Below, piece after piece: positions 1 through 64,000 of a DNA stretch of 64,000 nucleotides. Below the pieces are notes generated by a model. That model was not told the origin of the DNA and searched no databases. It worked only from the letters and a program-made list of their open reading frames with translations. Numbering within the stretch: the stretch's first letter is position 1; each line of letters begins with the position of its first letter. Made by a program: the position numbers and the translations under genes. Source of the stretch: Acidimicrobiales bacterium (GTDB taxonomy: Bacteria; Actinomycetota; Acidimicrobiia; Acidimicrobiales; Bin134). Location of the stretch: contig OZ220474.1 in the NCBI GenBank assembly GCA_965115985.1, positions 988,909-1,052,908 of the forward strand. Reading direction: 5' to 3'.

Positions 1-473
1 CAGACGTCGTTGTCGGCCGGGGCCACGTTGAAGTCCCCGGCCACCACGATCGGCTCGGCGGCACCGGCACCGGCCTCGAGGTGGGACCGCAGCCGGCCCA
101 TCCAATCCAGCTTGTAGTGGTAGTGGTCATGGCCCAACTCCCGCCCATTGGGGACATAGGCGCTGGCCACCCGCACCCCGGCACAGGTGGCCCACACGAT
201 GCGAGCGTCGGGATCGGCCTCGCGACCGTCGGCGAACCCGTTGGCCGGGTCGTCCAGCCCCACCCGGCTCAAAATGGCCACCCCGTTCCAACGCCCCTGG
301 CCGTGGTGGGCCCATTCGTAGCCCATGGACTCGAAGGCCGGGCCCGGAAAGGCGTCGTCGGCCATCTTGATCTCCTGCATGCACAACACATCGGGGGCGG
401 CCAGTTCCAACCATTCCTGAACTCGGGGCATGCGGGCGTTCAGCGAATTCACGTTCCAGGTAGCCAACCGCAC
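1..473 (-). CDS. xthA: Exodeoxyribonuclease III / AP endonuclease (EEP fold); the 3' end lies beyond the left window edge
   Basis: Minus-strand reading from GTG (rc of 471-473) gives VRLATWNVNSLNARMPRVQEWLELAAPDVLCMQEIKM...IVVAGDFNVAPADNDV, which is the ExoIII signature. The frame stays open to base 1. The ORF track omits it because there is no stop in the window. Confidence 0.85.
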   Translation of the reverse strand, partial: MRLATWNVNSLNARMPRVQEWLELAAPDVLCMQEIKMADDAFPGPAFESMGYEWAHHGQGRWNGVAILSRVGLDDPANGFADGREADPDARIVWATCAGVRVASAYVPNGRELGHDHYHYKLDWMGRLRSHLEAGAGAAEPIVVAGDFNVAPADNDV

Positions 474-514
474 TGCCGGAATCCTAGTGGCTCCGAAGTT
501 CGTAGACTGCGCCC

Positions 515-3500
515 ATGGCCCCCGAAGCCGAACAAGCCGTAGGTCAGAACGCCTGGCTGGTGGACGAGATGCACCGCATGTATCTGGCCGATCCCACATC
601 GGTCAGCGAGAGTTGGCAGGACTTCTTCTCCGACTACCGTCCCGACCGGGTCGTAGCCGAACCAAAAGCCTCCACCACCCATACCGACCGGAGGGTCGCC
701 GAACCAGGAACCTCCCCCGCCCGTCCCGACCGGGTCGTCGCCGAACCAAAAGCCTCCACCGCCGGTCCCGAGCCGGTTCCGGAACCGACCGAGATTCCCG
801 AACCCCCGGAGGGTAAGCCACTGCGGGGCGCCGCCGCCCGGATCGCCTGGAACATGGAGGCCAGCCTGGCCGTTCCCACCGCCACGAGCTTCCGGGAGGT
901 CCCGGCCAAACTGCTCGACGTCAACCGCCGCATCATCAACGGCTACCTGGGGCGTACCGACGGGCGCAAGGTGTCCTACACCCATCTCATCGCCTACGCC
1001 GTGGTGCAGGCCATCGCCCACCACCTGCCGGTCATGAACTCCACCTACCACGACGCCGACCGCGGTCCCCGGGTGATCCAACATCAGCGCATAGGTCTGG
1101 GGATCGCGGTGGACCTGGAGAAGGCCGATGGATCCCGCTCCCTGCTGGTGCCCTGCATCCCCGAGGCCGACACGTTGGACTTCCCCCGATTCGTCGAGCT
1201 GTACGACACCATGGTCCGCAAGGTGAGGAGCAACGACATCGGTCCCGACGATCTCGCCGGGGTCACCGTGAGCATCACCAATCCCGGCACCATCGGGACC
1301 GTGCAATCGGTTCCCCGACTCATGCCCGGCCAGGGGGTAATCGTGGGAGTCGGAACCATAGACTACCCCACCGCGTACCACGCCTCCGACCCCCGAACGC
1401 TGGCCAACCTGGGGGTGTCGAAGGTGATCACCCTGTCCTCCACCTACGACCACCGCATCATCCAGGGGGCCGAATCGGGCATGTTCCTGGCCGCCGTCCA
1501 CCGCCTACTGATGGGCGAGCACGACTTCTACCACGACGTGTTCCGGGCGGTCGGCGTGCCCTACGAGGCGGTGCGCTGGCGCCCCGACGTGATGCCCGCC
1601 GACCGCGAGCAGGCCATGATCGTCAAGCAGGTTCAGGTGAACACGGTTATCAACATGCATCGGGTTCGCGGGCACCTCATCGCCGACCTGGACCCTCTGG
1701 CGGCCAAAGCACCGGAGATGCACGAGGAGCTCGACCCGGCCACCTACGGCCTGACCATTTGGGATCTGGATCGGGAGTTCCTGGCCACCGGCTTCGGGGG
1801 CATGGATCTGGGAAAAGCCGATCGGCGGATGGCGCTCGGCGACGTCCTGCACGTTTTGCGCAACGCCTACTGCCGGACGGTGGGGGTGGAGTACATGCAC
1901 ATCCAGGAGCCCGACGAGAAGCTGTGGATCCAGGAGCACGTGGAAGGGGTCGATGCCTCCGTGGGCCTCGACGAGAAACTGCACATCCTCGACCGCCTGA
2001 ACGCGGCCGAAGCGTTGGAGCGGTTCCTGGACACCAAGTACGTGGGTCAGAAGCGGTTCGGTATAGAGGGAGCCGAAAGCGCCATAGTGGTGCTGGACGC
2101 CCTACTGGGCAAGGCCGCCGACCTGGGAATGGACTCGGCCATCGTCGGTATGGCCCACCGGGGGCGGCTGAACGTCCTGGTGAACATCGTGGGCAAGGAC
2201 TACGGACAGCTCTTCGGCGAATTCGAGGGCAACCAGGACGAGTCGTCCATTCAGGGATCGGGCGACGTCAAGTACCACTTGGGGATGACCGCGTCGTTCG
2301 AGAGCAGGGCGGGCAACCTCATCCCGGTCGAGCTGGCCGCCAATCCTTCGCACCTCGAGGCGGTGAACCCGGTGGTGGAGGGCATGGTCCGGGCCCGCAT
2401 GGACGGCATCAGCCGCCGGGAGCGAGAGCACAGCCCGGTTGCCCGACTGATCGGAACCCGCTCGGCGGTTGGCGACGATCGTTACCCGGTTCTACCCCTC
2501 CTGGTCCACGGCGATGCCGCTTTCGCCGGTCAGGGGGTGGTGAGCGAGACGTTGAACCTGTCGTTGATCCGGGGATACCGCACCGGAGGGACGGTGCATC
2601 TGGTGATCAACAACCAGGTCGGGTTCACCACCACATCGGAGTCGGCCCGATCCAGCCACTACTGCACCGACGTGGCCAAGATGATCCAGGCTCCCATACT
2701 CCACGTGAACGGCGACGACCCCGAGGCCTGCGCCCGGGTGGCCCGCCTGGCGCTGGCCTACCGCAACCACTTCAACAAGGACGTCGTCATCGAGATGTGG
2801 TGCTACCGCCGCCAGGGACACAACGAGGCCGACGACCCCAGCTACACCCAGCCCGAGATGTATCGCCGGATCGATGGCCATCGATCGGTCCGCAAGCGGT
2901 ACGTGGAATCACTGGTCAAGCGGGGGGACATCACCCTGGAGGAAGCCGAACAGGCCATGGACGAGTTCCGGGCCAAGCTGCAACAAGCGCTGAACGAGAC
3001 CCGGGACCGGACCGCCGTCGAAGCGCCGCAGTCGGACGGGACCGGTGCTGCCGAGAACGGGAACGGCGACGATCTCGAGCTGTCCACCTCGGCGGCCATG
3101 GCCGACGTCACTCCCCCGGTTGCCGCGGCGATCGCCACCAACGTGACCGAGGATCGGATCGAGGAGGTGTACGACGCTCTGCGGTCGGTGCCCGACGGGT
3201 TCGTACTGCACCCCAAACTGGCTCGCCAGTTCGAGACCCGCGACACCATGATGGGCGAGGGCATGGTCGATTGGGCCCTGGCCGAGGCCCTGGCCTTCGG
3301 CACGCTCCTGGCCGAGGGGACATCCATCCGCCTCTCCGGTCAGGACTCCCGACGGGGAACGTTTTCCCATCGCCACAGCACGCTGGTGTGCAACGACACC
3401 GGCCGGGAGCACTGCCCGCTGGCCGGGATGGCTCGGGACGGGGCCGAGCTGTGGGTGTACGACTCCTTGCTGTCGGAATACGCCGCCCTGGGCTTCGAGT

Positions 3501-4297
3501 ACGGCTACTCCGTGGTGAGCACCGAGGCGTTGGTGCTCTGGGAGGCCCAATTCGGTGATTTCACCAACGGCGCACAGATCATCATCGATCAGTTCATCGT
3601 GTCGGCCGAGGACAAGTGGACCCAGAACTCCGGGCTGGTGATGCTGTTGCCCCACGGTTTCGAGGGCCAGGGACCGGAGCACTCCTCGGGGCGGATAGAG
3701 CGGTTCTTGCAGTCGGCGGCCGAGAACAACCTCCGAGTGGCCAACCTCTCCACCGCGGCCCAGTACTTCCATTTGCTGCGTGACCAGGCCATTCGCCCCC
3801 AGCACCGGCCGCTGGTGCTGTTCGCTCCCAAGTCGTTGCTACGACATCGGGCCGCGAGGTCTCCGGTGACCGACCTCACCGACGGTGGGTTCGCCCCGCT
3901 TCTGGCCGACCCGGCCGGACCCGATCCCGACCGGACCACCAGTGTGGTTCTCACCTCCGGCAAGCTCGGTCACGAAGCCGTCACCGAGCGGGATCGGCAA
4001 GCGTCGCCCGCCGCGCTGCTGCGAGTGGAGCAGCTCTATCCCTGGCCGACCGAGGCCCTGGCCGAGGCCGTCGACCGCTACCCCGACGCCCGTCGGATCA
4101 TCTGGCTCCAGGAGGAACCCCAGAACATGGGCCCATGGAACTACGCCAAGGGCCACCTCCACGATGCCTTCGGCGACCGGTGCGACGTCATCCGGTTCAG
4201 TCGCCGCGAGTCGGCCAGCCCGGCCACCGGCAGCACCGCGGTACACGCCCAGGAGCAGGCAGCCCTGCTGCACCGCACGTTCGCCTTCCTAACCTGA
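515..4297 (+). CDS. kgd: Multifunctional 2-oxoglutarate decarboxylase/dehydrogenase E1 with N-terminal E2-like acyltransferase segment (Kgd/OdhA type)
   Basis: 1260-aa ORF. The N-terminus (GQNAWLVDEMHRMYLADPTSVSESWQDFF) resembles mycobacterial Kgd. It has an E2-type catalytic motif (STYDHRIIQGAESG), then an E1o ThDP region (HGDAAFAGQGVV, LLPHGFEGQGPEHSS). Confidence 0.95.
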   Translation: MAPEAEQAVGQNAWLVDEMHRMYLADPTSVSESWQDFFSDYRPDRVVAEPKASTTHTDRRVAEPGTSPARPDRVVAEPKASTAGPEPVPEPTEIPEPPEGKPLRGAAARIAWNMEASLAVPTATSFREVPAKLLDVNRRIINGYLGRTDGRKVSYTHLIAYAVVQAIAHHLPVMNSTYHDADRGPRVIQHQRIGLGIAVDLEKADGSRSLLVPCIPEADTLDFPRFVELYDTMVRKVRSNDIGPDDLAGVTVSITNPGTIGTVQSVPRLMPGQGVIVGVGTIDYPTAYHASDPRTLANLGVSKVITLSSTYDHRIIQGAESGMFLAAVHRLLMGEHDFYHDVFRAVGVPYEAVRWRPDVMPADREQAMIVKQVQVNTVINMHRVRGHLIADLDPLAAKAPEMHEELDPATYGLTIWDLDREFLATGFGGMDLGKADRRMALGDVLHVLRNAYCRTVGVEYMHIQEPDEKLWIQEHVEGVDASVGLDEKLHILDRLNAAEALERFLDTKYVGQKRFGIEGAESAIVVLDALLGKAADLGMDSAIVGMAHRGRLNVLVNIVGKDYGQLFGEFEGNQDESSIQGSGDVKYHLGMTASFESRAGNLIPVELAANPSHLEAVNPVVEGMVRARMDGISRREREHSPVARLIGTRSAVGDDRYPVLPLLVHGDAAFAGQGVVSETLNLSLIRGYRTGGTVHLVINNQVGFTTTSESARSSHYCTDVAKMIQAPILHVNGDDPEACARVARLALAYRNHFNKDVVIEMWCYRRQGHNEADDPSYTQPEMYRRIDGHRSVRKRYVESLVKRGDITLEEAEQAMDEFRAKLQQALNETRDRTAVEAPQSDGTGAAENGNGDDLELSTSAAMADVTPPVAAAIATNVTEDRIEEVYDALRSVPDGFVLHPKLARQFETRDTMMGEGMVDWALAEALAFGTLLAEGTSIRLSGQDSRRGTFSHRHSTLVCNDTGREHCPLAGMARDGAELWVYDSLLSEYAALGFEYGYSVVSTEALVLWEAQFGDFTNGAQIIIDQFIVSAEDKWTQNSGLVMLLPHGFEGQGPEHSSGRIERFLQSAAENNLRVANLSTAAQYFHLLRDQAIRPQHRPLVLFAPKSLLRHRAARSPVTDLTDGGFAPLLADPAGPDPDRTTSVVLTSGKLGHEAVTERDRQASPAALLRVEQLYPWPTEALAEAVDRYPDARRIIWLQEEPQNMGPWNYAKGHLHDAFGDRCDVIRFSRRESASPATGSTAVHAQEQAALLHRTFAFLT
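638..760 (+). repeat. In-frame 84-bp-period duplication in the Kgd N-terminal linker
   Basis: cgtcccgaccgggtcgt(a/c)gccgaaccaaaagcctccacc occurs at 638-676 and 722-760, with a partial copy at about 684-706. It encodes RPDRVVAEPKAST twice. Confidence 0.8.
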
Positions 4298-4340
4298 TTC
4301 CAGCCCCAAAATCTCAACCGATAACGAGGCTGAGCCGGAT

Positions 4341-4366
4341 CGGGGTCGAGCCCGAGCCCGACCCCG
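4341..4366. terminator. Candidate bidirectional hairpin between convergent kgd and the amidohydrolase gene
   Basis: cggggtcg (4341-4348) pairs with cgaccccg (4359-4366) around a 10-nt loop. No clear U-tract follows. Confidence 0.3.
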
Positions 4367-4371
4367 GAGTC

Positions 4372-5574
4372 TCAGCCGATATCGAGATTGAGCAGGCGGG
4401 CGGCGTTGCCCCTGACCAGTTTGTGGACCACATCGGGGGGTAGATGACCCATCATGTCCTCGGCCGCCTGCTTGGAGTGGGGCCAGGTGCTGTCGGTGTG
4501 GGGGTAGTCGGTCTCGAAGGTGACGTTGTCCACCCCAACCTCGTCGAGCGACTTCAACCCGTGGTTGTCCCGGAAGAAGCAACCGAAGATCTGGCGGTAG
4601 TAGTAGGTCGAGGGCGGCTCGGGGACGATGTCGCGCACCCCGCCCCAGGCCCGATGCTCCGACCACACATCGTCGCAGCGCTCCAGGATGTAGGGGATCC
4701 AGCCGATCTGGCCCTCGGAATAGGCCAGTTTCAGCTCGGGGAACCGGACCAGCACGCCCGAGAACAAGAAATCGCTCATCGACGCGATGGCGTTGTTGAA
4801 GCTGAGCGATGCCGGCACCGCCGGCGGGGCGTCGGGAGAGGCCGCGGGCATTACCGACGAGGAGCCAATGTGCATGCACACCGCGGTGGCGGTGTCCTGG
4901 CAGACCGAGAAGAACGGGTCCCAGTAGCCGGTGTGGATGCTGGGCAGACCCAGATTGGGAGCGATCTCGCTGAAGCACACCGCATGACAACCCCGGGCCG
5001 CGTTGCGCTCCACCTCGGCTCGGGCCAACTCCACATCCCAAAGGGGGATGATGGTCAAGGGGATGAGGGCCCCACCGGAGTCCCCGCACCACTCCTCGAC
5101 CATGAAGTCGTTGTAGGCCTGCACGCAGGCCAGAGCCAGTTCCTTGTCCTCGGCCTCCAGGAAGGTCTGGCCGCAGAATCGAGGGAAGGTCGGGAACGAC
5201 AGCGAGGCCTCGACATGATTCATCCTCATGTCCTCGATCCGGGCCCCGGGCTCGTAGCACCCCGGGCGCATCTCGTCGTAGGTGATGGGGACGGCCTCCA
5301 TGTCGTCCCGGTCGAAACCCACCGCGGCCACATGCCGCTTGTTGGGGTAGACGAGGTCCTCGTAGAACCAGACGTCGCCCCACGGCGCCCCTTCCACATC
5401 CAACTCGTAGGTGTACATCTTGGCTCCGCCCACGTAGGTGATCGGCCCGACTCGGCGGCGCTCGACACGTGGCCCCCGCTCCTTGAACCGCTCGGGCAGC
5501 CAGCTCTCCCATAGGTGGGCGGGCTCCACCAGATGGTCGTCAACGCTGATGATCCTGGGAATCTCGGTAGGCAC
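4372..5574 (-). CDS. Metal-dependent amidohydrolase (amidohydrolase_2 / ACMSD-like family)
   Basis: Motifs are IISVDDHLVEP near the N-terminus, HIGSSS, and FETDYPHTDSTWPH near the C-terminus. The track ORF extends to 5859 through a duplicated junction. I place the start at GTG 5574 (VPTEIPRIISVDDH); this start is uncertain. Confidence 0.75.
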   Translation of the reverse strand: MPTEIPRIISVDDHLVEPAHLWESWLPERFKERGPRVERRRVGPITYVGGAKMYTYELDVEGAPWGDVWFYEDLVYPNKRHVAAVGFDRDDMEAVPITYDEMRPGCYEPGARIEDMRMNHVEASLSFPTFPRFCGQTFLEAEDKELALACVQAYNDFMVEEWCGDSGGALIPLTIIPLWDVELARAEVERNAARGCHAVCFSEIAPNLGLPSIHTGYWDPFFSVCQDTATAVCMHIGSSSVMPAASPDAPPAVPASLSFNNAIASMSDFLFSGVLVRFPELKLAYSEGQIGWIPYILERCDDVWSEHRAWGGVRDIVPEPPSTYYYRQIFGCFFRDNHGLKSLDEVGVDNVTFETDYPHTDSTWPHSKQAAEDMMGHLPPDVVHKLVRGNAARLLNLDIG

Positions 5575-5601
5575 GGAACAGATCCTACCGGCCTCGAGCG
5601 A

Positions 5602-5711
5602 CCCATTCCGATCAGTCCGCGGCGGCCAGAGCGGCCACTCGGTGGTGGGTGCCGGGGCGGCGGCGGTGCTGGTGCCCATTCCGATCAGTCCGCGGCGGCC
5701 AGAGCGGCCAC
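5602..5711. repeat. Junction duplication (37 nt, period 73) carrying the 3' end of the HD-domain gene
   Basis: cccattccgatcagtccgcggcggccagagcggccac occurs at 5602-5638 and 5675-5711. Copy 2 contains the real stop (rc of 5685-5687). Confidence 0.85.
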
Positions 5712-6170
5712 CACCTCGGGGTCGAGCGAGCATCGAGCAGGAGAACGGTGATGCTCCGCGGCCCAGACCACGGTCGTCTCGGAACTGCCCGCCGCCCGCA
5801 ACATCCGCGCTCCTCGGCGGGGGTGATCTCGATACAGGGCCCACCGACCCGTGAGGCAACCGGGAAACAACGCGCCCACCAGGGTGGCCCCCACCCGAGC
5901 GGCAGTGCCCAACCCGGCCTCGGTCTTGCCCACGTCGTGGAGGGCGGCCGCCACCCGCTGGGCGTCATCGACCAGCGCGGGACAGGTGGCCGAACCCACC
6001 GCGTGGCTACGATCGGCCGCACTCATTCGCCGATAGAGCTCAACCTCCGCGTCGTTGAGCAATCCGAGGAGCCAGGCCTCCACCTCGGGATCGGGGCCGC
6101 GATTCATCACCGACTCGAAGAAGCGCCGCACCAGATGAACCCGGACCCTCATGGATCCAATTGTTCCCAT
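5685..6170 (-). CDS. HD-domain metal-dependent phosphohydrolase
   Basis: 161-aa ORF with H...HD spacing (DRSHAVGS ... AAALHDVGKTEAG). An alternative ATG lies at 6152. Confidence 0.65.
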   Translation of the reverse strand: MGTIGSMRVRVHLVRRFFESVMNRGPDPEVEAWLLGLLNDAEVELYRRMSAADRSHAVGSATCPALVDDAQRVAAALHDVGKTEAGLGTAARVGATLVGALFPGCLTGRWALYRDHPRRGARMLRAAGSSETTVVWAAEHHRSPARCSLDPEVVAALAAAD

Positions 6171-6241
6171 TCAACCTTGAAGAAGCGCCGCACCAGACGA
6201 ACCCGACTACCCATGGATCCACTTGCTCCTATTCACCGGTT
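6117..6241. repeat. Tandem 62-bp junction duplication (xerD stop / HD-gene start)
   Basis: gaagaagcgccgcaccaga(t/c)gaacccg... occurs at 6117-6178 and 6179-6241. The upstream copy holds the xerD stop (6229). The downstream copy holds the HD-gene start. Confidence 0.85.
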
Positions 6242-7320
6242 CCCGTTGACCGGCCGAGCGTCGCTCGGGGGTGAGCCGATTCATAGGTCTCCCACAATCG
6301 CTCGATGGCCACCATGGTGTAGACCTGGGTGGTGCTGATGGAGGCATGGCCCAGGAGCTCCTGCACCGCCCGGATGTCGGCCCCCCGATCCAGCATGTGA
6401 GTGGCGCACGAGTGGCGGAACACATGGGGGGAGACCCTTGCTCCCAGCCCCACCTGCCGGGCCCGTTTCTTCACCACTCCCCAGGCCCCCTGACGGGACA
6501 GGCGGCGGCCCCGCTGATTGAGCCAGACCGCCTCCCGGTCGTTCGCCGATGCCCAGCGGTCGGGCTCCATCTCCCCCCGACCACCAGGACCCAGCCAGGC
6601 GGTCATGGACTCGTGGGCCCATCGGCCCATCGGCAGGATGCGCTCCTTCCGGCCCTTGCCCAGCACGCGCACCGTCGAGCCCCCCATATCCAGATCGGCC
6701 AGCGACAAACCGACCAGCTCGCCGATGCGCATCCCCGTGCCGTAGAGAACTTCCAACATGGCTCGATCCCGTCGAGACACCGGATCCGAACCGGTAACGG
6801 CACCCATGATCTCATCCACCTCGGCCTCGCTCAGCGCCTTGGGCACTCCGGCCGGAACCCGGGGGAGCTCCATATGAGCACCGGGGTCATCGGCTCTAAC
6901 CCCCTCGACCATCAGGAACCGATAGAAGGTTCTGACAGTGGTCAACGCCCGCTTCACCGATGCCGGGGCCATCCCCCGACTCTGTTCGTGATGCACGAAC
7001 GCCAGGATGTCGTCCTCCACCGCCCCCTCGACACTGCGGCCTCGCTCCGCCAGGGTCGCGCAGTAGCGGTTCAGATCCCGGCGATAGGCCTCACAGGTTG
7101 AGGGCGACCGGCCTCGCTCCAGCACCAACCAATCCAAGAACTCCTCCACCCGATCGGGCCCGCTCGCCGACCTCGCCACGCCCGAATCAGGCCCGCTCGC
7201 CGACCTCGCCGCCACCGGCACGCCCGAACCCAGACCGCTCCCCGCCGCCGGCACGCCCGAATCGGGCCCGCTCGTCGCCGCCGCCACGCCCGAACCCGGA
7301 CCGCTCGCCGACCTCTGCAC
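6229..7320 (-). CDS. xerD: Tyrosine recombinase XerD (chromosome dimer resolution)
   Basis: EEFLDWLVLERGRSPSTCEAYRRDL core-binding domain. Catalytic region is HVFRHSCATHMLDRGADIRAVQELLGHASISTTQVYT. The first ~47 codons are junction-repeat copies, so the true start may be as far downstream as GTG 7179. Confidence 0.9.
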   Translation of the reverse strand: MQRSASGPGSGVAAATSGPDSGVPAAGSGLGSGVPVAARSASGPDSGVARSASGPDRVEEFLDWLVLERGRSPSTCEAYRRDLNRYCATLAERGRSVEGAVEDDILAFVHHEQSRGMAPASVKRALTTVRTFYRFLMVEGVRADDPGAHMELPRVPAGVPKALSEAEVDEIMGAVTGSDPVSRRDRAMLEVLYGTGMRIGELVGLSLADLDMGGSTVRVLGKGRKERILPMGRWAHESMTAWLGPGGRGEMEPDRWASANDREAVWLNQRGRRLSRQGAWGVVKKRARQVGLGARVSPHVFRHSCATHMLDRGADIRAVQELLGHASISTTQVYTMVAIERLWETYESAHPRATLGRSTGTGE

Positions 7321-7335
7321 GCCCGAATCACCCCA
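7140..7335. repeat. About four degenerate copies of the nudix-stop / xerD-start junction
   Basis: The unit acgcccgaa(t/c)c(a/g)g(g/a)cccgctcgccgacctcgcc is reiterated. It translates as (V)ARSASGPDSG-like units upstream of RVEEFLDW. Confidence 0.8.
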
Positions 7336-7897
7336 ATCGCTCTCGAGCCAGCATCAACCCGATGATGGACTTGGCATCCATCAACCGGCCGGCAGCCACC
7401 AACCCGGGCACATCGTCCAGATCCACGGACTCGATGGCCATGTGCTGCTCCTCGATGCTGTGGGGACTCCGACCGGCATCCACCAAGTCGGTGGCCAGGT
7501 AGCAGTGGGTTACCTCGTCGCAGAAACCCGGGGAATTGTAGAAGACGGCCAGCAGATCCAGATTGGCGGCTCGCTTGCCGATCTCCTCCTCCAACTCCCG
7601 CTGGGCCGCCACCGCAGGAGGCTCATCGACCGCGTCCAGCTTTCCCGCGGGGATTTCCAACATCTCCCGATTCGCCGCGGCTCGATACTGACGGATCATG
7701 ATGACACTCCGACCGTCGAGGGGAACCACCACTGCGGCACCGGGATGGCGAATTATCTCCCTCTCGTACATCGAACCGTCGGGGGCCCTGATCTCGGCCA
7801 CCGCCAGCGACACCGTCCGTCCCTGCCACCTCCGGTGCTCCCCCACCAGGGTGAACCCGGCCCCGCTGTTCCCGATCGACACCCCGCGGCCCCTCAA
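7328..7897 (-). CDS. NUDIX hydrolase (ADP-ribose pyrophosphatase-like)
   Basis: Nudix box [23 protein letters not shown]. It sits between pyrG and xerD as in mycobacteria. The start is uncertain (TTG 7897 or the GTG a few codons in). Confidence 0.85.
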
Positions 7898-9648
7898 CCA
7901 TGCATGGTGGGCAATACATCGGTCCGACCATCCAGGCCCCCGGAACCGACACCCCCACCAGCACCAGAACCGGCCCCGTCCTCGACACCCCCACCCCCAC
8001 TGGAACCATCCAGGCTCCCGGAATCATCCACCGGATCAGCGGCCAAGTCGCGGCCGCTTCGGGCCAACGCAGCCTCCACCAAGCCGCAGAACAGGGGTGC
8101 GGGCCGGTCGGGCCGGCTCTTGAACTCGGGATGGGCCTGGGTGCCCACCCACCAGGGGTGACCATCCAATTCGATGAACTCCACCAGAATCCCATCGGGC
8201 GACTCCCCCGAGATCACGAAATCGGTGCCCTCGAAACGGCTGCGCAGCTTGGGGTTGAACTCGTAGCGATGGCGATGACGCTCGGACACCACCTCGGTGC
8301 CGTAGATCTCGGCCACCCTGGTACCGGGCCGCAGCTTGGCCAAGCACGCCCCCAGTCGCATGGTGCCGCCCTTGTCGGTGATGCCGCGCTGCGATTCCAT
8401 CAAGTCGATGACCGGCCACGGAGTGCGAGGATCGAATTCGCTCGAGTGGGCGTTGTCCAGACCCAGAACGTTCCGGGCGTACTCGATGGTCATCACCTGA
8501 AGGCCCAGACAGAGGCCCAGACAGGGAATACCGTTCTCGCGGGCGTAGGAAGCGGCGTTGATCTTCCCCTCCACCCCCCGTTCGCCGAATCCGCCGGGGA
8601 TCACGATGCCGTCCAACCCGCTCAGCAGGCTGTCGATCATCAAACCCTCCACGCTCTCGGCCTGAATCCACTCGATCTCCACCGACGCGCTCTGATGGAT
8701 GCCGGCGTGGTTCAAAGCCTCCACCACCGACAGGTAGGCATCCTGAAGGGTGACGTACTTGCCGATGAGCCCGATGCGCACGGTGCGCCGGGCCCGGGCA
8801 ATCCGCCGGGTCAACCGTTGCCAGTCGGTCAGATCGGGTTCGGGAACGTCCAGACACAGGATGTCGCACACCTCGCGATCCAGCCCCTCCTCGTGAAGCA
8901 CCAGAGGGATCTCGTAAATGCTGTCGGCATCGGCCGCGTTGACCACCGATGCCGCATCCACGTCGCACAGGCCGGATATCTTGCGCTTCAGTTCGTCGGA
9001 AATGGGCTTCTCGCTACGACACACGATGGCATCGGGCTGAACCCCCCGGCTGCGAAGCTCGGTCACCGAGTGCTGGGTGGGTTTGGTCTTCTGCTCCCCC
9101 GCCGGGCCTATGAAGGGAACCAGCGTGACGTGGATGTAGCAGACGTTGCTCCGTCCCACATCCAGGCGCACCTGGCGGATGGCCTCCAGAAAGGGCAGGA
9201 TCTCAATGTCCCCGACGGTGCCACCGATCTCGGTGATGACGATGTCGGCGTCGTCGGACACCAGCCCCATGATGCGGTTCTTGATCTCATTGGTGACGTG
9301 GGGTATCACCTGTACGGTCTTGCCCAGGTACTCCCCGTATCGCTCGGCGGCGATGACCGAGGAGTAGATGGAGCCGGTGGTGGAATTGGAGAGCTTGGTG
9401 AGGCTCTCGTCCACGAACCGCTCGTAGTGGCCGAGATCCAGGTCCGTCTCCCCGCCGTCGTCGGTGACGAACACCTCCCCGTGCTCGAACGGGTTCATGG
9501 TTCCGGGATCCACGTTGATGTACGGATCCAGCTTCTGCATGGTAACCCTCAGACCACGCTGCTTGAGCAAACGCCCCAGTGACGCGGCCGTGAGCCCCTT
9601 GCCCAAAGAACTGGCCACACCGCCGGTGACGAAGATGTGTTTGGTCAC
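7894..9648 (-). CDS. pyrG: CTP synthase
   Basis: GTG at 9648 gives (M)[17 protein letters not shown]. The glutaminase domain has [12 protein letters not shown]. There is a G/S-rich C-terminal extension of about 45 aa. The track ORF (to 9915) over-extends the 5' end. Confidence 0.95.
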
Positions 9649-9731
9649 GCCCGCAAATCCTAGCCCCCACCGACGACAACCGGCAGCACCATCGGCGCGG
9701 CCGCGACCGGTTGTGCGGACGACCCGGACCG

Positions 9732-11309
9732 TTATTCCAGACGGGAGGCTCGGAGCAGTTCGACGGCGTGGGCGCGGGCGCTTTGGCTGTCGGGTGAACC
9801 GGAGAGCATTCGGGACAGTTCGATTATTCGATCCTCGCCCTCCAAGGGTTCCGCGGTCACCGAAACGGTCGATCCGTCGTCGTGCTTGATGATGCTCACC
9901 TGGCGATCGGCGCAAGCAGCCACCTGGGGCAGATGGGTGACCACCAACACCTGATGGTCGGTGCTCAATTGGGCCAACGCCTGTCCCACCGTCTGAGCCA
10001 CCTGGCCGCCGATGCCCGCGTCCACCTCGTCGAACACCAACACCGGGGGACCGGCGCTCATTGTCAGGCTCAGGGCCAGCATCACCCGGGCCAATTCGCC
10101 CCCGGAAGCCACCTGGCCGAGGGGCAAACCTTGTACCCCGCTGTTCGCGGCCAGCAGGATGCTCACGTCGTCGCCGGGGTCGTCGCCCACGTGGACCCGA
10201 ACCTCTGCTCTGGCCATGGCCAACTCTCGCAGTCGGGCCGTGACCTGGCGGCCCAGCGCGGTTGCCGCCCGTCGTCGAGCCGAGCCCACCGCTTCTCCGG
10301 CCTCGGCCACCGCCGCGACATGGCGGTGGTGGGCACCGTCCAGATCCTGGGCGAGGCGGTCGAAATCCTCCAGCTCACCCAGCCTCAGGGCCAGGTCTCG
10401 ATGAAACGCCATGACCTCGGTGAGGGTTTCCCCGTACTTGCGGCGCAGGTCCACCAGCAACTCCCGTCGCCGACGAACCTCGCCGAGACGTTGGGGGTTT
10501 TCCTCCATCGACTCGGCGGCCCGTCGCAATTCCATCGACAGATCGGATACCTCCGATGCCAGGCCGACGAGCCGCTCGTGGTGGGACTCCAGCGCCGGGC
10601 GGCTCTGCAACCGCGCGGCCGCCTCCGCCAACCCCGCCCCCACCGCTCCATCGGCACCCAGCGCCAGGGCGGCCTGCCGAGCGGCGTCGCGGCCAGCCGC
10701 GGCATCGGCCAGGGCGGCTTCCTCGGCCCTCAGATCGTCGTCCTCCGTCGGATTCTCCAAACCGGCGGCGTCGAGCTCTTCGAGCTGATACCGGCACAAC
10801 TCGATCTCCCGGGCCCGAGCTCGCCCGTCACCGCCCAGCTCGCGGCGCCGACGCTCAAGATCGGCCAACGCGGCCCGAGCTTCGACCAGTGCCGACAGAT
10901 CCACATCGCCGAACCGATCCAGGGCGGTCCGTTGGTTGGCCGCATGCCGCAACCACTGATGGGCGTGCTGGCCCTGAATGTCCACCAACTCCTGGCCCAG
11001 TTCCGAAAGCGCCGAGGTCGAGGCGATCCTGCCGTCCACATAGGCCCGGGCCCTTCCCCGGGCCGGAACCACCCGGCGCAACACGACCTCGGTGTCTTGA
11101 TGGTGGAACATGCCCTCCACCACGGCCTCGTCGGCTCCCGGGCGCACCAACGCCGGATTGGCCCGACCGCCCAGCAGCAGATCCAACGCGGTGATCACCA
11201 GGGTCTTGCCGGCACCGGTCTCGCCGGTCAGGGCGGTCATGCCCGGCTCCAGCACCAGGCCGAGCCGGTCGATCACCCCCAGGTTCTCAACGGCCAACTC
11301 GGTCAACAT
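9732..11309 (-). CDS. recN: DNA repair protein RecN
   Basis: [16 protein letters not shown]..., Walker A GETGAGKT, a long coiled-coil, the SMC signature [12 protein letters not shown] and Walker [13 protein letters not shown]. Confidence 0.9.
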
Positions 11310-11397
11310 CTACGGACTCTCATGGTTTACGGACCCTCAAGGCACACCCACGACTTTGGATTTACCGGCCCTCATGCTGCACCGGCAGGACTGGCCC

Positions 11398-12405
11398 TCA
11401 TCTACGGATTTTCCCGGATCTGCGATCCGGCAGACCGAACGACGACTTCAGCGCCTGGTGAAAGCCCCGCCTCCCCCCGGTCACCAACCGGGCGGGCTGC
11501 TCGGACACGGCCACCGTCAGTGTGTTACCCAACCCCAGTTGCCCCAACGAGCGTCCGTCCACCGCCACCGCCGCGGGGCGATTCTCCAGCACCTCGATGA
11601 CCAACTCGCTGGAGGGGAGCAGCACCAGGCTGCGATCGAACAAGGTGTGGGGGGCCACCGGCGTGAGAATCACCGCGCTCATGGTCGGAGCCAGAATGGG
11701 CCCACCGGCCGAGAGCGAGTAGGCGGTCGAACCGGTGGGGGTGGCCGCTATCAGGCCGTCGGCGGCGTAGCTCGTGAAGTACTCGCCGTCGATGTGAACG
11801 GCCAGGCTCACGGTGCGACCGCTGTCCAGCTTCTCCACGATCACCTCGTTCAACGCGCACCCCTCGGTACCGTCGTCCAGCTTGCAGCTCAGCCTGAGAC
11901 GCTCCTCGGTTTCGTAGTCACCGGCCAGGAACCGCTCCACCTCGGCCATGGCGTCCTCGGGCTGAACGTCGGTCAGATATCCCAACGAGCCGTAGTTGAC
12001 CCCCATCACCGGCACGCCGCGATCGGACACCGCGGTCACCGCCCTAAGCATCGAACCGTCTCCCCCGAGGCTCACCGCCAGATCGAGCCGGTCACCGATC
12101 CCATCCTCGGGAATAATCCCGTCCTCGGGAATAATGCCACCCTCGGGAATAATCCCATCCTCGGGAATAATCCCATCCTCGGGAATAATCCCATCCTCGG
12201 GAATAATCCCATCCTCGGCGCTGCTCCCGTCCTCGGGAACAGGGCCGAGCTCGGAAAACCCCGACTCGCTGCGACCCAGGGCCGTGGCCGCCTCGGGAGC
12301 GAGACGGATTCGGTGACCGCCGCCCTCCAAACGGTGAATCAACTCGGCCGCCAGTTCGAGAGCCTCGGGCCTTTCTGCATGCATGAACAGGGCGATTGCA
12401 GCCAC
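11398..12405 (-). CDS. nadK: NAD kinase
   Basis: GGDGSMLRA motif and the NAD-kinase C-terminal domain (TPTGSTAYSLSAGGPI). GTG start at 12405. It contains an (EDGIIP)n insertion. Confidence 0.9.
   Translation of the reverse strand: MAAIALFMHAERPEALELAAELIHRLEGGGHRIRLAPEAATALGRSESGFSELGPVPEDGSSAEDGIIPEDGIIPEDGIIPEDGIIPEGGIIPEDGIIPEDGIGDRLDLAVSLGGDGSMLRAVTAVSDRGVPVMGVNYGSLGYLTDVQPEDAMAEVERFLAGDYETEERLRLSCKLDDGTEGCALNEVIVEKLDSGRTVSLAVHIDGEYFTSYAADGLIAATPTGSTAYSLSAGGPILAPTMSAVILTPVAPHTLFDRSLVLLPSSELVIEVLENRPAAVAVDGRSLGQLGLGNTLTVAVSEQPARLVTGGRRGFHQALKSSFGLPDRRSGKIRR
12103..12246 (-). repeat. 18-bp in-frame microsatellite-like tandem repeat (about 8 units, central units identical) inside nadK
   Basis: The unit atcctcgggaataatccc is repeated and encodes (IPEDGI)n. 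Confidence 0.9.
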
Positions 12406-12414
12406 GGCCTCAGG

Positions 12415-13221
12415 TTATTGTCCCTCGACCCCGGTTTGGTTGTCCACCAGCGATACCACCTCGGCAGTATCCACCACCCCGACAGCTCCGCTCTTTTCCA
12501 ACAGTAGAAAGAACTCCACATTGCCCTGCCCGCCTCTCAGCGGCGACGGCATGGCCGCCCGAGGAGCAGCCTCCACCTCGGTCGCCGCCGCCATCACCCG
12601 GTCGAGGGCAGCCTGCCAGAGCCGTGGATCACCGATCACGCCCCGAGCCCGGGCGGCCTGTTGTCGGCCCACCTCGAACTGGGGTTTGACCAGAACCACC
12701 ATCGGCGTTCCCGGAGCGGCCAAACCAGCCAAGGACGCCAACACCGTGGTCAGCGATATGAAGGACAAATCGGCGGTGACCAGATCGAACGGTGCCCCTA
12801 TCCGATCGAGGTCCACACCTCGCACATCGGTGCGCTCGTAGACGAACACCCGAGGATCGGCCCTCAACCGCTCGTGCATCTGCGCCCTACCCACGTCAAC
12901 CGTGGCCACCCCCACCGCCCCGTTCTGCAACAAGCAGTCGGTGAACCCACCGGTGGACGCGCCCACATCGCAGCACCAGAGCCCGGCCACCTCCAAGCCG
13001 AACCCCGCCAGCGCACCGGCCAGCTTTTCCCCACCCCTGCTCACGAAGCGAGGCGGCGAACCCAGCAGGTTCACGGCATCACCGGGCAGCACCAGCCGGG
13101 CGGCCTTTTGAGCCACCGAACCGTTCACGGTGACCCGACCGGATTCCACCGCCTGCTTGGCCTTCTCCCGGCTCGACACCAGTCCTCGCCGGATCAGTTC
13201 GGCATCCAGCCTCCGACGCAT
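12415..13221 (-). CDS. tlyA: TlyA-family rRNA 2'-O-methyltransferase (S4 + FtsJ domains)
   Basis: MRRRLDAELIRRGLVSSREKAKQAVESGRVTVNG (S4 domain) and SAM motif CCDVGASTGGFTDCLL. I chose the ATG at 13221; the track start at 13260 lies in a junction repeat. Confidence 0.85.
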   Translation of the reverse strand: MRRRLDAELIRRGLVSSREKAKQAVESGRVTVNGSVAQKAARLVLPGDAVNLLGSPPRFVSRGGEKLAGALAGFGLEVAGLWCCDVGASTGGFTDCLLQNGAVGVATVDVGRAQMHERLRADPRVFVYERTDVRGVDLDRIGAPFDLVTADLSFISLTTVLASLAGLAAPGTPMVVLVKPQFEVGRQQAARARGVIGDPRLWQAALDRVMAAATEVEAAPRAAMPSPLRGGQGNVEFFLLLEKSGAVGVVDTAEVVSLVDNQTGVEGQ

Positions 13222-13309
13222 CCGGCTCACCTCACCCCAAGAGGCGGACCAGGTCGGCATCCGGCCTCTTACGGTCCGGCCTCCGGCGCATCCCGCTCAC
13301 CCCAAGGGC
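13200..13309. repeat. Junction duplication (HAD-gene stop / tlyA start), two diverged copies
   Basis: cggcatcc(a/g)gcctcc(g)(a/g)cgcatcc(g/c)gctcacc...ccccaag(a)ggc occurs at about 13200-13245 and 13255-13309. Confidence 0.7.
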
Positions 13310-14043
13310 TCGATGCCCATCCGGTCGACCAGGGTGGCCAGATCGGGAGCACAGTACTGCGGCTCGGGCGACACCGGCAGGTCGTCGGCACCGGTGACCC
13401 CGCTCAGCACCAGTGCGAACTCGTATCCCAACGCCCGGGCGAAGCAACCGTCGGAGTCGGGACGGTCCCCCACCACCACGCCGGTACCGCCGATCCGGTC
13501 GCGCACGCATCCGACCACCGGATCGTTGGGCTTTCCCGCCATGGTGGGCACGGTCTCCGCGGCCGTCGCCACTGCGGCCAGCACGGCACCGCCGCCCGGC
13601 TCCAGTCGGGACTCGGTGGGGTAGCTGGGATCATGGTTGGTGCCGATCAACCGGGCCCCGGCCCGCACCGCCCGCATGGCTCGGCCCAGAACGTCGTAGT
13701 CGAAACCGGGGTCGATCCCCACGATCACCGCATCGACCGCCTCCGACTCGCAGACCTCGGCCCCGGCCGCCTCAACCGCCTCGACGATGCCGGGACCGCC
13801 CACCACCAGCACCCGCTCGCCGGTATGGACGAGTCGTCCGGCCGCGGTGGCCGAGGTGACCACCAACCCGGTGGCATCGATCCCGCAGGCGGCCAGTCGG
13901 GCCTCCTGCTCGGCCACGGTCAGCGCCGACATGTTGGTGACGAACACCAGGGATGCGCCCGACCGTCGCAACCGTTCCACCGCCTCGGCGGCCCCGGGCA
14001 CCGGGGTCCGTCCCACCCACACCACTCCGTCCAGGTCGAGCAC
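13297..14043 (-). CDS. HAD-superfamily hydrolase, subfamily IIA (NagD-like phosphatase)
   Basis: Motif I LDLDGVVW, then VFVTNMS and GDRPDSD. I chose GTG 14043; the track ORF (to 14316) runs through duplicated junction sequence. Confidence 0.75.
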   Translation of the reverse strand: MLDLDGVVWVGRTPVPGAAEAVERLRRSGASLVFVTNMSALTVAEQEARLAACGIDATGLVVTSATAAGRLVHTGERVLVVGGPGIVEAVEAAGAEVCESEAVDAVIVGIDPGFDYDVLGRAMRAVRAGARLIGTNHDPSYPTESRLEPGGGAVLAAVATAAETVPTMAGKPNDPVVGCVRDRIGGTGVVVGDRPDSDGCFARALGYEFALVLSGVTGADDLPVSPEPQYCAPDLATLVDRMGIEPLG

Positions 14044-14046
14044 CCA

Positions 14047-14142
14047 CCCACTGGGAGGATGCCCGGACGAGAAGCGGGAGCCGCTCAGGAGACCCACTGG
14101 GAGGGAGGATGCCCGGACGAGAAGCGGGAGCCGCTCAGGAGA
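14047..14142. repeat. Tandem junction duplication (46 and 50 nt) of korB stop / HAD-gene start
   Basis: cccactggga(ggga)ggatgcccggacgagaagcgggagccgctcaggaga occurs at 14047-14092 and 14093-14142. The korB stop (14135) is in copy 2. Confidence 0.85.
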
Positions 14143-15163
14143 CCTCCCAGGTGGGCTGGGAGTGCAACAGCGCTTGGAGATCGCCGGGGCCGGACTGGTC
14201 CTGGGCCATGGCAAGCTGTTTGCTGGCCTCGCCGGCGTACTCGGGCCGCTCCACCGCCCGGTACACACCGATGGGGGTGGGCTCGAACGGGCCGGCCGAG
14301 AGCCGTGACAGCGCAAAGGCCAGGCTGGGGTCCTGGCGGGTCTCGTCGTGGACCAGCAGGGCCGACTCGCCGACGTCGGCCACGTCCACGACCTCGGCGC
14401 TTCCCTGGGAGTTCATGACCACGCCCTTGTCGTCGTCGTCCCCGAAACGTATGGGCCGACCGTGCTCGAGCGGGATGAGCATGGAGGCTCGCTTGTCCTT
14501 CTTGGTGATCGCCCCGAACGCCCCATCGTTGAACACGTTGCAGTTCTGGAACACCTCCACGAAGGCGGCACCGGGAAAATCGTGGGCCCGTCGGAACATG
14601 TCCATCATGTGTTGGCGGTCCATGTCATGGGTACGGGCCACGAAACTGGCCTCGGCCCCCAACGCCACCGAGATGGGATTGAACGGCTCGTCGATACTGC
14701 CCGCCGGGGTGGACTTGGTGACCTTGCCGATCTCGCTGGTGGGCGAGTACTGGCCCTTGGTCAGCCCGTAGATCTGATTGTTGAACAACAAGATGTTGAG
14801 ATTCACGTTGCGGCGCAGGGCATGCAGCAGGTGATTGCCGCCGATGGACAGCATGTCCCCGTCCCCGCCGACCACCCACACGTGCAGGTCGGGACGGGCC
14901 ATGGCCAGGCCGGTGGCCAGCGCGGGAGCCCGGCCGTGAATACCGTGCATCCCGTAGGTGTTCATGTAGTACGGGAACCGGGCGGCGCAGCCGATGCCCG
15001 ATACGAACACGGTGTCCTCCCGCCGCACGCCGAGTTCGGGCATGAGGAGTTGCACCGCGGTCAAGATCGAGTAGTCCCCGCATCCGGGGCACCAACGAAC
15101 CTCCTGGTCGCTGGTCCAATCGGCCTTGGTGGTGGTGGGCACGTCGGTCATCAATGGCTCCAT
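14135..15163 (-). CDS. korB: 2-oxoglutarate/2-oxoacid:ferredoxin oxidoreductase, beta (ThDP) subunit
   Basis: WCPGCGDYSILTAVQ, ThDP motif VVGGDGDMLSIGGNH, 342 aa. Confidence 0.9.
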   Translation of the reverse strand: MEPLMTDVPTTTKADWTSDQEVRWCPGCGDYSILTAVQLLMPELGVRREDTVFVSGIGCAARFPYYMNTYGMHGIHGRAPALATGLAMARPDLHVWVVGGDGDMLSIGGNHLLHALRRNVNLNILLFNNQIYGLTKGQYSPTSEIGKVTKSTPAGSIDEPFNPISVALGAEASFVARTHDMDRQHMMDMFRRAHDFPGAAFVEVFQNCNVFNDGAFGAITKKDKRASMLIPLEHGRPIRFGDDDDKGVVMNSQGSAEVVDVADVGESALLVHDETRQDPSLAFALSRLSAGPFEPTPIGVYRAVERPEYAGEASKQLAMAQDQSGPGDLQALLHSQPTWEVS

Positions 15164-15293
15164 TGATCGGTAGTGGTGGATTGATCGGTAATGGCCGGCA
15201 CGTCGGTCATCAATTGAACGGTGGTGGGCCCGTCAGCCATCAATGGCTCGATTGATCCGTGGGGAGGGCCCGTCAGCCATCGATGGCTCGGTT
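15131..15293. repeat. Three to four degenerate copies of the korA-stop / korB-start junction
   Basis: Variants of ggtggtgggc(a/c)cgtc(g/a)g(t/c)catcaatggctc(c/g)attgatc are reiterated between korB ATG (15163) and korA stop (15273). Confidence 0.75.
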
Positions 15294-17150
15294 TATGTGC
15301 GAGTGGAGCTCGGCCGCGGTGAAGGGAATCCCCTCGACCTTGCTCACCGATTGGGCATCGACCAGGAACTCGGCCCGGACGATGCGACAGAGCTGCCCCA
15401 GGTTCATCTCCGGTACCAGCACCTTGGGGTAGCGGCGCACGACGTCGCCCAGATCGTTGGGCAGCGGGTTCAGATGGGTCAGGTGGGCATGGGCCACCTT
15501 GCGTCCCTCCGACCGGGCCCGCATGACCGCACTGGTGATGGCCCCCCAGGTGGAGCCCCAGCCCAGGACCAGAAGATCGGCATCGTCCGTATCACCGTCC
15601 ACCATGGTGGGGGGGATGTCGTCGGCAATATGGGCTATGCGGTCGGCCCGCAGCCTCACCATGTAACCGTGGTTCTCGGGCTCGTAGTTGATGTTGCCGG
15701 TGCCGTCCTCCTTCTCTATGCCCCCGATGCGGTGGGTGAGGTCGGGGGTGCCGGGCACCGCCCACGGCCGGGCCAGGGTCTCGGGATCGCGCAGATAGGG
15801 CCAGAACACCTCGGTTCCATCGGCCTCGGTGCGGTTGGGCCCGGTGGCGAACTCCACCGTGAGGTCGGGAAGCCGCGACACGTCGGGCAAACGCCAGGGT
15901 TCGCTGCCGTTGGCCAGGTAGCCGTCGGACAAAAGGATCACCGGGGTGCGGTACTTGAGGGCGATCCGGGCCGCCTCGATGGCGGCGAAGAAACACTGCG
16001 AGGGGCTGTAGGCGGCCACGATCGGTACCGGCGACTCGCCGTGACGCCCGTACATGGCCTGCATCAGGTCGGCGCTCTCGGTCTTGGTCGGCAGGCCGGT
16101 GGACGGCCCGCCCCGCTGGATGTTGATGACCAGAAGGGGCAGCTCCAGGCTGACCGCCAGGCCGATGGTCTCGCCCTTGAGGGCGACACCGGGCCCGCTG
16201 GTGGTGGTCACCCCCAGATGCCCGCCGAAGGACGCGCCCAGCGCCGCGCACACCGCGGCGATCTCGTCCTCGGCCTGAAGGGTGCGCACCCCGAAGTTCT
16301 TGCGTCGACTCAGCTCGTGGAGGATGTCGCTGGCCGGCGTAATGGGGTAGGAGCCCAAAAAGAGCGGGATCTTGGCCCGCTGACTGGCCGCCACCAGCCC
16401 CCAGGACAACGCGGTGTTGCCGTTGACGTTGGTATAGGTGCCCGGTTCCAGCACCGCGGGCTTCACCTCGTAGGTGAAGTCGAAGAGCTCGGCGGTTTCG
16501 CCGAAGGCCATCCCGGCCTTGAACGCCGCGGTGTTGGCGTCGGCGATGAGCTGCTGACGCTTGAACTTGGCCGAGATCCAATCCAGGGTGGGCTGGGCCG
16601 GACGACTGTAGAGCCACGACAAAAGCCCCAGGGCGAAGAAGTTCTTGGACCGCTCGGCGTCTCGGGGCTTCACCCCCAGGTCCTTGCAGACCTCCTTGGT
16701 GATGGTGGTCATCGGAACCTTGAACAAGGTGTAGTTGTCCAGGCTGCCGTCCTCCAGGGGATCGGTCTCGTAGCCCGCCTTGGCCAGGTTGCGCTCCACG
16801 AAGGCGTCCTGGTTGACGATCACCGTGCCGCCGATCTCCAGATGGCCCAGCTCCTTGCGCAGGGCCGCCGGATTCATGGCCACCAGCACATTGGGGGCGT
16901 CACCCGGCGTGGTGATGTCGTGGTCGGAGACCTGCACCTGGAACGCCGACACCCCGGCCAGGGTCCCCTGAGGGGCCCTGATCTCGGCCGGGAACTCGGG
17001 CAGCGTGGCCAGATCGTTGCCGAACAGCGCACTGGCGTTGGTGAAGCGGTCACCGGTTAGCTGCATGCCGTCCCCGGAGTCGCCAGCGAAACGAACCACC
17101 AAACGATTCAGCTCGCGCGTCCCCACCGAGCGCGAAACGGTGTCTGTCAC
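15273..17150 (-). CDS. korA: 2-oxoglutarate/2-oxoacid:ferredoxin oxidoreductase, alpha subunit
   Basis: VRFAGDSGDGMQLTGDRF, YPITPASDILHEL. GTG 17150 is preceded by aaggagg 5 nt upstream. The track ORF extends to 17234. Confidence 0.9.
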   Translation of the reverse strand: MTDTVSRSVGTRELNRLVVRFAGDSGDGMQLTGDRFTNASALFGNDLATLPEFPAEIRAPQGTLAGVSAFQVQVSDHDITTPGDAPNVLVAMNPAALRKELGHLEIGGTVIVNQDAFVERNLAKAGYETDPLEDGSLDNYTLFKVPMTTITKEVCKDLGVKPRDAERSKNFFALGLLSWLYSRPAQPTLDWISAKFKRQQLIADANTAAFKAGMAFGETAELFDFTYEVKPAVLEPGTYTNVNGNTALSWGLVAASQRAKIPLFLGSYPITPASDILHELSRRKNFGVRTLQAEDEIAAVCAALGASFGGHLGVTTTSGPGVALKGETIGLAVSLELPLLVINIQRGGPSTGLPTKTESADLMQAMYGRHGESPVPIVAAYSPSQCFFAAIEAARIALKYRTPVILLSDGYLANGSEPWRLPDVSRLPDLTVEFATGPNRTEADGTEVFWPYLRDPETLARPWAVPGTPDLTHRIGGIEKEDGTGNINYEPENHGYMVRLRADRIAHIADDIPPTMVDGDTDDADLLVLGWGSTWGAITSAVMRARSEGRKVAHAHLTHLNPLPNDLGDVVRRYPKVLVPEMNLGQLCRIVRAEFLVDAQSVSKVEGIPFTAAELHSHINRAIDG

Positions 17151-17251
17151 GGAATCCTCCTTGATCCCATATGGCCCCTCGCCCTTGGCGATGCCGAGCC
17201 TTGAGAATACCCAGCGCGCCCCCCCAAGTGGCACATACTCACCACAAACCT

Positions 17252-17288
17252 GCCCCGCTCGGCAACAGCCCCACCCACGAGCCGGGGC
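17252..17288 (-). terminator. Candidate hairpin downstream of the Type ISP-like gene
   Basis: gccccgctcg (17252-17261) pairs imperfectly with cgagccggggc (17278-17288). A weak T-rich tail follows on the minus strand. Confidence 0.3.
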
Positions 17289-17299
17289 TCCGGCCTACG

Positions 17300-20200
17300 T
17301 CAGTCGGCGTATTGACCGTAGGCGAGCCCGCGGACGTGAGGTTCGGCATGCAGCAGCTTGCGGAGCCCGGCGATCTCGGCATCGTCCCAGCCGAGGGCGG
17401 CACAGACGGCCGCGTCCCACAGTTCACGGACCTCGCACTCGCCGTCGCGGAACTGCGGAACCAGCATGTGGCGGGTGGCCGCCCAGCACTCGGCAAGGGT
17501 CGAGCAGATGTGCGGGTCGGAGAGGTCCGGAACGGGCAGGGCCTTGAAGTCGATTGGTCTATATTGTGGGAAGGCTAACTTGCGGCCCGGGTTTCGCATC
17601 AGCAGAAGTCGCCCTGGGGTTGAGTTTAGGAAGATGACTATTGCCTTAGCCCAGAACGCGTCAATGCCAGTAACTGGCATCCAGCCATAGCCAACATAGG
17701 GTGCATCGGAGGCTACGGCGGTGACGCGCCCAGTGCTAGTGTCTTGGCCTACCGTCACAAGCAGATATCCGGCCTTGTCGAGTACTGGTGGAGGTTCAGC
17801 TTTATGATGGATCCAGTATTCGTCCGGTACGGCTTCAATCCGCAACTGGCCATCAGCACCCTTGCTCTTGAGTATCGCAAAAGCTCCGGAAACCTCAGGT
17901 GATGCTCTACGGTAATACCCCCAGAGTATTTCAAGTGTACTATGGCATATCATACCAAATTCAGTCATTGGTTGTAACACCATATCTTCGGCAAAATGTG
18001 CCGCAGCTTCAGCTAAAATTGGCGAGCGCCATATAGCAGTACTCCAGTCACCTCGTTGCATTCGCTCGGCTGGCCATTCTGAGACCTCCCCCCAGCCGTC
18101 GGCGAGCACACCTCTACCACGTTCTTCGACGGCACTGAACAACTTAGTGACTTCAGTGTCATCATGGGGAAAGCGATCCAGTGCTATGAACCTTGTCGGT
18201 TGCAGATCGCTTTCGGAGCGACGTAAAACGACGATACTTTCGTTTATACTGGTGTTCTGACTTAGGTTTATGTTTCCAGGCTGGTGGCAAGTCAAAACAG
18301 TGTCAACTTGGAATCGATCGGCAAGCACACAACGCTCTTGGGTACCGGAGTAATTTGCCAGTACAACAGTTGGGCATATCATCGCCAAGACACCGTTATT
18401 ACCCCTGATGCATAGTTCACCAAGAGCGGTGAACAACGGCCGTAGGGATCGCTTGGATACGAAGCCGTCCAATCCAGGATCAGCAGCCACCATGTCGCTC
18501 TCAAGCCCATCAATCCGTTTCCTCAATCGGTCTCTAACATCGGTCGAGAACTTCTCTCCCATACGCCTACGCTCAGTGAACGGCGGGTTCATTATCACAA
18601 TCCGGGCATCCATGGCTGCTTTGGCTGCTTTTTCCACTTCTGGGTCTCCCAGGCTGTGCTTGATGGCCTCGCCCTGGGCTGCGCCGGCGAACATTTCGGT
18701 CTGTCGCCGGGGAACGATCTCGTTCTCGGCGATCAACTCCAATGTTCCTGCCGCGATGGGCACCACCGGATCGTCGGTCGGGCCGTAGGGCATCCGGTAG
18801 AGTCCCATCCCGCCGTACTTGATGTCGGTATTGCCGGCGGTCAACTGGGTGGCGGCGAGCTGAAGCGACACCGGGTTGATGTCCATGCCCTTGAGCACCT
18901 CCTCGACGGCCAGCTTTTGCAGGTCGGCGATCCGGGCCCGCGACGCGCCCTGTTCGCGAGCTCGGCGCTTCATCTCGGCCAGTAGTGCGGCCAGCAGGGT
19001 GCCACTGCCGCAGGCCAGATCCACCGACTTGTGGGCTCGCCAGGTTGCCGGGTCGGTCCAGTCCTGGGGGCCGCAGGCGTCCAGCGCCAACCGGGCGGCC
19101 ATGGTGGCGGCGGGCGGGCGGGTGAAGTAGGCACCGTCCGACGCCTGGTTGCCCATCACCTTGTTGAACAGGGGCCCGGCGTGATCGGCTCCCATGTCGG
19201 CGTAGGTCGCGGCGATGCGTTCGGCCTCGGCGGCCAGATGCCGCAGGGCCCGCTCCAGGCCGGCGAGCCTGGCGGTGTCCTCCACCGCGAAGACGGCCTC
19301 CTGGGCGGGCTCGATCACCGGCAAGAAGTCCTGACGAGTGATACGGCCCCAATTGCGCTTCATCCGTTCGACCACTCCGGCGTCGCTCTTGATCACCGCC
19401 AGCGATTCGACGTCGCGCAACCAGCCACCGGCGGCAATACGGTGATGCAGCATCGCCGCGTTCATCCACAACAGCGAGGCGATGGTGCAGCCGTCGGCCT
19501 GTTGAGAGCGGCTCTGGGCATCCAGGTGATCCAAACCGAAGTGGGCATCCAGCGCCGGCTTCAGCCCGTCCTGGCGCAGATGGTGAGCGGCCTCCTTGAC
19601 GCTCTCCTCCAGAAGATTCAGGTCGCGGCCCACCCGGTCGCGCCGAAGACCCGACTTGGCCAGCAGGTTCACCGTGATCTCGTTTCCGAATGCTTCGCCG
19701 ATCTGTCGAAGCATCAACTGCGCGTGTTCTTCCTGCTTCCGGGCCTTGGCCTTGGCGGCTCTTTTCCTTCGTTCGGCCTTCGACGGAACCTGATTGCCGA
19801 TCCCCTTGTTGATCATGTTGCGGGCGTGCTTCTTGGTCTTCTCCACGTTTACCCGGCCACGAACCTGATCCGCCGACCGCTTGTCCCGCGGCACCGTGTC
19901 ATGGCGCAACTGCATCGCGCCGTCGGCGGTCCGAGCGACGGTGACGACCTGGGTGGGCTCGGTTTCCGGGGTCCACATCTCGGGACGTACCGGCTCCAGG
20001 CCGTGCTCCGACCAGGGCGTGTCGGCGACGACAGCCGCCTCCACCGCATCGAACACCGACTGGGTGGGGCCACGATGCTCGCCGTAACGGATACGCCCGG
20101 TGGATGCCGAGGCAACCGCCACCAAACTGGTCGTCTCCAGATTCAACTGCGGTGGCGACACGTACACCTTCAGCATCTCGGCCAGTTCCTCCTCGATGCG

Positions 20201-22245
20201 GCTGTCGTGGGCTCGAAGCGCGAGCAGAATCTGGCCCAGTTCCGACCAGCCCTCCTCCGGGTTGGCCACCGCCAACCATTGTTCGGGATCGTCGTTGGGA
20301 GGAATCAGGATCGGGCAGATGATGTAGCCGAACTCCTTTTCGGGGGCGGTACGCATCGCTCGACCGACCGCCTGCACCACGTCGATCGGGCTTTTGCGTG
20401 GTTCCAGAAAAGCGACCGCGCTGAGCGACGGCGAGTCGGTGCCCTCGCCGAAGATGCCCACGTTGACGATGCCGTGAGGGACTTCGGGGTCGGCCTCGGC
20501 CAAGCGGCACTTGGCGTTCTCCCGCTTGGCGACGTTGTCGGTGGCATCGAGATGCTCCAGGGCGAAGCTGGCCGGGCTCGAATCTCCCATACGGGACACC
20601 AGCCAGTCGCGAACGGTGTCGGTCTGGAGGTCCTTCACCATGTTCTTCGACTTCTCCACCGTATTCATGAAGGCAATGCACGACTTGATGGTCACATCGT
20701 GGTCGCCGCTCGATCTGGTGGCCCCGCCCATGACCAGTGCCAGCGCCAGACCCCGCAGATAGTCGACCGTGGTCAGCCTGGATCGACCCCTCGACTCGGT
20801 ATTCCGGGCCAGTTCGTTGGCCGCCGCATAGGCCTCGGGGTCGTTCACCCCCAGGGCGATTATTCGATAGTCGGCCAACCAGCCGTTTTTCACCGCCTCC
20901 ACGTAGCTCTTGCGGTAGAGCTCGACCCCGAAAATGGTCTCGTCGTCCATCGAACGAACCACGAATTCGGAGGGATCCACACTGTGGGTGGATTTGGTGT
21001 GGTTGTAGATGCGGGGTGTGGCCGTCTGGTAGACGCGGTAGCGGGCGGGAAAGGCCCGCTGATCGTGGCAGAGGGTGAACTCCTGGAGGCGGGCCTGTTC
21101 ATCCGGGTTGGGACGGCGGCGCAGGGCGGCGGTTCGGTGGGCCTCGTCACAGACGAGCACCTGAACCGTGGTGCGGGAGATTTCGAGGCTTCGGCTACGC
21201 GGCTAGCACTCTGATAGGTACCGAAGATGACGCTGATGCGATTGTCGCGAACATTGCCCCCCCCCCCCCCCCCGATCCAATCCGCGATTTCCTTCGGATC
21301 GGTGGTGACCAGGCCCTTCACCTCTTGGGCACTGACGTTGCTGTTGTCCAGGGTGGGGTCGAGCGCCCGCTGCGTGGCCCCTTCTTTTTTGGGGTTGTAC
21401 CCGGCAGTTTTGTCGGAGCACACCGCCATCGCCCTGATATCCCCGTGGGCGTGCTGAAGAAACTCTCTTCGTAGTTGCGCCACCAGGGCAATCGACGGGC
21501 ACAGCACCACCGAGAGCTGTCCTTCGGCGGTCAACTCCTCGACGATGCGCAGCGCTATGCGGGTCTTGCCGGTCCCGCAGGGCAGGACGATCCGCCCTCG
21601 GGCCTGACCCCGAGGCAACCCGCCCGAGTCGGTCTCGGCGTGGGCCCGCAGGATATCGACGCTTCGGGCCACCGCTTCTTGTTGCATGCAGTCCCGGGTT
21701 CGGGCAGCCTCGGGATCACGGCAATGCGGGCAACTTGCGGCCTCCGCCGAGGCAACCTCGGCTTCGGCGGACACATCGGCCCCCAGGTTGACCACCTTCA
21801 TCGGCTTCCCGCTGAACTCGATCACCTGCCGGGCAGTTCTGCTGGGCGGACTGGCACCGTTGGTGACCAGCCACAGCTCGGCAAAGATGTCATTCCCGCC
21901 TATGTGACCGAACTTGTTGATCTCGTGCTTGGAGATCTCCTCGCCGGTACCATCCTGTTCGAGCCTGCGGGCCTTGCACTGGATGGCGATGTGCCGTCCG
22001 TCCGACCTTCGACGAGCCACCAGGTCTATGCCCAGATCCTGAGCGGTGCTGGTGGGGTAATGCTGGTTTCGCGACGGCCACTCGGCCCAGGGGTGGACGT
22101 CGTCCACATCCCAGTCCGTCAGATGGCGCGCCACCTTCTCGGTGAGGCTTTCCAACCATTTGCCGTCTGTCTGCCGATGCGCGTAATGCTCGAGCGTCTC
22201 TCTGGCCTCCTCGAGCACATCGGCCTTGCCGCCCCCCTCGGTCAC
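17300..22245 (-). pseudogene. Type ISP-like single-polypeptide R-M enzyme (Mrr-type nuclease, SF2 helicase/translocase, gamma-class N6-adenine MTase, TRD), split by a frameshift near 21170-21190
   Basis: ORF 20890-22245 contains a PD-(D/E)xK Mrr core (GIDLVARRRSDGRHIAIQCK), helicase motif I (LPCGTGKT) and VIFGTYQS. ORF 17300-21160, in another frame, continues with LVCDEAHRT (motif II), QTATPR (III), QAVGRAMR (VI), MTase motif I VDLACGSGTLL, motif IV NPPF, and a C-terminal TRD. Joining the two requires a 1-nt correction between ...SRVAEA and LEISRTTVQVLVCDEAH. Confidence 0.75.
21257..21273 (-). repeat. Homopolymer: 17 consecutive C on the plus strand (G17 on the coding strand) inside the Type ISP-like gene
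   Basis: I counted this directly: cccc + cccccccccc + ccc. It encodes DWIGGGGGGNV between helicase motifs I and II. Confidence 0.95.
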
Positions 22246-22286
22246 GCCAGATCACGCTAGCCCGTTGGCAAGCCGCCGGTCTTGTC

Positions 22287-22316
22287 GGGGGGGGGGGGGG
22301 GGGGGGGGAGGGGGGA
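22287..22316. repeat. G22-A-G6 homopolymeric tract in the intergenic region
   Basis: I counted this directly. It lies 42-71 nt upstream of the Type ISP-like start (22245) and 78 nt downstream of the adhesin stop (22394). Confidence 0.95.
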
Positions 22317-22393
22317 TACCACAAGGTGTGGGCGAACCCCACCAGGGCCGGGCCGACACCGTCGGGCCACCTCCCCGCTTGGGGTTGGTTGTT

Positions 22394-25300
22394 CTATTCG
22401 GTGTTGTAGGTGTGGGCGTAGCGGATGGTGAACGCGACGGTCTCGCCGAAGGGTTCGGGGATGGTGATGGTGACCGTGGCGGTGGCGTCGGTTCCCTCGG
22501 TGACCGTCACCGCGTCGGGTACCGACACGACGCTGTCGGTGACCGCGGTTATCGTCACTGTTCGGGCGGTGGTGTTGCCGGCGGCGTCGGTGGCGGTGAC
22601 CGTCATGGTGTAGGTGCCCGCTTCGGTGGGGGTGAACGCCAGCCGGGCGGTGTCCAGCGTGGTGTCGTCGGGCAGGGCGGGTTCGGTCTCGTCGTCGGCG
22701 CGAGCCCACGCGTAGGTGACGGTGGTGCCTTCGGGGTCGAAGGCGGAGGCGGTGACGTCTGCTCGTTGGCCGACCTCTATGGTCACGTCGTTGATCGGGA
22801 ACAGAACCGGCGCCGCGTCCTCCTCCTCGTGACCCTCATCGCCGCCGTCACCGCTGGTGTCGTCATCGTCGCCGCCGTCGTTGCCGGTGTCGCCGTCGTT
22901 GTTGGTGTCGCCACCGTCGTTGCCGGTGTCGTCGTCGCCGTCGTTTTGGGTTGTTGCGCCGGTTCCTGTTGTGGGGGTGTCGTTTGAGGCGACGGTGATG
23001 ACGATGGTGCGGCTGTCGGTGTTTTCGTTGCCGTCCGAGGCGGTGACGGTCATGGTGTAGGTGCCCGTCTCGGTGGGGGTGAACCGCAACCGGGCCCGGT
23101 TCAACACCGTGGCCCGGGGCAGGGCGGGTTCGGTCTCGTCGTCGGCGCGAACCCACGTGTAGGTGATGGTGTCCTCGTCGTCGCCGTCGGTGGCCACCGC
23201 GGTGACGTCCACTTCCTGGCCGGGTCTTATGGTGACGTCGCCGATCGGTTCCAGCTCCGGGGGGTGGTCGTCGTCGAGGACGGTGACCGTGGCCGTCGCG
23301 TTGCCCAAAACGAAACCATCCGGCAGCGTCGATACCGGCTCTATCACCACGGTGATGGTCTCCACGTCCTCGTAGAGGTCGTCGTCGGGAATCGGAACCG
23401 ATATGTCCACCGAGGTGTCGTCGGCACCGAACCGCAGGGTGGAGACCACCGCCACCACCACCGTGGCAGTACCGGTGTTGCCGTGATCGTCCGACGCGGT
23501 CACCACCATCGTGTAGGTACCCACCTCGGTGGGGGTGAACCGCAACCGAGGCCCATCCAGCACCGTGTCCTCGGGCAACGGGGGCGTGACCTCGCCGTCG
23601 CGGCGAGCCCACGCATAGGTAACCGGGTCGCCGTCCGCGTCGGCGGCCGACGCGGTGACGTCCACTTCCTGGGCGGCTTTGACCCTGACGTCGGGCAGTG
23701 GTTTCAGCACCGGCGAGTGGTCGTCGTCGACGATGGTCACCGTTGACGACGCGTTGCCCATCGTGAACCCATCGGGCAACTCCCCCACCGGCGAGACCCG
23801 AACCACGAACGACTCGGACCCCTCATCGACGTCGTCGTCGAAAACCGGGATCGCTACCGCCCTGGAAGCGACACCAGGATCGAAAACCACCTCGACCACC
23901 TCGTCATCGTCGTAATCACCCCCACCAGGATCGCCGGAACCGGTTGCGGTGCCGGCGGTGGCGGGATCGGCGGTGCCGCCGGCGGTGTTGTCGGTGTAGG
24001 CGACGTTGAACCTGACTTCCTCGTTGAAGGGATCGCCCACTTCGATGGTGACCACCGCCGCGGTGTCGGCGCCCTCGGTGACCGCCACCGCCGCCGGTAC
24101 CGTCACCGGCGTGTCGGCTACGACGGTGATGATCACCGTCGCTCGGCTGCTGGTTTCGCCGCCGGGGTTCGTGGCGGTGACCACCATCGTGTAGACGCCC
24201 ACGGTGGTGGGGGTGAACCGTAGCCGGGCCCGGTTCAACACCGTGCCCGCGGGCAACGGCGGCGCGGTCTCGCCCTGTTCGCGAACCCACGCCCAGGAAA
24301 GCGTCCCACCATCGCCGTCGGCGGGGGATTCGACGACGTTGACCTCCTGGCCGACCTTGACCGTCACCAAAACCGTTCTGTCGTCGTTCCCAATGGTCAC
24401 CGTCGTGGTGGCGTTGCCCAGCACCCACCCCGCCGGCAGGGGTGCCGTCGGTGCGATCGTCACCGTGAACGTCTCCGCACCCTCCATCTCGTCGTCGTCG
24501 GTGACCGGCACGACGATCGTTCTCGACGTGTCCGCGGCTGCGAACACCACCGAGGCGACCGCGTCGTTGTCGTAATCGCCGTTCGTGGAATCGGCCGCCC
24601 CGCCGGCGGTGCCGTCGGTGTAGGAAACGGTGAACGTCACCGCCGCTCCGAACGCCTCTGCGGTGGTGATGGTCACCGTCGCGGTCTCATCGGTTCCCTC
24701 GGTGACCGCCACCGCGGCGGGCACCGACACCACCGTCGCCGGGTTCACCGTGACCACCACCGTGGCAGTATCGGTGTTGCCGTTCCCGTCCGACGCGGTA
24801 ACGACCATCGTGTAGGTACCGGTGGTGGCAGCAACGAAACTCAACCCGGCGCTGTTCAACGTGGTGCCCGCGGGCAGCGCCGGGACGGTCTCGCCAACCT
24901 TGCGAGCCCACTGATAGGAAACGGTGTCGCCGTCCGCGTCGGTGGCCGACGCGGTGACGTCCACCGTTTGACCGACCTTGACCACGACATCGCCCAGGTC
25001 GGCGAGCACCGGCGACTCGTCGTCATCGCCGATGGTCACCGCCGACGACGCGTTGCCCAACACCCACCCCGCCGGCAACCCCGTGGACGCGACCACCACC
25101 GTGAACGACTCCGACGGTTCGTCGAGATCGTCGTCGGTAATGGGAATGGTGATTGTTTTCGACGTGTCGGCGGCCCCGAACGCCACCGTGGTGACCGCAT
25201 CGTTGTCGTAATCGGCATTGGTCGGGTTACCGGCTCCTGTGGCGGTGCCGGCGGTGTAGGACACGGTGAACGTCACCGCCTCGCCGAACGCCTCGCCGGT

Positions 25301-28300
25301 GGTGATCGTCACCGTCGCATCGGATCCCTCGGCGACCGTGGTGGCGGCCGGTATCGACACCACCGTCGCCGGGTTGACGGTGACCACCACCGTCTCGGTA
25401 TCGGTATTTTCGTTACCGTCCGACGCGGTGACGATCATCGTGTAGGTACCGGCGGTGGTGGGAGTGAAACCCAACCCCGCCGAACCCAACGCAGTGCCGG
25501 CGGGCAGCGCCGGGACGGTCTCGCCGACCTTGCGAGCCCACGCGTAGGAAACCGTGTCGCCATCGGCGTCGGTGGCCGACGCGGTGACGCTCACCGCCTG
25601 ACCCACCTTGACCGACACGGCATCCAAATCGGCGAGCACCGGCGACGCGTCGTCATCGGTTATCGTCACCGTCGTCGACGCGTTGCCCAACGTGAACCCC
25701 GCCGGCAACACCCTCGACGAAGCAACCGTCACCGTGAACGACTCCGCCGCCTCGTCGAGATCGTCGTCGCTTATCGGCACGGTGAACGACTTCGACGTGT
25801 CCGCAGCCGAAAACGCCACCGTCGTCACCGCATCATTGTCGAAATCACCATCGGCGGGATCACCGGCCCCGGTAGCGGAGACATCGGTGTAGGACACGTC
25901 GAACGACACCGCCTCGCCGAACGCCTCCGCAGCGGTGATGGTGACCGTCGCCGCGGTGTCGGTGCCCTCGGTCACCGCCACCGCCGTCGGCACCGACACC
26001 ACCGTCTTGGCCGCCACGGTTATAACCACCGTCGCGGTGTCGCTGTTGCCGTTACCATCCGACGCGGTAACCGTCATCGTGTAAGTACCCGCCTCAGCAG
26101 GAGTGAACTGCAACCGGGCCGCACCCAACGCAGTCCCGTCGGGCAGCGCCGGAGCGGACTCCGAAGCCTTGCGAACCCAGGTGTAGGTGATCGTGTCGCC
26201 ATCCGCGTCGGTGGCGGTCGCATCAATCGTCACCTCCTGGCCGGCCTTCACCGACACCGCGCTCAACGACGGCAACACCGGCGACGAATCATCATCGGTA
26301 ATAGTCACCGTCGCCGACGAATTGCCCAACACGAACCCCGCCGGCAACGCCGCCGATGAGATCGCCACCGTGAACGACTCGGCCGCCTCGTCGAGATCGT
26401 CGTCGGCGACCGGCACCACGAACGACTTCGACGTCACCGACGCCGGGAACACCACCGTGGTCACCGCATCATTGTCGAAATCACCATCGGAAGGATCACT
26501 AGCACCCGTCGCGGTGCCGTCGGTGTAGGAAACGGTGAACGACACCGCCTCGCCGAACGCCGCCGCGGTGGTGATCGTCACCGACCCATCGCTGCCCTCG
26601 GTCACCGCCACCGCCGCCGGCACCGCCACCACCGAAGCCGCCGCAACGGTTATCACCACCGTCGCGGTATCGGAATTGCCGTTACCGTCCGACGCGGTAA
26701 CCGTCATCGTGTAAGTACCCGCCGAGGTGGGAGTGAAACCCAACTCCGCGACACCCAAATCAGTACTCTCGGGCAACGCCGGCGAAGTCTCGCCGCTCTT
26801 GCGAACCCACGCATAAGTCACGGTGTCGCCATCGGCGTCGGTGGCCGACGCGGTGACGCTCACCGCCTGACCCGCCTTGACCGACACGTCCTCCAAATCG
26901 GCGAGCACCGGCGAGGAATCGTCGTCGGTTATCGTCACCATCGACGACGCGTTGCCCAACACGAACCCCGACGGCAAAGTCGCCGAAACCGTCACCGTGA
27001 ACTTCTCGGCCTCCTCGTCGAGGTCGTCGTCGGTGATCGGCACCGTGAACAACTTGGTGGTGCCCGTGGCCGGGAACGACACCGTGGTCACCGCGTCGTT
27101 GTCGAAATCCCCCTCGGAGGGATCGGCCGCACCCGTAGCGGTACCGTCGGTGTAGGAAACGGTGAACGACACCGCCTCGCCGAACGCCTCGCCGGTGGTG
27201 ATCGTCACCGACGCATCGCCGCCCTCGGTGACCGCCACTGCCGCCGGTATCGACACCGGAGTAGCGGTGGTCACCGTTATCACCACCGTGGCGGCATCGG
27301 AATTGCCGTTACCATCCGACGCGGTGACCGTCATTGTATAAGTACCCGCCGCCACAGCAGTGAAACTCAACGTCGCCACATCCAAATCAGTACCATCGGG
27401 CAACGCCGGAGACGACTCGCCGCTGTCACGAACCCACGCGTAGGCGACCGTGTCACCGTCCGCGTCCGTAGCAGTCGCGTCCACGCTCACCGACTCGCCG
27501 ACCTTGGCCGACACCGCGCTCAAAGACGGCAACACCGGCGACTCGTCGTCGTCGGTAATCGTCACCGTCGCCGACGTGTTGCCCAACACGAACCCATCGG
27601 GCAACTCCGAATCCTCATCCACCGCAACCGACACCGTGAACGACTCCGCCAACTCGTCCAGATCGTCATCGGTGACCGGCACCGTGAACGACTTCGACGT
27701 GTCGGCAGCGCCGAACACCACCTCCGTCACCTCGTCGTTGTCGAAATCCCCCTCGGACGGATTAGCCGCACCAGTAGCGGTGCCGTCGGTATAGGACACG
27801 GTGAACGACACCGCCTCGCCGAACGCCGCCGCGGTGGTGATCGTCACCGTGGCATCGCTGCCCTCGGTGACCGCCACCGCCGTCGGTACCGATACCACCG
27901 TCGCCGCCGCAACCGTTATCACCACCGTGGCGGTGTCGGTGTTGTCGTTGCCATCCGACGCGGTAACCGTCATCGTATACGTACCCGCCTCGGTGGGAGT
28001 GAACCGCAACCGGGCCCGGTTCAAACTCGTACCGTCGGGCAACGCCGGAACCGACTCGCTGCTGTCACGAGCCCACGAATACGACACCGTGTCGCCGTCG
28101 GCGTCGGTGGCTCGTGCCCTGACGTCCACCGCCTCGCCCACCTTGGCCGACACGTCCTCGAGGTCGGCGAGCACCGGCGAGGAGTCGTCGTCGGTGATGG
28201 TCACCGTCGCCGACGAATTACCCAACGTGAACCCCGACGGCAACGACCCCACCGGCGCGATCCTCACCGTGAACGACTCCGCCAACTCGTCCAAATCATC

Positions 28301-30487
28301 ATCGGTGATCGGCACCGAAAACGTCCTCGACGTGTGACCGGCGCCGAACGTCACCCTCGTGGCCGCGTCGTTGTCGAAATCACCATCAGCAGGAACAGCC
28401 GCCCCCGAAGCGGTGCCGTCCACGTAGGAAACGTTGAACCGGACCCGCCGACCGAACGCCTCCGCCACGCTGATCGTCACCGACGCGTTCGACCCCTCGG
28501 TGACCGCCACCGCCGTCGGTATCGCCACCGGAATCTTCCCCGCGACCGTGATCACCACCGTGGCAACATCGGAGTTGCCGTTACCATCGGAGGCGGTGAC
28601 AATCATCGTGTAAACACCCGCCTCGGAGGGAGTGAACCGCAACCGAGCATCACCCAACTCGACACCCTCGGGCAACGCCGGAGCCGACTCGCCCACCTTG
28701 CGAGCCCACGAATACGACACCGTGTCACCATCGGCATCGGCGGCCGACGCGATGACATTCACCTCCTGGCCCACCTTCGCCGACACCGCCCCCAACGCCG
28801 CCAACACCGGCGACGAATCGTCATCGTTGATCGTCACCGTCGCCGACGAAATATCCATCCCCCACCCAGAAGGCAACGACGTCTTCGGCGCCAACGTCAC
28901 CGTGAACGTCTCCGCCTCCTCGTCGAGATCGTCATCGGTGATCGGCACCGTGACAGTAGCGACCGTCCACGCGCCGGCCGGGAGCGTAACCTCCGTCACC
29001 GCGTCGTTGTCGAAATCACCATCCGACGGAACAGCCGCACCCGAAGCAGTACCATCCGTATAAGAAACAGTCAAAACCACCGGCGAAGGTACGGCGGCCG
29101 CAAACTCGCGCGCACCAATAAGCATGCTCACATTGTTGCCCTCGGTCACCGAATACTTGGCATACTGAATCGTCACCCGGAACGGCGCGGCAACAGTAAT
29201 CACCACCGTGGCGGTGTCGGAATTACCATTACCATCCGACGCGGTAACCGTCATCGTATACGTACCCACAGCACCAGCAGTGAAACTCAACGTCGCGACA
29301 TCCAAATCGGTATCATCGGGCAACGCCGGCGACGTCTCGCTGCCATCACGAGTCCACACGTAAGAAACCGTGTCGCCGTCCGCGTCGGTGGCGGTCGCGT
29401 CGACGCTCACCGACTGGCCCACCTTCACCGACACCGCGCTCAACGACGGCAACACCGGCGACGAATCGTCATCGGTAATAGTCACCGTCGTCGACGCATT
29501 GCCCAACGCGAACCCCGACGGCAACTCCGAATCGTCCGCCACCGCAACCGACACCGTGAACGTCTCGTCCTCCTCGTCCAAATCATCACCAGTAGTCGGA
29601 ATCGAAATCGTCTTCGACGTATCACCCGAACCGAACACCACCTCCGTCACCGCATCATCATCGAAATCACCATCCAAAGGATCAGCCGCACCCAAAGCAG
29701 AACCATCGGAAACAGACACATCAAAAGTAACCGAACTACCAAAAGCCGAACCCACACTAATAGTAACCTCCGCATCAGAACCCTCGACCACCGACACCGA
29801 AACAGGCACCGACACCGGAGTAGCAGTAGCAGTAGCAGTAGCAGTAGCAGTAGCAGTAGCCGGTGGTGCAACCGTTATGATAGCTCCACCAGCTTCTAAA
29901 AGTGCAAGTGGTGAGAGGGTTTTTAATGATCCTACTGCAATAACCATTCCTTCACTTGGCACTTGTAGACCAGCTCTAGTATAGTTTTCTCTGATCCAGC
30001 TACCATCAGGCTTAACAGCGACATTTGCAAGAGACTCCAGTAAATGTTTAGTGCAGGAAGCGACAGTTACCTTAAGTAGGTCTCCATCTGGGGGATAATC
30101 ACATTTGATTAGCGTTAATGAAGCTGGCCTGTTCGTTTGAGGGTTAATATAAGTCCAACCCGTACCGATTAGAGTGAACGAATATTTACCTGCTTTCGGG
30201 ACGGTTGACTTGCAAGTACTCTTATCATTCTTATATGCTTCATCTTGCACACAAGCAGTAACATCCTGCAAAGTTTCAGGAAAAAAACTAGGAGTCGGGG
30301 ATGCAGTAGGAGTTGGAGTCGCCCCTTGCGCCGAGACGAACCGGTCGCTGCTCTCGACGGGCTCACCGGCCCACTCCACGACCCGGATGGGCTCACCCGA
30401 CCACACCATGACCACCAAAGCAATCATCAAAATCAACCGCCTCCTGCTCCCGAACAAACCCTGCGAACGCGAAGTGGTTGATTCCAT
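22394..30487 (-). CDS. Giant secreted/surface repeat protein (2697 aa) with alternating Calx-beta and cadherin-like (Ig-fold) modules
   Basis: N-terminal signal/TM (RRRLILMIALVVMVWSG). About 11 Calx-beta units (FTVSYTDGTATGAxDPxDGDFDNDAVT...VPITDDDLDExAExFTV) alternate with about 12 cadherin-like units (ATDADGDTVSYxWxR...PALP...FTPTxAGTYTMTVTASDGNGNSDTATVVITV). An acidic D/G/N/T linker sits near the C-terminus. Confidence 0.85.
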   Translation of the reverse strand: MESTTSRSQGLFGSRRRLILMIALVVMVWSGEPIRVVEWAGEPVESSDRFVSAQGATPTPTASPTPSFFPETLQDVTACVQDEAYKNDKSTCKSTVPKAGKYSFTLIGTGWTYINPQTNRPASLTLIKCDYPPDGDLLKVTVASCTKHLLESLANVAVKPDGSWIRENYTRAGLQVPSEGMVIAVGSLKTLSPLALLEAGGAIITVAPPATATATATATATATPVSVPVSVSVVEGSDAEVTISVGSAFGSSVTFDVSVSDGSALGAADPLDGDFDDDAVTEVVFGSGDTSKTISIPTTGDDLDEEDETFTVSVAVADDSELPSGFALGNASTTVTITDDDSSPVLPSLSAVSVKVGQSVSVDATATDADGDTVSYVWTRDGSETSPALPDDTDLDVATLSFTAGAVGTYTMTVTASDGNGNSDTATVVITVAAPFRVTIQYAKYSVTEGNNVSMLIGAREFAAAVPSPVVLTVSYTDGTASGAAVPSDGDFDNDAVTEVTLPAGAWTVATVTVPITDDDLDEEAETFTVTLAPKTSLPSGWGMDISSATVTINDDDSSPVLAALGAVSAKVGQEVNVIASAADADGDTVSYSWARKVGESAPALPEGVELGDARLRFTPSEAGVYTMIVTASDGNGNSDVATVVITVAGKIPVAIPTAVAVTEGSNASVTISVAEAFGRRVRFNVSYVDGTASGAAVPADGDFDNDAATRVTFGAGHTSRTFSVPITDDDLDELAESFTVRIAPVGSLPSGFTLGNSSATVTITDDDSSPVLADLEDVSAKVGEAVDVRARATDADGDTVSYSWARDSSESVPALPDGTSLNRARLRFTPTEAGTYTMTVTASDGNDNTDTATVVITVAAATVVSVPTAVAVTEGSDATVTITTAAAFGEAVSFTVSYTDGTATGAANPSEGDFDNDEVTEVVFGAADTSKSFTVPVTDDDLDELAESFTVSVAVDEDSELPDGFVLGNTSATVTITDDDESPVLPSLSAVSAKVGESVSVDATATDADGDTVAYAWVRDSGESSPALPDGTDLDVATLSFTAVAAGTYTMTVTASDGNGNSDAATVVITVTTATPVSIPAAVAVTEGGDASVTITTGEAFGEAVSFTVSYTDGTATGAADPSEGDFDNDAVTTVSFPATGTTKLFTVPITDDDLDEEAEKFTVTVSATLPSGFVLGNASSMVTITDDDSSPVLADLEDVSVKAGQAVSVTASATDADGDTVTYAWVRKSGETSPALPESTDLGVAELGFTPTSAGTYTMTVTASDGNGNSDTATVVITVAAASVVAVPAAVAVTEGSDGSVTITTAAAFGEAVSFTVSYTDGTATGASDPSDGDFDNDAVTTVVFPASVTSKSFVVPVADDDLDEAAESFTVAISSAALPAGFVLGNSSATVTITDDDSSPVLPSLSAVSVKAGQEVTIDATATDADGDTITYTWVRKASESAPALPDGTALGAARLQFTPAEAGTYTMTVTASDGNGNSDTATVVITVAAKTVVSVPTAVAVTEGTDTAATVTITAAEAFGEAVSFDVSYTDVSATGAGDPADGDFDNDAVTTVAFSAADTSKSFTVPISDDDLDEAAESFTVTVASSRVLPAGFTLGNASTTVTITDDDASPVLADLDAVSVKVGQAVSVTASATDADGDTVSYAWARKVGETVPALPAGTALGSAGLGFTPTTAGTYTMIVTASDGNENTDTETVVVTVNPATVVSIPAATTVAEGSDATVTITTGEAFGEAVTFTVSYTAGTATGAGNPTNADYDNDAVTTVAFGAADTSKTITIPITDDDLDEPSESFTVVVASTGLPAGWVLGNASSAVTIGDDDESPVLADLGDVVVKVGQTVDVTASATDADGDTVSYQWARKVGETVPALPAGTTLNSAGLSFVAATTGTYTMVVTASDGNGNTDTATVVVTVNPATVVSVPAAVAVTEGTDETATVTITTAEAFGAAVTFTVSYTDGTAGGAADSTNGDYDNDAVASVVFAAADTSRTIVVPVTDDDEMEGAETFTVTIAPTAPLPAGWVLGNATTTVTIGNDDRTVLVTVKVGQEVNVVESPADGDGGTLSWAWVREQGETAPPLPAGTVLNRARLRFTPTTVGVYTMVVTATNPGGETSSRATVIITVVADTPVTVPAAVAVTEGADTAAVVTIEVGDPFNEEVRFNVAYTDNTAGGTADPATAGTATGSGDPGGGDYDDDEVVEVVFDPGVASRAVAIPVFDDDVDEGSESFVVRVSPVGELPDGFTMGNASSTVTIVDDDHSPVLKPLPDVRVKAAQEVDVTASAADADGDPVTYAWARRDGEVTPPLPEDTVLDGPRLRFTPTEVGTYTMVVTASDDHGNTGTATVVVAVVSTLRFGADDTSVDISVPIPDDDLYEDVETITVVIEPVSTLPDGFVLGNATATVTVLDDDHPPELEPIGDVTIRPGQEVDVTAVATDGDDEDTITYTWVRADDETEPALPRATVLNRARLRFTPTETGTYTMTVTASDGNENTDSRTIVITVASNDTPTTGTGATTQNDGDDDTGNDGGDTNNDGDTGNDGGDDDDTSGDGGDEGHEEEDAAPVLFPINDVTIEVGQRADVTASAFDPEGTTVTYAWARADDETEPALPDDTTLDTARLAFTPTEAGTYTMTVTATDAAGNTTARTVTITAVTDSVVSVPDAVTVTEGTDATATVTITIPEPFGETVAFTIRYAHTYNTE
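29820..29861 (-). repeat. Hexanucleotide microsatellite (GTAGCA)6-GTAGCC encoding (AT)7
   Basis: Read directly. It translates as PPATATATATATATATPVS at the boundary between the AT-rich N-terminal domain and the repeat array. Confidence 0.95.
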
Positions 30488-30706
30488 GACTATTCCTATC
30501 GTCCAACCGTGCTAATACATGACCACCCAACGCCACAAACACCGCGCCGCCGACCCCGACCCGCTGAGCACCTCCCGGAACCGGCAGCCACCGAGGGACG
30601 ATCCACCGAAGATGCGAACCACCACACCGGCGAGTACCTTCCGGAACCGGGACCCACTACGGGATTCACCGCGCCCCCCGAAACCATCACCACCGCACCA
30701 GAAATT

Positions 30707-30721
30707 GGGGGGGGGGGGGGG
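30707..30721. repeat. G15 homopolymer upstream of the adhesin gene
   Basis: I counted this directly. It lies about 220 nt upstream of the adhesin start (30487), in the spacer before fbaB. Confidence 0.95.
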
Positions 30722-30937
30722 CGTGACTCAGCCCACAGGGAAAACAGGCAGCCCTTCCCGAGGCTGCACGGCCAGAACCCAGCACAGCAGCAGCCATAAC
30801 CTCGCGATCACCATCTCCGGCCGACCGCAAGCACTTGGCGGGTTCCCCTCTCGAACCTAAGATGCCCACAAGCTACAACCTCAATAATTCCAACGCAAGA
30901 GCGATCCAAATTGGAGTTGCCCCGGGTGGATCTCGGG

Positions 30938-31987
30938 CTAGGCGATGCTCACTTCCTCGGAGAGGTACACGTCCTGGATGGCATTGAGCAATTCGATGCC
31001 GTCGGCAATGGGTCGTTGGAAGGCCTTGCGTCCGCTGATCAGGCCGAGGCCGCCGGCTCGCTTGTTGATCACCGCGGTGCGTACCGCTTCGGCCAGATCA
31101 CCGGCCCCCGACGACGCCCCGCCGGAGTTGATCAGCCCGATGCGACCCATGTAGCAGTTGGCCACCTGCCAGCGGGTCATGTCGATGGGGTGATCGGTGG
31201 TCAGCTCGTCGTAAACCAATGGATGGGTCTTGCCGAATCCCACCGCGTCGTAGCCGCCGTTGTTCTCGGGAAGCTTCTGCTTGATGATGTCGGCTTCGAT
31301 GGTCACCCCGATGTGGTTGGCCTGTCCGGTGAGGTCGGCGGCGGCGTGGTAGTCGATGCCGTCCACCTTGAAGTCGGGGTTGCGGAGATAGCACCACAAA
31401 ACGGTGAACATCCCGCACTCGTGGGCCCGGTGGAAGGCCTCGGCCACTTCCTGAATCTGGCGGGTGGCCTCGGCGGAACCGAAATAGATGGTGGCCCCCA
31501 CCCCGGCCGCACCCAGATCGTAGGCCTGCTCGACCGATCCGAACATCACCTGGTCGAACTTGTTGGGGCAGGTGAGCAGTTCGTTGTGGTTGAGCTTGAC
31601 GATGAACGGGATGCGATGGGCGAACCGCCGAGAAGTTGCTCCCAGCACCCCGAAAGTGGAGGCCACCGCGTTGCAGCCCCCCTCGATGGCCAACTCCACG
31701 ATGCCCGCGGGGTCGAAGTACCGAGGGTTCGGAGCAAAAGATGCCGCCCCCGAGTGCTCGATACCCTGGTCCACCGGCAGGATGGACACGTAACCGGTGC
31801 CACCCAGCCGACCGTGGTCGAAAAGGCACTGGAGGTTGCGCAGCACCTGGGGAGAGCGATCGGTGGGCACCATTACCCGATCGATGTAATCAGGGCCGGG
31901 AAGGTTCAAGTCCTCACGGGCAATGGTTTGGGATTGGTGGGATAGGAGCGATTCAGCCTCGTCGCCCAACAGTTTTTCGATGTCCAC
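30938..31987 (-). CDS. fbaB: Class I fructose-bisphosphate aldolase (FbaB/DhnA type)
   Basis: It resembles E. coli FbaB as I recall it along the whole length ([14 protein letters not shown]..., [70 protein letters not shown]). GTG 31987 is preceded by aaggagag. The track ORF over-extends to 32563. Confidence 0.9.
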
Positions 31988-32061
31988 CGTCTGTCTCTCC
32001 TTTGAACCAGGGGCCGATGCTCTCACCATAGCGGCGCGCCGAAACCATCGGGGACTTGTCC

Positions 32062-32182
32062 CCGAGCAAAAGCTCACCGGAGGGCAGACAACCTCTCGGC
32101 CACGTCCGAGGTTCCAAGTCACCACCTCCAACCCGTCCGAGCAAAAGCTCACCGGAGGGCAGACAGCCTCTCGGCCACGTCC
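32062..32182. repeat. 46-nt duplication (period 75) of the 3' end of the TPR-protein gene
   Basis: ccgagcaaaagctcaccggagggcagaca(a/g)cctctcggccacgtcc occurs at 32062-32107 and 32137-32182. The real stop (32149) is in copy 2. Confidence 0.85.
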
Positions 32183-33630
32183 ACGTAAAGCTCGTCCTGG
32201 TCGTTCAGCCATCTGAAAATATCCCGGGCCCGGGGGACGTCCCCGGCCCGCTCGCACAAGTCGGCCAGGGCATAAGCCTGGCGCAGGTGGTGCTCCTTGG
32301 CTCGACGGGGAAGCCGAAAGCCCTCCGACAGCAAGCCCACGGCTTCGATCAGCCTCCCCTGGTCGCCCAGCGCGCCCGCGGCCACGATCCGGCCTTCGAT
32401 CAGCACCGCGGCGCTCACCCTCGAGGCCTTCAACTCTTCCCACAACTCTTCCACGTCGGCCCACCGACGTTGGGCCCGGTGGCAGTCGGCCAGAACGGGG
32501 TGAAGGTCGGTACGGCCGGTGAGCCTTCGCAAGGCCTCCAACTCGACAATCGCCGGTACCCACCGGCCCAATCGGTACAGGGTCAGGCCTGCCAACTCCC
32601 TGACCTCGGGAACCTTGAGGGCTTGTTCGGACAAACCATCCAAATCCCTCCAGGCCTTGCCATAATCCTCCTGCTCGTAGGCAATCTCGGCCCGATCCAA
32701 CCGTCGCCGGAAATGGACCGCCATCCGTTGGCCCACCGCCTCCTCCAACTTCTGGGCCGCAGGAGCTCCACCGTCTCCGGGCAACCGTGCACGATTACGT
32801 CTCCGAGGCGATTCGTCCGGTGGACGACTCGGTTCGTCGCCAAGATTGCCCCGTTGGACGGCTTCCCGGGCCTCGTCCCGCAACTCCTGGGTGCGGGCTT
32901 GGCGAGCCGCCCGCCGTTCGGCCCGCAAGCGGGCCTGCTCGGCCTCCTCCTCCGACAGCTCGCCGTCCTCGGACTCTGCTTCGACCTCGGGCTCCAGAGG
33001 CGGCTCCAGCACCTTGGCCCCACCCTTGCGAGCCACCGCCCCCATCCCTCGCGGCCCCTTCGGCACGGGCGGCAACGACTCGTCCCGCGACCCCCTCGAC
33101 CCGGACGACGGCCGACCCCGCGACCCCTTCGGCCCACCCCCCATAGGCTTTTTGCCCCGAGGCGGACCGGACGACGACGACTCGTCCCGCGACCCCCTCG
33201 ACCCGGACGACGGCCGGCCCCGTGACCCCTTCGGCCCGCCCTCCGTGGTCTTGTGGCCCCGAGGCGAACCGGACGACGACGGCCGGCCCCGTGACCCCTT
33301 CGGCCCGCCCTCCGTGGTCTTGTGGCCCCGAGGCGAACCGGACGACGACGGGCGGCCCCGTGACCCCTTCGGCCCGCCCTCCGTGGTCTTGTGGCCCCGA
33401 GGCGAACCGGACGACGACGGGCGGCCCCGTGACCCCTTCGGCCCGCCCTCCGTGGTCTTGTGGCCCCGAGGCGAACCGGACGACGACGGGCGGCCCCGTG
33501 ACCCCTTCGGCCCGCCCTCCGTGGTCTTGTGGCCCCGAGGCGAACCGGACTTTCGCCGATCCTGATGGGCTCTATTCTGATGGCCCCCCCGCCGTGGAGG
33601 CTTACGGGCTGAACCTCCACCGGAAGACAT
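32149..33630 (-). CDS. Protein with a basic, 23-aa-repeat disordered N-terminal half and a TPR-like C-terminal domain
   Basis: ATG at 33630. Five [23 protein letters not shown] repeats come first. The helical-repeat C-terminus is [17 protein letters not shown]...[27 protein letters not shown]. Confidence 0.65.
33222..33550 (-). repeat. 69-bp in-frame tandem repeat, about 5 near-identical copies
   Basis: gtgaccccttcggcccgccctccgtggtcttgtggccccgaggcgaaccggacgacgac... starts at 33222, 33291, 33360, 33429 and 33498. Confidence 0.9.
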
Positions 33631-33707
33631 CGCCCCAGCCTACCGTGACGACCACCAGAACAGAATCAAACCAGCAAAAAACAAATAATGGCGAGAAATA
33701 AATAACA

Positions 33708-33733
33708 GCGGGGAGCCAAATGGCTCCCCGCTG
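33708..33733 (-). terminator. Rho-independent terminator of the rRNA operon
   Basis: Perfect hairpin agcggggagcc-aaat-ggctccccgct immediately 3' of the 5S gene. On the minus strand it is followed by a T-rich run (gttatttatttct...ttgtttttt). Confidence 0.65.
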
Positions 33734-33742
33734 TTTGCGAAA

Positions 33743-33859
<117 letters not shown>

Positions 33860-33944
33860 CCTATATGTTCTTGTTCACGAGGTAGTGCCCAAAGAACTCC
33901 ATAGCGAGCACAAGCACCCGTCCGAATATCAAGTTAATGATATA

Positions 33945-37040
<3,096 letters not shown>

Positions 37041-37282
37041 AGATTCAAATATCGAAGAACTCTTATTTCGATCAGATGCTCGTGCTCGCTATGCAGTTCT
37101 CAAGGGCCACAAGAGGGTACCTTGAAACAGTAATACCAAACAGTAGTACCGTTCCGGTAGAGCCTCGAGCGTGAAAATCACGCTCCCTCAAAACGGAAGA
37201 GAGAACAAGAGCAGCCAGTGCATCAACTGGGAGTATCCGAACTTGACATCACCATTTGGTGGCACCAAGCGGAAACGGAACT

Positions 37283-38800
<1,518 letters not shown>

Positions 38801-39167
38801 TCAACATCTCCGGCAGTTCCTCCCCAAAGGGATTTGCCGCCTTCGATCAGATGCCCGCCTCGCTTCATTGCCTCGGCAAGACAGGGCGATTCCGGAAAGC
38901 CATGAGACACCCAGCCGTTGCCGACCGGAGCCTCGGTGAGGGCCTGAGCCCTCCCTGGCTTGGTTTCCTTGGAATTGTGTCAGGTCGACGACTTCGACGC
39001 GAGGTGCGCCGGGTCATCGCCCGCACTGGCTTTTCCGTCCTCTCTTCCGTTTTCAAGGAGCGTGAGACGGTGACCCTGACGGGAGAACCGCATCGCCCGG
39101 ACGAGCCGGGACTTCGCTCTGCCTCGGCGTGGAGCCCGAGGGCCACCCGTTTTTGAGGCGAGTTGTC

Positions 39168-39197
39168 ACGCTACCGGCGGGTACCCGGCAATGTCAA
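39168..39197 (-). promoter_or_regulatory. Candidate rrn promoter (-35 TTGACA, 18-nt spacer, -10 TAGCGT)
   Basis: rc of 39192-39197 = ttgaca and rc of 39168-39173 = tagcgt. It lies about 370 nt upstream of mature 16S. This rests on pattern only. Confidence 0.35.
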
Positions 39198-39282
39198 CCC
39201 GAAATGGCATTTCGTCGCGATATTTTTTTGGTCGGCCCGAAACGGCATTTCTCGCGGCCTTCATTCGACCCTCCTGTGGGGC

Positions 39283-40599
39283 TCAACCAGGAGCGCAACC
39301 AGCCCCGCTGCCGGGGAGCACCCGTAGCAGGTGGTGGCGGCGCTTGCCCCGTCTGAGCAGCAGGTAGCGCCCGTGCAACAGGCGATCGGCCGCCACCGTC
39401 GGCGCTTCCCCGGAAACCCGTTGGTTGTTGACGTACACCGACCCCTCCGACAAACCCCGGCGGGCGTCGCCCTTGGACGAGGCCAGCCCGGTGGCGGCCA
39501 GCAACTCCACCAGGTCGAAGCAGTCGGCCTCGGGATCGAAACCGCCCCCGGGAGCAAGGGGGACGTCGGAGGTGGGCACCTCGCCGGCCACGGCCTCGAG
39601 GGTCGCCTCGTCCACATGCTCGATGGGAGAGCCGAACAGGACCCGGGCCGCCTCCTCGGCCGCGGCCGCCGCCGCCGGTCCGTGGACCAGGGAGGTCACC
39701 TCGTCGGCCAGCACCCGCTGGGCCTCCCGGCGACCGGGATCGCGTCGATGGGCCTCGACCAGATCGGCTATATCGCCCACCGCCAGCATGGTGAACCAAA
39801 GCAGGCTCCGCTCCACGTCCTCGTCGGCCACCTGCACGAAGTACTGGTGAAAGCGGTAGGTACTGGTGCGCTCGGGATCCAGCCACACCGCACCATCGGC
39901 GGTCTTGCCGAACTTGGCCCCGTCGGATCGGGTGAGCAGAGGCCAGGTGAGGCCGTGAACCTGGGTGCCGGAGCGACGGCGGATGAGGTCCACCCCCGCG
40001 GCAATGTTGCCCCACTGATCGGAGCCGCCGATCTGAAGTTCGCAGTGGCGATGAGTGTGCAACCACCAGAAGTCGTAGGCCTGCAACAGCATGTAGGTGA
40101 ACTCGGTGAAGGAGATGCCGGTATCGCTCTGCATGCGGGTGCGCACCGAGTGCTTGGCCACCATCTGGTTGACGGTGGCGTGCTTGCCGGTGTCCCGCAG
40201 GAACTCGATGAGCGTGAGGTCACGGGTCCAGTCGTAGTTGTTGACCAGTTCGGCATCGCCGTCGAAGTCCAGCAGCTTCTGCAACTGCCCTCCGATCCCG
40301 GCCAGGTTGGTCGCCAATGTGTCACCGTCCAGCAGATTGCGCTCGTCGGAACGCCCGCTGGGATCACCCACCATGCCGGTGGCCCCACCCACCAGGGCTA
40401 TGGGCCGGTGTCCGGCCTCCTGGAACCGCCGCAGCACCAGTACCCCGATGAGGTTGCCCAAGTGCAGGGAGCTGGCCGTAGGGTCGATACCGTGATACAC
40501 CCCGACCGGGCCGCTGCTCAACCGGTGGGCCAGCAGGTCCCGGTCGGTGGTGTCCTGCACCAGGCCTCGGGATTCGAGTTCTTCGAGCACCGGGCGCAT
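39283..40599 (-). CDS. tyrS: Tyrosyl-tRNA synthetase
   Basis: MRPVLEELESRGLVQDTT..., HIGH-type GIDPTASSLHLGNL, KMSKS-type KFGKT and a C-terminal S4-like domain. ATG at 40599; the track ORF over-extends to 41016. Confidence 0.95.
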   Translation of the reverse strand: MRPVLEELESRGLVQDTTDRDLLAHRLSSGPVGVYHGIDPTASSLHLGNLIGVLVLRRFQEAGHRPIALVGGATGMVGDPSGRSDERNLLDGDTLATNLAGIGGQLQKLLDFDGDAELVNNYDWTRDLTLIEFLRDTGKHATVNQMVAKHSVRTRMQSDTGISFTEFTYMLLQAYDFWWLHTHRHCELQIGGSDQWGNIAAGVDLIRRRSGTQVHGLTWPLLTRSDGAKFGKTADGAVWLDPERTSTYRFHQYFVQVADEDVERSLLWFTMLAVGDIADLVEAHRRDPGRREAQRVLADEVTSLVHGPAAAAAAEEAARVLFGSPIEHVDEATLEAVAGEVPTSDVPLAPGGGFDPEADCFDLVELLAATGLASSKGDARRGLSEGSVYVNNQRVSGEAPTVAADRLLHGRYLLLRRGKRRHHLLRVLPGSGAGCAPG

Positions 40600-40622
40600 G
40601 CTAGGAGAGTAGACCGCCGCGG

Positions 40623-40756
40623 GAGAACGAGAACATGAAAGCCCGACGCTCGACGGGAATGACTGGGCAGGAAAACGAGAACACCAATGCCCGACGCTCG
40701 GCGGGAATAACCAGGCGAAAGAACGAGAACATGAAAGCCCGACGCTCGACGGGAAT
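40623..40756 (+). repeat. 48-bp-period triplication of the start region of the downstream membrane-protein gene
   Basis: (g/a)a(g/a)aacgagaaca(tgaaa/ccaat)gcccgacgctcg(a/g)cgggaat occurs at 40623-40660, 40671-40708 and 40719-40756. Copies 1 and 3 carry ATG (40635, 40731). Confidence 0.85.
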
Positions 40757-41237
40757 AGTTGGGATAGCCATAGTCGTGTTGTTCGCGGCGTTCTGGATCG
40801 GGGCCACGATCTGGTTCTTCGGCGATGAGAACCCCGACCGCCTGGAGGATCGGGAATGGGTTGCCGGTGCCGAGGCCCGGTGCGCCCAGGCCCGGGACGA
40901 ACTCGACGAGCTGCCCGCGGCCCGTGATGCCGAGGACCTGGCCGACCGAGCCGACCAGATCGAGGCGTCAACCGCCCTGCTGGCCGGGATGGTCGCCGAC
41001 CTGGCTGCCACCGCACCCGGGGGGGCTGACGGCGAACTGCTGGGGTTGTGGTTCGGGAGTTGGGAAATCTATCTGGGGGATCGCCGGGCCCACGCCGAAG
41101 CTCTCCGGGCCGGCGATGATCGCCGGTTCAGGGTGAGTGTGGACCCGGAGCGCAACGAGGGTGTGGATGCCCTGCTGGATGCCTTCGCCGACCGCAACCG
41201 GATGCCCTCCTGCGGCGACCCCCTGGACATCGGCTAG
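40731..41237 (+). CDS. Hypothetical N-terminally membrane-anchored protein
   Basis: MKARRSTGIVGIAIVVLFAAFWIGATIWFF (one TM helix), then a soluble domain. The start could instead be the ATG at 40635 in repeat copy 1 (same frame). Confidence 0.5.
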   Translation: MKARRSTGIVGIAIVVLFAAFWIGATIWFFGDENPDRLEDREWVAGAEARCAQARDELDELPAARDAEDLADRADQIEASTALLAGMVADLAATAPGGADGELLGLWFGSWEIYLGDRRAHAEALRAGDDRRFRVSVDPERNEGVDALLDAFADRNRMPSCGDPLDIG

Positions 41238-41379
41238 ATCTGATTGGAACCCTGGAACCGATCAGAAACGCGACCCCCTGGACATCGGCTAGATCTGATT
41301 GGAACCGATACCACACCTGGCCGGGCTGACAACCGGCAGGATCAAGGAGCTGGACATCGGCGGGAACCGATCAGAAACG
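41216..41379. repeat. Duplicated junction of two convergent gene ends
   Basis: cgaccccctggacatcggctagatctgattggaacc occurs at 41216-41251 and 41271-41306 (3' end and stop of the + gene). ggaaccgatcagaaacg occurs at 41254-41270 and 41363-41379 (stop region of the - strand NUDIX gene). Confidence 0.85.
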
Positions 41380-41988
41380 AGGTAGCTCCTTCAGGGCTCT
41401 TGCTCCCAGCTCGGCCAGGCGTAGAAGGCCGGGATCACAACCAAATTCGGACAAGCCGTTCAGCGGCACCCAGCGCAAGCCCCTGGACTCGTGGTTGCCC
41501 CGGGGCCGGGCCCCGGCCGGAGCCCGCACCAGGAAGCGCACGTCGTAGTGCAGGTGGGGATCCTCGCCGGGAGGATCCACTCGGTGTACGTCCAGATGCA
41601 GGGGTTCCGACCAGATGCGCAGACCCTCGATGCCGGTCTCCTCGACAGCCTCCCGGAGGGCAACCGCCGCCAGATTGGCCTCGCCGTCGGCATGGCCCCC
41701 CGGTTGCAACCAGCGTCCCAGCTTGGCGTGCAGCAACAGCAAGGTGTGGGCCCCGCCGTCATCCACCACCAGAGCCGAGCCGGTAAGGTGCCCGGGCCGA
41801 CACGTTCGCCGGCAGGCGTCGGGACGACTGTCGATCAGCGCCCGGAAGCGATCGCCCTGCGCATCCTGGAAGACAGCCAGCAACCCCCGGGCTGCGGCCA
41901 GATCGGTGGCAGGGACCAACCGGGCGTCCCCCTCCCCCAACCATGAGCCTGCGACCAGGGTGGGATCGGGTTCGGTTGCATCAACCAC
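41371..41988 (-). CDS. NUDIX hydrolase
   Basis: Nudix box GGHADGEANLAAVALREAVEETGIEGL. Confidence 0.8.
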   Translation of the reverse strand: MVDATEPDPTLVAGSWLGEGDARLVPATDLAAARGLLAVFQDAQGDRFRALIDSRPDACRRTCRPGHLTGSALVVDDGGAHTLLLLHAKLGRWLQPGGHADGEANLAAVALREAVEETGIEGLRIWSEPLHLDVHRVDPPGEDPHLHYDVRFLVRAPAGARPRGNHESRGLRWVPLNGLSEFGCDPGLLRLAELGARALKELPRF

Positions 41989-41996
41989 GAGCGTGA

Positions 41997-42587
41997 TCAG
42001 CCTCTCCGGGACAAATCGGGACAGCCGGGAACGTACCAGCGCCAGGGGAGATCGACACCGGCGGTGAGACCGATACGGGGGGAACGGCCCGGGTGAGTGG
42101 GGGACGGGACTCCGTCGTCGACAATACCCATCCCCCCATCACCCATCCCCCCATCGTCACCAACCAGATCCATGCCGTTGGCGTCACCGTCCACACCCAG
42201 CGCGGCGGTGAGCTTGGCCGGTCCGCTGCACAGATCCCGGTCCCGACGGGCCGCTGGGCGGCGCTCGCGCATCCGGTCCAGCCCCACCAATGGGGTAAGC
42301 GCCCGCAACAACACTGCGGCGCACTCCCCGTCGGCACCGCACACAACGTTGGCGCACCAGTGCATGCCGTAGGTGAAGTACACGTACAACCGACCCGGAG
42401 GACCGAACATGACCTCGGTGCGAGGGGTCATGCCCCGGAACCCGTGGCTACCGGGATCATCGGCCCCGCCATAGGCCTCCACCTCCACGATCCGACCCCG
42501 GCAGCCTTTGAACTCAACCACCTTGTTCAACATCTCGGGTGCCACCTCCAGCACGTCCCGAGCATAGAAATCCCGCGCAAGCCTCAT
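41997..42587 (-). CDS. mpg: DNA-3-methyladenine glycosylase (Mpg/AAG family)
   Basis: FYARDVLEVAPEMLNK...IVEVEAYGGADDPGSHGFRGMTPRTEVMFGPPGRLYVYFTYGMHWCANVV. Confidence 0.9.
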   Translation of the reverse strand: MRLARDFYARDVLEVAPEMLNKVVEFKGCRGRIVEVEAYGGADDPGSHGFRGMTPRTEVMFGPPGRLYVYFTYGMHWCANVVCGADGECAAVLLRALTPLVGLDRMRERRPAARRDRDLCSGPAKLTAALGVDGDANGMDLVGDDGGMGDGGMGIVDDGVPSPTHPGRSPRIGLTAGVDLPWRWYVPGCPDLSRRG

Positions 42588-42666
42588 CGCCGGACCATCC
42601 TTTCAGGATCGGAATCCTCCCCGGAGGACCACGAGCGGCCCTCCCGGTCGAACCATCGGATGACCG

Positions 42667-43107
42667 CTACCCGAAGCCGACCGCCAGCACGACTCCCAGC
42701 GTCGCCAGGGAAAAGCCGATTATGGTGAAGACCAAGGTGCGGGACAACTGAGCCATCTGAAGCGTCAATCTCCTCTCCATCGCCTTCATCTCCTCAAGCA
42801 AAGCCTCAAACCCAGAATCAACCCTCTCAAACCGGCTATCCATCTTGTCGAACCTAGCATCCACATCCTGAAACCTGGCGTTCATCTCGATGCGCAGCCG
42901 TTCCTCGGAGGCACGCAGGTCTCCCTTGGTGGCCAAACTCTCCCAAGGCACAGGCGGCAATGAATCCATCAGCGTCTCAGACTCCTCTCTACCCAACACC
43001 TCACCCAGCTTACCCAACAACGCCAACCGCCTGCCCTCACCCACCGACTCACTCCCCGACATAGCGGGCCTCCCCAGATACGACCGTCGAAGGGAGGCAA
43101 ACATCAC
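42667..43107 (-). CDS. Small coiled-coil protein with C-terminal TM anchor (DUF1640-like), paralog A
   Basis: (V)MFASLRRSY...LPPVPWESLATKGDLRASEERLRIEMNARF...LSRTLVFTIIGFSLATLGVVLAVGFG. GGAGG lies 5 nt upstream of GTG 43107. It is a paralog of 52611-53030. Confidence 0.6.
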   Translation of the reverse strand: MMFASLRRSYLGRPAMSGSESVGEGRRLALLGKLGEVLGREESETLMDSLPPVPWESLATKGDLRASEERLRIEMNARFQDVDARFDKMDSRFERVDSGFEALLEEMKAMERRLTLQMAQLSRTLVFTIIGFSLATLGVVLAVGFG

Positions 43108-43191
43108 TGCCTCCGAGTGAATGCCCGGCACCTTAGCGGCCCAACCCCCCAAGAGCAACCACCCCAAGCCACCAGACCCCCCTGCCACCCA

Positions 43192-43202
43192 CCCCCCCCC
43201 CC
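43192..43202. repeat. C11 homopolymer in a C-rich spacer upstream of hsdM
   Basis: I counted this directly. It lies about 100 nt upstream of hsdM ATG (43305). Confidence 0.9.
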
Positions 43203-43304
43203 ACAGGAATGGCACAGCACCCCGCGGCAACCACCCCGCAGGACCGGACAATCAACCATTTCCCCATCCGAGCTGTCCCAGAAAGGGAATAGACTTGACC
43301 CCTC

Positions 43305-44891
43305 ATGAGAACCACGACCCCCGGCTTGTCGGCAACCCCACCATCCGACTACCGATCCGAGCTGTGGCGAATGGCCGATGTGCTCCGGGGAAGCATGGAT
43401 GCCGCCGAGTACAAGCACGTAGTGCTCGGGCTGATATTCCTCAAGTACGTGTCAGATGCCTTCGAGGAGGCCCAAGCACAACTAGTGGCCGAGGCCGAGC
43501 ACAACCGGGGGATCGACCCCGAGGATCCCGACGAGTACCGAGCCGAGAGCATCTTCTGGGTGCCGGTCGAGGCACGCTGGTCGCACCTGCAAGGCCAGGC
43601 CCGCCAGGCCGACATCGGTCGGCGGATAGACGACGCGATGGATGCCATCGAACGCGACAACCCCGCCCTCAAAGACGTGCTGCCCAAGAACTACGCCCGA
43701 CTGGCCCTCGACCAGAGCCGCCTCGGGCAGGTGGTCGAACTGGTGAGCAACATCCAGGTGGGAGGGGCCGAGGCCAGAGCCCACGACGTTCTGGGCGATG
43801 TCTACGAGTACTTCCTCGAGCAGTTCGCGATGGCCGAAGGCAAAAAGGGCGGGGAGTTCTACACCCCCCGTTCGGTGGTGCGGCTGCTGGTGGCCATGCT
43901 GGAGCCCTACCACGGTCGCGTCTACGACCCCTGTTGCGGCTCCTCGGGCATGTTCATCAAGTCGGTGGAGTTCATTCGTGCCCACGCCACCGGCAACGGC
44001 AACGGCGGGAAGGGCGGCCGGGACATTTCGATCTATGGCCAGGAGTCCAACCACACCACCTGGAGGATGGCCCGGATGAACCTGGCGATTCGAGGCATCG
44101 AGGGCCAGATCGAGCACGGGGATATCTTTCACAACGACCGTCATCCCGACCTGAAGGCCGACTACATCCTCACCAACCCGCCCTTCAACGTCTCCGACTG
44201 GGGCGGTGAGCAACTACGAGACGACCAGCGCTGGGTCTACGGCGTTCCCCCGGTCGGCAACGCCAACTTCGCCTGGGTACAGCACTTCCTGCACCATCTC
44301 GCCCCGGGCGGACAGGCGGGCTTCGTGCTCGCCAACGGTTCGATGTCTTCAGCCCAGTCGGGCGAAGGCGAGATCCGCAAGAACATCATCGAGGCCGACC
44401 TGGTGGATTGCATGGTGGCCCTGCCAGGGCAGTTGTTCCGTTCGACCCAGATACCCGCGTGCCTGTGGTTCCTGTCGAAGGCCCGCCGCACCGGAGAACA
44501 CCGGGACCGCGGGGGCGAGACATTGTTCATCGATGCCCGGGCCCTGGGCCGCATGACCGACCGCACGCACCGCGAGCTCACCGACGACGACATCGCCCAC
44601 ATCGCCGACACCTACCACGCCTGGCAAGGCAAGGAAAGCAGCCGTGAGTATGCCGATGTGCCCGGTTTCTGCAAATCGGCCGACCTCGAAGAGATAAAAC
44701 GACACGGACACGTGCTCACCCCCGGGCGCTACGTCGGCGCAGCACCCCAGGAGGAGGACGACGAGTCGTTCGAGCAGAAGATGTTACGCCTCGCCGACCA
44801 ATGGCGCGAGCAAAGGGCCGAGGCCCGACGGCTGGACGCGCTGATAGATGCCAACCTGGAAGCACTGGGTTACGGTGAGAACTCCGACTAG
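43305..44891 (+). CDS. hsdM: Type I restriction-modification system, methyltransferase subunit
   Basis: [37 protein letters not shown] (HsdM N-domain), motif [12 protein letters not shown] and motif [13 protein letters not shown]. Confidence 0.95.
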
Positions 44892-44915
44892 CCGACCGCG
44901 ACAAGAGCAGGGCGA

Positions 44916-45338
44916 ATGCCGCTGGAGCTGACGAGCCTCCACCGCTCCATCCAGTCGCTGGCCGACCTGCTGGCCGTCGCCGAGAACGACGCGCGCTTGG
45001 ATCAGTTCACCGATGTAGAGCGCAAGGGTATCCGCGCCGGTGTTATCCAAAACTTCGAGGTCACCTACGAGCTCTCCTGGAAGCTGATGGCTCGCTGGCT
45101 CAACACCAACGTGAGCAGCGGCATCGCCGACGGCACCACCCGACGACAGTTGTTCCGCCTTGCAGCCCAACACCACCTAATCCATGATGTGGACGAGTGG
45201 ATGCAGCACCACGACGCTCGCAATATCACCTCCCATACCTACGACGAGACGAAGGCTGAACTGGCGCATCAGGCCGCTAGAAAGTTCGCAACCGATGCCC
45301 AGCACCTGCTCGAAGCACTGGAAGCGCGCAATGATTGA
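44916..45338 (+). CDS. HEPN-domain protein, HI0074 family (nucleotidyltransferase substrate-binding protein; putative RNase toxin of a HEPN/MNT pair)
   Basis: GVIQNFEVTYELSWKLMARWL and the Rx4H HEPN motif in HHDARNITSHTYDE. 140 aa. Confidence 0.85.
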   Translation: MPLELTSLHRSIQSLADLLAVAENDARLDQFTDVERKGIRAGVIQNFEVTYELSWKLMARWLNTNVSSGIADGTTRRQLFRLAAQHHLIHDVDEWMQHHDARNITSHTYDETKAELAHQAARKFATDAQHLLEALEARND

Positions 45339-46869
45339 CCTCAATCCCGTTCACCTCGCCATAGTCACCGACATCCTCGCCGAGCACGTACCCACCTACG
45401 AAGTAAGAGCTTTCGGCTCCCGCGCCACCTGGACAGCCAAGGACCACTCCGACCTAGACCTGGTGATAATCGGCGATGAACCGCTACCCACAAATACCCT
45501 GAGCTGCCTACGAGAAGCACTGGAGGAGTCACCATTACCGATACGAGTAGACGTCCTCGACTGGCACACAGTCCCCGAAAGCTGGCAGGAAGGAATTGAC
45601 GAAGATTGTGAAGTAGTTCAAGAAGTAATAGCTCATAATAAGTGGCAAAAAACGACGTTCGGTGAGTGCGCATATCTAGTTCGTGATACAGTATCACCCT
45701 CAGATTTCGATAACACCCCATACATAGGTCTAGAGCATATAGGTGAAGGCACTTTATCGTTGATAGGATCTGGAATAGCAAATGATGTCAGCAGTGCAAA
45801 GTTATTATTTCAGTGTAATGATATATTATTTGGTAAACTACGGCCTTATTTTCGCAAGCTAGCTAGACCACAATTTGGTGGGATATGCTCGACCGATATT
45901 TGGGTCGTGCGGCCAACAGATCAGGTTGACATTGGTTTTTTATTCTACCTCATGGCATCATCAAATTTTGTTGACACTGCAACACGAGGATCAGAAGGCA
46001 CCAGAATGCCTCGTGCAAAGTGGGACTTTGTCTCCCAACTTCCTATTTGGCTCCCACCCCTCGACGAGCAACGCCGGATCGCCCATATTCTTAGCACACT
46101 CGACGACCGCATTGAGTTGAACCGTCGCATGAGCAAGACCCTGGAAGAGATGGCACAAGCCCTCTTCCGTTCATGGTTCGTAAACTTCGACCCCGTACAC
46201 GCCAAAGTCGAAGGCCGACCCTCCGGACTCCCACCCGACCTCGACACCCTATTCCCCTCCTCCTTCCAAGAATCCCAACTAGGCCCAATCCCAAAAGGAT
46301 GGAAGGTGAAGAGCCTCGACGAAATCGCAGTGTTTACTAACGGTCTCGCGTTGCAGCGCTTCCCACCACATGATGACGACTGGTTACCAGTAATCAAGAT
46401 AGCGGAAATGAAACGTGGATATTCACAGAATACTAGTAAGGCTTCAGCGAGTATTGACCCAAAGTATATCGTTGAAGATAGCGACCTTTTGTTTTCTTGG
46501 TCGGGCAGTCTTGAAATTGTCCTGTGGGCAAACGGCCAAGGTGCGCTTAATCAACACCTGTTCAAGGTAACATCTTGTGAATTCCCTCTCTGGTTTTATC
46601 GCGGCTGGATAGCCAATTACTTAGAACACTTTCGCCAAATTGCTGCTAGTAAGGCTACAACTATGGGTCATATTCAGCGGCACCATCTGACAGATACAAA
46701 AGTAGTGATACCTCCACAAGATACTGTTTTCAAGAGTAATCGTTATCTTGCAACACTTACTGAACAGGAGGTGCGTACTGCGGTCCAAGCTCGCACACTT
46801 GCTGCTCAGCGTGATAAACTGCTGCCACCACTAGTTTCTGGCAAGTTAAGAACATGGAGGGCTAAGTAA
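45331..46869 (+). CDS. hsdS: In-frame fusion of an MNT-type minimal nucleotidyltransferase (HI0073-like antitoxin domain) with the Type I specificity subunit HsdS
   Basis: ATG 45331 overlaps the HEPN stop (ATGATTGA). The MNT motif is AFGSRATWTAKDHSDLDLVIIG. There is no stop and no ATG/GTG/TTG before the HsdS N-terminus (KWQKTTFGECAYLVRD). Two TRDs are separated by the conserved helix LPPLDEQRRIAHILSTLDDRIELNRRMSKTLEEMAQALFRSWFVNF. The C-terminal helix is ARTLAAQRDKLLPPLVSGKL. Confidence 0.85.
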   Translation: MIDLNPVHLAIVTDILAEHVPTYEVRAFGSRATWTAKDHSDLDLVIIGDEPLPTNTLSCLREALEESPLPIRVDVLDWHTVPESWQEGIDEDCEVVQEVIAHNKWQKTTFGECAYLVRDTVSPSDFDNTPYIGLEHIGEGTLSLIGSGIANDVSSAKLLFQCNDILFGKLRPYFRKLARPQFGGICSTDIWVVRPTDQVDIGFLFYLMASSNFVDTATRGSEGTRMPRAKWDFVSQLPIWLPPLDEQRRIAHILSTLDDRIELNRRMSKTLEEMAQALFRSWFVNFDPVHAKVEGRPSGLPPDLDTLFPSSFQESQLGPIPKGWKVKSLDEIAVFTNGLALQRFPPHDDDWLPVIKIAEMKRGYSQNTSKASASIDPKYIVEDSDLLFSWSGSLEIVLWANGQGALNQHLFKVTSCEFPLWFYRGWIANYLEHFRQIAASKATTMGHIQRHHLTDTKVVIPPQDTVFKSNRYLATLTEQEVRTAVQARTLAAQRDKLLPPLVSGKLRTWRAK

Positions 46870-47540
46870 TGTCGACTTCTGAAAACTCTAACGGTACTGA
46901 TAACTTATGGGAGGATGGAGTCCGTGCCTTCTTGAGTTACAAGGCTGAGTATCGGTCTCATGCTACTGAAATCAAGAAGTATCTGGGATCTTATGGAATC
47001 ACTACCTTTCTAGCTGGTGATGACATTCCTCCTCTAAGTGAATGGCAGAATGAGATAATGATGGCTCTAAAATCCATGGACTTTATGATTGCTCTACTAA
47101 CACCAGGATTCGAACAGAGTGTTTGGGTTAATCAAGAAATTGGGTATGCTCTTGGCCGGAACGTACCGGTGATCCCTGCCAGTCTTGGTTCAAAGCCATA
47201 CGGATTTATTGGCAAGTATCAAACCATAGATATTATCACAGAATTTTATGCCAACAGCAAGATATATTACGAAGGTGCAGTTAGACATATCTTCGAGGCT
47301 ATGCTTCGTATAGATGATGAAAATATTAATGAACTTGCGACCGATGCTTTTGTTAAAGCAGTATCTGCCTCTCCAGACTTTAGCACAACTGGAAAGTTGC
47401 TTAGTTTCCTTCCATTAATCAAGAACTTGACTGAAGAACAGACAGCTTTATTGATTGACTCCTATCGTAGCAATGATCAAGTACACAAATATTTGGGTTC
47501 CAAAGAGCTTCGCTATCGGCTAGGAATAGACCCGGTATAA
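46869..47540 (+). CDS. TIR-domain protein (N-terminal TIR_2/DUF1863-like domain plus a C-terminal region of about 95 aa with unknown function)
   Basis: AFLSYKAEYRSHATEIKKYLGSYGITTFLAGDDIPPLSEWQNEIMMALKSMDFMIALLTPGFEQSVWVNQEIGYALG matches the bacterial TIR pattern, including the conserved Glu. The start overlaps the hsdS stop (TAATG) and GGAGGG lies 7 nt upstream. GC is about 40% by eye. Confidence 0.7.
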   Translation: MSTSENSNGTDNLWEDGVRAFLSYKAEYRSHATEIKKYLGSYGITTFLAGDDIPPLSEWQNEIMMALKSMDFMIALLTPGFEQSVWVNQEIGYALGRNVPVIPASLGSKPYGFIGKYQTIDIITEFYANSKIYYEGAVRHIFEAMLRIDDENINELATDAFVKAVSASPDFSTTGKLLSFLPLIKNLTEEQTALLIDSYRSNDQVHKYLGSKELRYRLGIDPV

Positions 47541-47906
47541 CAGTATGTAAATAATAGAGATATATATAGAGATAGAATAATTCTCTGATATTTGTCCTTG
47601 ATAATCTTGCTTTTTATTCCTAAGTCATATCTCACTCTATAACTTGTATAATCAAATATTATATTGGGAGTACTATAAAAGAAACACCTCACTACTCATT
47701 TACAAACCTACTTTATAGACAACGTTATCTCACAATAGGGCTAGCTAGCTATGACATAAAACTGTTCTGTGCTGAGATAAGAATTGTCTATAGTACTGTA
47801 TATACTAGTGATCTATATATACCAGTGATATAGAAGGTGAGGGGGGACCCTGTTTTGAGTCCGTGTTTTGTGGGTCTTAGTCCTGGATTGTGGGAGGATG
47901 ATTGGG

Positions 47907-48185
47907 ATGAAACGTAAGCGTCATACGCCTGAGCAGGCGATTCGCAAGGTTCGTGAGGGCGAGCGGTTGTTGAACGGGGGGGCTTCGATCGGTGAGGTTG
48001 TGCGGGCGTTGGAGATCACTGAGTCCACGTGGAATCGGTGGCGGAACCAGTACGGGGGCCTGAAGGCTTCCGACGCCAAGGAGCTCAAGGCGCTTCGGGT
48101 GGAGAACACCCGGTTGAAGAAGTTGCTTGCCGAGGCGGAGTTGGACAAGGCGATGCTGAGGGATCTCGCCGAATCAAAATGGTGA
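47907..48185 (+). CDS. IS3-family transposase OrfA (HTH)
   Basis: MKRKRHTPEQAIRKVREGERLLNGGASIGEVVRALEITESTWNRWRNQY plus a leucine-zipper-like tail. GGGAGG lies 9 nt upstream of ATG 47907. Confidence 0.85.
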   Translation: MKRKRHTPEQAIRKVREGERLLNGGASIGEVVRALEITESTWNRWRNQYGGLKASDAKELKALRVENTRLKKLLAEAELDKAMLRDLAESKW

Positions 48186-49036
48186 CCCCGGATCGGCGTC
48201 GAGTCGCGGTTGAGCGGCTCCGGGCCGGGTTCGGGGTTTCCGAACGCAGGGCGTGCGAGGTGGTCGGCCAGCACCGGTCCACCCAGCGGCGACCCAAAAA
48301 GCCGGTATCGGACCGCGACCAGGAATTCCGCCGATGGCTTCGCTCCTTCGCCGCCGATCACCCGCGGTGGGGCTGGCGCAAGGCCCACGACGTCGCCGCG
48401 TCGAAGGATCTGGTGGTGAATCCCAAAAGGACCAGGGCCTTATGGCGCGACGAGGGCCTCCAGCGACCCCGGCAGAAAAAGAGCAAACAACGCCGTCGCG
48501 GCGACAACGCCGCGGCCCGGTTACGGGCCTGTCGTCCCAATCATGTTTGGGCACTGGATTTCCAGTTCGACGAGACTGCCCAGCACCGGAGATTGAAGCT
48601 GCTGAACGTCATCGACGAACACACCCGGGAGGCCTTGGCCATAGAAGTGGCCTACCGCATCGATGCCGACCGGGTCGTCGACGTGATCGCCGATCTGGTC
48701 GCTCAACGCGGCGCCCCCGAGCATCTGCGCATGGACAACGGTCCCGAACTCGTAGCCCAGGCGGTGCGGGACCGGTGCGAGACATGGGGCACCGACACCG
48801 CCTACATCGAACCCGGATCCCCATGGCAGAACCCCTTCATCGAGTCCTTCAACGGGCGACTCAGAGACGAATGCCTCAACATCGAGGACTTCGCCAACCT
48901 CACCGAAGCCAAAATAGTCATCCAGGACTGGAAAAACGAGTACAATAACTACCGGCCCCATCGGGCGCTCGACGGGAAACCACCCGCCGCCTACGCAGCC
49001 CAATGGGCCAAACAACACCAAACAAAACACCCATAA
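48179..49036 (+). CDS. IS3-family transposase OrfB (DDE/rve integrase core); may be made as an OrfAB fusion by -1 frameshifting near 48170-48182
   Basis: HVWALDFQFDET (D), LRMDNGPELV (D) and NPFIESFNGRLRDECLN (E). The frame is -1 relative to OrfA. ATG 48179 overlaps the OrfA stop. Confidence 0.85.
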   Translation: MVTPDRRRVAVERLRAGFGVSERRACEVVGQHRSTQRRPKKPVSDRDQEFRRWLRSFAADHPRWGWRKAHDVAASKDLVVNPKRTRALWRDEGLQRPRQKKSKQRRRGDNAAARLRACRPNHVWALDFQFDETAQHRRLKLLNVIDEHTREALAIEVAYRIDADRVVDVIADLVAQRGAPEHLRMDNGPELVAQAVRDRCETWGTDTAYIEPGSPWQNPFIESFNGRLRDECLNIEDFANLTEAKIVIQDWKNEYNNYRPHRALDGKPPAAYAAQWAKQHQTKHP

Positions 49037-49456
49037 CCCATGGACTCACAAACGGGTCCCCCTCAAAGGAATAGTGGCTATGATATCTATCGAAGTGTAT
49101 AGATCATTGCAGTAAAATATTCTGACGCTCTTCGAGCATATACCCGGACTATAAAATGGTGGTGTGGTTGATATGTTCGTGGTCTAGCAGAAGGAGCTTC
49201 TGCTGGTAACTGATTATGGCGACACACTTGGCTGGCTCCGCATGCAATTGGCTAGTGGCGATCTCTCGCCCAGATAGCACGAGGTAATCGATAATATGTG
49301 TCTGATAGCTGGTGTCGATTTGTGCCAGGAGCAGTTGCAGATTCGATGCGAGGACCCATTTGATCTCGCTAGGGCTGTGCAGCGAGTTGCAGAAGTATGT
49401 GAAAAGCTTGATATTATCATGGTTACTGCTGAGGTTGCCAAGCCCGCCATGGACGC

Positions 49457-52597
<3,141 letters not shown>

Positions 52598-52610
52598 TGC
52601 CCGGCGAGCA

Positions 52611-53030
52611 CTAGGAGAAGCCGACGGCCACCACGGCTCCCACAACCGCCACCGCGAAGCCGGCGACCGCGAAAATGACCGTACGGAAGAGGTTGGCCAT
52701 CTGAAGCAATAGTTCCCCGCGCAGTTCCTTGAACCCGGCGTTCATCTCGATGCGAAGCCGTTCCTCGGAGTCCCGTATGTCCTCCTTGGTCGCCCGTATG
52801 TCCTCCCTGATGGCCCGTATGTCCTCCTTGGTCGCCCGTATATCGTCCTTGGTGGCCAGACGGTCCCAGGGCACGGGTGGAAGAGACTCGACCAATGTCC
52901 ACGCCTCCTCTTCTCCCAGGGTATCGACCAGGCGACTCAACAACGCAAGCCGCCTGCCTTCGCCAATGACATCACCCTCCGGCATCGCCGGCCTCCTCAG
53001 TGGTAGCTGTCGAAGGGAGGCAAAAATCAC
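52611..53030 (-). CDS. Small coiled-coil protein with C-terminal TM anchor (DUF1640-like), paralog B
   Basis: (V)IFASLRQLPL...LPPVPWDRLATKDDIRATKEDIRAIREDIRATKEDIRDSEERLRIEMNAGF...VIFAVAGFAVAVVGAVVAVGFS. The 5' UTR is nearly identical to paralog A. Confidence 0.6.
   Translation of the reverse strand: MIFASLRQLPLRRPAMPEGDVIGEGRRLALLSRLVDTLGEEEAWTLVESLPPVPWDRLATKDDIRATKEDIRAIREDIRATKEDIRDSEERLRIEMNAGFKELRGELLLQMANLFRTVIFAVAGFAVAVVGAVVAVGFS
52772..52855 (-). repeat. 21-bp in-frame tandem repeat x4 (heptad KEDIRAT units) in paralog B
   Basis: cccgtatgtcctcc(t/c)t(g)gtcg-type units lie at 52772, 52793, 52814 and 52835. Confidence 0.85.
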
Positions 53031-53098
53031 TGCCTCCGAGTGAATGCCCGGACCCTACCGGCCCGACACCCCAAGAGCAACAGGGATGGACGAAACGC

Positions 53099-54481
53099 TC
53101 AGCCCTCGAATCGGGCGGTATCGGTGGCGAGGCGGGAGCGGAAGCGTTCTATTTGAACGGCCACCGGGGCGGGAGCGGCACCGCCGGGGGTGGTGCGGCG
53201 GGTGACGGCCACTCCGGGGGCCAGAAGCTCGGCGGCGGCGTCGCCCAGGTGGGGATCGGCTCGCACCAGGTCGACCAGGCCGGCTTCGCCATCGAGGGAG
53301 CGGCGGACCAGGTCGCCGACCAGGGCATGAGCATCACGGAACGCCATACCGCCGGCCACCAGGTGCTCGGCCAGGTCGGTGGCCGCGGCGGCGGGGGCAT
53401 CGGCGGAGGCGGCCATGGCTTCGGCGTCGAACCTGATGGTGGCCATCAGGCCGGTCATGGCTCGGACCCCGAGGCGCACCTGGTCGATGGTGTCGAACAG
53501 GGGTTCCTTGTCCTCCTGGAGGTCGCGGTTGTAGGCCAGGGGCAACCCCTTGAGCGTGGCCAGCAGGCCGGTGAGGTTGCCGATCAGCCGCCCCGCCTTG
53601 GCCCGGGCCAGCTCGGCAATATCGGGGTTCTTCTTCTGGGGCAGCATGGAGCTGCCGGTGGCGTAGGCATCGTCCAGCACTGCGAAACCGGACTCCTCCG
53701 AAGCCCAGAACACGATCTCCTCGCCGAGCCGGGATAGGTGGACGCCAACCATGGTGAGCGTGAACAGGCTCTCGGCCACGAAATCCCGGTCGGACACCGC
53801 GTCCATCGAATTGTCGAACCGGGCGGAGAAACCGAGGTCGGCGGCCACCATGTCGGGATCCAGCGGCAGCGACGACCCGGCCAGCGCTCCCGCTCCCAAA
53901 GGACTCACATCGAGGCGAGCCCGGGCATCGGCCAGCCGGTCCACGTCCCGGGCCAGCGCCCAACCGTGGGCCAACAGATGATGGGCCAGAAGCACCGGCT
54001 GGGCCCGCTGGAGGTGGGTGTACCCCGGTAGGTGGGCGTCGCCGACGTCGAGCGCCCGATCCAACAGCACCTGCTGGAGAGCGATCACGTCGGCGGCTAT
54101 GTTGGCCAGCTCCCGCTTGGCGTACAGGCGCAGATCGGTGGCCACCTGATCGTTGCGGCTGCGCCCGGTGTGGAGCTTGGCCCCGGCGGCTCCGGCCAGC
54201 TCGGTAACCCGACGCTCGACGGCGGTATGGACGTCCTCGTCGCCGGGCACGAAGGCGAACTTGCCGGACGTCAGCTCCTGTTCGGTGCGATCCAGCGCCG
54301 CCAGCACGTCGGCGACCTCGGTCTCGGTGAGCAGGCCGACACGACCCAGCATGCGAACGTGAGCCCTCGAGCCGGCTATGTCGTCGGGTACCAGCCGGAC
54401 GTCGAAGCCGATGCTGGCGGTGTAGGCCAACAGGGCCTCGGCCGGATCGCCGTCGAAGCGCCCGTGCCAAAGGGTGCTCAT
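53099..54481 (-). CDS. argH: Argininosuccinate lyase
   Basis: MSTLWHGRFDG..., lyase signature GSSMLPQKKNPD. ATG at 54481. Confidence 0.95.
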   Translation of the reverse strand: MSTLWHGRFDGDPAEALLAYTASIGFDVRLVPDDIAGSRAHVRMLGRVGLLTETEVADVLAALDRTEQELTSGKFAFVPGDEDVHTAVERRVTELAGAAGAKLHTGRSRNDQVATDLRLYAKRELANIAADVIALQQVLLDRALDVGDAHLPGYTHLQRAQPVLLAHHLLAHGWALARDVDRLADARARLDVSPLGAGALAGSSLPLDPDMVAADLGFSARFDNSMDAVSDRDFVAESLFTLTMVGVHLSRLGEEIVFWASEESGFAVLDDAYATGSSMLPQKKNPDIAELARAKAGRLIGNLTGLLATLKGLPLAYNRDLQEDKEPLFDTIDQVRLGVRAMTGLMATIRFDAEAMAASADAPAAAATDLAEHLVAGGMAFRDAHALVGDLVRRSLDGEAGLVDLVRADPHLGDAAAELLAPGVAVTRRTTPGGAAPAPVAVQIERFRSRLATDTARFEG

Positions 54482-54494
54482 GGCCGCCCCACCC

Positions 54495-55800
<1,306 letters not shown>

Positions 55801-55808
<8 letters not shown>

Positions 55809-55967
55809 GGGGTCTCCCTTCTGTTCACGATTTCGCCCACCTTCTTGCTCGGAGCATTATGGAAAGGGTTCACGGGGTGCCCTCCAACCGGGTAGATCCA
55901 ACTCGGCCCCGGCATCGATCACTGCCCCCAGGGTTCACGGGGTCTCCTCCAACCGGGTAGATCCAAC
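55801..55967. repeat. 65-bp-period reiteration (3 copies, decaying) of the argR-stop / argG-start junction
   Basis: gggttcacggggt(c/g)(t/c)cc... starts at 55801, 55866 and 55931. Copies 2 and 3 share ...ccaaccgggtagatccaac. Confidence 0.8.
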
Positions 55968-56438
55968 CGGGTCGGAAAGTCCGGCCAGGGAGCGCAGGAA
56001 ATCGGCCAGTGCCCGCCCGCCCAGGTCCTCGGTGGCCACCACCAACAAGGTGTCGTCCCCGGCCACGGTGCCCAATACCCCGTCCACCGTCGAGCGATCG
56101 ATGGCCGAGCCGACCACGTGGGCCGATCCCGGCGGAGTGTTCACCACGACCAGGTTCCCGGAGTTGCCCACCGCCACCACCCACTCCCCCAGCACTCGTC
56201 GGAGGTGGTCGTGGGGGGCCACCTGTTCGGATGGCAGCTCGGGGATGGCGTAGACCGACCCACCGCCGGTGGGCACCTTTACCGCGCCCAGGTCGTCCAG
56301 GTCGCGCGACGCCGTGGCCTGGGTGGTCACCACTCCCTCGGCGGTCAGCAGCTCCACCAGGTGGTCCTGGCTCTGCACCGACTCCCTCCTCAGAATCTGG
56401 GCAATCCGGTACTGACGCTGGTTCTTTCCCAGTCTCAT
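55935..56438 (-). CDS. argR: Arginine repressor
   Basis: MRLGKNQRQYRIAQILRRESVQSQDHLVELL (winged helix) and a C-terminal GTVAGDDTLLVV arginine-binding core. ATG at 56438. Confidence 0.9.
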   Translation of the reverse strand: MRLGKNQRQYRIAQILRRESVQSQDHLVELLTAEGVVTTQATASRDLDDLGAVKVPTGGGSVYAIPELPSEQVAPHDHLRRVLGEWVVAVGNSGNLVVVNTPPGSAHVVGSAIDRSTVDGVLGTVAGDDTLLVVATEDLGGRALADFLRSLAGLSDPVGSTRLEETP

Positions 56439-56555
56439 GGCTTCCCCAGAAGAAATGCGAGCAGCCCGCGGGTGGCGTGCATCCGGTTCTTTCCCAGTCT
56501 CATGGCTTCCCCAGAAGAAATGCGAGCAGCCCGCGGGTGGCGTGCATCCGGTTCT
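56420..56555. repeat. Perfect 65-bp tandem duplication of the argF-stop / argR-start junction (ATGA overlap)
   Basis: ggttctttcccagtctcatggcttccccagaagaaatgcgagcagcccgcgggtggcgtgcatcc occurs at 56420-56484 and 56485-56549, then ggttct again. Confidence 0.95.
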
Positions 56556-57423
56556 CGGCCTGTAGCCATATCCGACTCCGGGAACCACGGAGCACTTCTT
56601 CGGTGACCTCCTGGCCGGAATGAGCCGGCAGACAGTGCATGAAGACGGCATCGGGGGCCGCCCGGCGCATCAGCCGGTCGTCCACGGTGTAGCGGCCGGC
56701 GAAGGCACTCCTCTTCTCGGCGGCCTCGCTCTCCTGGCCCATCGATACCCAGACGTCGGTGTAAACCACATGGGCTCCCTCCACCGCCCGGACGGGATCC
56801 TCCACCTGCTGGATCTCCCGCCCGCTTTTGGCGATGCGATCGAGATCGGAACCGTCGAAGCGGTAGCCGGCCGGGGCGGCGATGACGAACTCGGCCCCCA
56901 GCAAGCCGGCCCCGATGGCCAACGAACGGGCCACGTTGTTGGGGTCTCCCACGTAGGCGATTCGGCGGCCGTCGATCCCGCCGAACACCTGCTGGATGGT
57001 CAACAGGTCGGCCAGGGCCTGCAAGGGGTGGGCCCGGTCGCTCAACATGTTGATCACCGGTACCGGGCTGACCGCGGCCATGCGCTCCACCACGGTGTGG
57101 TCGTACACCCGGGCTCCAATGACCGCGTGGTAGCAGGCCAGCGTTCGGGCGACGTCCTCGGCCGACTCCCGCTGGTCGATCCCCACCTCGTCCCCGGTGA
57201 TGGACACCGGGTGACCGCCCAGTTGCACCACGGCCATCTCCATGGAGTGGCGGGTACGAGCCGAGGGTTTCTCGAACAGCAGGGCCACACCCCGCTCCTC
57301 CAGCAGCTTGGTCGGGGGCGGGATCGAGGCCGCGGTCAGCACCCGGGTCAGTTCCCCGGCACCGAGGTCGTCCGTCTCGAGCAGATGACGGGGTTGCCGC
57401 TCGTCGAACACGGCCCGGCTCAC
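56500..57423 (-). CDS. argF: Ornithine carbamoyltransferase
   Basis: SARTRHS, HPLQALADLLT and FMHCLPA motifs. GTG 57423 overlaps the argD stop (GTGA). The track ORF over-extends to 57966. Confidence 0.95.
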   Translation of the reverse strand: MSRAVFDERQPRHLLETDDLGAGELTRVLTAASIPPPTKLLEERGVALLFEKPSARTRHSMEMAVVQLGGHPVSITGDEVGIDQRESAEDVARTLACYHAVIGARVYDHTVVERMAAVSPVPVINMLSDRAHPLQALADLLTIQQVFGGIDGRRIAYVGDPNNVARSLAIGAGLLGAEFVIAAPAGYRFDGSDLDRIAKSGREIQQVEDPVRAVEGAHVVYTDVWVSMGQESEAAEKRSAFAGRYTVDDRLMRRAAPDAVFMHCLPAHSGQEVTEEVLRGSRSRIWLQAENRMHATRGLLAFLLGKP

Positions 57424-58604
57424 GACCCCAACACCTCGTCGAGCACCGCGATGCCGTGGTCGATCTCGTCGTCGCTGATGACCAGGGGCGGGGCGATGCG
57501 CAGCGAGGCAGCACCGGCGGTGCCCAGCAGCAGTCCCGCAGTCATGGCGGAGGCCACCACCTCGGTTGCGGGCCGCTCCCCGGCCAGGTCCACCCCCAGA
57601 AGCAGGCCCTGACCCCGAACCCCGGTCACGCCGTCGAGCGACTCGAGCGCGGCTCGCATCGTCTTCCCGGCGCGGGCGGCCAGGGCGGGCAGGTCGAGTT
57701 CCTCCATCACCTCCAGGGTGGCCCGGGCCGCCGACGCAGCCAGGGGTTGGCCACCGAAGGTGGTGGCGTGATCGCCGGGCCTGAAGGCGGCCGCGACCTC
57801 GGTGCGAGCCCAGCAGGCCCCGATGGGCATACCGTTGCCCAGCGCCTTGGCCATGGTCACCACGTCGGGCTCGACCCCATCGTGATGGTGGGCGAACCAG
57901 CGACCGGTGCGGGCCAGACCGGTCTGCACCTCGTCGAGCATGAACAGCAGGTTCCGCTCGTCGCAAAGTTCACGCACGGCTCTCAAGTAACCGGCGGACG
58001 GCACGTTGACGCCCCCCTCGCCCTGGATGGGTTCGAGCAGCACCGCGACCGCGGTGTCGTCGATGGCCCGTTCCAGCTCGGCGACGTCGTCCCAGGGCAC
58101 GTGGCGGAAGCCCTCGGGCAGGGGTTGGAAGGCCTCGTGCTTCTCGGGCTGGCCGGTGGCGTGCAGCGTGGCCAACGTGCGGCCGTGGAACGACCGACCG
58201 GCGCTGATCACGGTGTGACGACCCCGCCCTCCCCACTTGCGAGCCAGCTTTATGGCGCATTCGTTGGCCTCGGCACCGCTGTTGGCGAAGAACACCTGTC
58301 CGGGGGGGCCGCCGATGAGCCGGTCGATGGTTCGGGCCACGTGCATCTGGGGTTCGGTGGCGTACAGGTTGGACACGTGACACAGGGTGCGAGCCTGCTC
58401 GGCCACCGCCTCGGCCACCCGGGGATGGGCGTGACCCAGGTTGCACACCGCGATACCGCTGAGGAGGTCGAGATAGCGGTGACCGTCGCGATCCCACAGC
58501 CAACACCCCTGCCCCCGCACGAACATGACCGTCGGTGGACCGTAGGTGGGCATGAGCGGGCAGTGCCCGGCGTCGGTCCCCACGGCATCGGTGTGGGTGC
58601 TCAT
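57420..58604 (-). CDS. argD: Acetylornithine aminotransferase
   Basis: Class III aminotransferase: SGAEANE, DEVQTGLARTG and the PLP-Lys region VTMAKALGNG. Confidence 0.95.
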   Translation of the reverse strand: MSTHTDAVGTDAGHCPLMPTYGPPTVMFVRGQGCWLWDRDGHRYLDLLSGIAVCNLGHAHPRVAEAVAEQARTLCHVSNLYATEPQMHVARTIDRLIGGPPGQVFFANSGAEANECAIKLARKWGGRGRHTVISAGRSFHGRTLATLHATGQPEKHEAFQPLPEGFRHVPWDDVAELERAIDDTAVAVLLEPIQGEGGVNVPSAGYLRAVRELCDERNLLFMLDEVQTGLARTGRWFAHHHDGVEPDVVTMAKALGNGMPIGACWARTEVAAAFRPGDHATTFGGQPLAASAARATLEVMEELDLPALAARAGKTMRAALESLDGVTGVRGQGLLLGVDLAGERPATEVVASAMTAGLLLGTAGAASLRIAPPLVISDDEIDHGIAVLDEVLGS

Positions 58605-59644
58605 GGGGTGGCCTCCTCATCGGGATCGGTGGGGCCGGCAGTCAGTTCGGAAGCGGCCGGATCGGTGGGGCCGGGAATCGGATCAAGATCGGCCGGATCG
58701 GGGCCGGGAATCGGCTCAAGATCGGCCGGATCGGGGTCGGGAATCGGATCAAGATCGGCCGGATCGGGGTCGGGGTGGACCATCGTGCCCACTCCGGCAT
58801 CGGTGAACAGCTCCAGCAGCAGCACGTGAGGGGTGGTTCCGTTGACCATGTGAGCCGAGGTCACCCCGTGGCGCACGGCGTGAACGGCGGCCTCCGCCTT
58901 GGGGACCATGCCCCCGGCCAGCCCCCCGGATTCGATCATGGCTTCCAGGGTCGCGGCGGTGGTCTCGCTGATGAGAGTGGACGGATCGTCGGGGTCGGCG
59001 TACAGCCCCTCCACATCGGTGAGGAACAACGCCTTGACCGCGCCGAGCGCTCCGGCCAGGGTGCCGGCCACGGTGTCGGCATTGATGTTGAGGGCCTGGC
59101 CGGTGGGGTCGGCCCCGATGGTGGACACCACCGGGATCAGGTCCTCCCCCAGCAGGCGATCGATGATGGTGGTGTTCACCGCATCCACCGTGCCGACGAA
59201 GCCCAGTCCGGGATGGCGCACCCGAGCCTGGAGCAACCCGGCGTCCTCGCCGGACACCCCCACCGCCAGCGGCCCGTGAACGTTGATGGCCGAGACGATG
59301 TCTCGGTTCACTCGGCCCACCAGCACCATGCGGGCGATGTCCAGGGTGTCGGCGTCGGTAACCCGGAGCCCATCCACGAAGGTGGTCTCCAGGCCCAGAC
59401 GGTTCATCATCTCACCGATCTGGGGACCGCCGCCGTGAACCACCACCGGACGGATGCCCACCGAATGCATCAGCACCACATCGGCCGCGAAGCGGGCCAG
59501 ATGGGCGTCGTCCAGCGCGCTCCCCCCGTACTTCACCACCACGGTGGCCCCCGAGAACCGCTGGATGTAGGGCAGAGCCTGGGTGAGCACCGCCGCGGTG
59601 GCCTCCGGGGAGAGGTGGGTGGCCGCAATGGAGGAAGAAATCAT
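58601..59644 (-). CDS. argB: Acetylglutamate kinase with a repeat-built C-terminal extension
   Basis: VVKYGGSAL and VVHGGGPQI. The C-terminal ~55 aa are PDPADL(D/E)PIPxP repeats. Confidence 0.95.
   Translation of the reverse strand: MISSSIAATHLSPEATAAVLTQALPYIQRFSGATVVVKYGGSALDDAHLARFAADVVLMHSVGIRPVVVHGGGPQIGEMMNRLGLETTFVDGLRVTDADTLDIARMVLVGRVNRDIVSAINVHGPLAVGVSGEDAGLLQARVRHPGLGFVGTVDAVNTTIIDRLLGEDLIPVVSTIGADPTGQALNINADTVAGTLAGALGAVKALFLTDVEGLYADPDDPSTLISETTAATLEAMIESGGLAGGMVPKAEAAVHAVRHGVTSAHMVNGTTPHVLLLELFTDAGVGTMVHPDPDPADLDPIPDPDPADLEPIPGPDPADLDPIPGPTDPAASELTAGPTDPDEEATP
58655..58775 (-). repeat. 33-bp in-frame tandem repeat (about 3.5 copies) forming the ArgB C-terminal tail
   Basis: ggccggatcgg(t)gggg(c/t)cgggaatcgg(a/c)tcaagatc units lie at 58655, 58691, 58724 and 58757. 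Confidence 0.9.
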
Positions 59645-59730
59645 GACGTACCCATGTTCTCGTCAGCCTCCGGGGCGAGGTGGGTAGCCGCAATGGAGGA
59701 AGAAATCATGACGTACCCATGTTCTCGTCG
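59601..59730. repeat. 65-bp tandem duplication of the argJ-stop / argB-start junction (ATGA overlap)
   Basis: gcctccgggg(a/c)gaggtgggt(g/a)gccgcaatggaggaagaaatcatgacgtacccatgttctcgtc occurs at 59601-59665 and 59666-59730. Confidence 0.95.
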
Positions 59731-60863
59731 ATGTAGGCGTGGGTGAGGTCGGTGGTGATGATCCGGGCCTCGCCGTTGCCCATGCCCAGATCGACGTGGA
59801 GATCGAGGTGCCGGCCGGTCATGTACTGGGCCAGCTCGGGGGGATGGGCGGGTTCGCCCCGATCGTAGACCACATGGGGTCCGTAGGCGATGGTCAGCCT
59901 GGTGTGATCGAAGGCCACCCCGGCCGCGCCCATCTCCGAGGCGATGCGCCCCCAATAGGGATCCTGGCCGTACCACGAGCACTTGACCAGTTGGCAGTTG
60001 GCCGTGTCCCGGGCCGCTCGGGCCGCCTCGGCATCGGTGGCCGCGCCGGTGACCCGCAGGAATATCGTCTTGGTCGATCCCTCGGCGTCGTCGGCCATCT
60101 GGAGGGCCAGACTCTCACAGGCCGCGGTCACCGCCGGGACGAGGACGTCGGGAGCGACCGGACCGGCCCTGCCGTTGGCCAGCATCAGCACGGTGTCGTT
60201 GGTGGATTCGGCACCGTCGACGGTGAGGGTGTTGAACGTGCCGGCCACCGCGGGGGCCAGGGCATGCCGGAGGGTGGCGGGATCGGCGGCCGCATCGGTG
60301 ACCAGCACTGCCAGCATGGTGGCCATGTTGGGTTCCAGCATGGCTGCACCCTTGGCCATGCCGGCCACGGTGAACCCATCGCCGGCGATCACCACCTGCT
60401 TGGGCACCGTGTCGGTGGTCATGATGGCTTCGGCCGCCCGAGGACCGCCGTCGGGGGTGCGGGCCCCCACCGCGGCGGTGATACCCGCGGAGACGGCATC
60501 CATGGGCAGGGTGTAGCCGATCAGCCCGGTGGAGCACACCAGAACCTCCTCGGGCCCCACTCCGAGGGCGGTGGCCGTCTCCGTACACATCCGGCGAGCA
60601 TCGGCCATACCCCGGGCCCCGGTGGCCGCGTTGGCGTTACCACTGTTGAGCACCACCGCCGCGGCTCTCCCCCCGGTTGCAACCAGGTGCTCACGGCACA
60701 CCAGAACCGGGGCCGCGGTCATCTTGTTGGAGGTGAACACCCCGGCAGCACTGACCGCAACACCGTCGGCGGTGGCCACCAGCGCAAGATCGAGATTGCC
60801 GTTGGGCTTGATACCGCAAGCCACCCCCGCGGCGGTGAACCCTTCGACCGCGGTCACGCTCAT
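59706..60863 (-). CDS. argJ: Bifunctional glutamate N-acetyltransferase / amino-acid acetyltransferase
   Basis: MSVTAVEGFTAAGVACGIK and the autoprocessing site PNMATMLAVLVTDA. ATG 60863 overlaps the argC stop. Confidence 0.95.
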   Translation of the reverse strand: MSVTAVEGFTAAGVACGIKPNGNLDLALVATADGVAVSAAGVFTSNKMTAAPVLVCREHLVATGGRAAAVVLNSGNANAATGARGMADARRMCTETATALGVGPEEVLVCSTGLIGYTLPMDAVSAGITAAVGARTPDGGPRAAEAIMTTDTVPKQVVIAGDGFTVAGMAKGAAMLEPNMATMLAVLVTDAAADPATLRHALAPAVAGTFNTLTVDGAESTNDTVLMLANGRAGPVAPDVLVPAVTAACESLALQMADDAEGSTKTIFLRVTGAATDAEAARAARDTANCQLVKCSWYGQDPYWGRIASEMGAAGVAFDHTRLTIAYGPHVVYDRGEPAHPPELAQYMTGRHLDLHVDLGMGNGEARIITTDLTHAYIDENMGTS

Positions 60864-61885
60864 GGGTACACCCCCAAAGCAGTCAGACCGGTGGTCTCGT
60901 CCAGCCCGCAGACGAGGTTGGCGCACTGGACGGCCTGTCCGGCCGCTCCCTTCACCAGGTTGTCGATGGCGCACAACGCCACCACCGTATTGGTGCGGGT
61001 GTCGTGGCGAACGGTGAGGTGGGCCGCGTTGGAACCCAGCGTGGCCTTGGTGGACGGCGGGTGCTCGGAGACGACGATGAACGGCTCACCGGCGTAGAAC
61101 TCGGCCAACGCATCGAGCAGGGCATCGGTGGAGGTTTCGCCCACGGGCCGGGCGTAGCAGGTGGTCAGGATGCCCCGATTCATCGGAGCCAGGTGGGGGG
61201 TGAACAACACCGACGCCCCGGTGGCCTGTTCGATCTCGGGAGTGTGGCGGTGGTCGAGCAACCCGTAGGCGGTGAAGTTCTCGTCCACCGCGCAGAACGT
61301 CGTGTGGGCCTTGGGAGGGCGGCCGGCACCGGATACCCCACTGGCCGCGTCCACGATGACGCCCTCGGTCCGGATCAGACCCCGACGGACCAGCGGAGCC
61401 ACCGCCAGCGCCGCGGCGGTGGGATAGCAGCCGGGTACGGCCACCGAGGTGGCCCCGGCCAACTCGTCGCGGAACAGCTCGGGCAGGCCGTAGACGAACC
61501 GTCCGAGCAACTCGGGAGCTCGGTGCGGCTCCCCGTACCACTGCCGGTACCGACCGGCATCCTTGAGTCGGAAATCGGCCGCCAGATCGATCACCACCCG
61601 GTTCCCATCGAGCACCTCGGCGGCCATGGTCATGGATCGACCGTGGGGCAGGGCCAAGAACACCACCTCAACATCGTCCAGCAGGTCGGGGTGGTACTTG
61701 GCGAACTCCCGGTCGGAACCGGCCGCCGCCAGGTGGGGGTACAGGTCGGCCACCGGCTGCCCCGCCTGGGTCTCACCGGTGACGAAGCCGATGTCGAAAC
61801 CGCCGTGGTGGACCAGCAATCGCATCAACTCCGCGCCCACGTATCCCGATGCCCCCACTATCCCCGCGGAGATGCTGCCCGTCAT
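60860..61885 (-). CDS. argC: N-acetyl-gamma-glutamyl-phosphate reductase
   Basis: GIVGASGYVGAELMRLL (NAD fold) and the active-site Cys in VAVPGCYPTAAAL. Confidence 0.95.
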   Translation of the reverse strand: MTGSISAGIVGASGYVGAELMRLLVHHGGFDIGFVTGETQAGQPVADLYPHLAAAGSDREFAKYHPDLLDDVEVVFLALPHGRSMTMAAEVLDGNRVVIDLAADFRLKDAGRYRQWYGEPHRAPELLGRFVYGLPELFRDELAGATSVAVPGCYPTAAALAVAPLVRRGLIRTEGVIVDAASGVSGAGRPPKAHTTFCAVDENFTAYGLLDHRHTPEIEQATGASVLFTPHLAPMNRGILTTCYARPVGETSTDALLDALAEFYAGEPFIVVSEHPPSTKATLGSNAAHLTVRHDTRTNTVVALCAIDNLVKGAAGQAVQCANLVCGLDETTGLTALGVYP

Positions 61886-62032
61886 GGCGAGTATTATTCA
61901 ATAGCTTGCATACTAATGCAAGTCATATTCGGGGCTCGCCTCGACCTCGCAGAGCTAACTCTCGCAGGGTCAACTCCCGCAGGGCGGCGTGGTGAGCTGG
62001 TCGGCCCTGATCCCCCCGCACCCGGATCGGCG

Positions 62033-62197
62033 CTCGCAGAGCTCACCCCCGCAGGGTGGCGTTGTGGGTGTCGGTCACGGCATCGATCTCGCAGAGCTCA
62101 CCCCCGCAGGGTGGCGTTGTGGGTGTCGGTCACGGCATCGATCTCGCAGAGCTCACCCCCGCAGGGTGGCGTTGTGGGTGTCGGTCACGGCATCGAT
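62033..62197. repeat. Perfect 55-bp tandem triplication containing the 3' end and stop of pheT
   Basis: ctcgcagagctcacccccgcagggtggcgttgtgggtgtcggtcacggcatcgat occurs at 62033-62087, 62088-62142 and 62143-62197. The functional stop (62153) is in copy 3. Degenerate copies lie further downstream (about 61941-62032). Confidence 0.95.
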
Positions 62198-64000
62198 GCA
62201 GTCTTGGCGGACCTGGGCGACCTCGGCGTCGTTGAGGGTGCGGTCGGGAGCCTCGAAGCGGAGGGCGAAGGCCAGACTGCGGCGGTTCTCGCCCAACCGG
62301 TCGGAGCGGAACACGTCGAACAGGGTCACCGAGGCCAGCAGCTCGCCCCCGGCCCCGGTGATGGTGGCCGCCACATCGTCGGCCGACACCTCGTCGGGCA
62401 CGACGAAGGCCAGGTCCACGTCGCTGGACGGGTAGCGGCTGGGGGGGCGGTACGGGGGCGGCTCCCGGTCGGCACCCAGCAGCGTGTCCAGATTCACCTC
62501 CAGCCAGGCCACCCGTTCGTTGATCTCGTAGGCGTCCAGCACCTGGGGGTCGATCTCCCCCAGCGCGCCCACCTCTATCTGGCTGTCCACGTGCCCGCCC
62601 TGATCGGGGGGCTCCGCGTCGTTCCCAGCAGCAAACCGCCTCAGCATTTCCAGCGTCCTACCGCCGGCCACCACCTTTCCGGACCGGACGGGATGGAGGC
62701 CGTCCATCGGTTGGTTGACCACCTCTGGATTGGCGACCGCGAGATTGCGGGCCAGCCTGCGCCACAACGAGGTGGCGGCGGTGGCTTTGCGGCCGGCCAG
62801 GATCACGGCCAGGTGCTCGCACTCGTCGGGAAGGTCGTCGCCGGTGCCGGGATGAACCCGGCCGATCTCGAACAGCGACACCCCGGTGGTACGCCGGGCC
62901 GCGTTGTAGGCCACCGCCCGCAGCAGGCCGGGGCGCAGCGAGGTCCGCATCACCGATTCCTCGGCCACCAGTGGGTTGGTCACGGTTATGCCGTCATCCC
63001 CCAAACCGGCTCGGGCCAGATCACCGGGAGCCAAAAAGGGCAGGGGCATGGCCTCGGTGATCCCCATCCCCCACAGCAGGGCCCGGATCCTGCGCCGATC
63101 CTGCTGGCGAGGGGTGAGCGTCCCGGCCTGTTCGGTGACCGGCACGGTGCGGGCGATCCGGGAGAACCCCCACAGCCGCCCGACCTCCTCGATCACGTCG
63201 ATCTCGGTGGACGAGTCCGGCCTCCAGGAGGGGATGTTCACGTCGAATCCCTCGCCGTCGTCATCGGTGCCACAGGCGAAGCCGATGGGTTCCAGCAGGC
63301 CGGTCATCTCCCCGGCGCTCAACTCGGTACCCAGGATGGAGTTGACCCGCCGGGGGCGAACCCGAACGGTCACGGGCTCGGGACGGTTGCCGATCGTGTC
63401 GATCATTCCGGTGTCGGTGGTGGCTCCGAGCTCGGCGGCCAACTCGACGAAGCGGTCCAGGGCCGTGGGGATGACGTCGGGGTCGGTGCCCCGCTCGAAG
63501 CGGGCCGAGGCTTCGCTGCGCAGACCCAGGCGGCGGGCGGTGCGGGCGATGGTCATGGGATCCCACCAGGCCGCCTCCAGCAGCACCGAACGGGTGCCGG
63601 CCGATATCTCGGTGGAGGCTCCACCCATGATTCCGGCCAGCCCTATGGGCCGGTCATCGCCATCGACGATCACCCCGTCGTCGCCGGTCAGGGTTCGGTC
63701 GGCACCGTCCAGAGTGATCATCCGCTCGCCCGACCGGGCCATGCGCACCCCCAGTTCCCCCCCGGGCACCAGATCCAGGTCGTAGGTGTGGTTGGGCTGG
63801 CCCAGCTCGAACATGACGTAGTTGGACAGATCCACCACCGCGTTGATGGGCCGCTGTCCCACGGCCCGCAGGCGATTGGCCATCCACCGGGGGGAGGGCC
63901 CCGAGGGCACGTCGTCGAGCACCCGCACCCCGAAACGACCGCACAGGTCGGGAGCAGCGATGCTCACCGATGCCCGCCGGGCCGCCGCCAGGCCGGTCTC
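62153..64000 (-). CDS. pheT: Phenylalanyl-tRNA synthetase beta subunit; the 5' end lies beyond the right window edge
   Basis: The B3/B4 and B5 domain region (APDLCGRFGVRVLDDV..., HTYDLDLV) and the C-terminal FDX-ACB domain (LAFALRFEAPDRTLNDAEV). It sits upstream of argC as in mycobacteria. The frame is open to the window edge. Confidence 0.9.
   Translation of the reverse strand, partial: ETGLAAARRASVSIAAPDLCGRFGVRVLDDVPSGPSPRWMANRLRAVGQRPINAVVDLSNYVMFELGQPNHTYDLDLVPGGELGVRMARSGERMITLDGADRTLTGDDGVIVDGDDRPIGLAGIMGGASTEISAGTRSVLLEAAWWDPMTIARTARRLGLRSEASARFERGTDPDVIPTALDRFVELAAELGATTDTGMIDTIGNRPEPVTVRVRPRRVNSILGTELSAGEMTGLLEPIGFACGTDDDGEGFDVNIPSWRPDSSTEIDVIEEVGRLWGFSRIARTVPVTEQAGTLTPRQQDRRRIRALLWGMGITEAMPLPFLAPGDLARAGLGDDGITVTNPLVAEESVMRTSLRPGLLRAVAYNAARRTTGVSLFEIGRVHPGTGDDLPDECEHLAVILAGRKATAATSLWRRLARNLAVANPEVVNQPMDGLHPVRSGKVVAGGRTLEMLRRFAAGNDAEPPDQGGHVDSQIEVGALGEIDPQVLDAYEINERVAWLEVNLDTLLGADREPPPYRPPSRYPSSDVDLAFVVPDEVSADDVAATITGAGGELLASVTLFDVFRSDRLGENRRSLAFALRFEAPDRTLNDAEVAQVRQDCIDAVTDTHNATLRG

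Follow-up and report, generated by a model that had tools for sequence, protein, structure and literature searches.

That HEPN RNase genes cluster with restriction-modification (R-M) systems is an old finding, and the case for a coupling of immunity to suicide largely rests on PrrC/EcoprrI. PrrC, an anticodon nuclease encoded within the Type Ic system EcoprrI, is described as an 'R-M guardian' (PMC3710099, PMC12707154); the R-M proteins keep it in a latent state until a phage inhibits restriction, at which point it is set free, and it provides a functional model for the locus considered here.

The closest characterised system in molecular terms is lpg2920/lpg2921 of Legionella pneumophila, a type VII toxin-antitoxin pair in which the MNT protein AMPylates tyrosine Y105 of the HEPN protein (PMC11586414; PDB 8xdj, 8xeo, 8xeh). 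In that system lpg2920 is a toxic RNase, AMPylated on the tyrosine of its motif, and the MNT binds the HEPN weakly and only in its tetrameric form; the same study suggests for the R and H of RX4HXY a possible role in contacting ATP instead of forming the RNase site (PMC11586414). The founding type VII systems are the HepT/MntA pairs of Shewanella oneidensis (SO_3166/SO_3165) and Aphanizomenon flos-aquae, which are neutralised through oligo-AMPylation of a tyrosine next to the RNase motif, and HEPNs with RX4HXY were toxic and neutralised by their own MNT in every pair tested (PMC7641770). The role of the RX4HXY motif is known from both studies (PMC7641770, PMC11586414). A further variant, FhepTA, is a single chain of fused MNT and HEPN, in which fusion to the partner alters the stability and stoichiometry of the MNT while AMPylation is retained (PMC13000451).

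Layout of the locus

The stretch of DNA that was analysed, referred to as the window, is 64 kb long and contains a Type I R-M operon with the following features.

43305..44891, + strand: hsdM, Type I methyltransferase subunit, 528 aa (PF12161 HsdM_N and PF02384 N6_Mtase E 2e-105; PADLOC MTase_I E 1e-202)
44916..45338, + strand: HEPN gene of the HI0074 family, 140 aa, a predicted RNase toxin (PF08780, TIGR01987, PDB 1jog)
45219..45242, + strand: RX4HXY motif (R102 NITS H107 T Y109) in the HEPN, read from the sequence
45331..45624, + strand: MNT domain of the fusion ORF, aa 1-98 (PF18765, PF01909, 1no5, Foldseek)
45415..45459, + strand: GSX10DXD catalytic motif (G29 S30 ... D41 L D43) of the MNT, read from the sequence
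45625..45642, + strand: linker from MNT to HsdS, aa 99-104, VIAHNK, with no stop and no start codon; the G+C content falls here
45643..46869, + strand: HsdS proper, aa 105-512 (PF01420 twice, PADLOC Specificity_I, AlphaFold2, Foldseek)
46060-46182, + strand: central conserved helix of HsdS, aa 244-284, between TRD1 and TRD2 (AlphaFold2)
46717-46839, + strand: C-terminal conserved helix of HsdS, aa 463-503, after TRD2 (AlphaFold2)
46869..47540, + strand: TIR-domain gene, 223 aa, variable cargo of the operon (PF13676 TIR_2 E 3e-15; weak similarity to ThsB and ThcB4)
47842..49062, + strand: IS3-family insertion sequence, outside the system (37-nt imperfect terminal inverted repeats; HTH_Tnp_1 and rve domains)
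49457..52597, + strand: hsdR, Type I restriction subunit, 1046 aa, full length (TIGR00348 E 2e-179; PADLOC REase_I PDLC03040, residues 4-1042)

The Type I R-M set is complete, with hsdM, the hsdS part and hsdR each full length and strongly matched to their families. The HEPN gene starts 24 nt past the hsdM stop, the fusion ORF runs from the ATG at 45331 to the stop at 46869 (512 aa, + strand) and overlaps the HEPN stop by 8 nt (45331-45338), and the ATG of the TIR gene overlaps the hsdS stop by 1 nt. TIR genes are also found at the equivalent position in four related loci (L002, L031, L045 and L070). The IS3 element lies between the TIR gene and hsdR, separating the latter from the rest of the operon. 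A scan of 42600-49500 for promoters and terminators gave counts no different from chance.

The HEPN product matches PF08780 (NTase_sub_bind, E 2e-33) and scores 75.2 bits against TIGR01987, the HI0074 family, for which the curated cut-off is 55.8 bits; its matches in the PDB are HI0074 itself (1jog, E 5e-16) and the L. pneumophila HEPN toxin (8xdj, E 4e-9). Among the HEPNs of related loci (n = 76), RX4H is present in 73, the full RX4HXY in 70, the motif tyrosine in 74 and E48 in 72, and by its position in the motif Y109 is predicted to be the site of AMPylation. The MNT domain (residues 1-98) matches PF18765 (E 9e-8), PF01909 (E 2e-6) and, across its whole length, HI0073 (1no5, E 5e-20). Its residues G29-S30-X10-D41-L-D43 fit GSX10DXD exactly, and G29, S30, R31, S40, D41 and D43 are invariant in all 74 aligned fusion proteins, while D74 and, from the alignment and the AlphaFold2 model, L60, A63, F64, S67, L69 and P70 reach at least 90% conservation. 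The retention of both motifs points to selection on the catalytic residues. In the model this part superimposes on HI0073 with a target-normalised TM of 0.94 (rmsd 1.0 Å) and on the L. pneumophila MNT (8xeo) with 0.84.

The remainder of the ORF (residues ~105-512) contains two PF01420 stretches and matches PADLOC Specificity_I (E 9e-81). The AlphaFold2 model of the whole fusion (pLDDT 92.3, pTM 0.76) has two TRDs and two long helices, the conserved spacers at 244-284 and 463-503, and Foldseek aligns it with the solved HsdS structures 7vru_C, 3okg, 1yf2 and 2y7c. The E-values of these domain and structure matches exclude chance. In unfused relatives the conserved W of the HsdS N-terminus, W105 here, lies 3-5 residues after the start. 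In-frame ATG, GTG or TTG codons of the fusion are found at aa 1, at aa 45 within the MNT domain, and next as a TTG at aa 144, about 40 residues inside TRD1, and with no usable start between aa 45 and aa 144 HsdS lacks a start of its own. Production of a normal-size HsdS from an internal start can be rejected, both on this ground and because no such start is conserved in the homologues: 30 of 66 fused homologues have none in the 20 codons past the MNT domain, and a Shine-Dalgarno-like motif with a start past the domain is found in only nine of the 66.

A preliminary description of this DNA had placed a HEPN/MNT pair between hsdM and hsdS, identified the HEPN as HI0074-type from the motif RNITSH, noted the 8-nt overlap, and proposed that the MNT domain runs without a stop into a complete two-TRD HsdS that has no independent start. 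All of this anatomy is upheld, the motif reading RNITSHTY (aa 102-109), with hsdM upstream of the pair, the hsdS part fused at its 3' side and hsdR downstream.

Comparison with known systems

The resemblance to lpg2920/lpg2921 extends to the PF08780 HI0074-like HEPN (E 4e-9), the short MNT without an alpha-4 helix (TM 0.84), the order of the genes, HEPN first, with an 8-bp overlap, and the pairing of RX4HXY with GSX10DXD. The L. pneumophila MNT, however, stands alone as a protein of about 100 aa, with no R-M system mentioned, whereas here it forms the N-terminus of a 512-aa HsdS. HI0073/HI0074 of Haemophilus influenzae (1no5, 1jog) provide the best matches in both sequence and structure (E 5e-20 and 5e-16, TM 0.94). 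Unlike the fusion in the window, they are separate polypeptides, structural-genomics proteins annotated as a two-protein nucleotidyltransferase. To our knowledge there has been no study of their toxicity or of a link to R-M.

With HepT/MntA the locus shares the class I pair of motifs: a HEPN-clan protein with RX4HXY and a neighbouring MNT with GSX10DXD, both features by which that class is recognised (PMC7641770), are present. The same definition includes two small separate proteins (MNT <150 aa) with the MNT upstream, from which the window departs because the MNT lies within a 512-aa protein and the HEPN is upstream, the HEPN-first order being normal in the HI0074/lpg2920 subfamily. HepT also differs in belonging to DUF86 (PF01934), which reaches no more than 20.7 bits here and so stays under its cut-off, and MntA in being encoded first, in needing its alpha-4 helix for binding and in being unfused. 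Membership of the DUF86 HepT/MntA equivalogs was rejected, as the HEPN scores 20.6 bits against HepT_toxin (NF047751) and the MNT 30.4 bits against MntA_antitoxin (NF047752), both below the 60-bit cut-offs; the pair belongs to the HI0074/HI0073 branch. PrrC likewise is a HEPN-fold RNase encoded inside a Type I R-M operon, but it is a large ABC-ATPase-HEPN protein bound non-covalently to the Hsd complex, without an MNT, AMPylation or fusion to an Hsd subunit, whereas in the window the antitoxin is covalently part of HsdS. The partner joined to the MNT in FhepTA is the cognate toxin, whereas the partner of the MNT in the window is a subunit of an unrelated immunity system, with the toxin encoded by a gene of its own.

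No MNT::HsdS fusion was found described in the text of open-access papers and bioRxiv, including four censuses (PMC3710099, PMC2701414, PMC3632139, PMC3506569) and a 2025 review of R-M systems (PMC12707154), in agreement with the earlier statement that none had been characterised; Figure 5 of the HEPN census carries a label 'RM_TRD' (PMC3710099).

Recurrence of the fusion and retention of its partner

The distribution of the fusion was studied in the 120 best protein clusters, the 80 best species-level loci and the 150 best representatives of MNT clusters at 50% identity; the wider pools comprise at least 566 genome loci and 1081 cluster representatives. An MNT motif lies directly N-terminal to HsdS in about 90 of the 120 protein clusters, at 43-70% identity, and the fused architecture is found in 67 of the 80 genome loci. 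Of the 150 best MNT representatives, 72 are at least 450 aa long, 29 more carry PF01420 in a Pfam scan of 65 mid-length representatives (out of 149 retrieved), and only nine are 125 aa or shorter. Whether MNT::HsdS fusions recur in databases, a question raised at the outset, is thus answered positively, and the earlier treatment of the junction as a peculiarity of a single genome in need of re-sequencing does not hold, the architecture being widespread and conserved. The MNT scaffold is shared among these proteins, while the types of TRD1 and TRD2 are many and different and the linkers range from roughly 5 to 35 aa, which implies that the fusion has persisted through extensive swapping of specificity.

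The fused loci come mostly from sponge-symbiont lineages, with source organisms labelled as at least eight phyla. Sponge symbionts are heavily exposed to phage and foreign DNA, and the concentration of fused loci in them is a further lead. A search for the fusion in cultured organisms and on plasmids (PLSDB, tblastn) found none; a PLSDB match of 88% coverage on plasmid pFA12 of Fulvitalea axinellae proved to be an ordinary HsdS of 407 aa, not a fusion.

The HEPN gene lies directly upstream in 62 of the 67 fused loci, with an overlap of 4 or 8 nt in 60 of them, and is also found upstream of divergent MNT clades. Operons with an unfused HsdS of the same TRDs lack both HEPN and MNT, so that the cassette is present or absent as a whole. 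The HEPN survey match is missing in five of the 67 fused loci: in four (L028, L064, L071 and L072) the HEPN is absent and the MNT motif intact, and in the fifth (L043) a divergent HEPN is present, split over two ORFs. Fused loci without a HEPN may reflect either a HEPN-independent role of the MNT or recent loss of the toxin. Free-standing HEPN-then-MNT pairs with the 4- or 8-nt overlap occur without R-M genes in seven loci (L058, L060, L066, L074, L076, L077 and L088), whereas within R-M operons that have an intact HsdS, MNT and HsdS are separate genes only in L012 and L024. When the MNT domains are placed in a rough tree by neighbour joining (100 residues, no support values), fused and free-standing forms intermingle, which weakly suggests repeated fusion or fission and not one accident.

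Proposed working and alternative explanations

What is directly observed is how the locus is built, that the fusion, the gene pair and the two motifs are conserved, and that the proteins have characterised homologues. On balance, it seems somewhat probable that these features represent a class I type VII HEPN/MNT cassette, of the HI0074/HI0073 and lpg2920/lpg2921 subfamily, built into a Type I R-M operon, in which the antitoxin enzyme is one polypeptide with HsdS and AMPylates the HEPN, such that control of the toxin depends on HsdS. In this proposal hsdM, the HEPN gene, MNT::hsdS and the TIR gene would be carried on one transcript, the 8-nt overlap coupling translation of MNT::hsdS to that of the HEPN. 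The MNT-bearing HsdS would be the only HsdS made, and hence each M2S1 methylase and R2M2S1 endonuclease complex would contain one adenylyltransferase. The MNT domain would AMPylate Tyr109 of RX4HXY and hold the HEPN RNase inactive; with the neutralising activity present only within HsdS, control of the toxin would follow both how much HsdS is supplied and whether it is intact, and perhaps also how it assembles or what conformation it takes. Newly made HEPN would then stay unmodified if the locus were lost, if an hsdS allele lacking the MNT took the place of the resident one, or if a phage attacked the complex, and the unmodified HEPN would cleave RNA and bring about arrest or death of the cell.

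The steps of this proposal differ in strength. By analogy with the characterised pairs, the HEPN is quite probably AMPylated by the MNT domain, and the AMPylation logic of the preliminary description appears well grounded, given the conservation of RX4HXY and GSX10DXD and the same order and 8-bp overlap in lpg2920/lpg2921. A functional coupling between toxin release and the condition of the R-M system, in the manner of a guardian or an addiction module, is suggested by the architecture and is put forward tentatively. Neutralisation in type VII systems is covalent, and release of the toxin requires de-AMPylation or new synthesis. As we know of no de-AMPylase, a simple addiction model is weakened. 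The weak, tetramer-only binding seen in L. pneumophila also counts against the proposal, in which the MNT domain would act while tethered to a large complex. The broadest form of the proposal is possible but doubtful, namely that MNT::HsdS with HEPN constitutes a widespread and so far undescribed kind of R-M guardian. The enzyme that AMPylates the HEPN would then be carried by the Type I complex itself and gated by whether HsdS is free or assembled, is bound to DNA, or has been blocked by phage DNA mimics such as Ocr or ArdA.

It is rather unlikely that the fusion is a frozen accident, in which the cassette landed between hsdM and hsdS, the stop codon of the MNT was lost, and the tethering, without functional meaning, spread with a mobile R-M locus as a harmless change that is hard to undo, the pair working as a conventional toxin-antitoxin module complete in itself and at most stabilising the island. 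The existence of the same pair, with the same overlap, away from R-M genes is in keeping with such an origin, as are the short, variable and unconserved linker, the R-M loci of the same family that work without the cassette, and the persistence of fused loci that have lost the HEPN. Undoing the fusion would need a new stop, start and ribosome-binding site, so persistence alone is no proof of selection for tethering. An accident sits less well with the nearest MNT relatives being overwhelmingly fused (67 among the 80 loci; 101 or more among the 150 best representatives of MNT clusters), with the separate arrangement being limited, in an R-M setting with an intact HsdS, to two loci, or, more weakly, with three deeply divergent MNT clades that are all fused and with the scatter of free-standing MNTs among fused ones in the tree.

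A two-protein nucleotidyltransferase was the first proposal for HI0073/HI0074, and HEPN and MNT might correspondingly form not a toxin-antitoxin pair but an enzyme delivered by HsdS to HsdM, HsdR, DNA ends or a small molecule, thereby regulating or extending restriction. This is quite improbable. NCBIfam does name the HEPN family 'nucleotidyltransferase substrate-binding subunit', the possible ATP contacts of R and H in the L. pneumophila study and the retention of the MNT motif in fused loci without a HEPN would agree with it, and fusion to a DNA-targeting subunit would suit an enzyme directed at DNA or at the complex; yet the toxicity and MNT-dependent neutralisation of RX4HXY HEPNs in all pairs tested (PMC7641770), the AMPylation of the homologous RNase lpg2920 on the motif tyrosine (PMC11586414), retained in 74 of the 76 HEPNs, and the lack of any conserved extra gene pointing to another target argue against it. 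That the junction is a sequencing or assembly error or a recent inactivating mutation is scarcely credible. The drop in G+C from ~0.58 to ~0.40 at this point could, taken alone, suggest a chimeric join, but TRD2 is also low in G+C, indicating that the composition tracks the TRDs and not the junction. A local sequencing error is excluded, because the ORF runs on without interruption in many unrelated assemblies, complete chromosomes included; one related locus (L023) aligns at 74.6% DNA identity through hsdM, HEPN, MNT, TRD1 and the central region, and the AlphaFold2 model has a pLDDT of 79-83 across the junction. The missed stop or frameshift for which a check had been advised can accordingly be dismissed.

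Implications for immunity and cell suicide

The only label seen on the fusion proteins in databases is 'restriction endonuclease subunit S'. Those PADLOC Specificity_I models with a match to the fusion protein of the window begin at or past residue 100, leaving the MNT domain uncovered. Hence the toxin-antitoxin component is invisible in censuses of defence systems. Makarova et al. (PMC3632139) observed that immunity loci carry toxins but apparently no antitoxins of well-characterised families; the locus in the window, by contrast, does have its antitoxin, built into an immunity subunit, an arrangement conserved in at least 67 species and at least eight labelled phyla. The fusion may thereby physically link cell suicide to DNA-based immunity. 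If the guardian reading is true, disabling restriction would automatically free the RNase activity for abortive infection, and the locus would represent a direct molecular form of immunity-suicide coupling, in which the antitoxin is supplied by the immunity locus itself. The system is simple and genetically tractable, and lends itself to the question of whether a suicide nuclease is controlled by an innate immune complex, and by what means.

Architecture of the operon and of its specificity gene

The preliminary description had proposed that a HEPN ORF overlaps by 8 nt an MNT nucleotidyltransferase domain, which itself continues in frame into a complete HsdS with two target-recognition parts (TRDs) and no start of its own. 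Each of these elements was recovered, within a restriction-modification (R-M) operon in which an IS3-family element between the TIR gene and hsdR interrupts no gene.

Features of the R-M operon in the window
43305-44891, plus strand: hsdM, first gene of the series
24-nt spacer between hsdM and the HEPN gene
44916-45338, plus strand: HEPN ORF, 140 aa, HI0074 family
45331 (ATG) to 46869 (stop), plus strand: MNT::HsdS ORF, 512 aa, overlapping the HEPN gene, which stops at 45338, by 8 nt
46869-47540, plus strand: TIR-domain ORF, its ATG sharing 1 nt with the hsdS stop (TAATG)
AT-rich spacer between the TIR ORF and the IS3-family element
47842-49062, plus strand: IS3-family element (orfA 47868-48185, orfB to 49036; 37-nt imperfect terminal inverted repeats)
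49457-52597, plus strand: hsdR, full length

The HEPN protein matches PF08780 (E = 2e-33) and scores 75 bits against TIGR01987 (cut-off 55.8). Its matches in the PDB include 1jog (E = 5e-16) and 8xdj, the HEPN toxin of Legionella pneumophila (E = 4e-9). It carries the motif R102-NITS-H107-T-Y109; among 76 HEPN proteins from related loci, RX4H is found in 73 and RX4HXY in 70. E48, the counterpart of the Mg-site glutamate in the Legionella enzyme (PMC11586414), is kept in 72 of 76 HEPN proteins from related loci. Residues 1-98 of the fused protein form the MNT domain, which matches PF18765 and PF01909, aligns end to end with HI0073 (1no5, E = 5e-20) and contains an exact GSX10DXD motif (G29-S30-X10-D41-L-D43). 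Across 74 aligned fusion proteins G29, S30, R31, S40, D41 and D43 are invariant, and conservation of D74, the third acidic residue, is 90% or higher. Judged by this motif conservation, both partners look catalytically competent throughout the family.

The remainder of the protein is a full HsdS, with two PF01420 stretches and a match to the PADLOC profile Specificity_I (E = 9e-81). In-frame ATG, GTG or TTG codons occur at aa 1 and aa 45 and next only at aa 144, well within TRD1, and every HsdS made is predicted to carry the MNT domain. The AlphaFold2 model (74 homologues) is a confident one, with a pLDDT of 92.3, falling to 79-83 across the MNT/HsdS junction, and a pTM of 0.76. Foldseek matched this model to the solved HsdS chains 7vru_C, 3okg, 1yf2 and 2y7c, to HI0073 (TM 0.94 normalised to target, rmsd 1.0 Å), to the L. 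pneumophila MNT (0.84) and to MntA.

Yao et al. (PMC7641770) defined class I HEPN/MNT pairs by two motifs: RX4HXY, in a protein of family PF01934 or PF08780, and beside it GSX10DXD in a PF01909 protein. Both motifs are present in the window pair, which scores below the cut-offs of the NCBIfam equivalogs for HepT and MntA and belongs to the HI0074/HI0073 branch. The one characterised member of this branch, L. pneumophila lpg2920/lpg2921 (PMC11586414), likewise has the HEPN gene first and an 8-bp gene overlap. An annotated free-standing pair on a Legionella adelaidensis plasmid has the same order with an 11-nt overlap. The MNT C-terminus lies outside the interface in this branch, which leaves it free to run on into HsdS; the parts that form the interface correspond to L60, A63, F64, S67, L69 and P70, a block whose conservation among the fusions is 90% or more.

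Base composition is a mosaic across window positions 45600-47800. The host and hsdM have a G+C of about 0.62-0.68, and HEPN and MNT one of 0.57-0.59. A drop sets in exactly at the MNT/HsdS linker and reaches 0.39-0.41 in TRD1; G+C then recovers to 0.55-0.57 in the central conserved HsdS region before sinking once more, to 0.43-0.46 in TRD2 and to 0.31-0.45 in the TIR gene. The pattern points to lower-G+C donors as the source of the TRD cassettes, brought onto a MNT::HsdS scaffold that was already resident; the TIR cargo gene also looks imported, the scaffold, including the MNT domain, having stayed. The TIR gene (PF13676, E = 3e-15), probably coupled in translation to hsdS by the TAATG overlap, shows weak similarity to ThsB and ThcB4, and TIR or SEFIR genes follow MNT::hsdS at the equivalent position in four related loci (L002, L031, L045, L070), making it a second possible effector in the operon. 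Elsewhere, positions 40622-40757 hold 2.9 copies of a 48-nt repeat unit (83% matches), just upstream of a minus-strand gene that looks like tyrS by its translated ORF, the sole basis for this label; two mechanical ORFs show the repeat as recurring peptide motifs.

Recurrence of the fusion and variation of the cassette

The preliminary description had called for a database search for further fusions, and these proved abundant. Among the best 120 clusters in a whole-protein search, about 90 proteins of 480-650 aa have the MNT motif immediately ahead of HsdS, on its N-terminal side (99% query coverage, 43-70% identity); where the source labels them, it is solely as 'restriction endonuclease subunit S'. 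They share the MNT domain and two conserved HsdS helices, joined by linkers of roughly 5 to 35 residues, and carry many unrelated types of TRD1 and TRD2. Unfused HsdS relatives begin 3-5 residues ahead of the conserved tryptophan that is W105 in the window.

With one genome taken per species, at least 566 loci encode a relative of the MNT domain. MNT and HsdS form a single ORF at 67 of the best 80, with HEPN immediately upstream in 62 (overlapping by 8 nt in 48 and 4 nt in 12) and, within the stretch fetched, hsdM upstream in 64 and hsdR downstream in 57. The 13 unfused loci comprise seven free-standing HEPN-then-MNT pairs lacking R-M genes, two cut by a contig end, two with a separate HsdS downstream (L012, L024) and two decayed remnants (L007, L036). 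When the MNT domain alone was searched against representatives of 50%-identity clusters, 1081 were found at E <= 1e-10. Among the 150 best of these, 72 reach 450 aa or more and only nine are no longer than 125 aa; PF01420 occurs in 29 of the 65 mid-length representatives, where no other partner domain recurs. From these lengths and domains, this MNT clade occurs mainly as an HsdS fusion. No fused MNT::HsdS was found among PLSDB plasmids.

Most hosts belong to sponge-associated or other uncultured lineages, including Dehalococcoidia/SAR202, Poribacteria, Caldilineaceae, Acidimicrobiia, Latescibacterota, Acidobacteriota, Phycisphaera, Deltaproteobacteria, Candidatus Thiosymbion and Acetothermia. 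Marine-sponge symbionts dominate the best 80 genome loci, namely Poribacteria, SAR202/Dehalococcoidia, Caldilineaceae, Candidatus Poriferisodalis (the best hit in Acidimicrobiia), Latescibacterota and Candidatus Spongiisociaceae; the window genome is probably that of a sponge-associated acidimicrobiian.

The HEPN/MNT cassette is all-or-none: unfused HsdS proteins with the window's TRDs (59-60% identity) lie in hsdM-hsdS-hsdR operons devoid of both HEPN and MNT. A PF08780 HEPN gene still directly precedes deeply divergent fused MNT clades and a variant with two tandem MNT domains, with a 4- or 8-nt overlap. Tandem pairs, either of MNT domains before HsdS or of HEPN genes before MNT::hsdS, are seen in three related proteins of 641-650 aa (P0093, P0107, P0011) and at L003 and L078. 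In a rough neighbour-joining tree, which carries no support values, free-standing MNTs fall at several positions among fused ones, hinting at repeated fusion or fission. At the decayed locus L007 (5252-6005), a canonical MntA-then-HepT pair (DUF86-type, RNLLIHGY) directly precedes a truncated, unfused HI0073-type MNT, so that two HEPN/MNT subfamilies are stacked in one decayed R-M locus.

A gene of about 580 aa encoding Schlafen/AlbA_2 and HATPase_c_4 domains recurs between hsdM and HEPN/MNT::hsdS or hsdS. HEPN is absent beside it in L064, L071 and L086; in L028 its reading frame closes on what is left of a deleted HEPN gene, the final residues …LEARND, with the 8-nt overlap retained.

Positions of the Schlafen/AlbA_2 + HATPase_c_4 gene in related loci
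L002: 4802-6556
L028: 4728-6008
L064: 4180-5934
L071: 4181-5935
L086: 4195-5937
L093: 3193-4887

Proposed working and significance

The gene overlap suggests that HEPN is translationally coupled to MNT::hsdS. In the characterised class I pair, MntA places AMP on the motif tyrosine and neutralises the RNase (PMC7641770); by analogy, the MNT domain probably AMPylates Y109 of HEPN, silencing the toxin. It is markedly less probable that the pair is a two-protein nucleotidyltransferase system with some other target, although four fused loci out of 67 (L028, L064, L071, L072) have an intact MNT motif but no HEPN; in a fifth without a HEPN match, L043, a divergent HEPN is split over two ORFs. HEPN and MNT catalytic motifs are intact. 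That the fusion is an artefact or a pseudogene is very improbable: the arrangement is maintained over many lineages and specificities, and the related locus L023 shows 74.6% DNA identity to the window, unbroken through hsdM, HEPN, MNT, TRD1 and the central region.

As the neutralising enzyme is physically part of the specificity subunit, this architecture raises the possibility, advanced tentatively, that toxin control is tied to HsdS supply, and perhaps to HsdS assembly or conformation. A functionally neutral, frozen fusion is rather doubtful, but a fusion once formed is by its nature difficult to undo, so that persistence does not prove selection. Were toxin control tied to HsdS, locus loss or hsdS replacement might be penalised, as in addiction, or the system might act as a PrrC-like guardian that fires once a phage disables the complex (model from PMC3710099, PMC12707154). 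AMPylation being covalent, toxin release would require de-AMPylation or fresh synthesis.

HEPN genes in R-M loci, HEPN/MNT toxin-antitoxin pairs, AMPylating antitoxins and R-M guardians are all already known, and the MNT::HsdS fusion is no new principle. The preliminary description knew of no characterised fusion of this kind, and likewise no description of one was found in full-text searches of open-access papers and bioRxiv preprints, including HEPN, toxin-antitoxin and defence censuses and a 2025 review of R-M biology, which names only PrrC and PARIS as guardians (PMC12707154). What gives the fusion real interest for specialists in toxin-antitoxin modules and defence systems is that it makes the coupling of immunity to suicide directly testable.

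Follow-up and report, generated by a model that had tools for sequence, protein, structure and literature searches.

A TIR-domain gene with a predicted helical sensor, coupled to hsdS in a Type I restriction-modification operon, as a candidate abortive-infection module

Introduction

Genes for second-line killers such as PrrC have been found nested in restriction operons. The killers known to us from this setting are RNases, and there is essentially a single case in which the mechanism of guarding has been elucidated. PrrC has been described as almost exclusively embedded, and the presence of abortive infection (Abi) effectors inside restriction-modification (R-M) operons is a documented general principle. 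The PADLOC candidates PDC-S34 and PDC-S66 were identified by their position inside Type I R-M, BREX or DISARM systems (Payne et al. 2024, 10.1101/2024.01.29.577857). The literature that we searched describes no mechanism for either candidate, and searches for TIR genes within Type I R-M operons returned no specific description.

DARNA (PD-T7-3) works as a single protein that detects ssDNA by itself. Its activation involves ssDNA presented by the phage SSB and a dodecamer, and the contacts to ssDNA (F368, D372, N402, Q403, Y405, W406 and N408) are located in the distal C-terminal domain (bioRxiv 10.64898/2026.02.22.705581). The source of PD-T7-3 is given in Vassallo Table S2 as ECOR30 QOXP01000001 286951-288318, RCP48690.1.

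Here we describe a TIR gene that is coupled to hsdS in a Type I R-M operon. The operon lies in the 64,000-nucleotide stretch of DNA that was analysed as a whole (hereafter, the window), and the gene was compared with its relatives from other genomes.

Results

The hsdM, hsdS and hsdR genes of the window are all full length (Pfam, PADLOC) and are located, like the other genes described below, on the forward strand. The hsdM gene (43305..44891) encodes a Type I methyltransferase subunit of 528 aa (Pfam N6_Mtase, E=2e-105, and HsdM_N; PADLOC MTase_I, E=1e-202), and hsdR (49457..52597) encodes a restriction/translocase subunit of 1046 aa (Pfam HSDR_N, SWI2_SNF2, T1R_D3-like and T1RH-like_C; PADLOC REase_I, 1099 bits). 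The TIR gene (46869..47540, 223 aa; Pfam, AlphaFold2) is found between hsdS and hsdR. The hsdS frame closes AGG GCT AAG TAA, its stop codon occupying 46867-46869, while the TIR ATG is at 46869-46871 (the junction reads ...GGAGGGCTAAGTAATGTCG); therefore one base, the A of TAA and of ATG, is common to both genes. A Shine-Dalgarno-like GGAGGG, read from the sequence, is located within the end of hsdS (46856..46861), 8 nt 5' of the TIR ATG. Scanning for promoters and terminators around the TIR gene gave matches no more frequent than in shuffled sequence. The GC content of the hsdS-TIR segment is 0.41-0.47 versus 0.64 for the window.

The interval between the TIR gene and hsdR is occupied by three elements. 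The first is an AT-rich spacer of 297 bp (47541..47837) with a GC content of 0.30 and, according to the ORF scan, no credible ORF. It is followed by an IS3-family insertion sequence of 1228 bp (47838..49065; Pfam HTH_Tnp_1, rve and rve_3; ends determined on the sequence itself), which contains orfA (47868-48185) and orfB (48029-49036), has imperfect terminal inverted repeats and is flanked by a 4-bp AAGG target duplication (47834-47837 and 49066-49069). The third is a remnant of a further embedded gene (49155..49460), whose open frame ends in ATGA and overlaps the hsdR start; it gave a blastx match (E=1e-10) to the ORF located directly upstream of hsdR in locus L011.

On the other side of the TIR gene, hsdS is part of a fusion ORF of 512 aa, MNT::HsdS, that starts from the ATG at 45331 (45331..46869; Pfam Polbeta/NTP_transf_2 and Methylase_S; PADLOC Specificity_I). 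Residues 1 to ~99 form a minimal nucleotidyltransferase, an antitoxin-type domain (Pfam Polbeta/NTP_transf_2 at 13-91), and residues ~100-512 a complete HsdS with two target-recognition domains; positions 3-435 of the 446-position PADLOC Specificity_I profile align with residues 103-508. Both parts are in frame with no intervening stop codon, and the same single-ORF architecture was revealed in six related loci. The fusion is preceded by a HEPN-type gene (44916..45338, 140 aa) of the HI0074/NTase_sub_bind family that encodes a predicted RNase toxin (Pfam NTase_sub_bind, E=2e-33, with a weak HepT-like match; NCBIfam TIGR01987 HI0074, 75 bits versus 55.8). It should be mentioned that the MNT part of the fusion is thus the antitoxin half of a HEPN/MNT pair embedded in the operon, a predicted toxin–antitoxin.

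An earlier note on this DNA had described a 223-aa ORF whose start codon takes in the final base of the hsdS stop (TAATG), which follows a good Shine-Dalgarno sequence and lies between hsdS and hsdR. The junction proved to be as described, with GGAGG(G) upstream, and the gene order holds, but hsdR is not adjacent; the upstream gene does encode HsdS, as stated there, but in the form of a fusion with MNT, and the HEPN gene precedes this fusion. Neither the HEPN/MNT::HsdS module nor the IS element figures in that note.

Residues 18-123 of the protein (46920..47237) are a TIR domain. Pfam TIR_2 (PF13676) matches residues 21-123 with E=3.2e-15 (57.1 bits versus a cut-off of 28). In the AlphaFold2 model of the 223-aa protein (pLDDT 84, pTM 0.82) a five-strand beta/alpha TIR-like core (18-122) is followed by six helices (131-217), and Foldseek matched this model to L6, BtpA, TIR-STING, SARM1, MAL, SPARTA, ThsB and SpbK with E-values from 3e-4 to 1e-2. 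The motif S84-x-W86-x-x-Q89-E90 contains the predicted catalytic Glu, E90, which lies within SVWVNQEIGYA and is invariant across 81 aligned relatives, together with W86, Q89, G92, A94, P110, G112 and Q118. We take the S-x-W-x-x-x-E motif to correspond to 'DWVHKEI' of SARM1 (E642) and to 'SxWCLxEL' of plant TIR domains. At four near-invariant positions the window protein departs from the family: Y24 (H in the family), G50 (H), V87 (T) and N88 (D).

Among named TIRs the closest is ThcB4 of type III Thoeris (NCBIfam), which matches the TIR core only, with 46 bits versus a cut-off of 220. The PADLOC ThsB match (E=1.6e-7, 29 bits) is likewise partial and restricted to the TIR core.

The C-terminal ~95 aa form a conserved helical domain that is present in all family members. 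In the window protein it is modelled as a six-helix ARM/HEAT-like domain, a predicted sensor (residues ~128-218, 47250..47522; AlphaFold2 pLDDT 88), and its profile recovers 1469 cluster representatives. Conserved residues of the domain include a patch made up of N202, Q204 and aromatic residues. Per-member scans with the PADLOC models gave PD-T7-3 matches for the C-terminal domains in 18 of the 81 family members (best E=2.6e-8) and PDC-S34 matches in eight, the register being the same throughout. The PD-T7-3 mapping is always colinear, the domain corresponding to profile positions ~330-423 of 432. The window protein itself matches PDC-S34 only (E=0.003-0.006), and the PD-T7-3 matches come from other family members. 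The domain may be the same module by which DARNA detects ssDNA presented by the phage SSB, a likeness that consists of weak-to-moderate PADLOC profile matches and refers to the profile, not to the DARNA sequence.

Other searches with this domain were negative. Neither Pfam nor NCBIfam contains a family for it; the C-terminal profile had no significant match in a PDB sequence search, nor had the model of this domain by itself in a fold search, where designed armadillo repeats scored best (E=0.12). A word-index search with the C-terminal alignment for a DARNA/PD-T7-3 sequence returned family fragments only, and tblastn of the C-terminal consensus against phages nothing credible. A NERD protein that the consensus matched on plasmids (tblastn E~5) was rejected at an hhalign probability of 1%. 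The N-terminal extension of the long forms was considered as a repeat of the C-terminal domain and rejected as well (i-E-values 22-480).

About 16% of the family members end with an SSB-tip-like acidic D-D-I-P-F tail, compared with ~1 in 950 other ORFs of the same loci, and this tail points to ssDNA/SSB biology independently of the DARNA match. The window protein has no DDIPF tail and is a short form without the N-terminal extension; such short forms are common and are also found embedded.

The N-terminal TIR pattern with its conserved Glu, proposed in the earlier note, was recovered by HMM search, structure prediction and fold search alike, while the C-terminal part, in which no motif had been recognised, turned out to be the helical domain described above. 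The same note had stated that a ThsA-like partner is missing and that the locus is not canonical Thoeris. We agree on both counts: no SIR2, SLOG, Macro or other effector was found among the window ORFs of at least 100 aa, and the ThsB and ThcB4 scores are weak and partial.

With at least 528 relatives in genomes and ~1,470 sequence clusters, the family bears no specific name of its own in Pfam, NCBIfam or PADLOC. Type I R-M loci hold 31 of the 80 nearest genomic relatives, almost always in the order hsdM-hsdS-TIR-hsdR. In at least 16 loci from many phyla, as in the window, the hsdS stop overlaps the TIR start or is separated from it by a gap of at most 14 nt; in six loci the TIR stop overlaps the hsdR start. 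Relatives from dozens of species across many phyla occupy this hsdS–hsdR slot, and the Type I hosts of the embedded genes belong to one HsdM/HsdR family with a mean identity of 61-63%. The association of the TIR family with Type I R-M is real. The proposal of the earlier note thus withstood two of the refuting conditions set there, as the TIR fold was recovered and homologs proved to be strongly associated with Type I R-M genes in the prrC-like slot.

The remaining 49 of the 80 relatives (~60%) are solo, that is, located outside Type I R-M in unrelated contexts. Three plasmid copies of the family are also all outside Type I R-M, one of them on a Klebsiella IncF plasmid (WP_301743447.1). Apart from hsdM/S/R, no neighbouring gene family was seen beside more than a few of the 80 relatives, and no ThsA-like or other effector was found to recur beside them. 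The family member P0020 is found among several clustered TIR genes together with a TIR-SLOG protein, and a ThsB_TIR gene adjoins the TIR relative in four non-R-M loci. Genes of ~400-470 aa upstream of solo members were considered as divergent HsdS and rejected, as Methylase_S is absent from the listed Pfam families of the neighbours.

In the tree of the family, embedded and solo members interleave, and the branch leading to the window protein is long. No alignment column separates embedded from solo members, and TIR identity does not correlate with HsdM/HsdR identity. In every embedded locus the GC content of the TIR gene is 5-25 points below that of hsdM/hsdR. These data are best read as showing a low-GC, hsdS-linked cassette that was repeatedly captured between hsdS and hsdR.

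Discussion

With some reserve, we favour the view that the TIR gene is an autonomous one-protein abortive-infection module, composed of a TIR NADase effector and a C-terminal helical sensor and captured as an hsdS-linked cassette. It can be hypothesized that ssDNA or SSB-coated ssDNA, the likeliest cue of phage replication, would engage the C-terminal domains, and that this engagement would bring the TIR domains into an active oligomer. The oligomer would then destroy NAD+, and the infected cell would no longer support the phage. Translational coupling to hsdS would co-express the TIR protein as a second layer, without its being held by the restriction complex. As this slot is occupied by relatives from many phyla, the gene is probably a back-up anti-phage layer behind restriction.

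Several lines of evidence point to such a module. Autonomy is suggested by the solo relatives, the three plasmid copies included, and by the lack of a ThsA-like gene in the window and of a recurrent partner beside the relatives. The TIR_2 match, the TIR fold matches and the invariant E90 argue for the effector, and the predicted ARM-like helical fold, the colinear PD-T7-3 matches and the SSB-tip-like tails for the sensor. Low TIR GC, uncorrelated identities and the interleaved tree are consistent with cassette behaviour, and the overlap or short gap between hsdS and the TIR gene with co-expression. Against this module it should be mentioned that a precise, repeated slot after hsdS in a single Type I family exceeds the needs of hitch-hiking. 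In addition, the window protein is off-consensus at four positions and has no SSB-like tail, the nearest named TIR is of the signalling type, and the link to DARNA consists of weak-to-moderate profile matches, the window copy matching PDC-S34 only.

The precise slot would also fit a PrrC-like guard, in which the TIR protein is held latent by HsdM2-HsdS or the full Type I complex and its NADase fires when a protein of the Ocr, ArdA or Stp type disables or distorts the complex. This is possible, though unlikely, and we do not favour it. The guard would agree with the prrC slot (hsdM-hsdS-X-hsdR) in 31 of the 80 relatives, the tight hsdS-TIR junctions in at least 16 lineages of many phyla, the six overlaps with hsdR and the single HsdM/HsdR family of hosts. 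The definition of PDC-S34, which has the C-terminal domain in common, from genes embedded in R-M, BREX or DISARM points in the same direction. Yet PrrC is almost exclusively embedded, whereas ~60% of the relatives here are solo, with copies on plasmids; no residue tells embedded members from solo ones, the former are scattered over the tree, and the TIR gene and HsdM/R do not co-diverge. Moreover, the sensor-like domain is apparently common to DARNA, which detects ssDNA on its own, and in the window an IS element already parts the TIR gene from hsdR. The results lean against a PrrC-like guard as an obligate mode.

The fusion of the antitoxin domain of a second toxin module to HsdS would fit a guard of a more elaborate kind, with HsdS as a guarded hub for two suicide modules: the MNT is fused to it, the translationally coupled TIR protein is docked on the methyltransferase core, and an anti-restriction protein releases both. 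We consider this improbable. If it were true, a DNA-mimic or anti-restriction protein that distorts HsdM2-HsdS would cause RNA cleavage and NAD+ depletion at once, and a combined TIR-based and toxin–antitoxin-based guard of a restriction enzyme would be conserved in several phyla.

It also seems improbable that the protein is a Thoeris-like signalling TIR that, in the manner of ThsB or ThcB, senses infection and produces a second messenger derived from ADPR, to be read by an effector from another part of the genome, without depleting NAD+ itself. Signalling TIRs are normally linked in an operon to their effector, which counts against this reading, as do the absence of SIR2, SLOG, Macro or other effectors among the window ORFs and of any effector recurring beside the relatives. 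Its nearest named families are indeed ThsB (PADLOC, E about 1e-7) and ThcB4, but the scores are far under the cut-offs and concern the TIR core only. The cluster around P0020 fits the published description of type III Thoeris, and the neighbouring ThsB_TIR genes in four non-R-M loci could be viewed in the same light.

Very improbable, in our opinion, is a passenger role, in which a decaying or non-catalytic TIR scaffold is carried with a horizontally acquired hsdS cassette and has no current defence role here. The low GC of the hsdS-TIR segment, the IS3 insertion and gene remnant just 3' of the TIR gene, the long branch with changes at several near-invariant positions, and the short form lacking both the N-terminal extension and the SSB-like tail could be taken as signs of decay. 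However, the reading frame is uninterrupted, has a good ribosome-binding site and is coupled to hsdS; the protein retains the catalytic-type Glu along with the other residues of the invariant core; the structure model is confident (AlphaFold2); short forms are common, embedded ones included; and hsdM, hsdS and hsdR are full length. Canonical Thoeris (ThsB with ThsA) is rejected because no effector partner is present among the window ORFs of at least 100 aa.

Thus, a TIR effector and not an RNase fills a PrrC-like slot in dozens of species of many phyla. For a standalone bacterial TIR, the DARNA-like domain and the SSB-tip-like tails, present in a sixth of the family, provide a concrete trigger hypothesis. 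Since the protein exists both embedded and solo, an Abi module with a built-in sensor that is merely embedded can be contrasted with a true restriction guard, and the copy on the Klebsiella IncF plasmid should be easily tested.

Comparison with known systems reveals partial similarity to each of them. PDC-S34 shares the C-terminal domain, and PDC-S66 the N-terminal extension and TIR region, with weak E-values; the TIR family lies outside both models because these matches are partial (14-31 bits). ThsB and ThcB4 of type III Thoeris have a similar TIR_2/ThsB-like core, with scores far below the cut-offs, but Thoeris has ThsA, SLOG or another effector as partner, and such a partner was not found in the window and does not recur near the relatives.

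PrrC of the EcoprrI system (E. coli prr locus, Type Ic R-M) occupies the same slot, hsdM-hsdS-X-hsdR, as the TIR gene, and the overall scheme, a restriction system with a suicide effector inside it, is alike. The proteins, however, are unrelated: PrrC is an ABC-ATPase with a HEPN-like anticodon nuclease, and the window protein a TIR with a helical domain. Embedding is nearly universal for PrrC, compared with ~39% of the nearest relatives in the TIR family. PrrC is masked by the R-M complex and freed by an anti-restriction protein; for the TIR family, such control would be conjectural.

Standalone TIR NADase effectors (B. subtilis SpbK, SARM1-type proteins, TIR-STING and SPARTA TIR-APAZ) are similar in fold and catalytic-type Glu, and the expected logic, trigger-driven oligomerisation with no separate effector gene, is the same; their sensor domains and triggers differ from those of the TIR family. 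DARNA combines effector and sensor in a single polypeptide, like the TIR protein, and both have a helical-repeat fold. Its effector is an N-terminal HEPN tRNase with an RxxxxH motif in place of the TIR domain, and of its C-terminal domain of ~300 aa only the distal part is represented in the TIR family. It is this far C-terminal end of DARNA, the region of the ssDNA contacts, that matches the C-terminal ~90 aa of the family by the PD-T7-3 profile.

The TIR gene and its Type I R-M operon

Direct reading of window positions 46850-46880 gives GAACATGGAGGGCTAAGTAATGTCGACTTC. The upstream hsdS-bearing ORF ends in the codons AGG GCT AAG TAA, with the stop at 46867-46869, and shares one base with the ATG of the TIR gene (46869-46871), while GGAGG(G) at 46856-46861 lies 8 nt 5' of this ATG. 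The TIR gene (46869-47540, + strand) has its stop at 47540 and encodes a product of 223 aa. Residues 21-123 matched Pfam TIR_2 (E=3.2e-15, 57 bits; cut-off 28). In an AlphaFold2 model with 18 homologs as input (pLDDT 84, pTM 0.82), a beta/alpha core (strands 18-24, 44-50, 72-77 and 101-105) is followed by six helices (131-217), and Foldseek matched it to TIR domains in the PDB (flax L6, Brucella BtpA, TIR-STING, SARM1, MAL, SPARTA, ThsB and SpbK). Thus, sequence reading, TIR_2 match and modelled fold confirm the observation of the earlier note, which had described a 223-aa ORF on the last base of the hsdS stop, with a good SD and a TIR domain in its N-terminal part. We take S84-x-W86-x-x-x-E90-I to be the canonical TIR alpha-C motif with the catalytic Glu, presumably comparable to SARM1 'DWVHKE642I' and plant 'SxWCLxEL'. 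A few near-invariant positions of the family consensus are altered in the window protein, namely Y24 (consensus H), G50 (H), V87 (T) and N88 (D); Tyr at the position of Y24 is normal among TIRs, e.g., in the 'FISY' motif of SARM1.

The operon lies on the + strand and contains hsdM (43305-44891), a HEPN gene of the HI0074/NTase_sub_bind family (44916-45338), a single MNT::HsdS ORF (45331-46869), the TIR gene and hsdR (49457-52597). The upstream gene had been called hsdS; a complete HsdS is indeed present (~410 residues), but in one ORF with a minimal nucleotidyltransferase of antitoxin type (MNT; first ~99 residues). The slot between hsdS and hsdR was also assigned correctly, except that in this genome other DNA now separates the TIR gene from hsdR. 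It is followed by a 297 bp spacer (30% GC), an IS3-family element (orfA/orfB, 47838-49065, +) with imperfect terminal inverted repeats and an AAGG target duplication, and a gene remnant of ~300 bp (49155-49460, +) directly before hsdR. The IS3-family element sits within the AT-rich spacer separating the TIR gene from hsdR, and its insertion has probably uncoupled hsdR from the upstream genes. In the open frame 49155-49460 the first start codon is not found before 49296, and its ATGA end overlaps the start of hsdR. By blastx (E=1e-10) it is similar to the gene that immediately precedes hsdR in the related locus L011, and it is a remnant of another embedded gene.

The GC content along the operon is 0.64 in hsdM, 0.47 in hsdS, 0.41 in the TIR gene, 0.30 in the spacer and 0.65 in hsdR. 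Low-GC tracts were located at 45400-47840 and 49066-49400, with 30-47% GC in the hsdS-TIR-spacer segment vs 64% in the window. Since the remaining window carries housekeeping genes (arginine biosynthesis, CTP synthase, actinobacterial-type Kgd), the locus is chromosomal and probably belongs to an actinobacterium.

The operon is bracketed by a pair of paralogous genes (42667-43251 and 52611-53030, both on the - strand), each encoding a coiled-coil and a C-terminal hydrophobic helix and neither matching Pfam or NCBIfam. At the DNA level they are direct repeats with 71-84% identity, ~9.9 kb apart, and may mark an insertion site or provide the whole operon with a recombination substrate. Elsewhere in the window, PADLOC revealed a Type IIG restriction-methyltransferase-like protein (E=3e-54) outside the operon, in a large ORF, e.g., 17300-21160 or 22394-30487. 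A phage-type integrase and the low third-position GC of ORFs at 34-39 kb hint at a genomic island.

The MNT::HsdS fusion

The in-frame MNT::HsdS fusion, a single ORF after an HI0074-type HEPN gene, was found in the window (44916-46869) and in six related loci from different phyla: L009 (7787-9998), L029 (7993-9978), L054 (6862-8827), L060 (3849-5916), L063 (7943-10010) and L070 (126-2157). Linker lengths and recognition domains vary between them; L011, a seventh locus, encodes MNT and HsdS in two genes. We found no account of this fusion in the HEPN survey. With its antitoxin physically tied to the specificity subunit, the HEPN toxin could serve as a guard of the R-M core, and such wiring looks more 'guard'-like than any feature of the TIR gene. 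It is the most striking side observation at the locus and deserves attention of its own.

Relatives of the TIR gene and their genomic context

A word-index search returned only 25 relatives (closest at 50% identity), whereas a pattern scan of one genome per species revealed 528 among 185,579 species. The TIR core is highly conserved, with W86, Q89, E90, G92, A94, P110, G112 and Q118 invariant across 81 aligned sequences. All members have the C-terminal domain of ~95 aa, and many carry an additional N-terminal extension of ~130 aa, the window protein being a short form.

The genomic context was analyzed in 80 of the 528 relatives by phmmer with the window HsdM, HsdS and HsdR as queries. Type I R-M genes were present within the fetched flanks of 31 loci, i.e., 39%, which may overstate the family-wide embedding rate because the 80 loci analyzed are the closest matches of a query that is itself embedded; where both flanks reached at least 5 kb, the count was 14 of 43. 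For a random gene, a Type I system within 10 kb would be expected in well under 1-2% of cases (an estimate, not a computed control). The order hsdM-(x)-hsdS-TIR-(x)-hsdR on one strand is near-constant in Type I loci, and a metagenomic homolog with 36% identity has the identical arrangement. At least 16 loci have a TIR start that either overlaps the hsdS stop, usually as ATGA, or lies at most 14 nt from it, and six loci (L028, L033, L039, L069, L070 and L074) have an overlap of the TIR stop with the hsdR start as well. The association of homologs with Type I R-M genes, the lack of which would have refuted the idea of the earlier note, is real.

Clustering of neighbours within 6 kb showed HsdM/S (27 loci) and HsdR (23 loci) as recurrent families, and no other partner was common to more than a few loci. 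According to Pfam, the 141 nearest neighbours of non-Type-I loci are heterogeneous and include Eco57I-type (four), MmeI-type (two) and Type ISP R-M enzymes, four ThsB-type TIRs and integrases. Plasmid copies from Klebsiella, Pseudarthrobacter and Ca. Megaira are solo, keep the C-terminal domain and are annotated solely as 'TIR domain-containing protein'. One of them, WP_301743447.1 (310 aa; L089, 8740-9672) from the Klebsiella pneumoniae IncF plasmid NZ_CP129796.1, consists of an N-extension, TIR, the C-terminal domain and an SDDIPF tail, adjoins plasmid replication genes and is a convenient homolog for experiments.

In the neighbour-joining tree, embedded and solo members are interleaved, and no alignment column separates them (maximal mutual information 0.376 vs a permuted 95th percentile of 0.426). 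The host R-M systems belong to one HsdM/HsdR family throughout (mean identity 61-63%), while TIR identity is uncorrelated with that of HsdM (Spearman 0.0) or HsdR (0.12). In every embedded locus the GC content of the TIR gene is 5-25 points under that of hsdM and hsdR, which would fit an hsdS-TIR cassette being exchanged within a conserved hsdM/hsdR frame. Taken together, the results on neighbours, plasmid copies, tree, residues, co-divergence and GC point to a mobile self-sufficient cassette that has repeatedly become fixed behind hsdS, and not to a TIR protein that co-evolves with the restriction complex.

The C-terminal domain and the SSB-like tail

The C-terminal ~95 aa, said previously to have no recognisable motif, proved to be a conserved domain. 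It gave no family in Pfam or NCBIfam and nothing significant in a PDB sequence search; modelled by itself (pLDDT 88), it showed weak fold matches to armadillo-repeat proteins (best E=0.12). When 81 C-terminal domains were scanned singly with PADLOC, 18 matched PD-T7-3 (best E=2.6e-8) and eight matched PDC-S34 (best E=7.9e-6), in a constant register (~330-423 of 432 and ~286-359 of 384 profile positions, respectively). In PD-T7-3, renamed DARNA, one protein makes up the whole abortive-infection system: an N-terminal HEPN tRNase is joined to a Pds5/HEAT-like C-terminal domain, whose distal residues F368, D372, N402, Q403, Y405, W406 and N408 bind ssDNA; it is activated by ssDNA presented by phage SSB (10.64898/2026.02.22.705581).

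Searching 1.84 billion cluster representatives exhaustively with the domain profile revealed 1469 proteins at E<=1e-3, 335 of them at E<=1e-10. Among the matches listed, ten were scanned: nine contained TIR_2 and the C-terminal domain, and one (209 aa) matched no family. Their N-termini differ; P0167 (486 aa) carries AbiJ_NTD3 ahead of both domains, which connects the family with AbiJ-type N-terminal modules, described in the HEPN survey as fused to TIR and other effectors.

An acidic-x-P-F-COOH ending was found in 13 of 80 genomic members and 18 of 115 longer representatives (about 16% overall), and in ~1 of ~950 other ORFs from the same loci. The pattern is D-D-[ILV]-P-F (...DDDIPF, ...DDDDIPF, ...EDDIPF, ...SDDIPF), as in P0184, P0018, P0134, L083 (287-1300), L011 (3886-4668), L029 (9986-10717) and L089; the window protein ends in ...LGIDPV, without the canonical tail. 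The conserved C-terminal tip of bacterial SSB is DDDIPF (PMC5872125), to which these tails are identical or nearly so. At the family level, the tail is a second, independent pointer to ssDNA/SSB biology; it may act as a mimic of the SSB tail or as an autoinhibitory DNA mimic.

Possible function and comparison with known systems

The principle of an effector nested in an R-M operon is not new: PrrC, RloC and several HEPN families are established examples (HEPN survey), and Payne et al. generalised the theme as 'guilt-by-embedding' and derived the PDC candidates (10.1101/2024.01.29.577857). A recent systematic survey of bacterial TIR systems explicitly left standalone TIR proteins aside. In the literature searched, we came across neither a TIR gene placed between hsdS and hsdR nor a family that combines TIR with a DARNA-like domain.

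Our tentatively preferred reading is an autonomous TIR NADase with a DARNA-like sensor and a replication-associated nucleic-acid trigger, co-translated with hsdS as a second defence layer. It is unlikely that the protein instead guards the Type I complex as PrrC does: the slot is very precise and the hosts are confined to one R-M family, but solo relatives exist, embedded-specific features are absent and the sensor is apparently common to an autonomous system, DARNA. Less probable still is a Thoeris-like signalling TIR with a distant effector. The nearest named families are ThsB and type III Thoeris ThcB4 (46 bits; cut-off 220) and one homolog lies within a multi-TIR and TIR-SLOG cluster; however, in agreement with the earlier note, which had seen no ThsA-like partner, an effector was not found among the ORFs of at least 100 aa in the 64-kb window, and none is recurrent near relatives. 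A decaying passenger, to which the IS insertion, the gene remnant and the long branch of the window protein would point, is the most doubtful alternative, as the ORF is intact and the core conserved.

According to the autonomous-NADase reading, the built-in DARNA-like domain would sense a replication-associated nucleic-acid cue and switch on the predicted NADase activity of the TIR domain, and embedding in the operon and co-translation with hsdS would make this a second layer of defence. These proteins form a real and widespread family that has no name yet, and the hypothesis on its trigger can be tested.

On a metagenome contig (L002, 6523-14391), the member P0020 is part of a run of four TIR genes, including one fusion with a SLOG-like (LD_cluster2) domain, and the run adjoins an AAA_15/AAA_21 ATPase; this cluster agrees with the published description of type III Thoeris. 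Judging from profile matches, the family seems to carry the distal piece of the DARNA sensor module on another effector, which is TIR here and a HEPN tRNase in DARNA.
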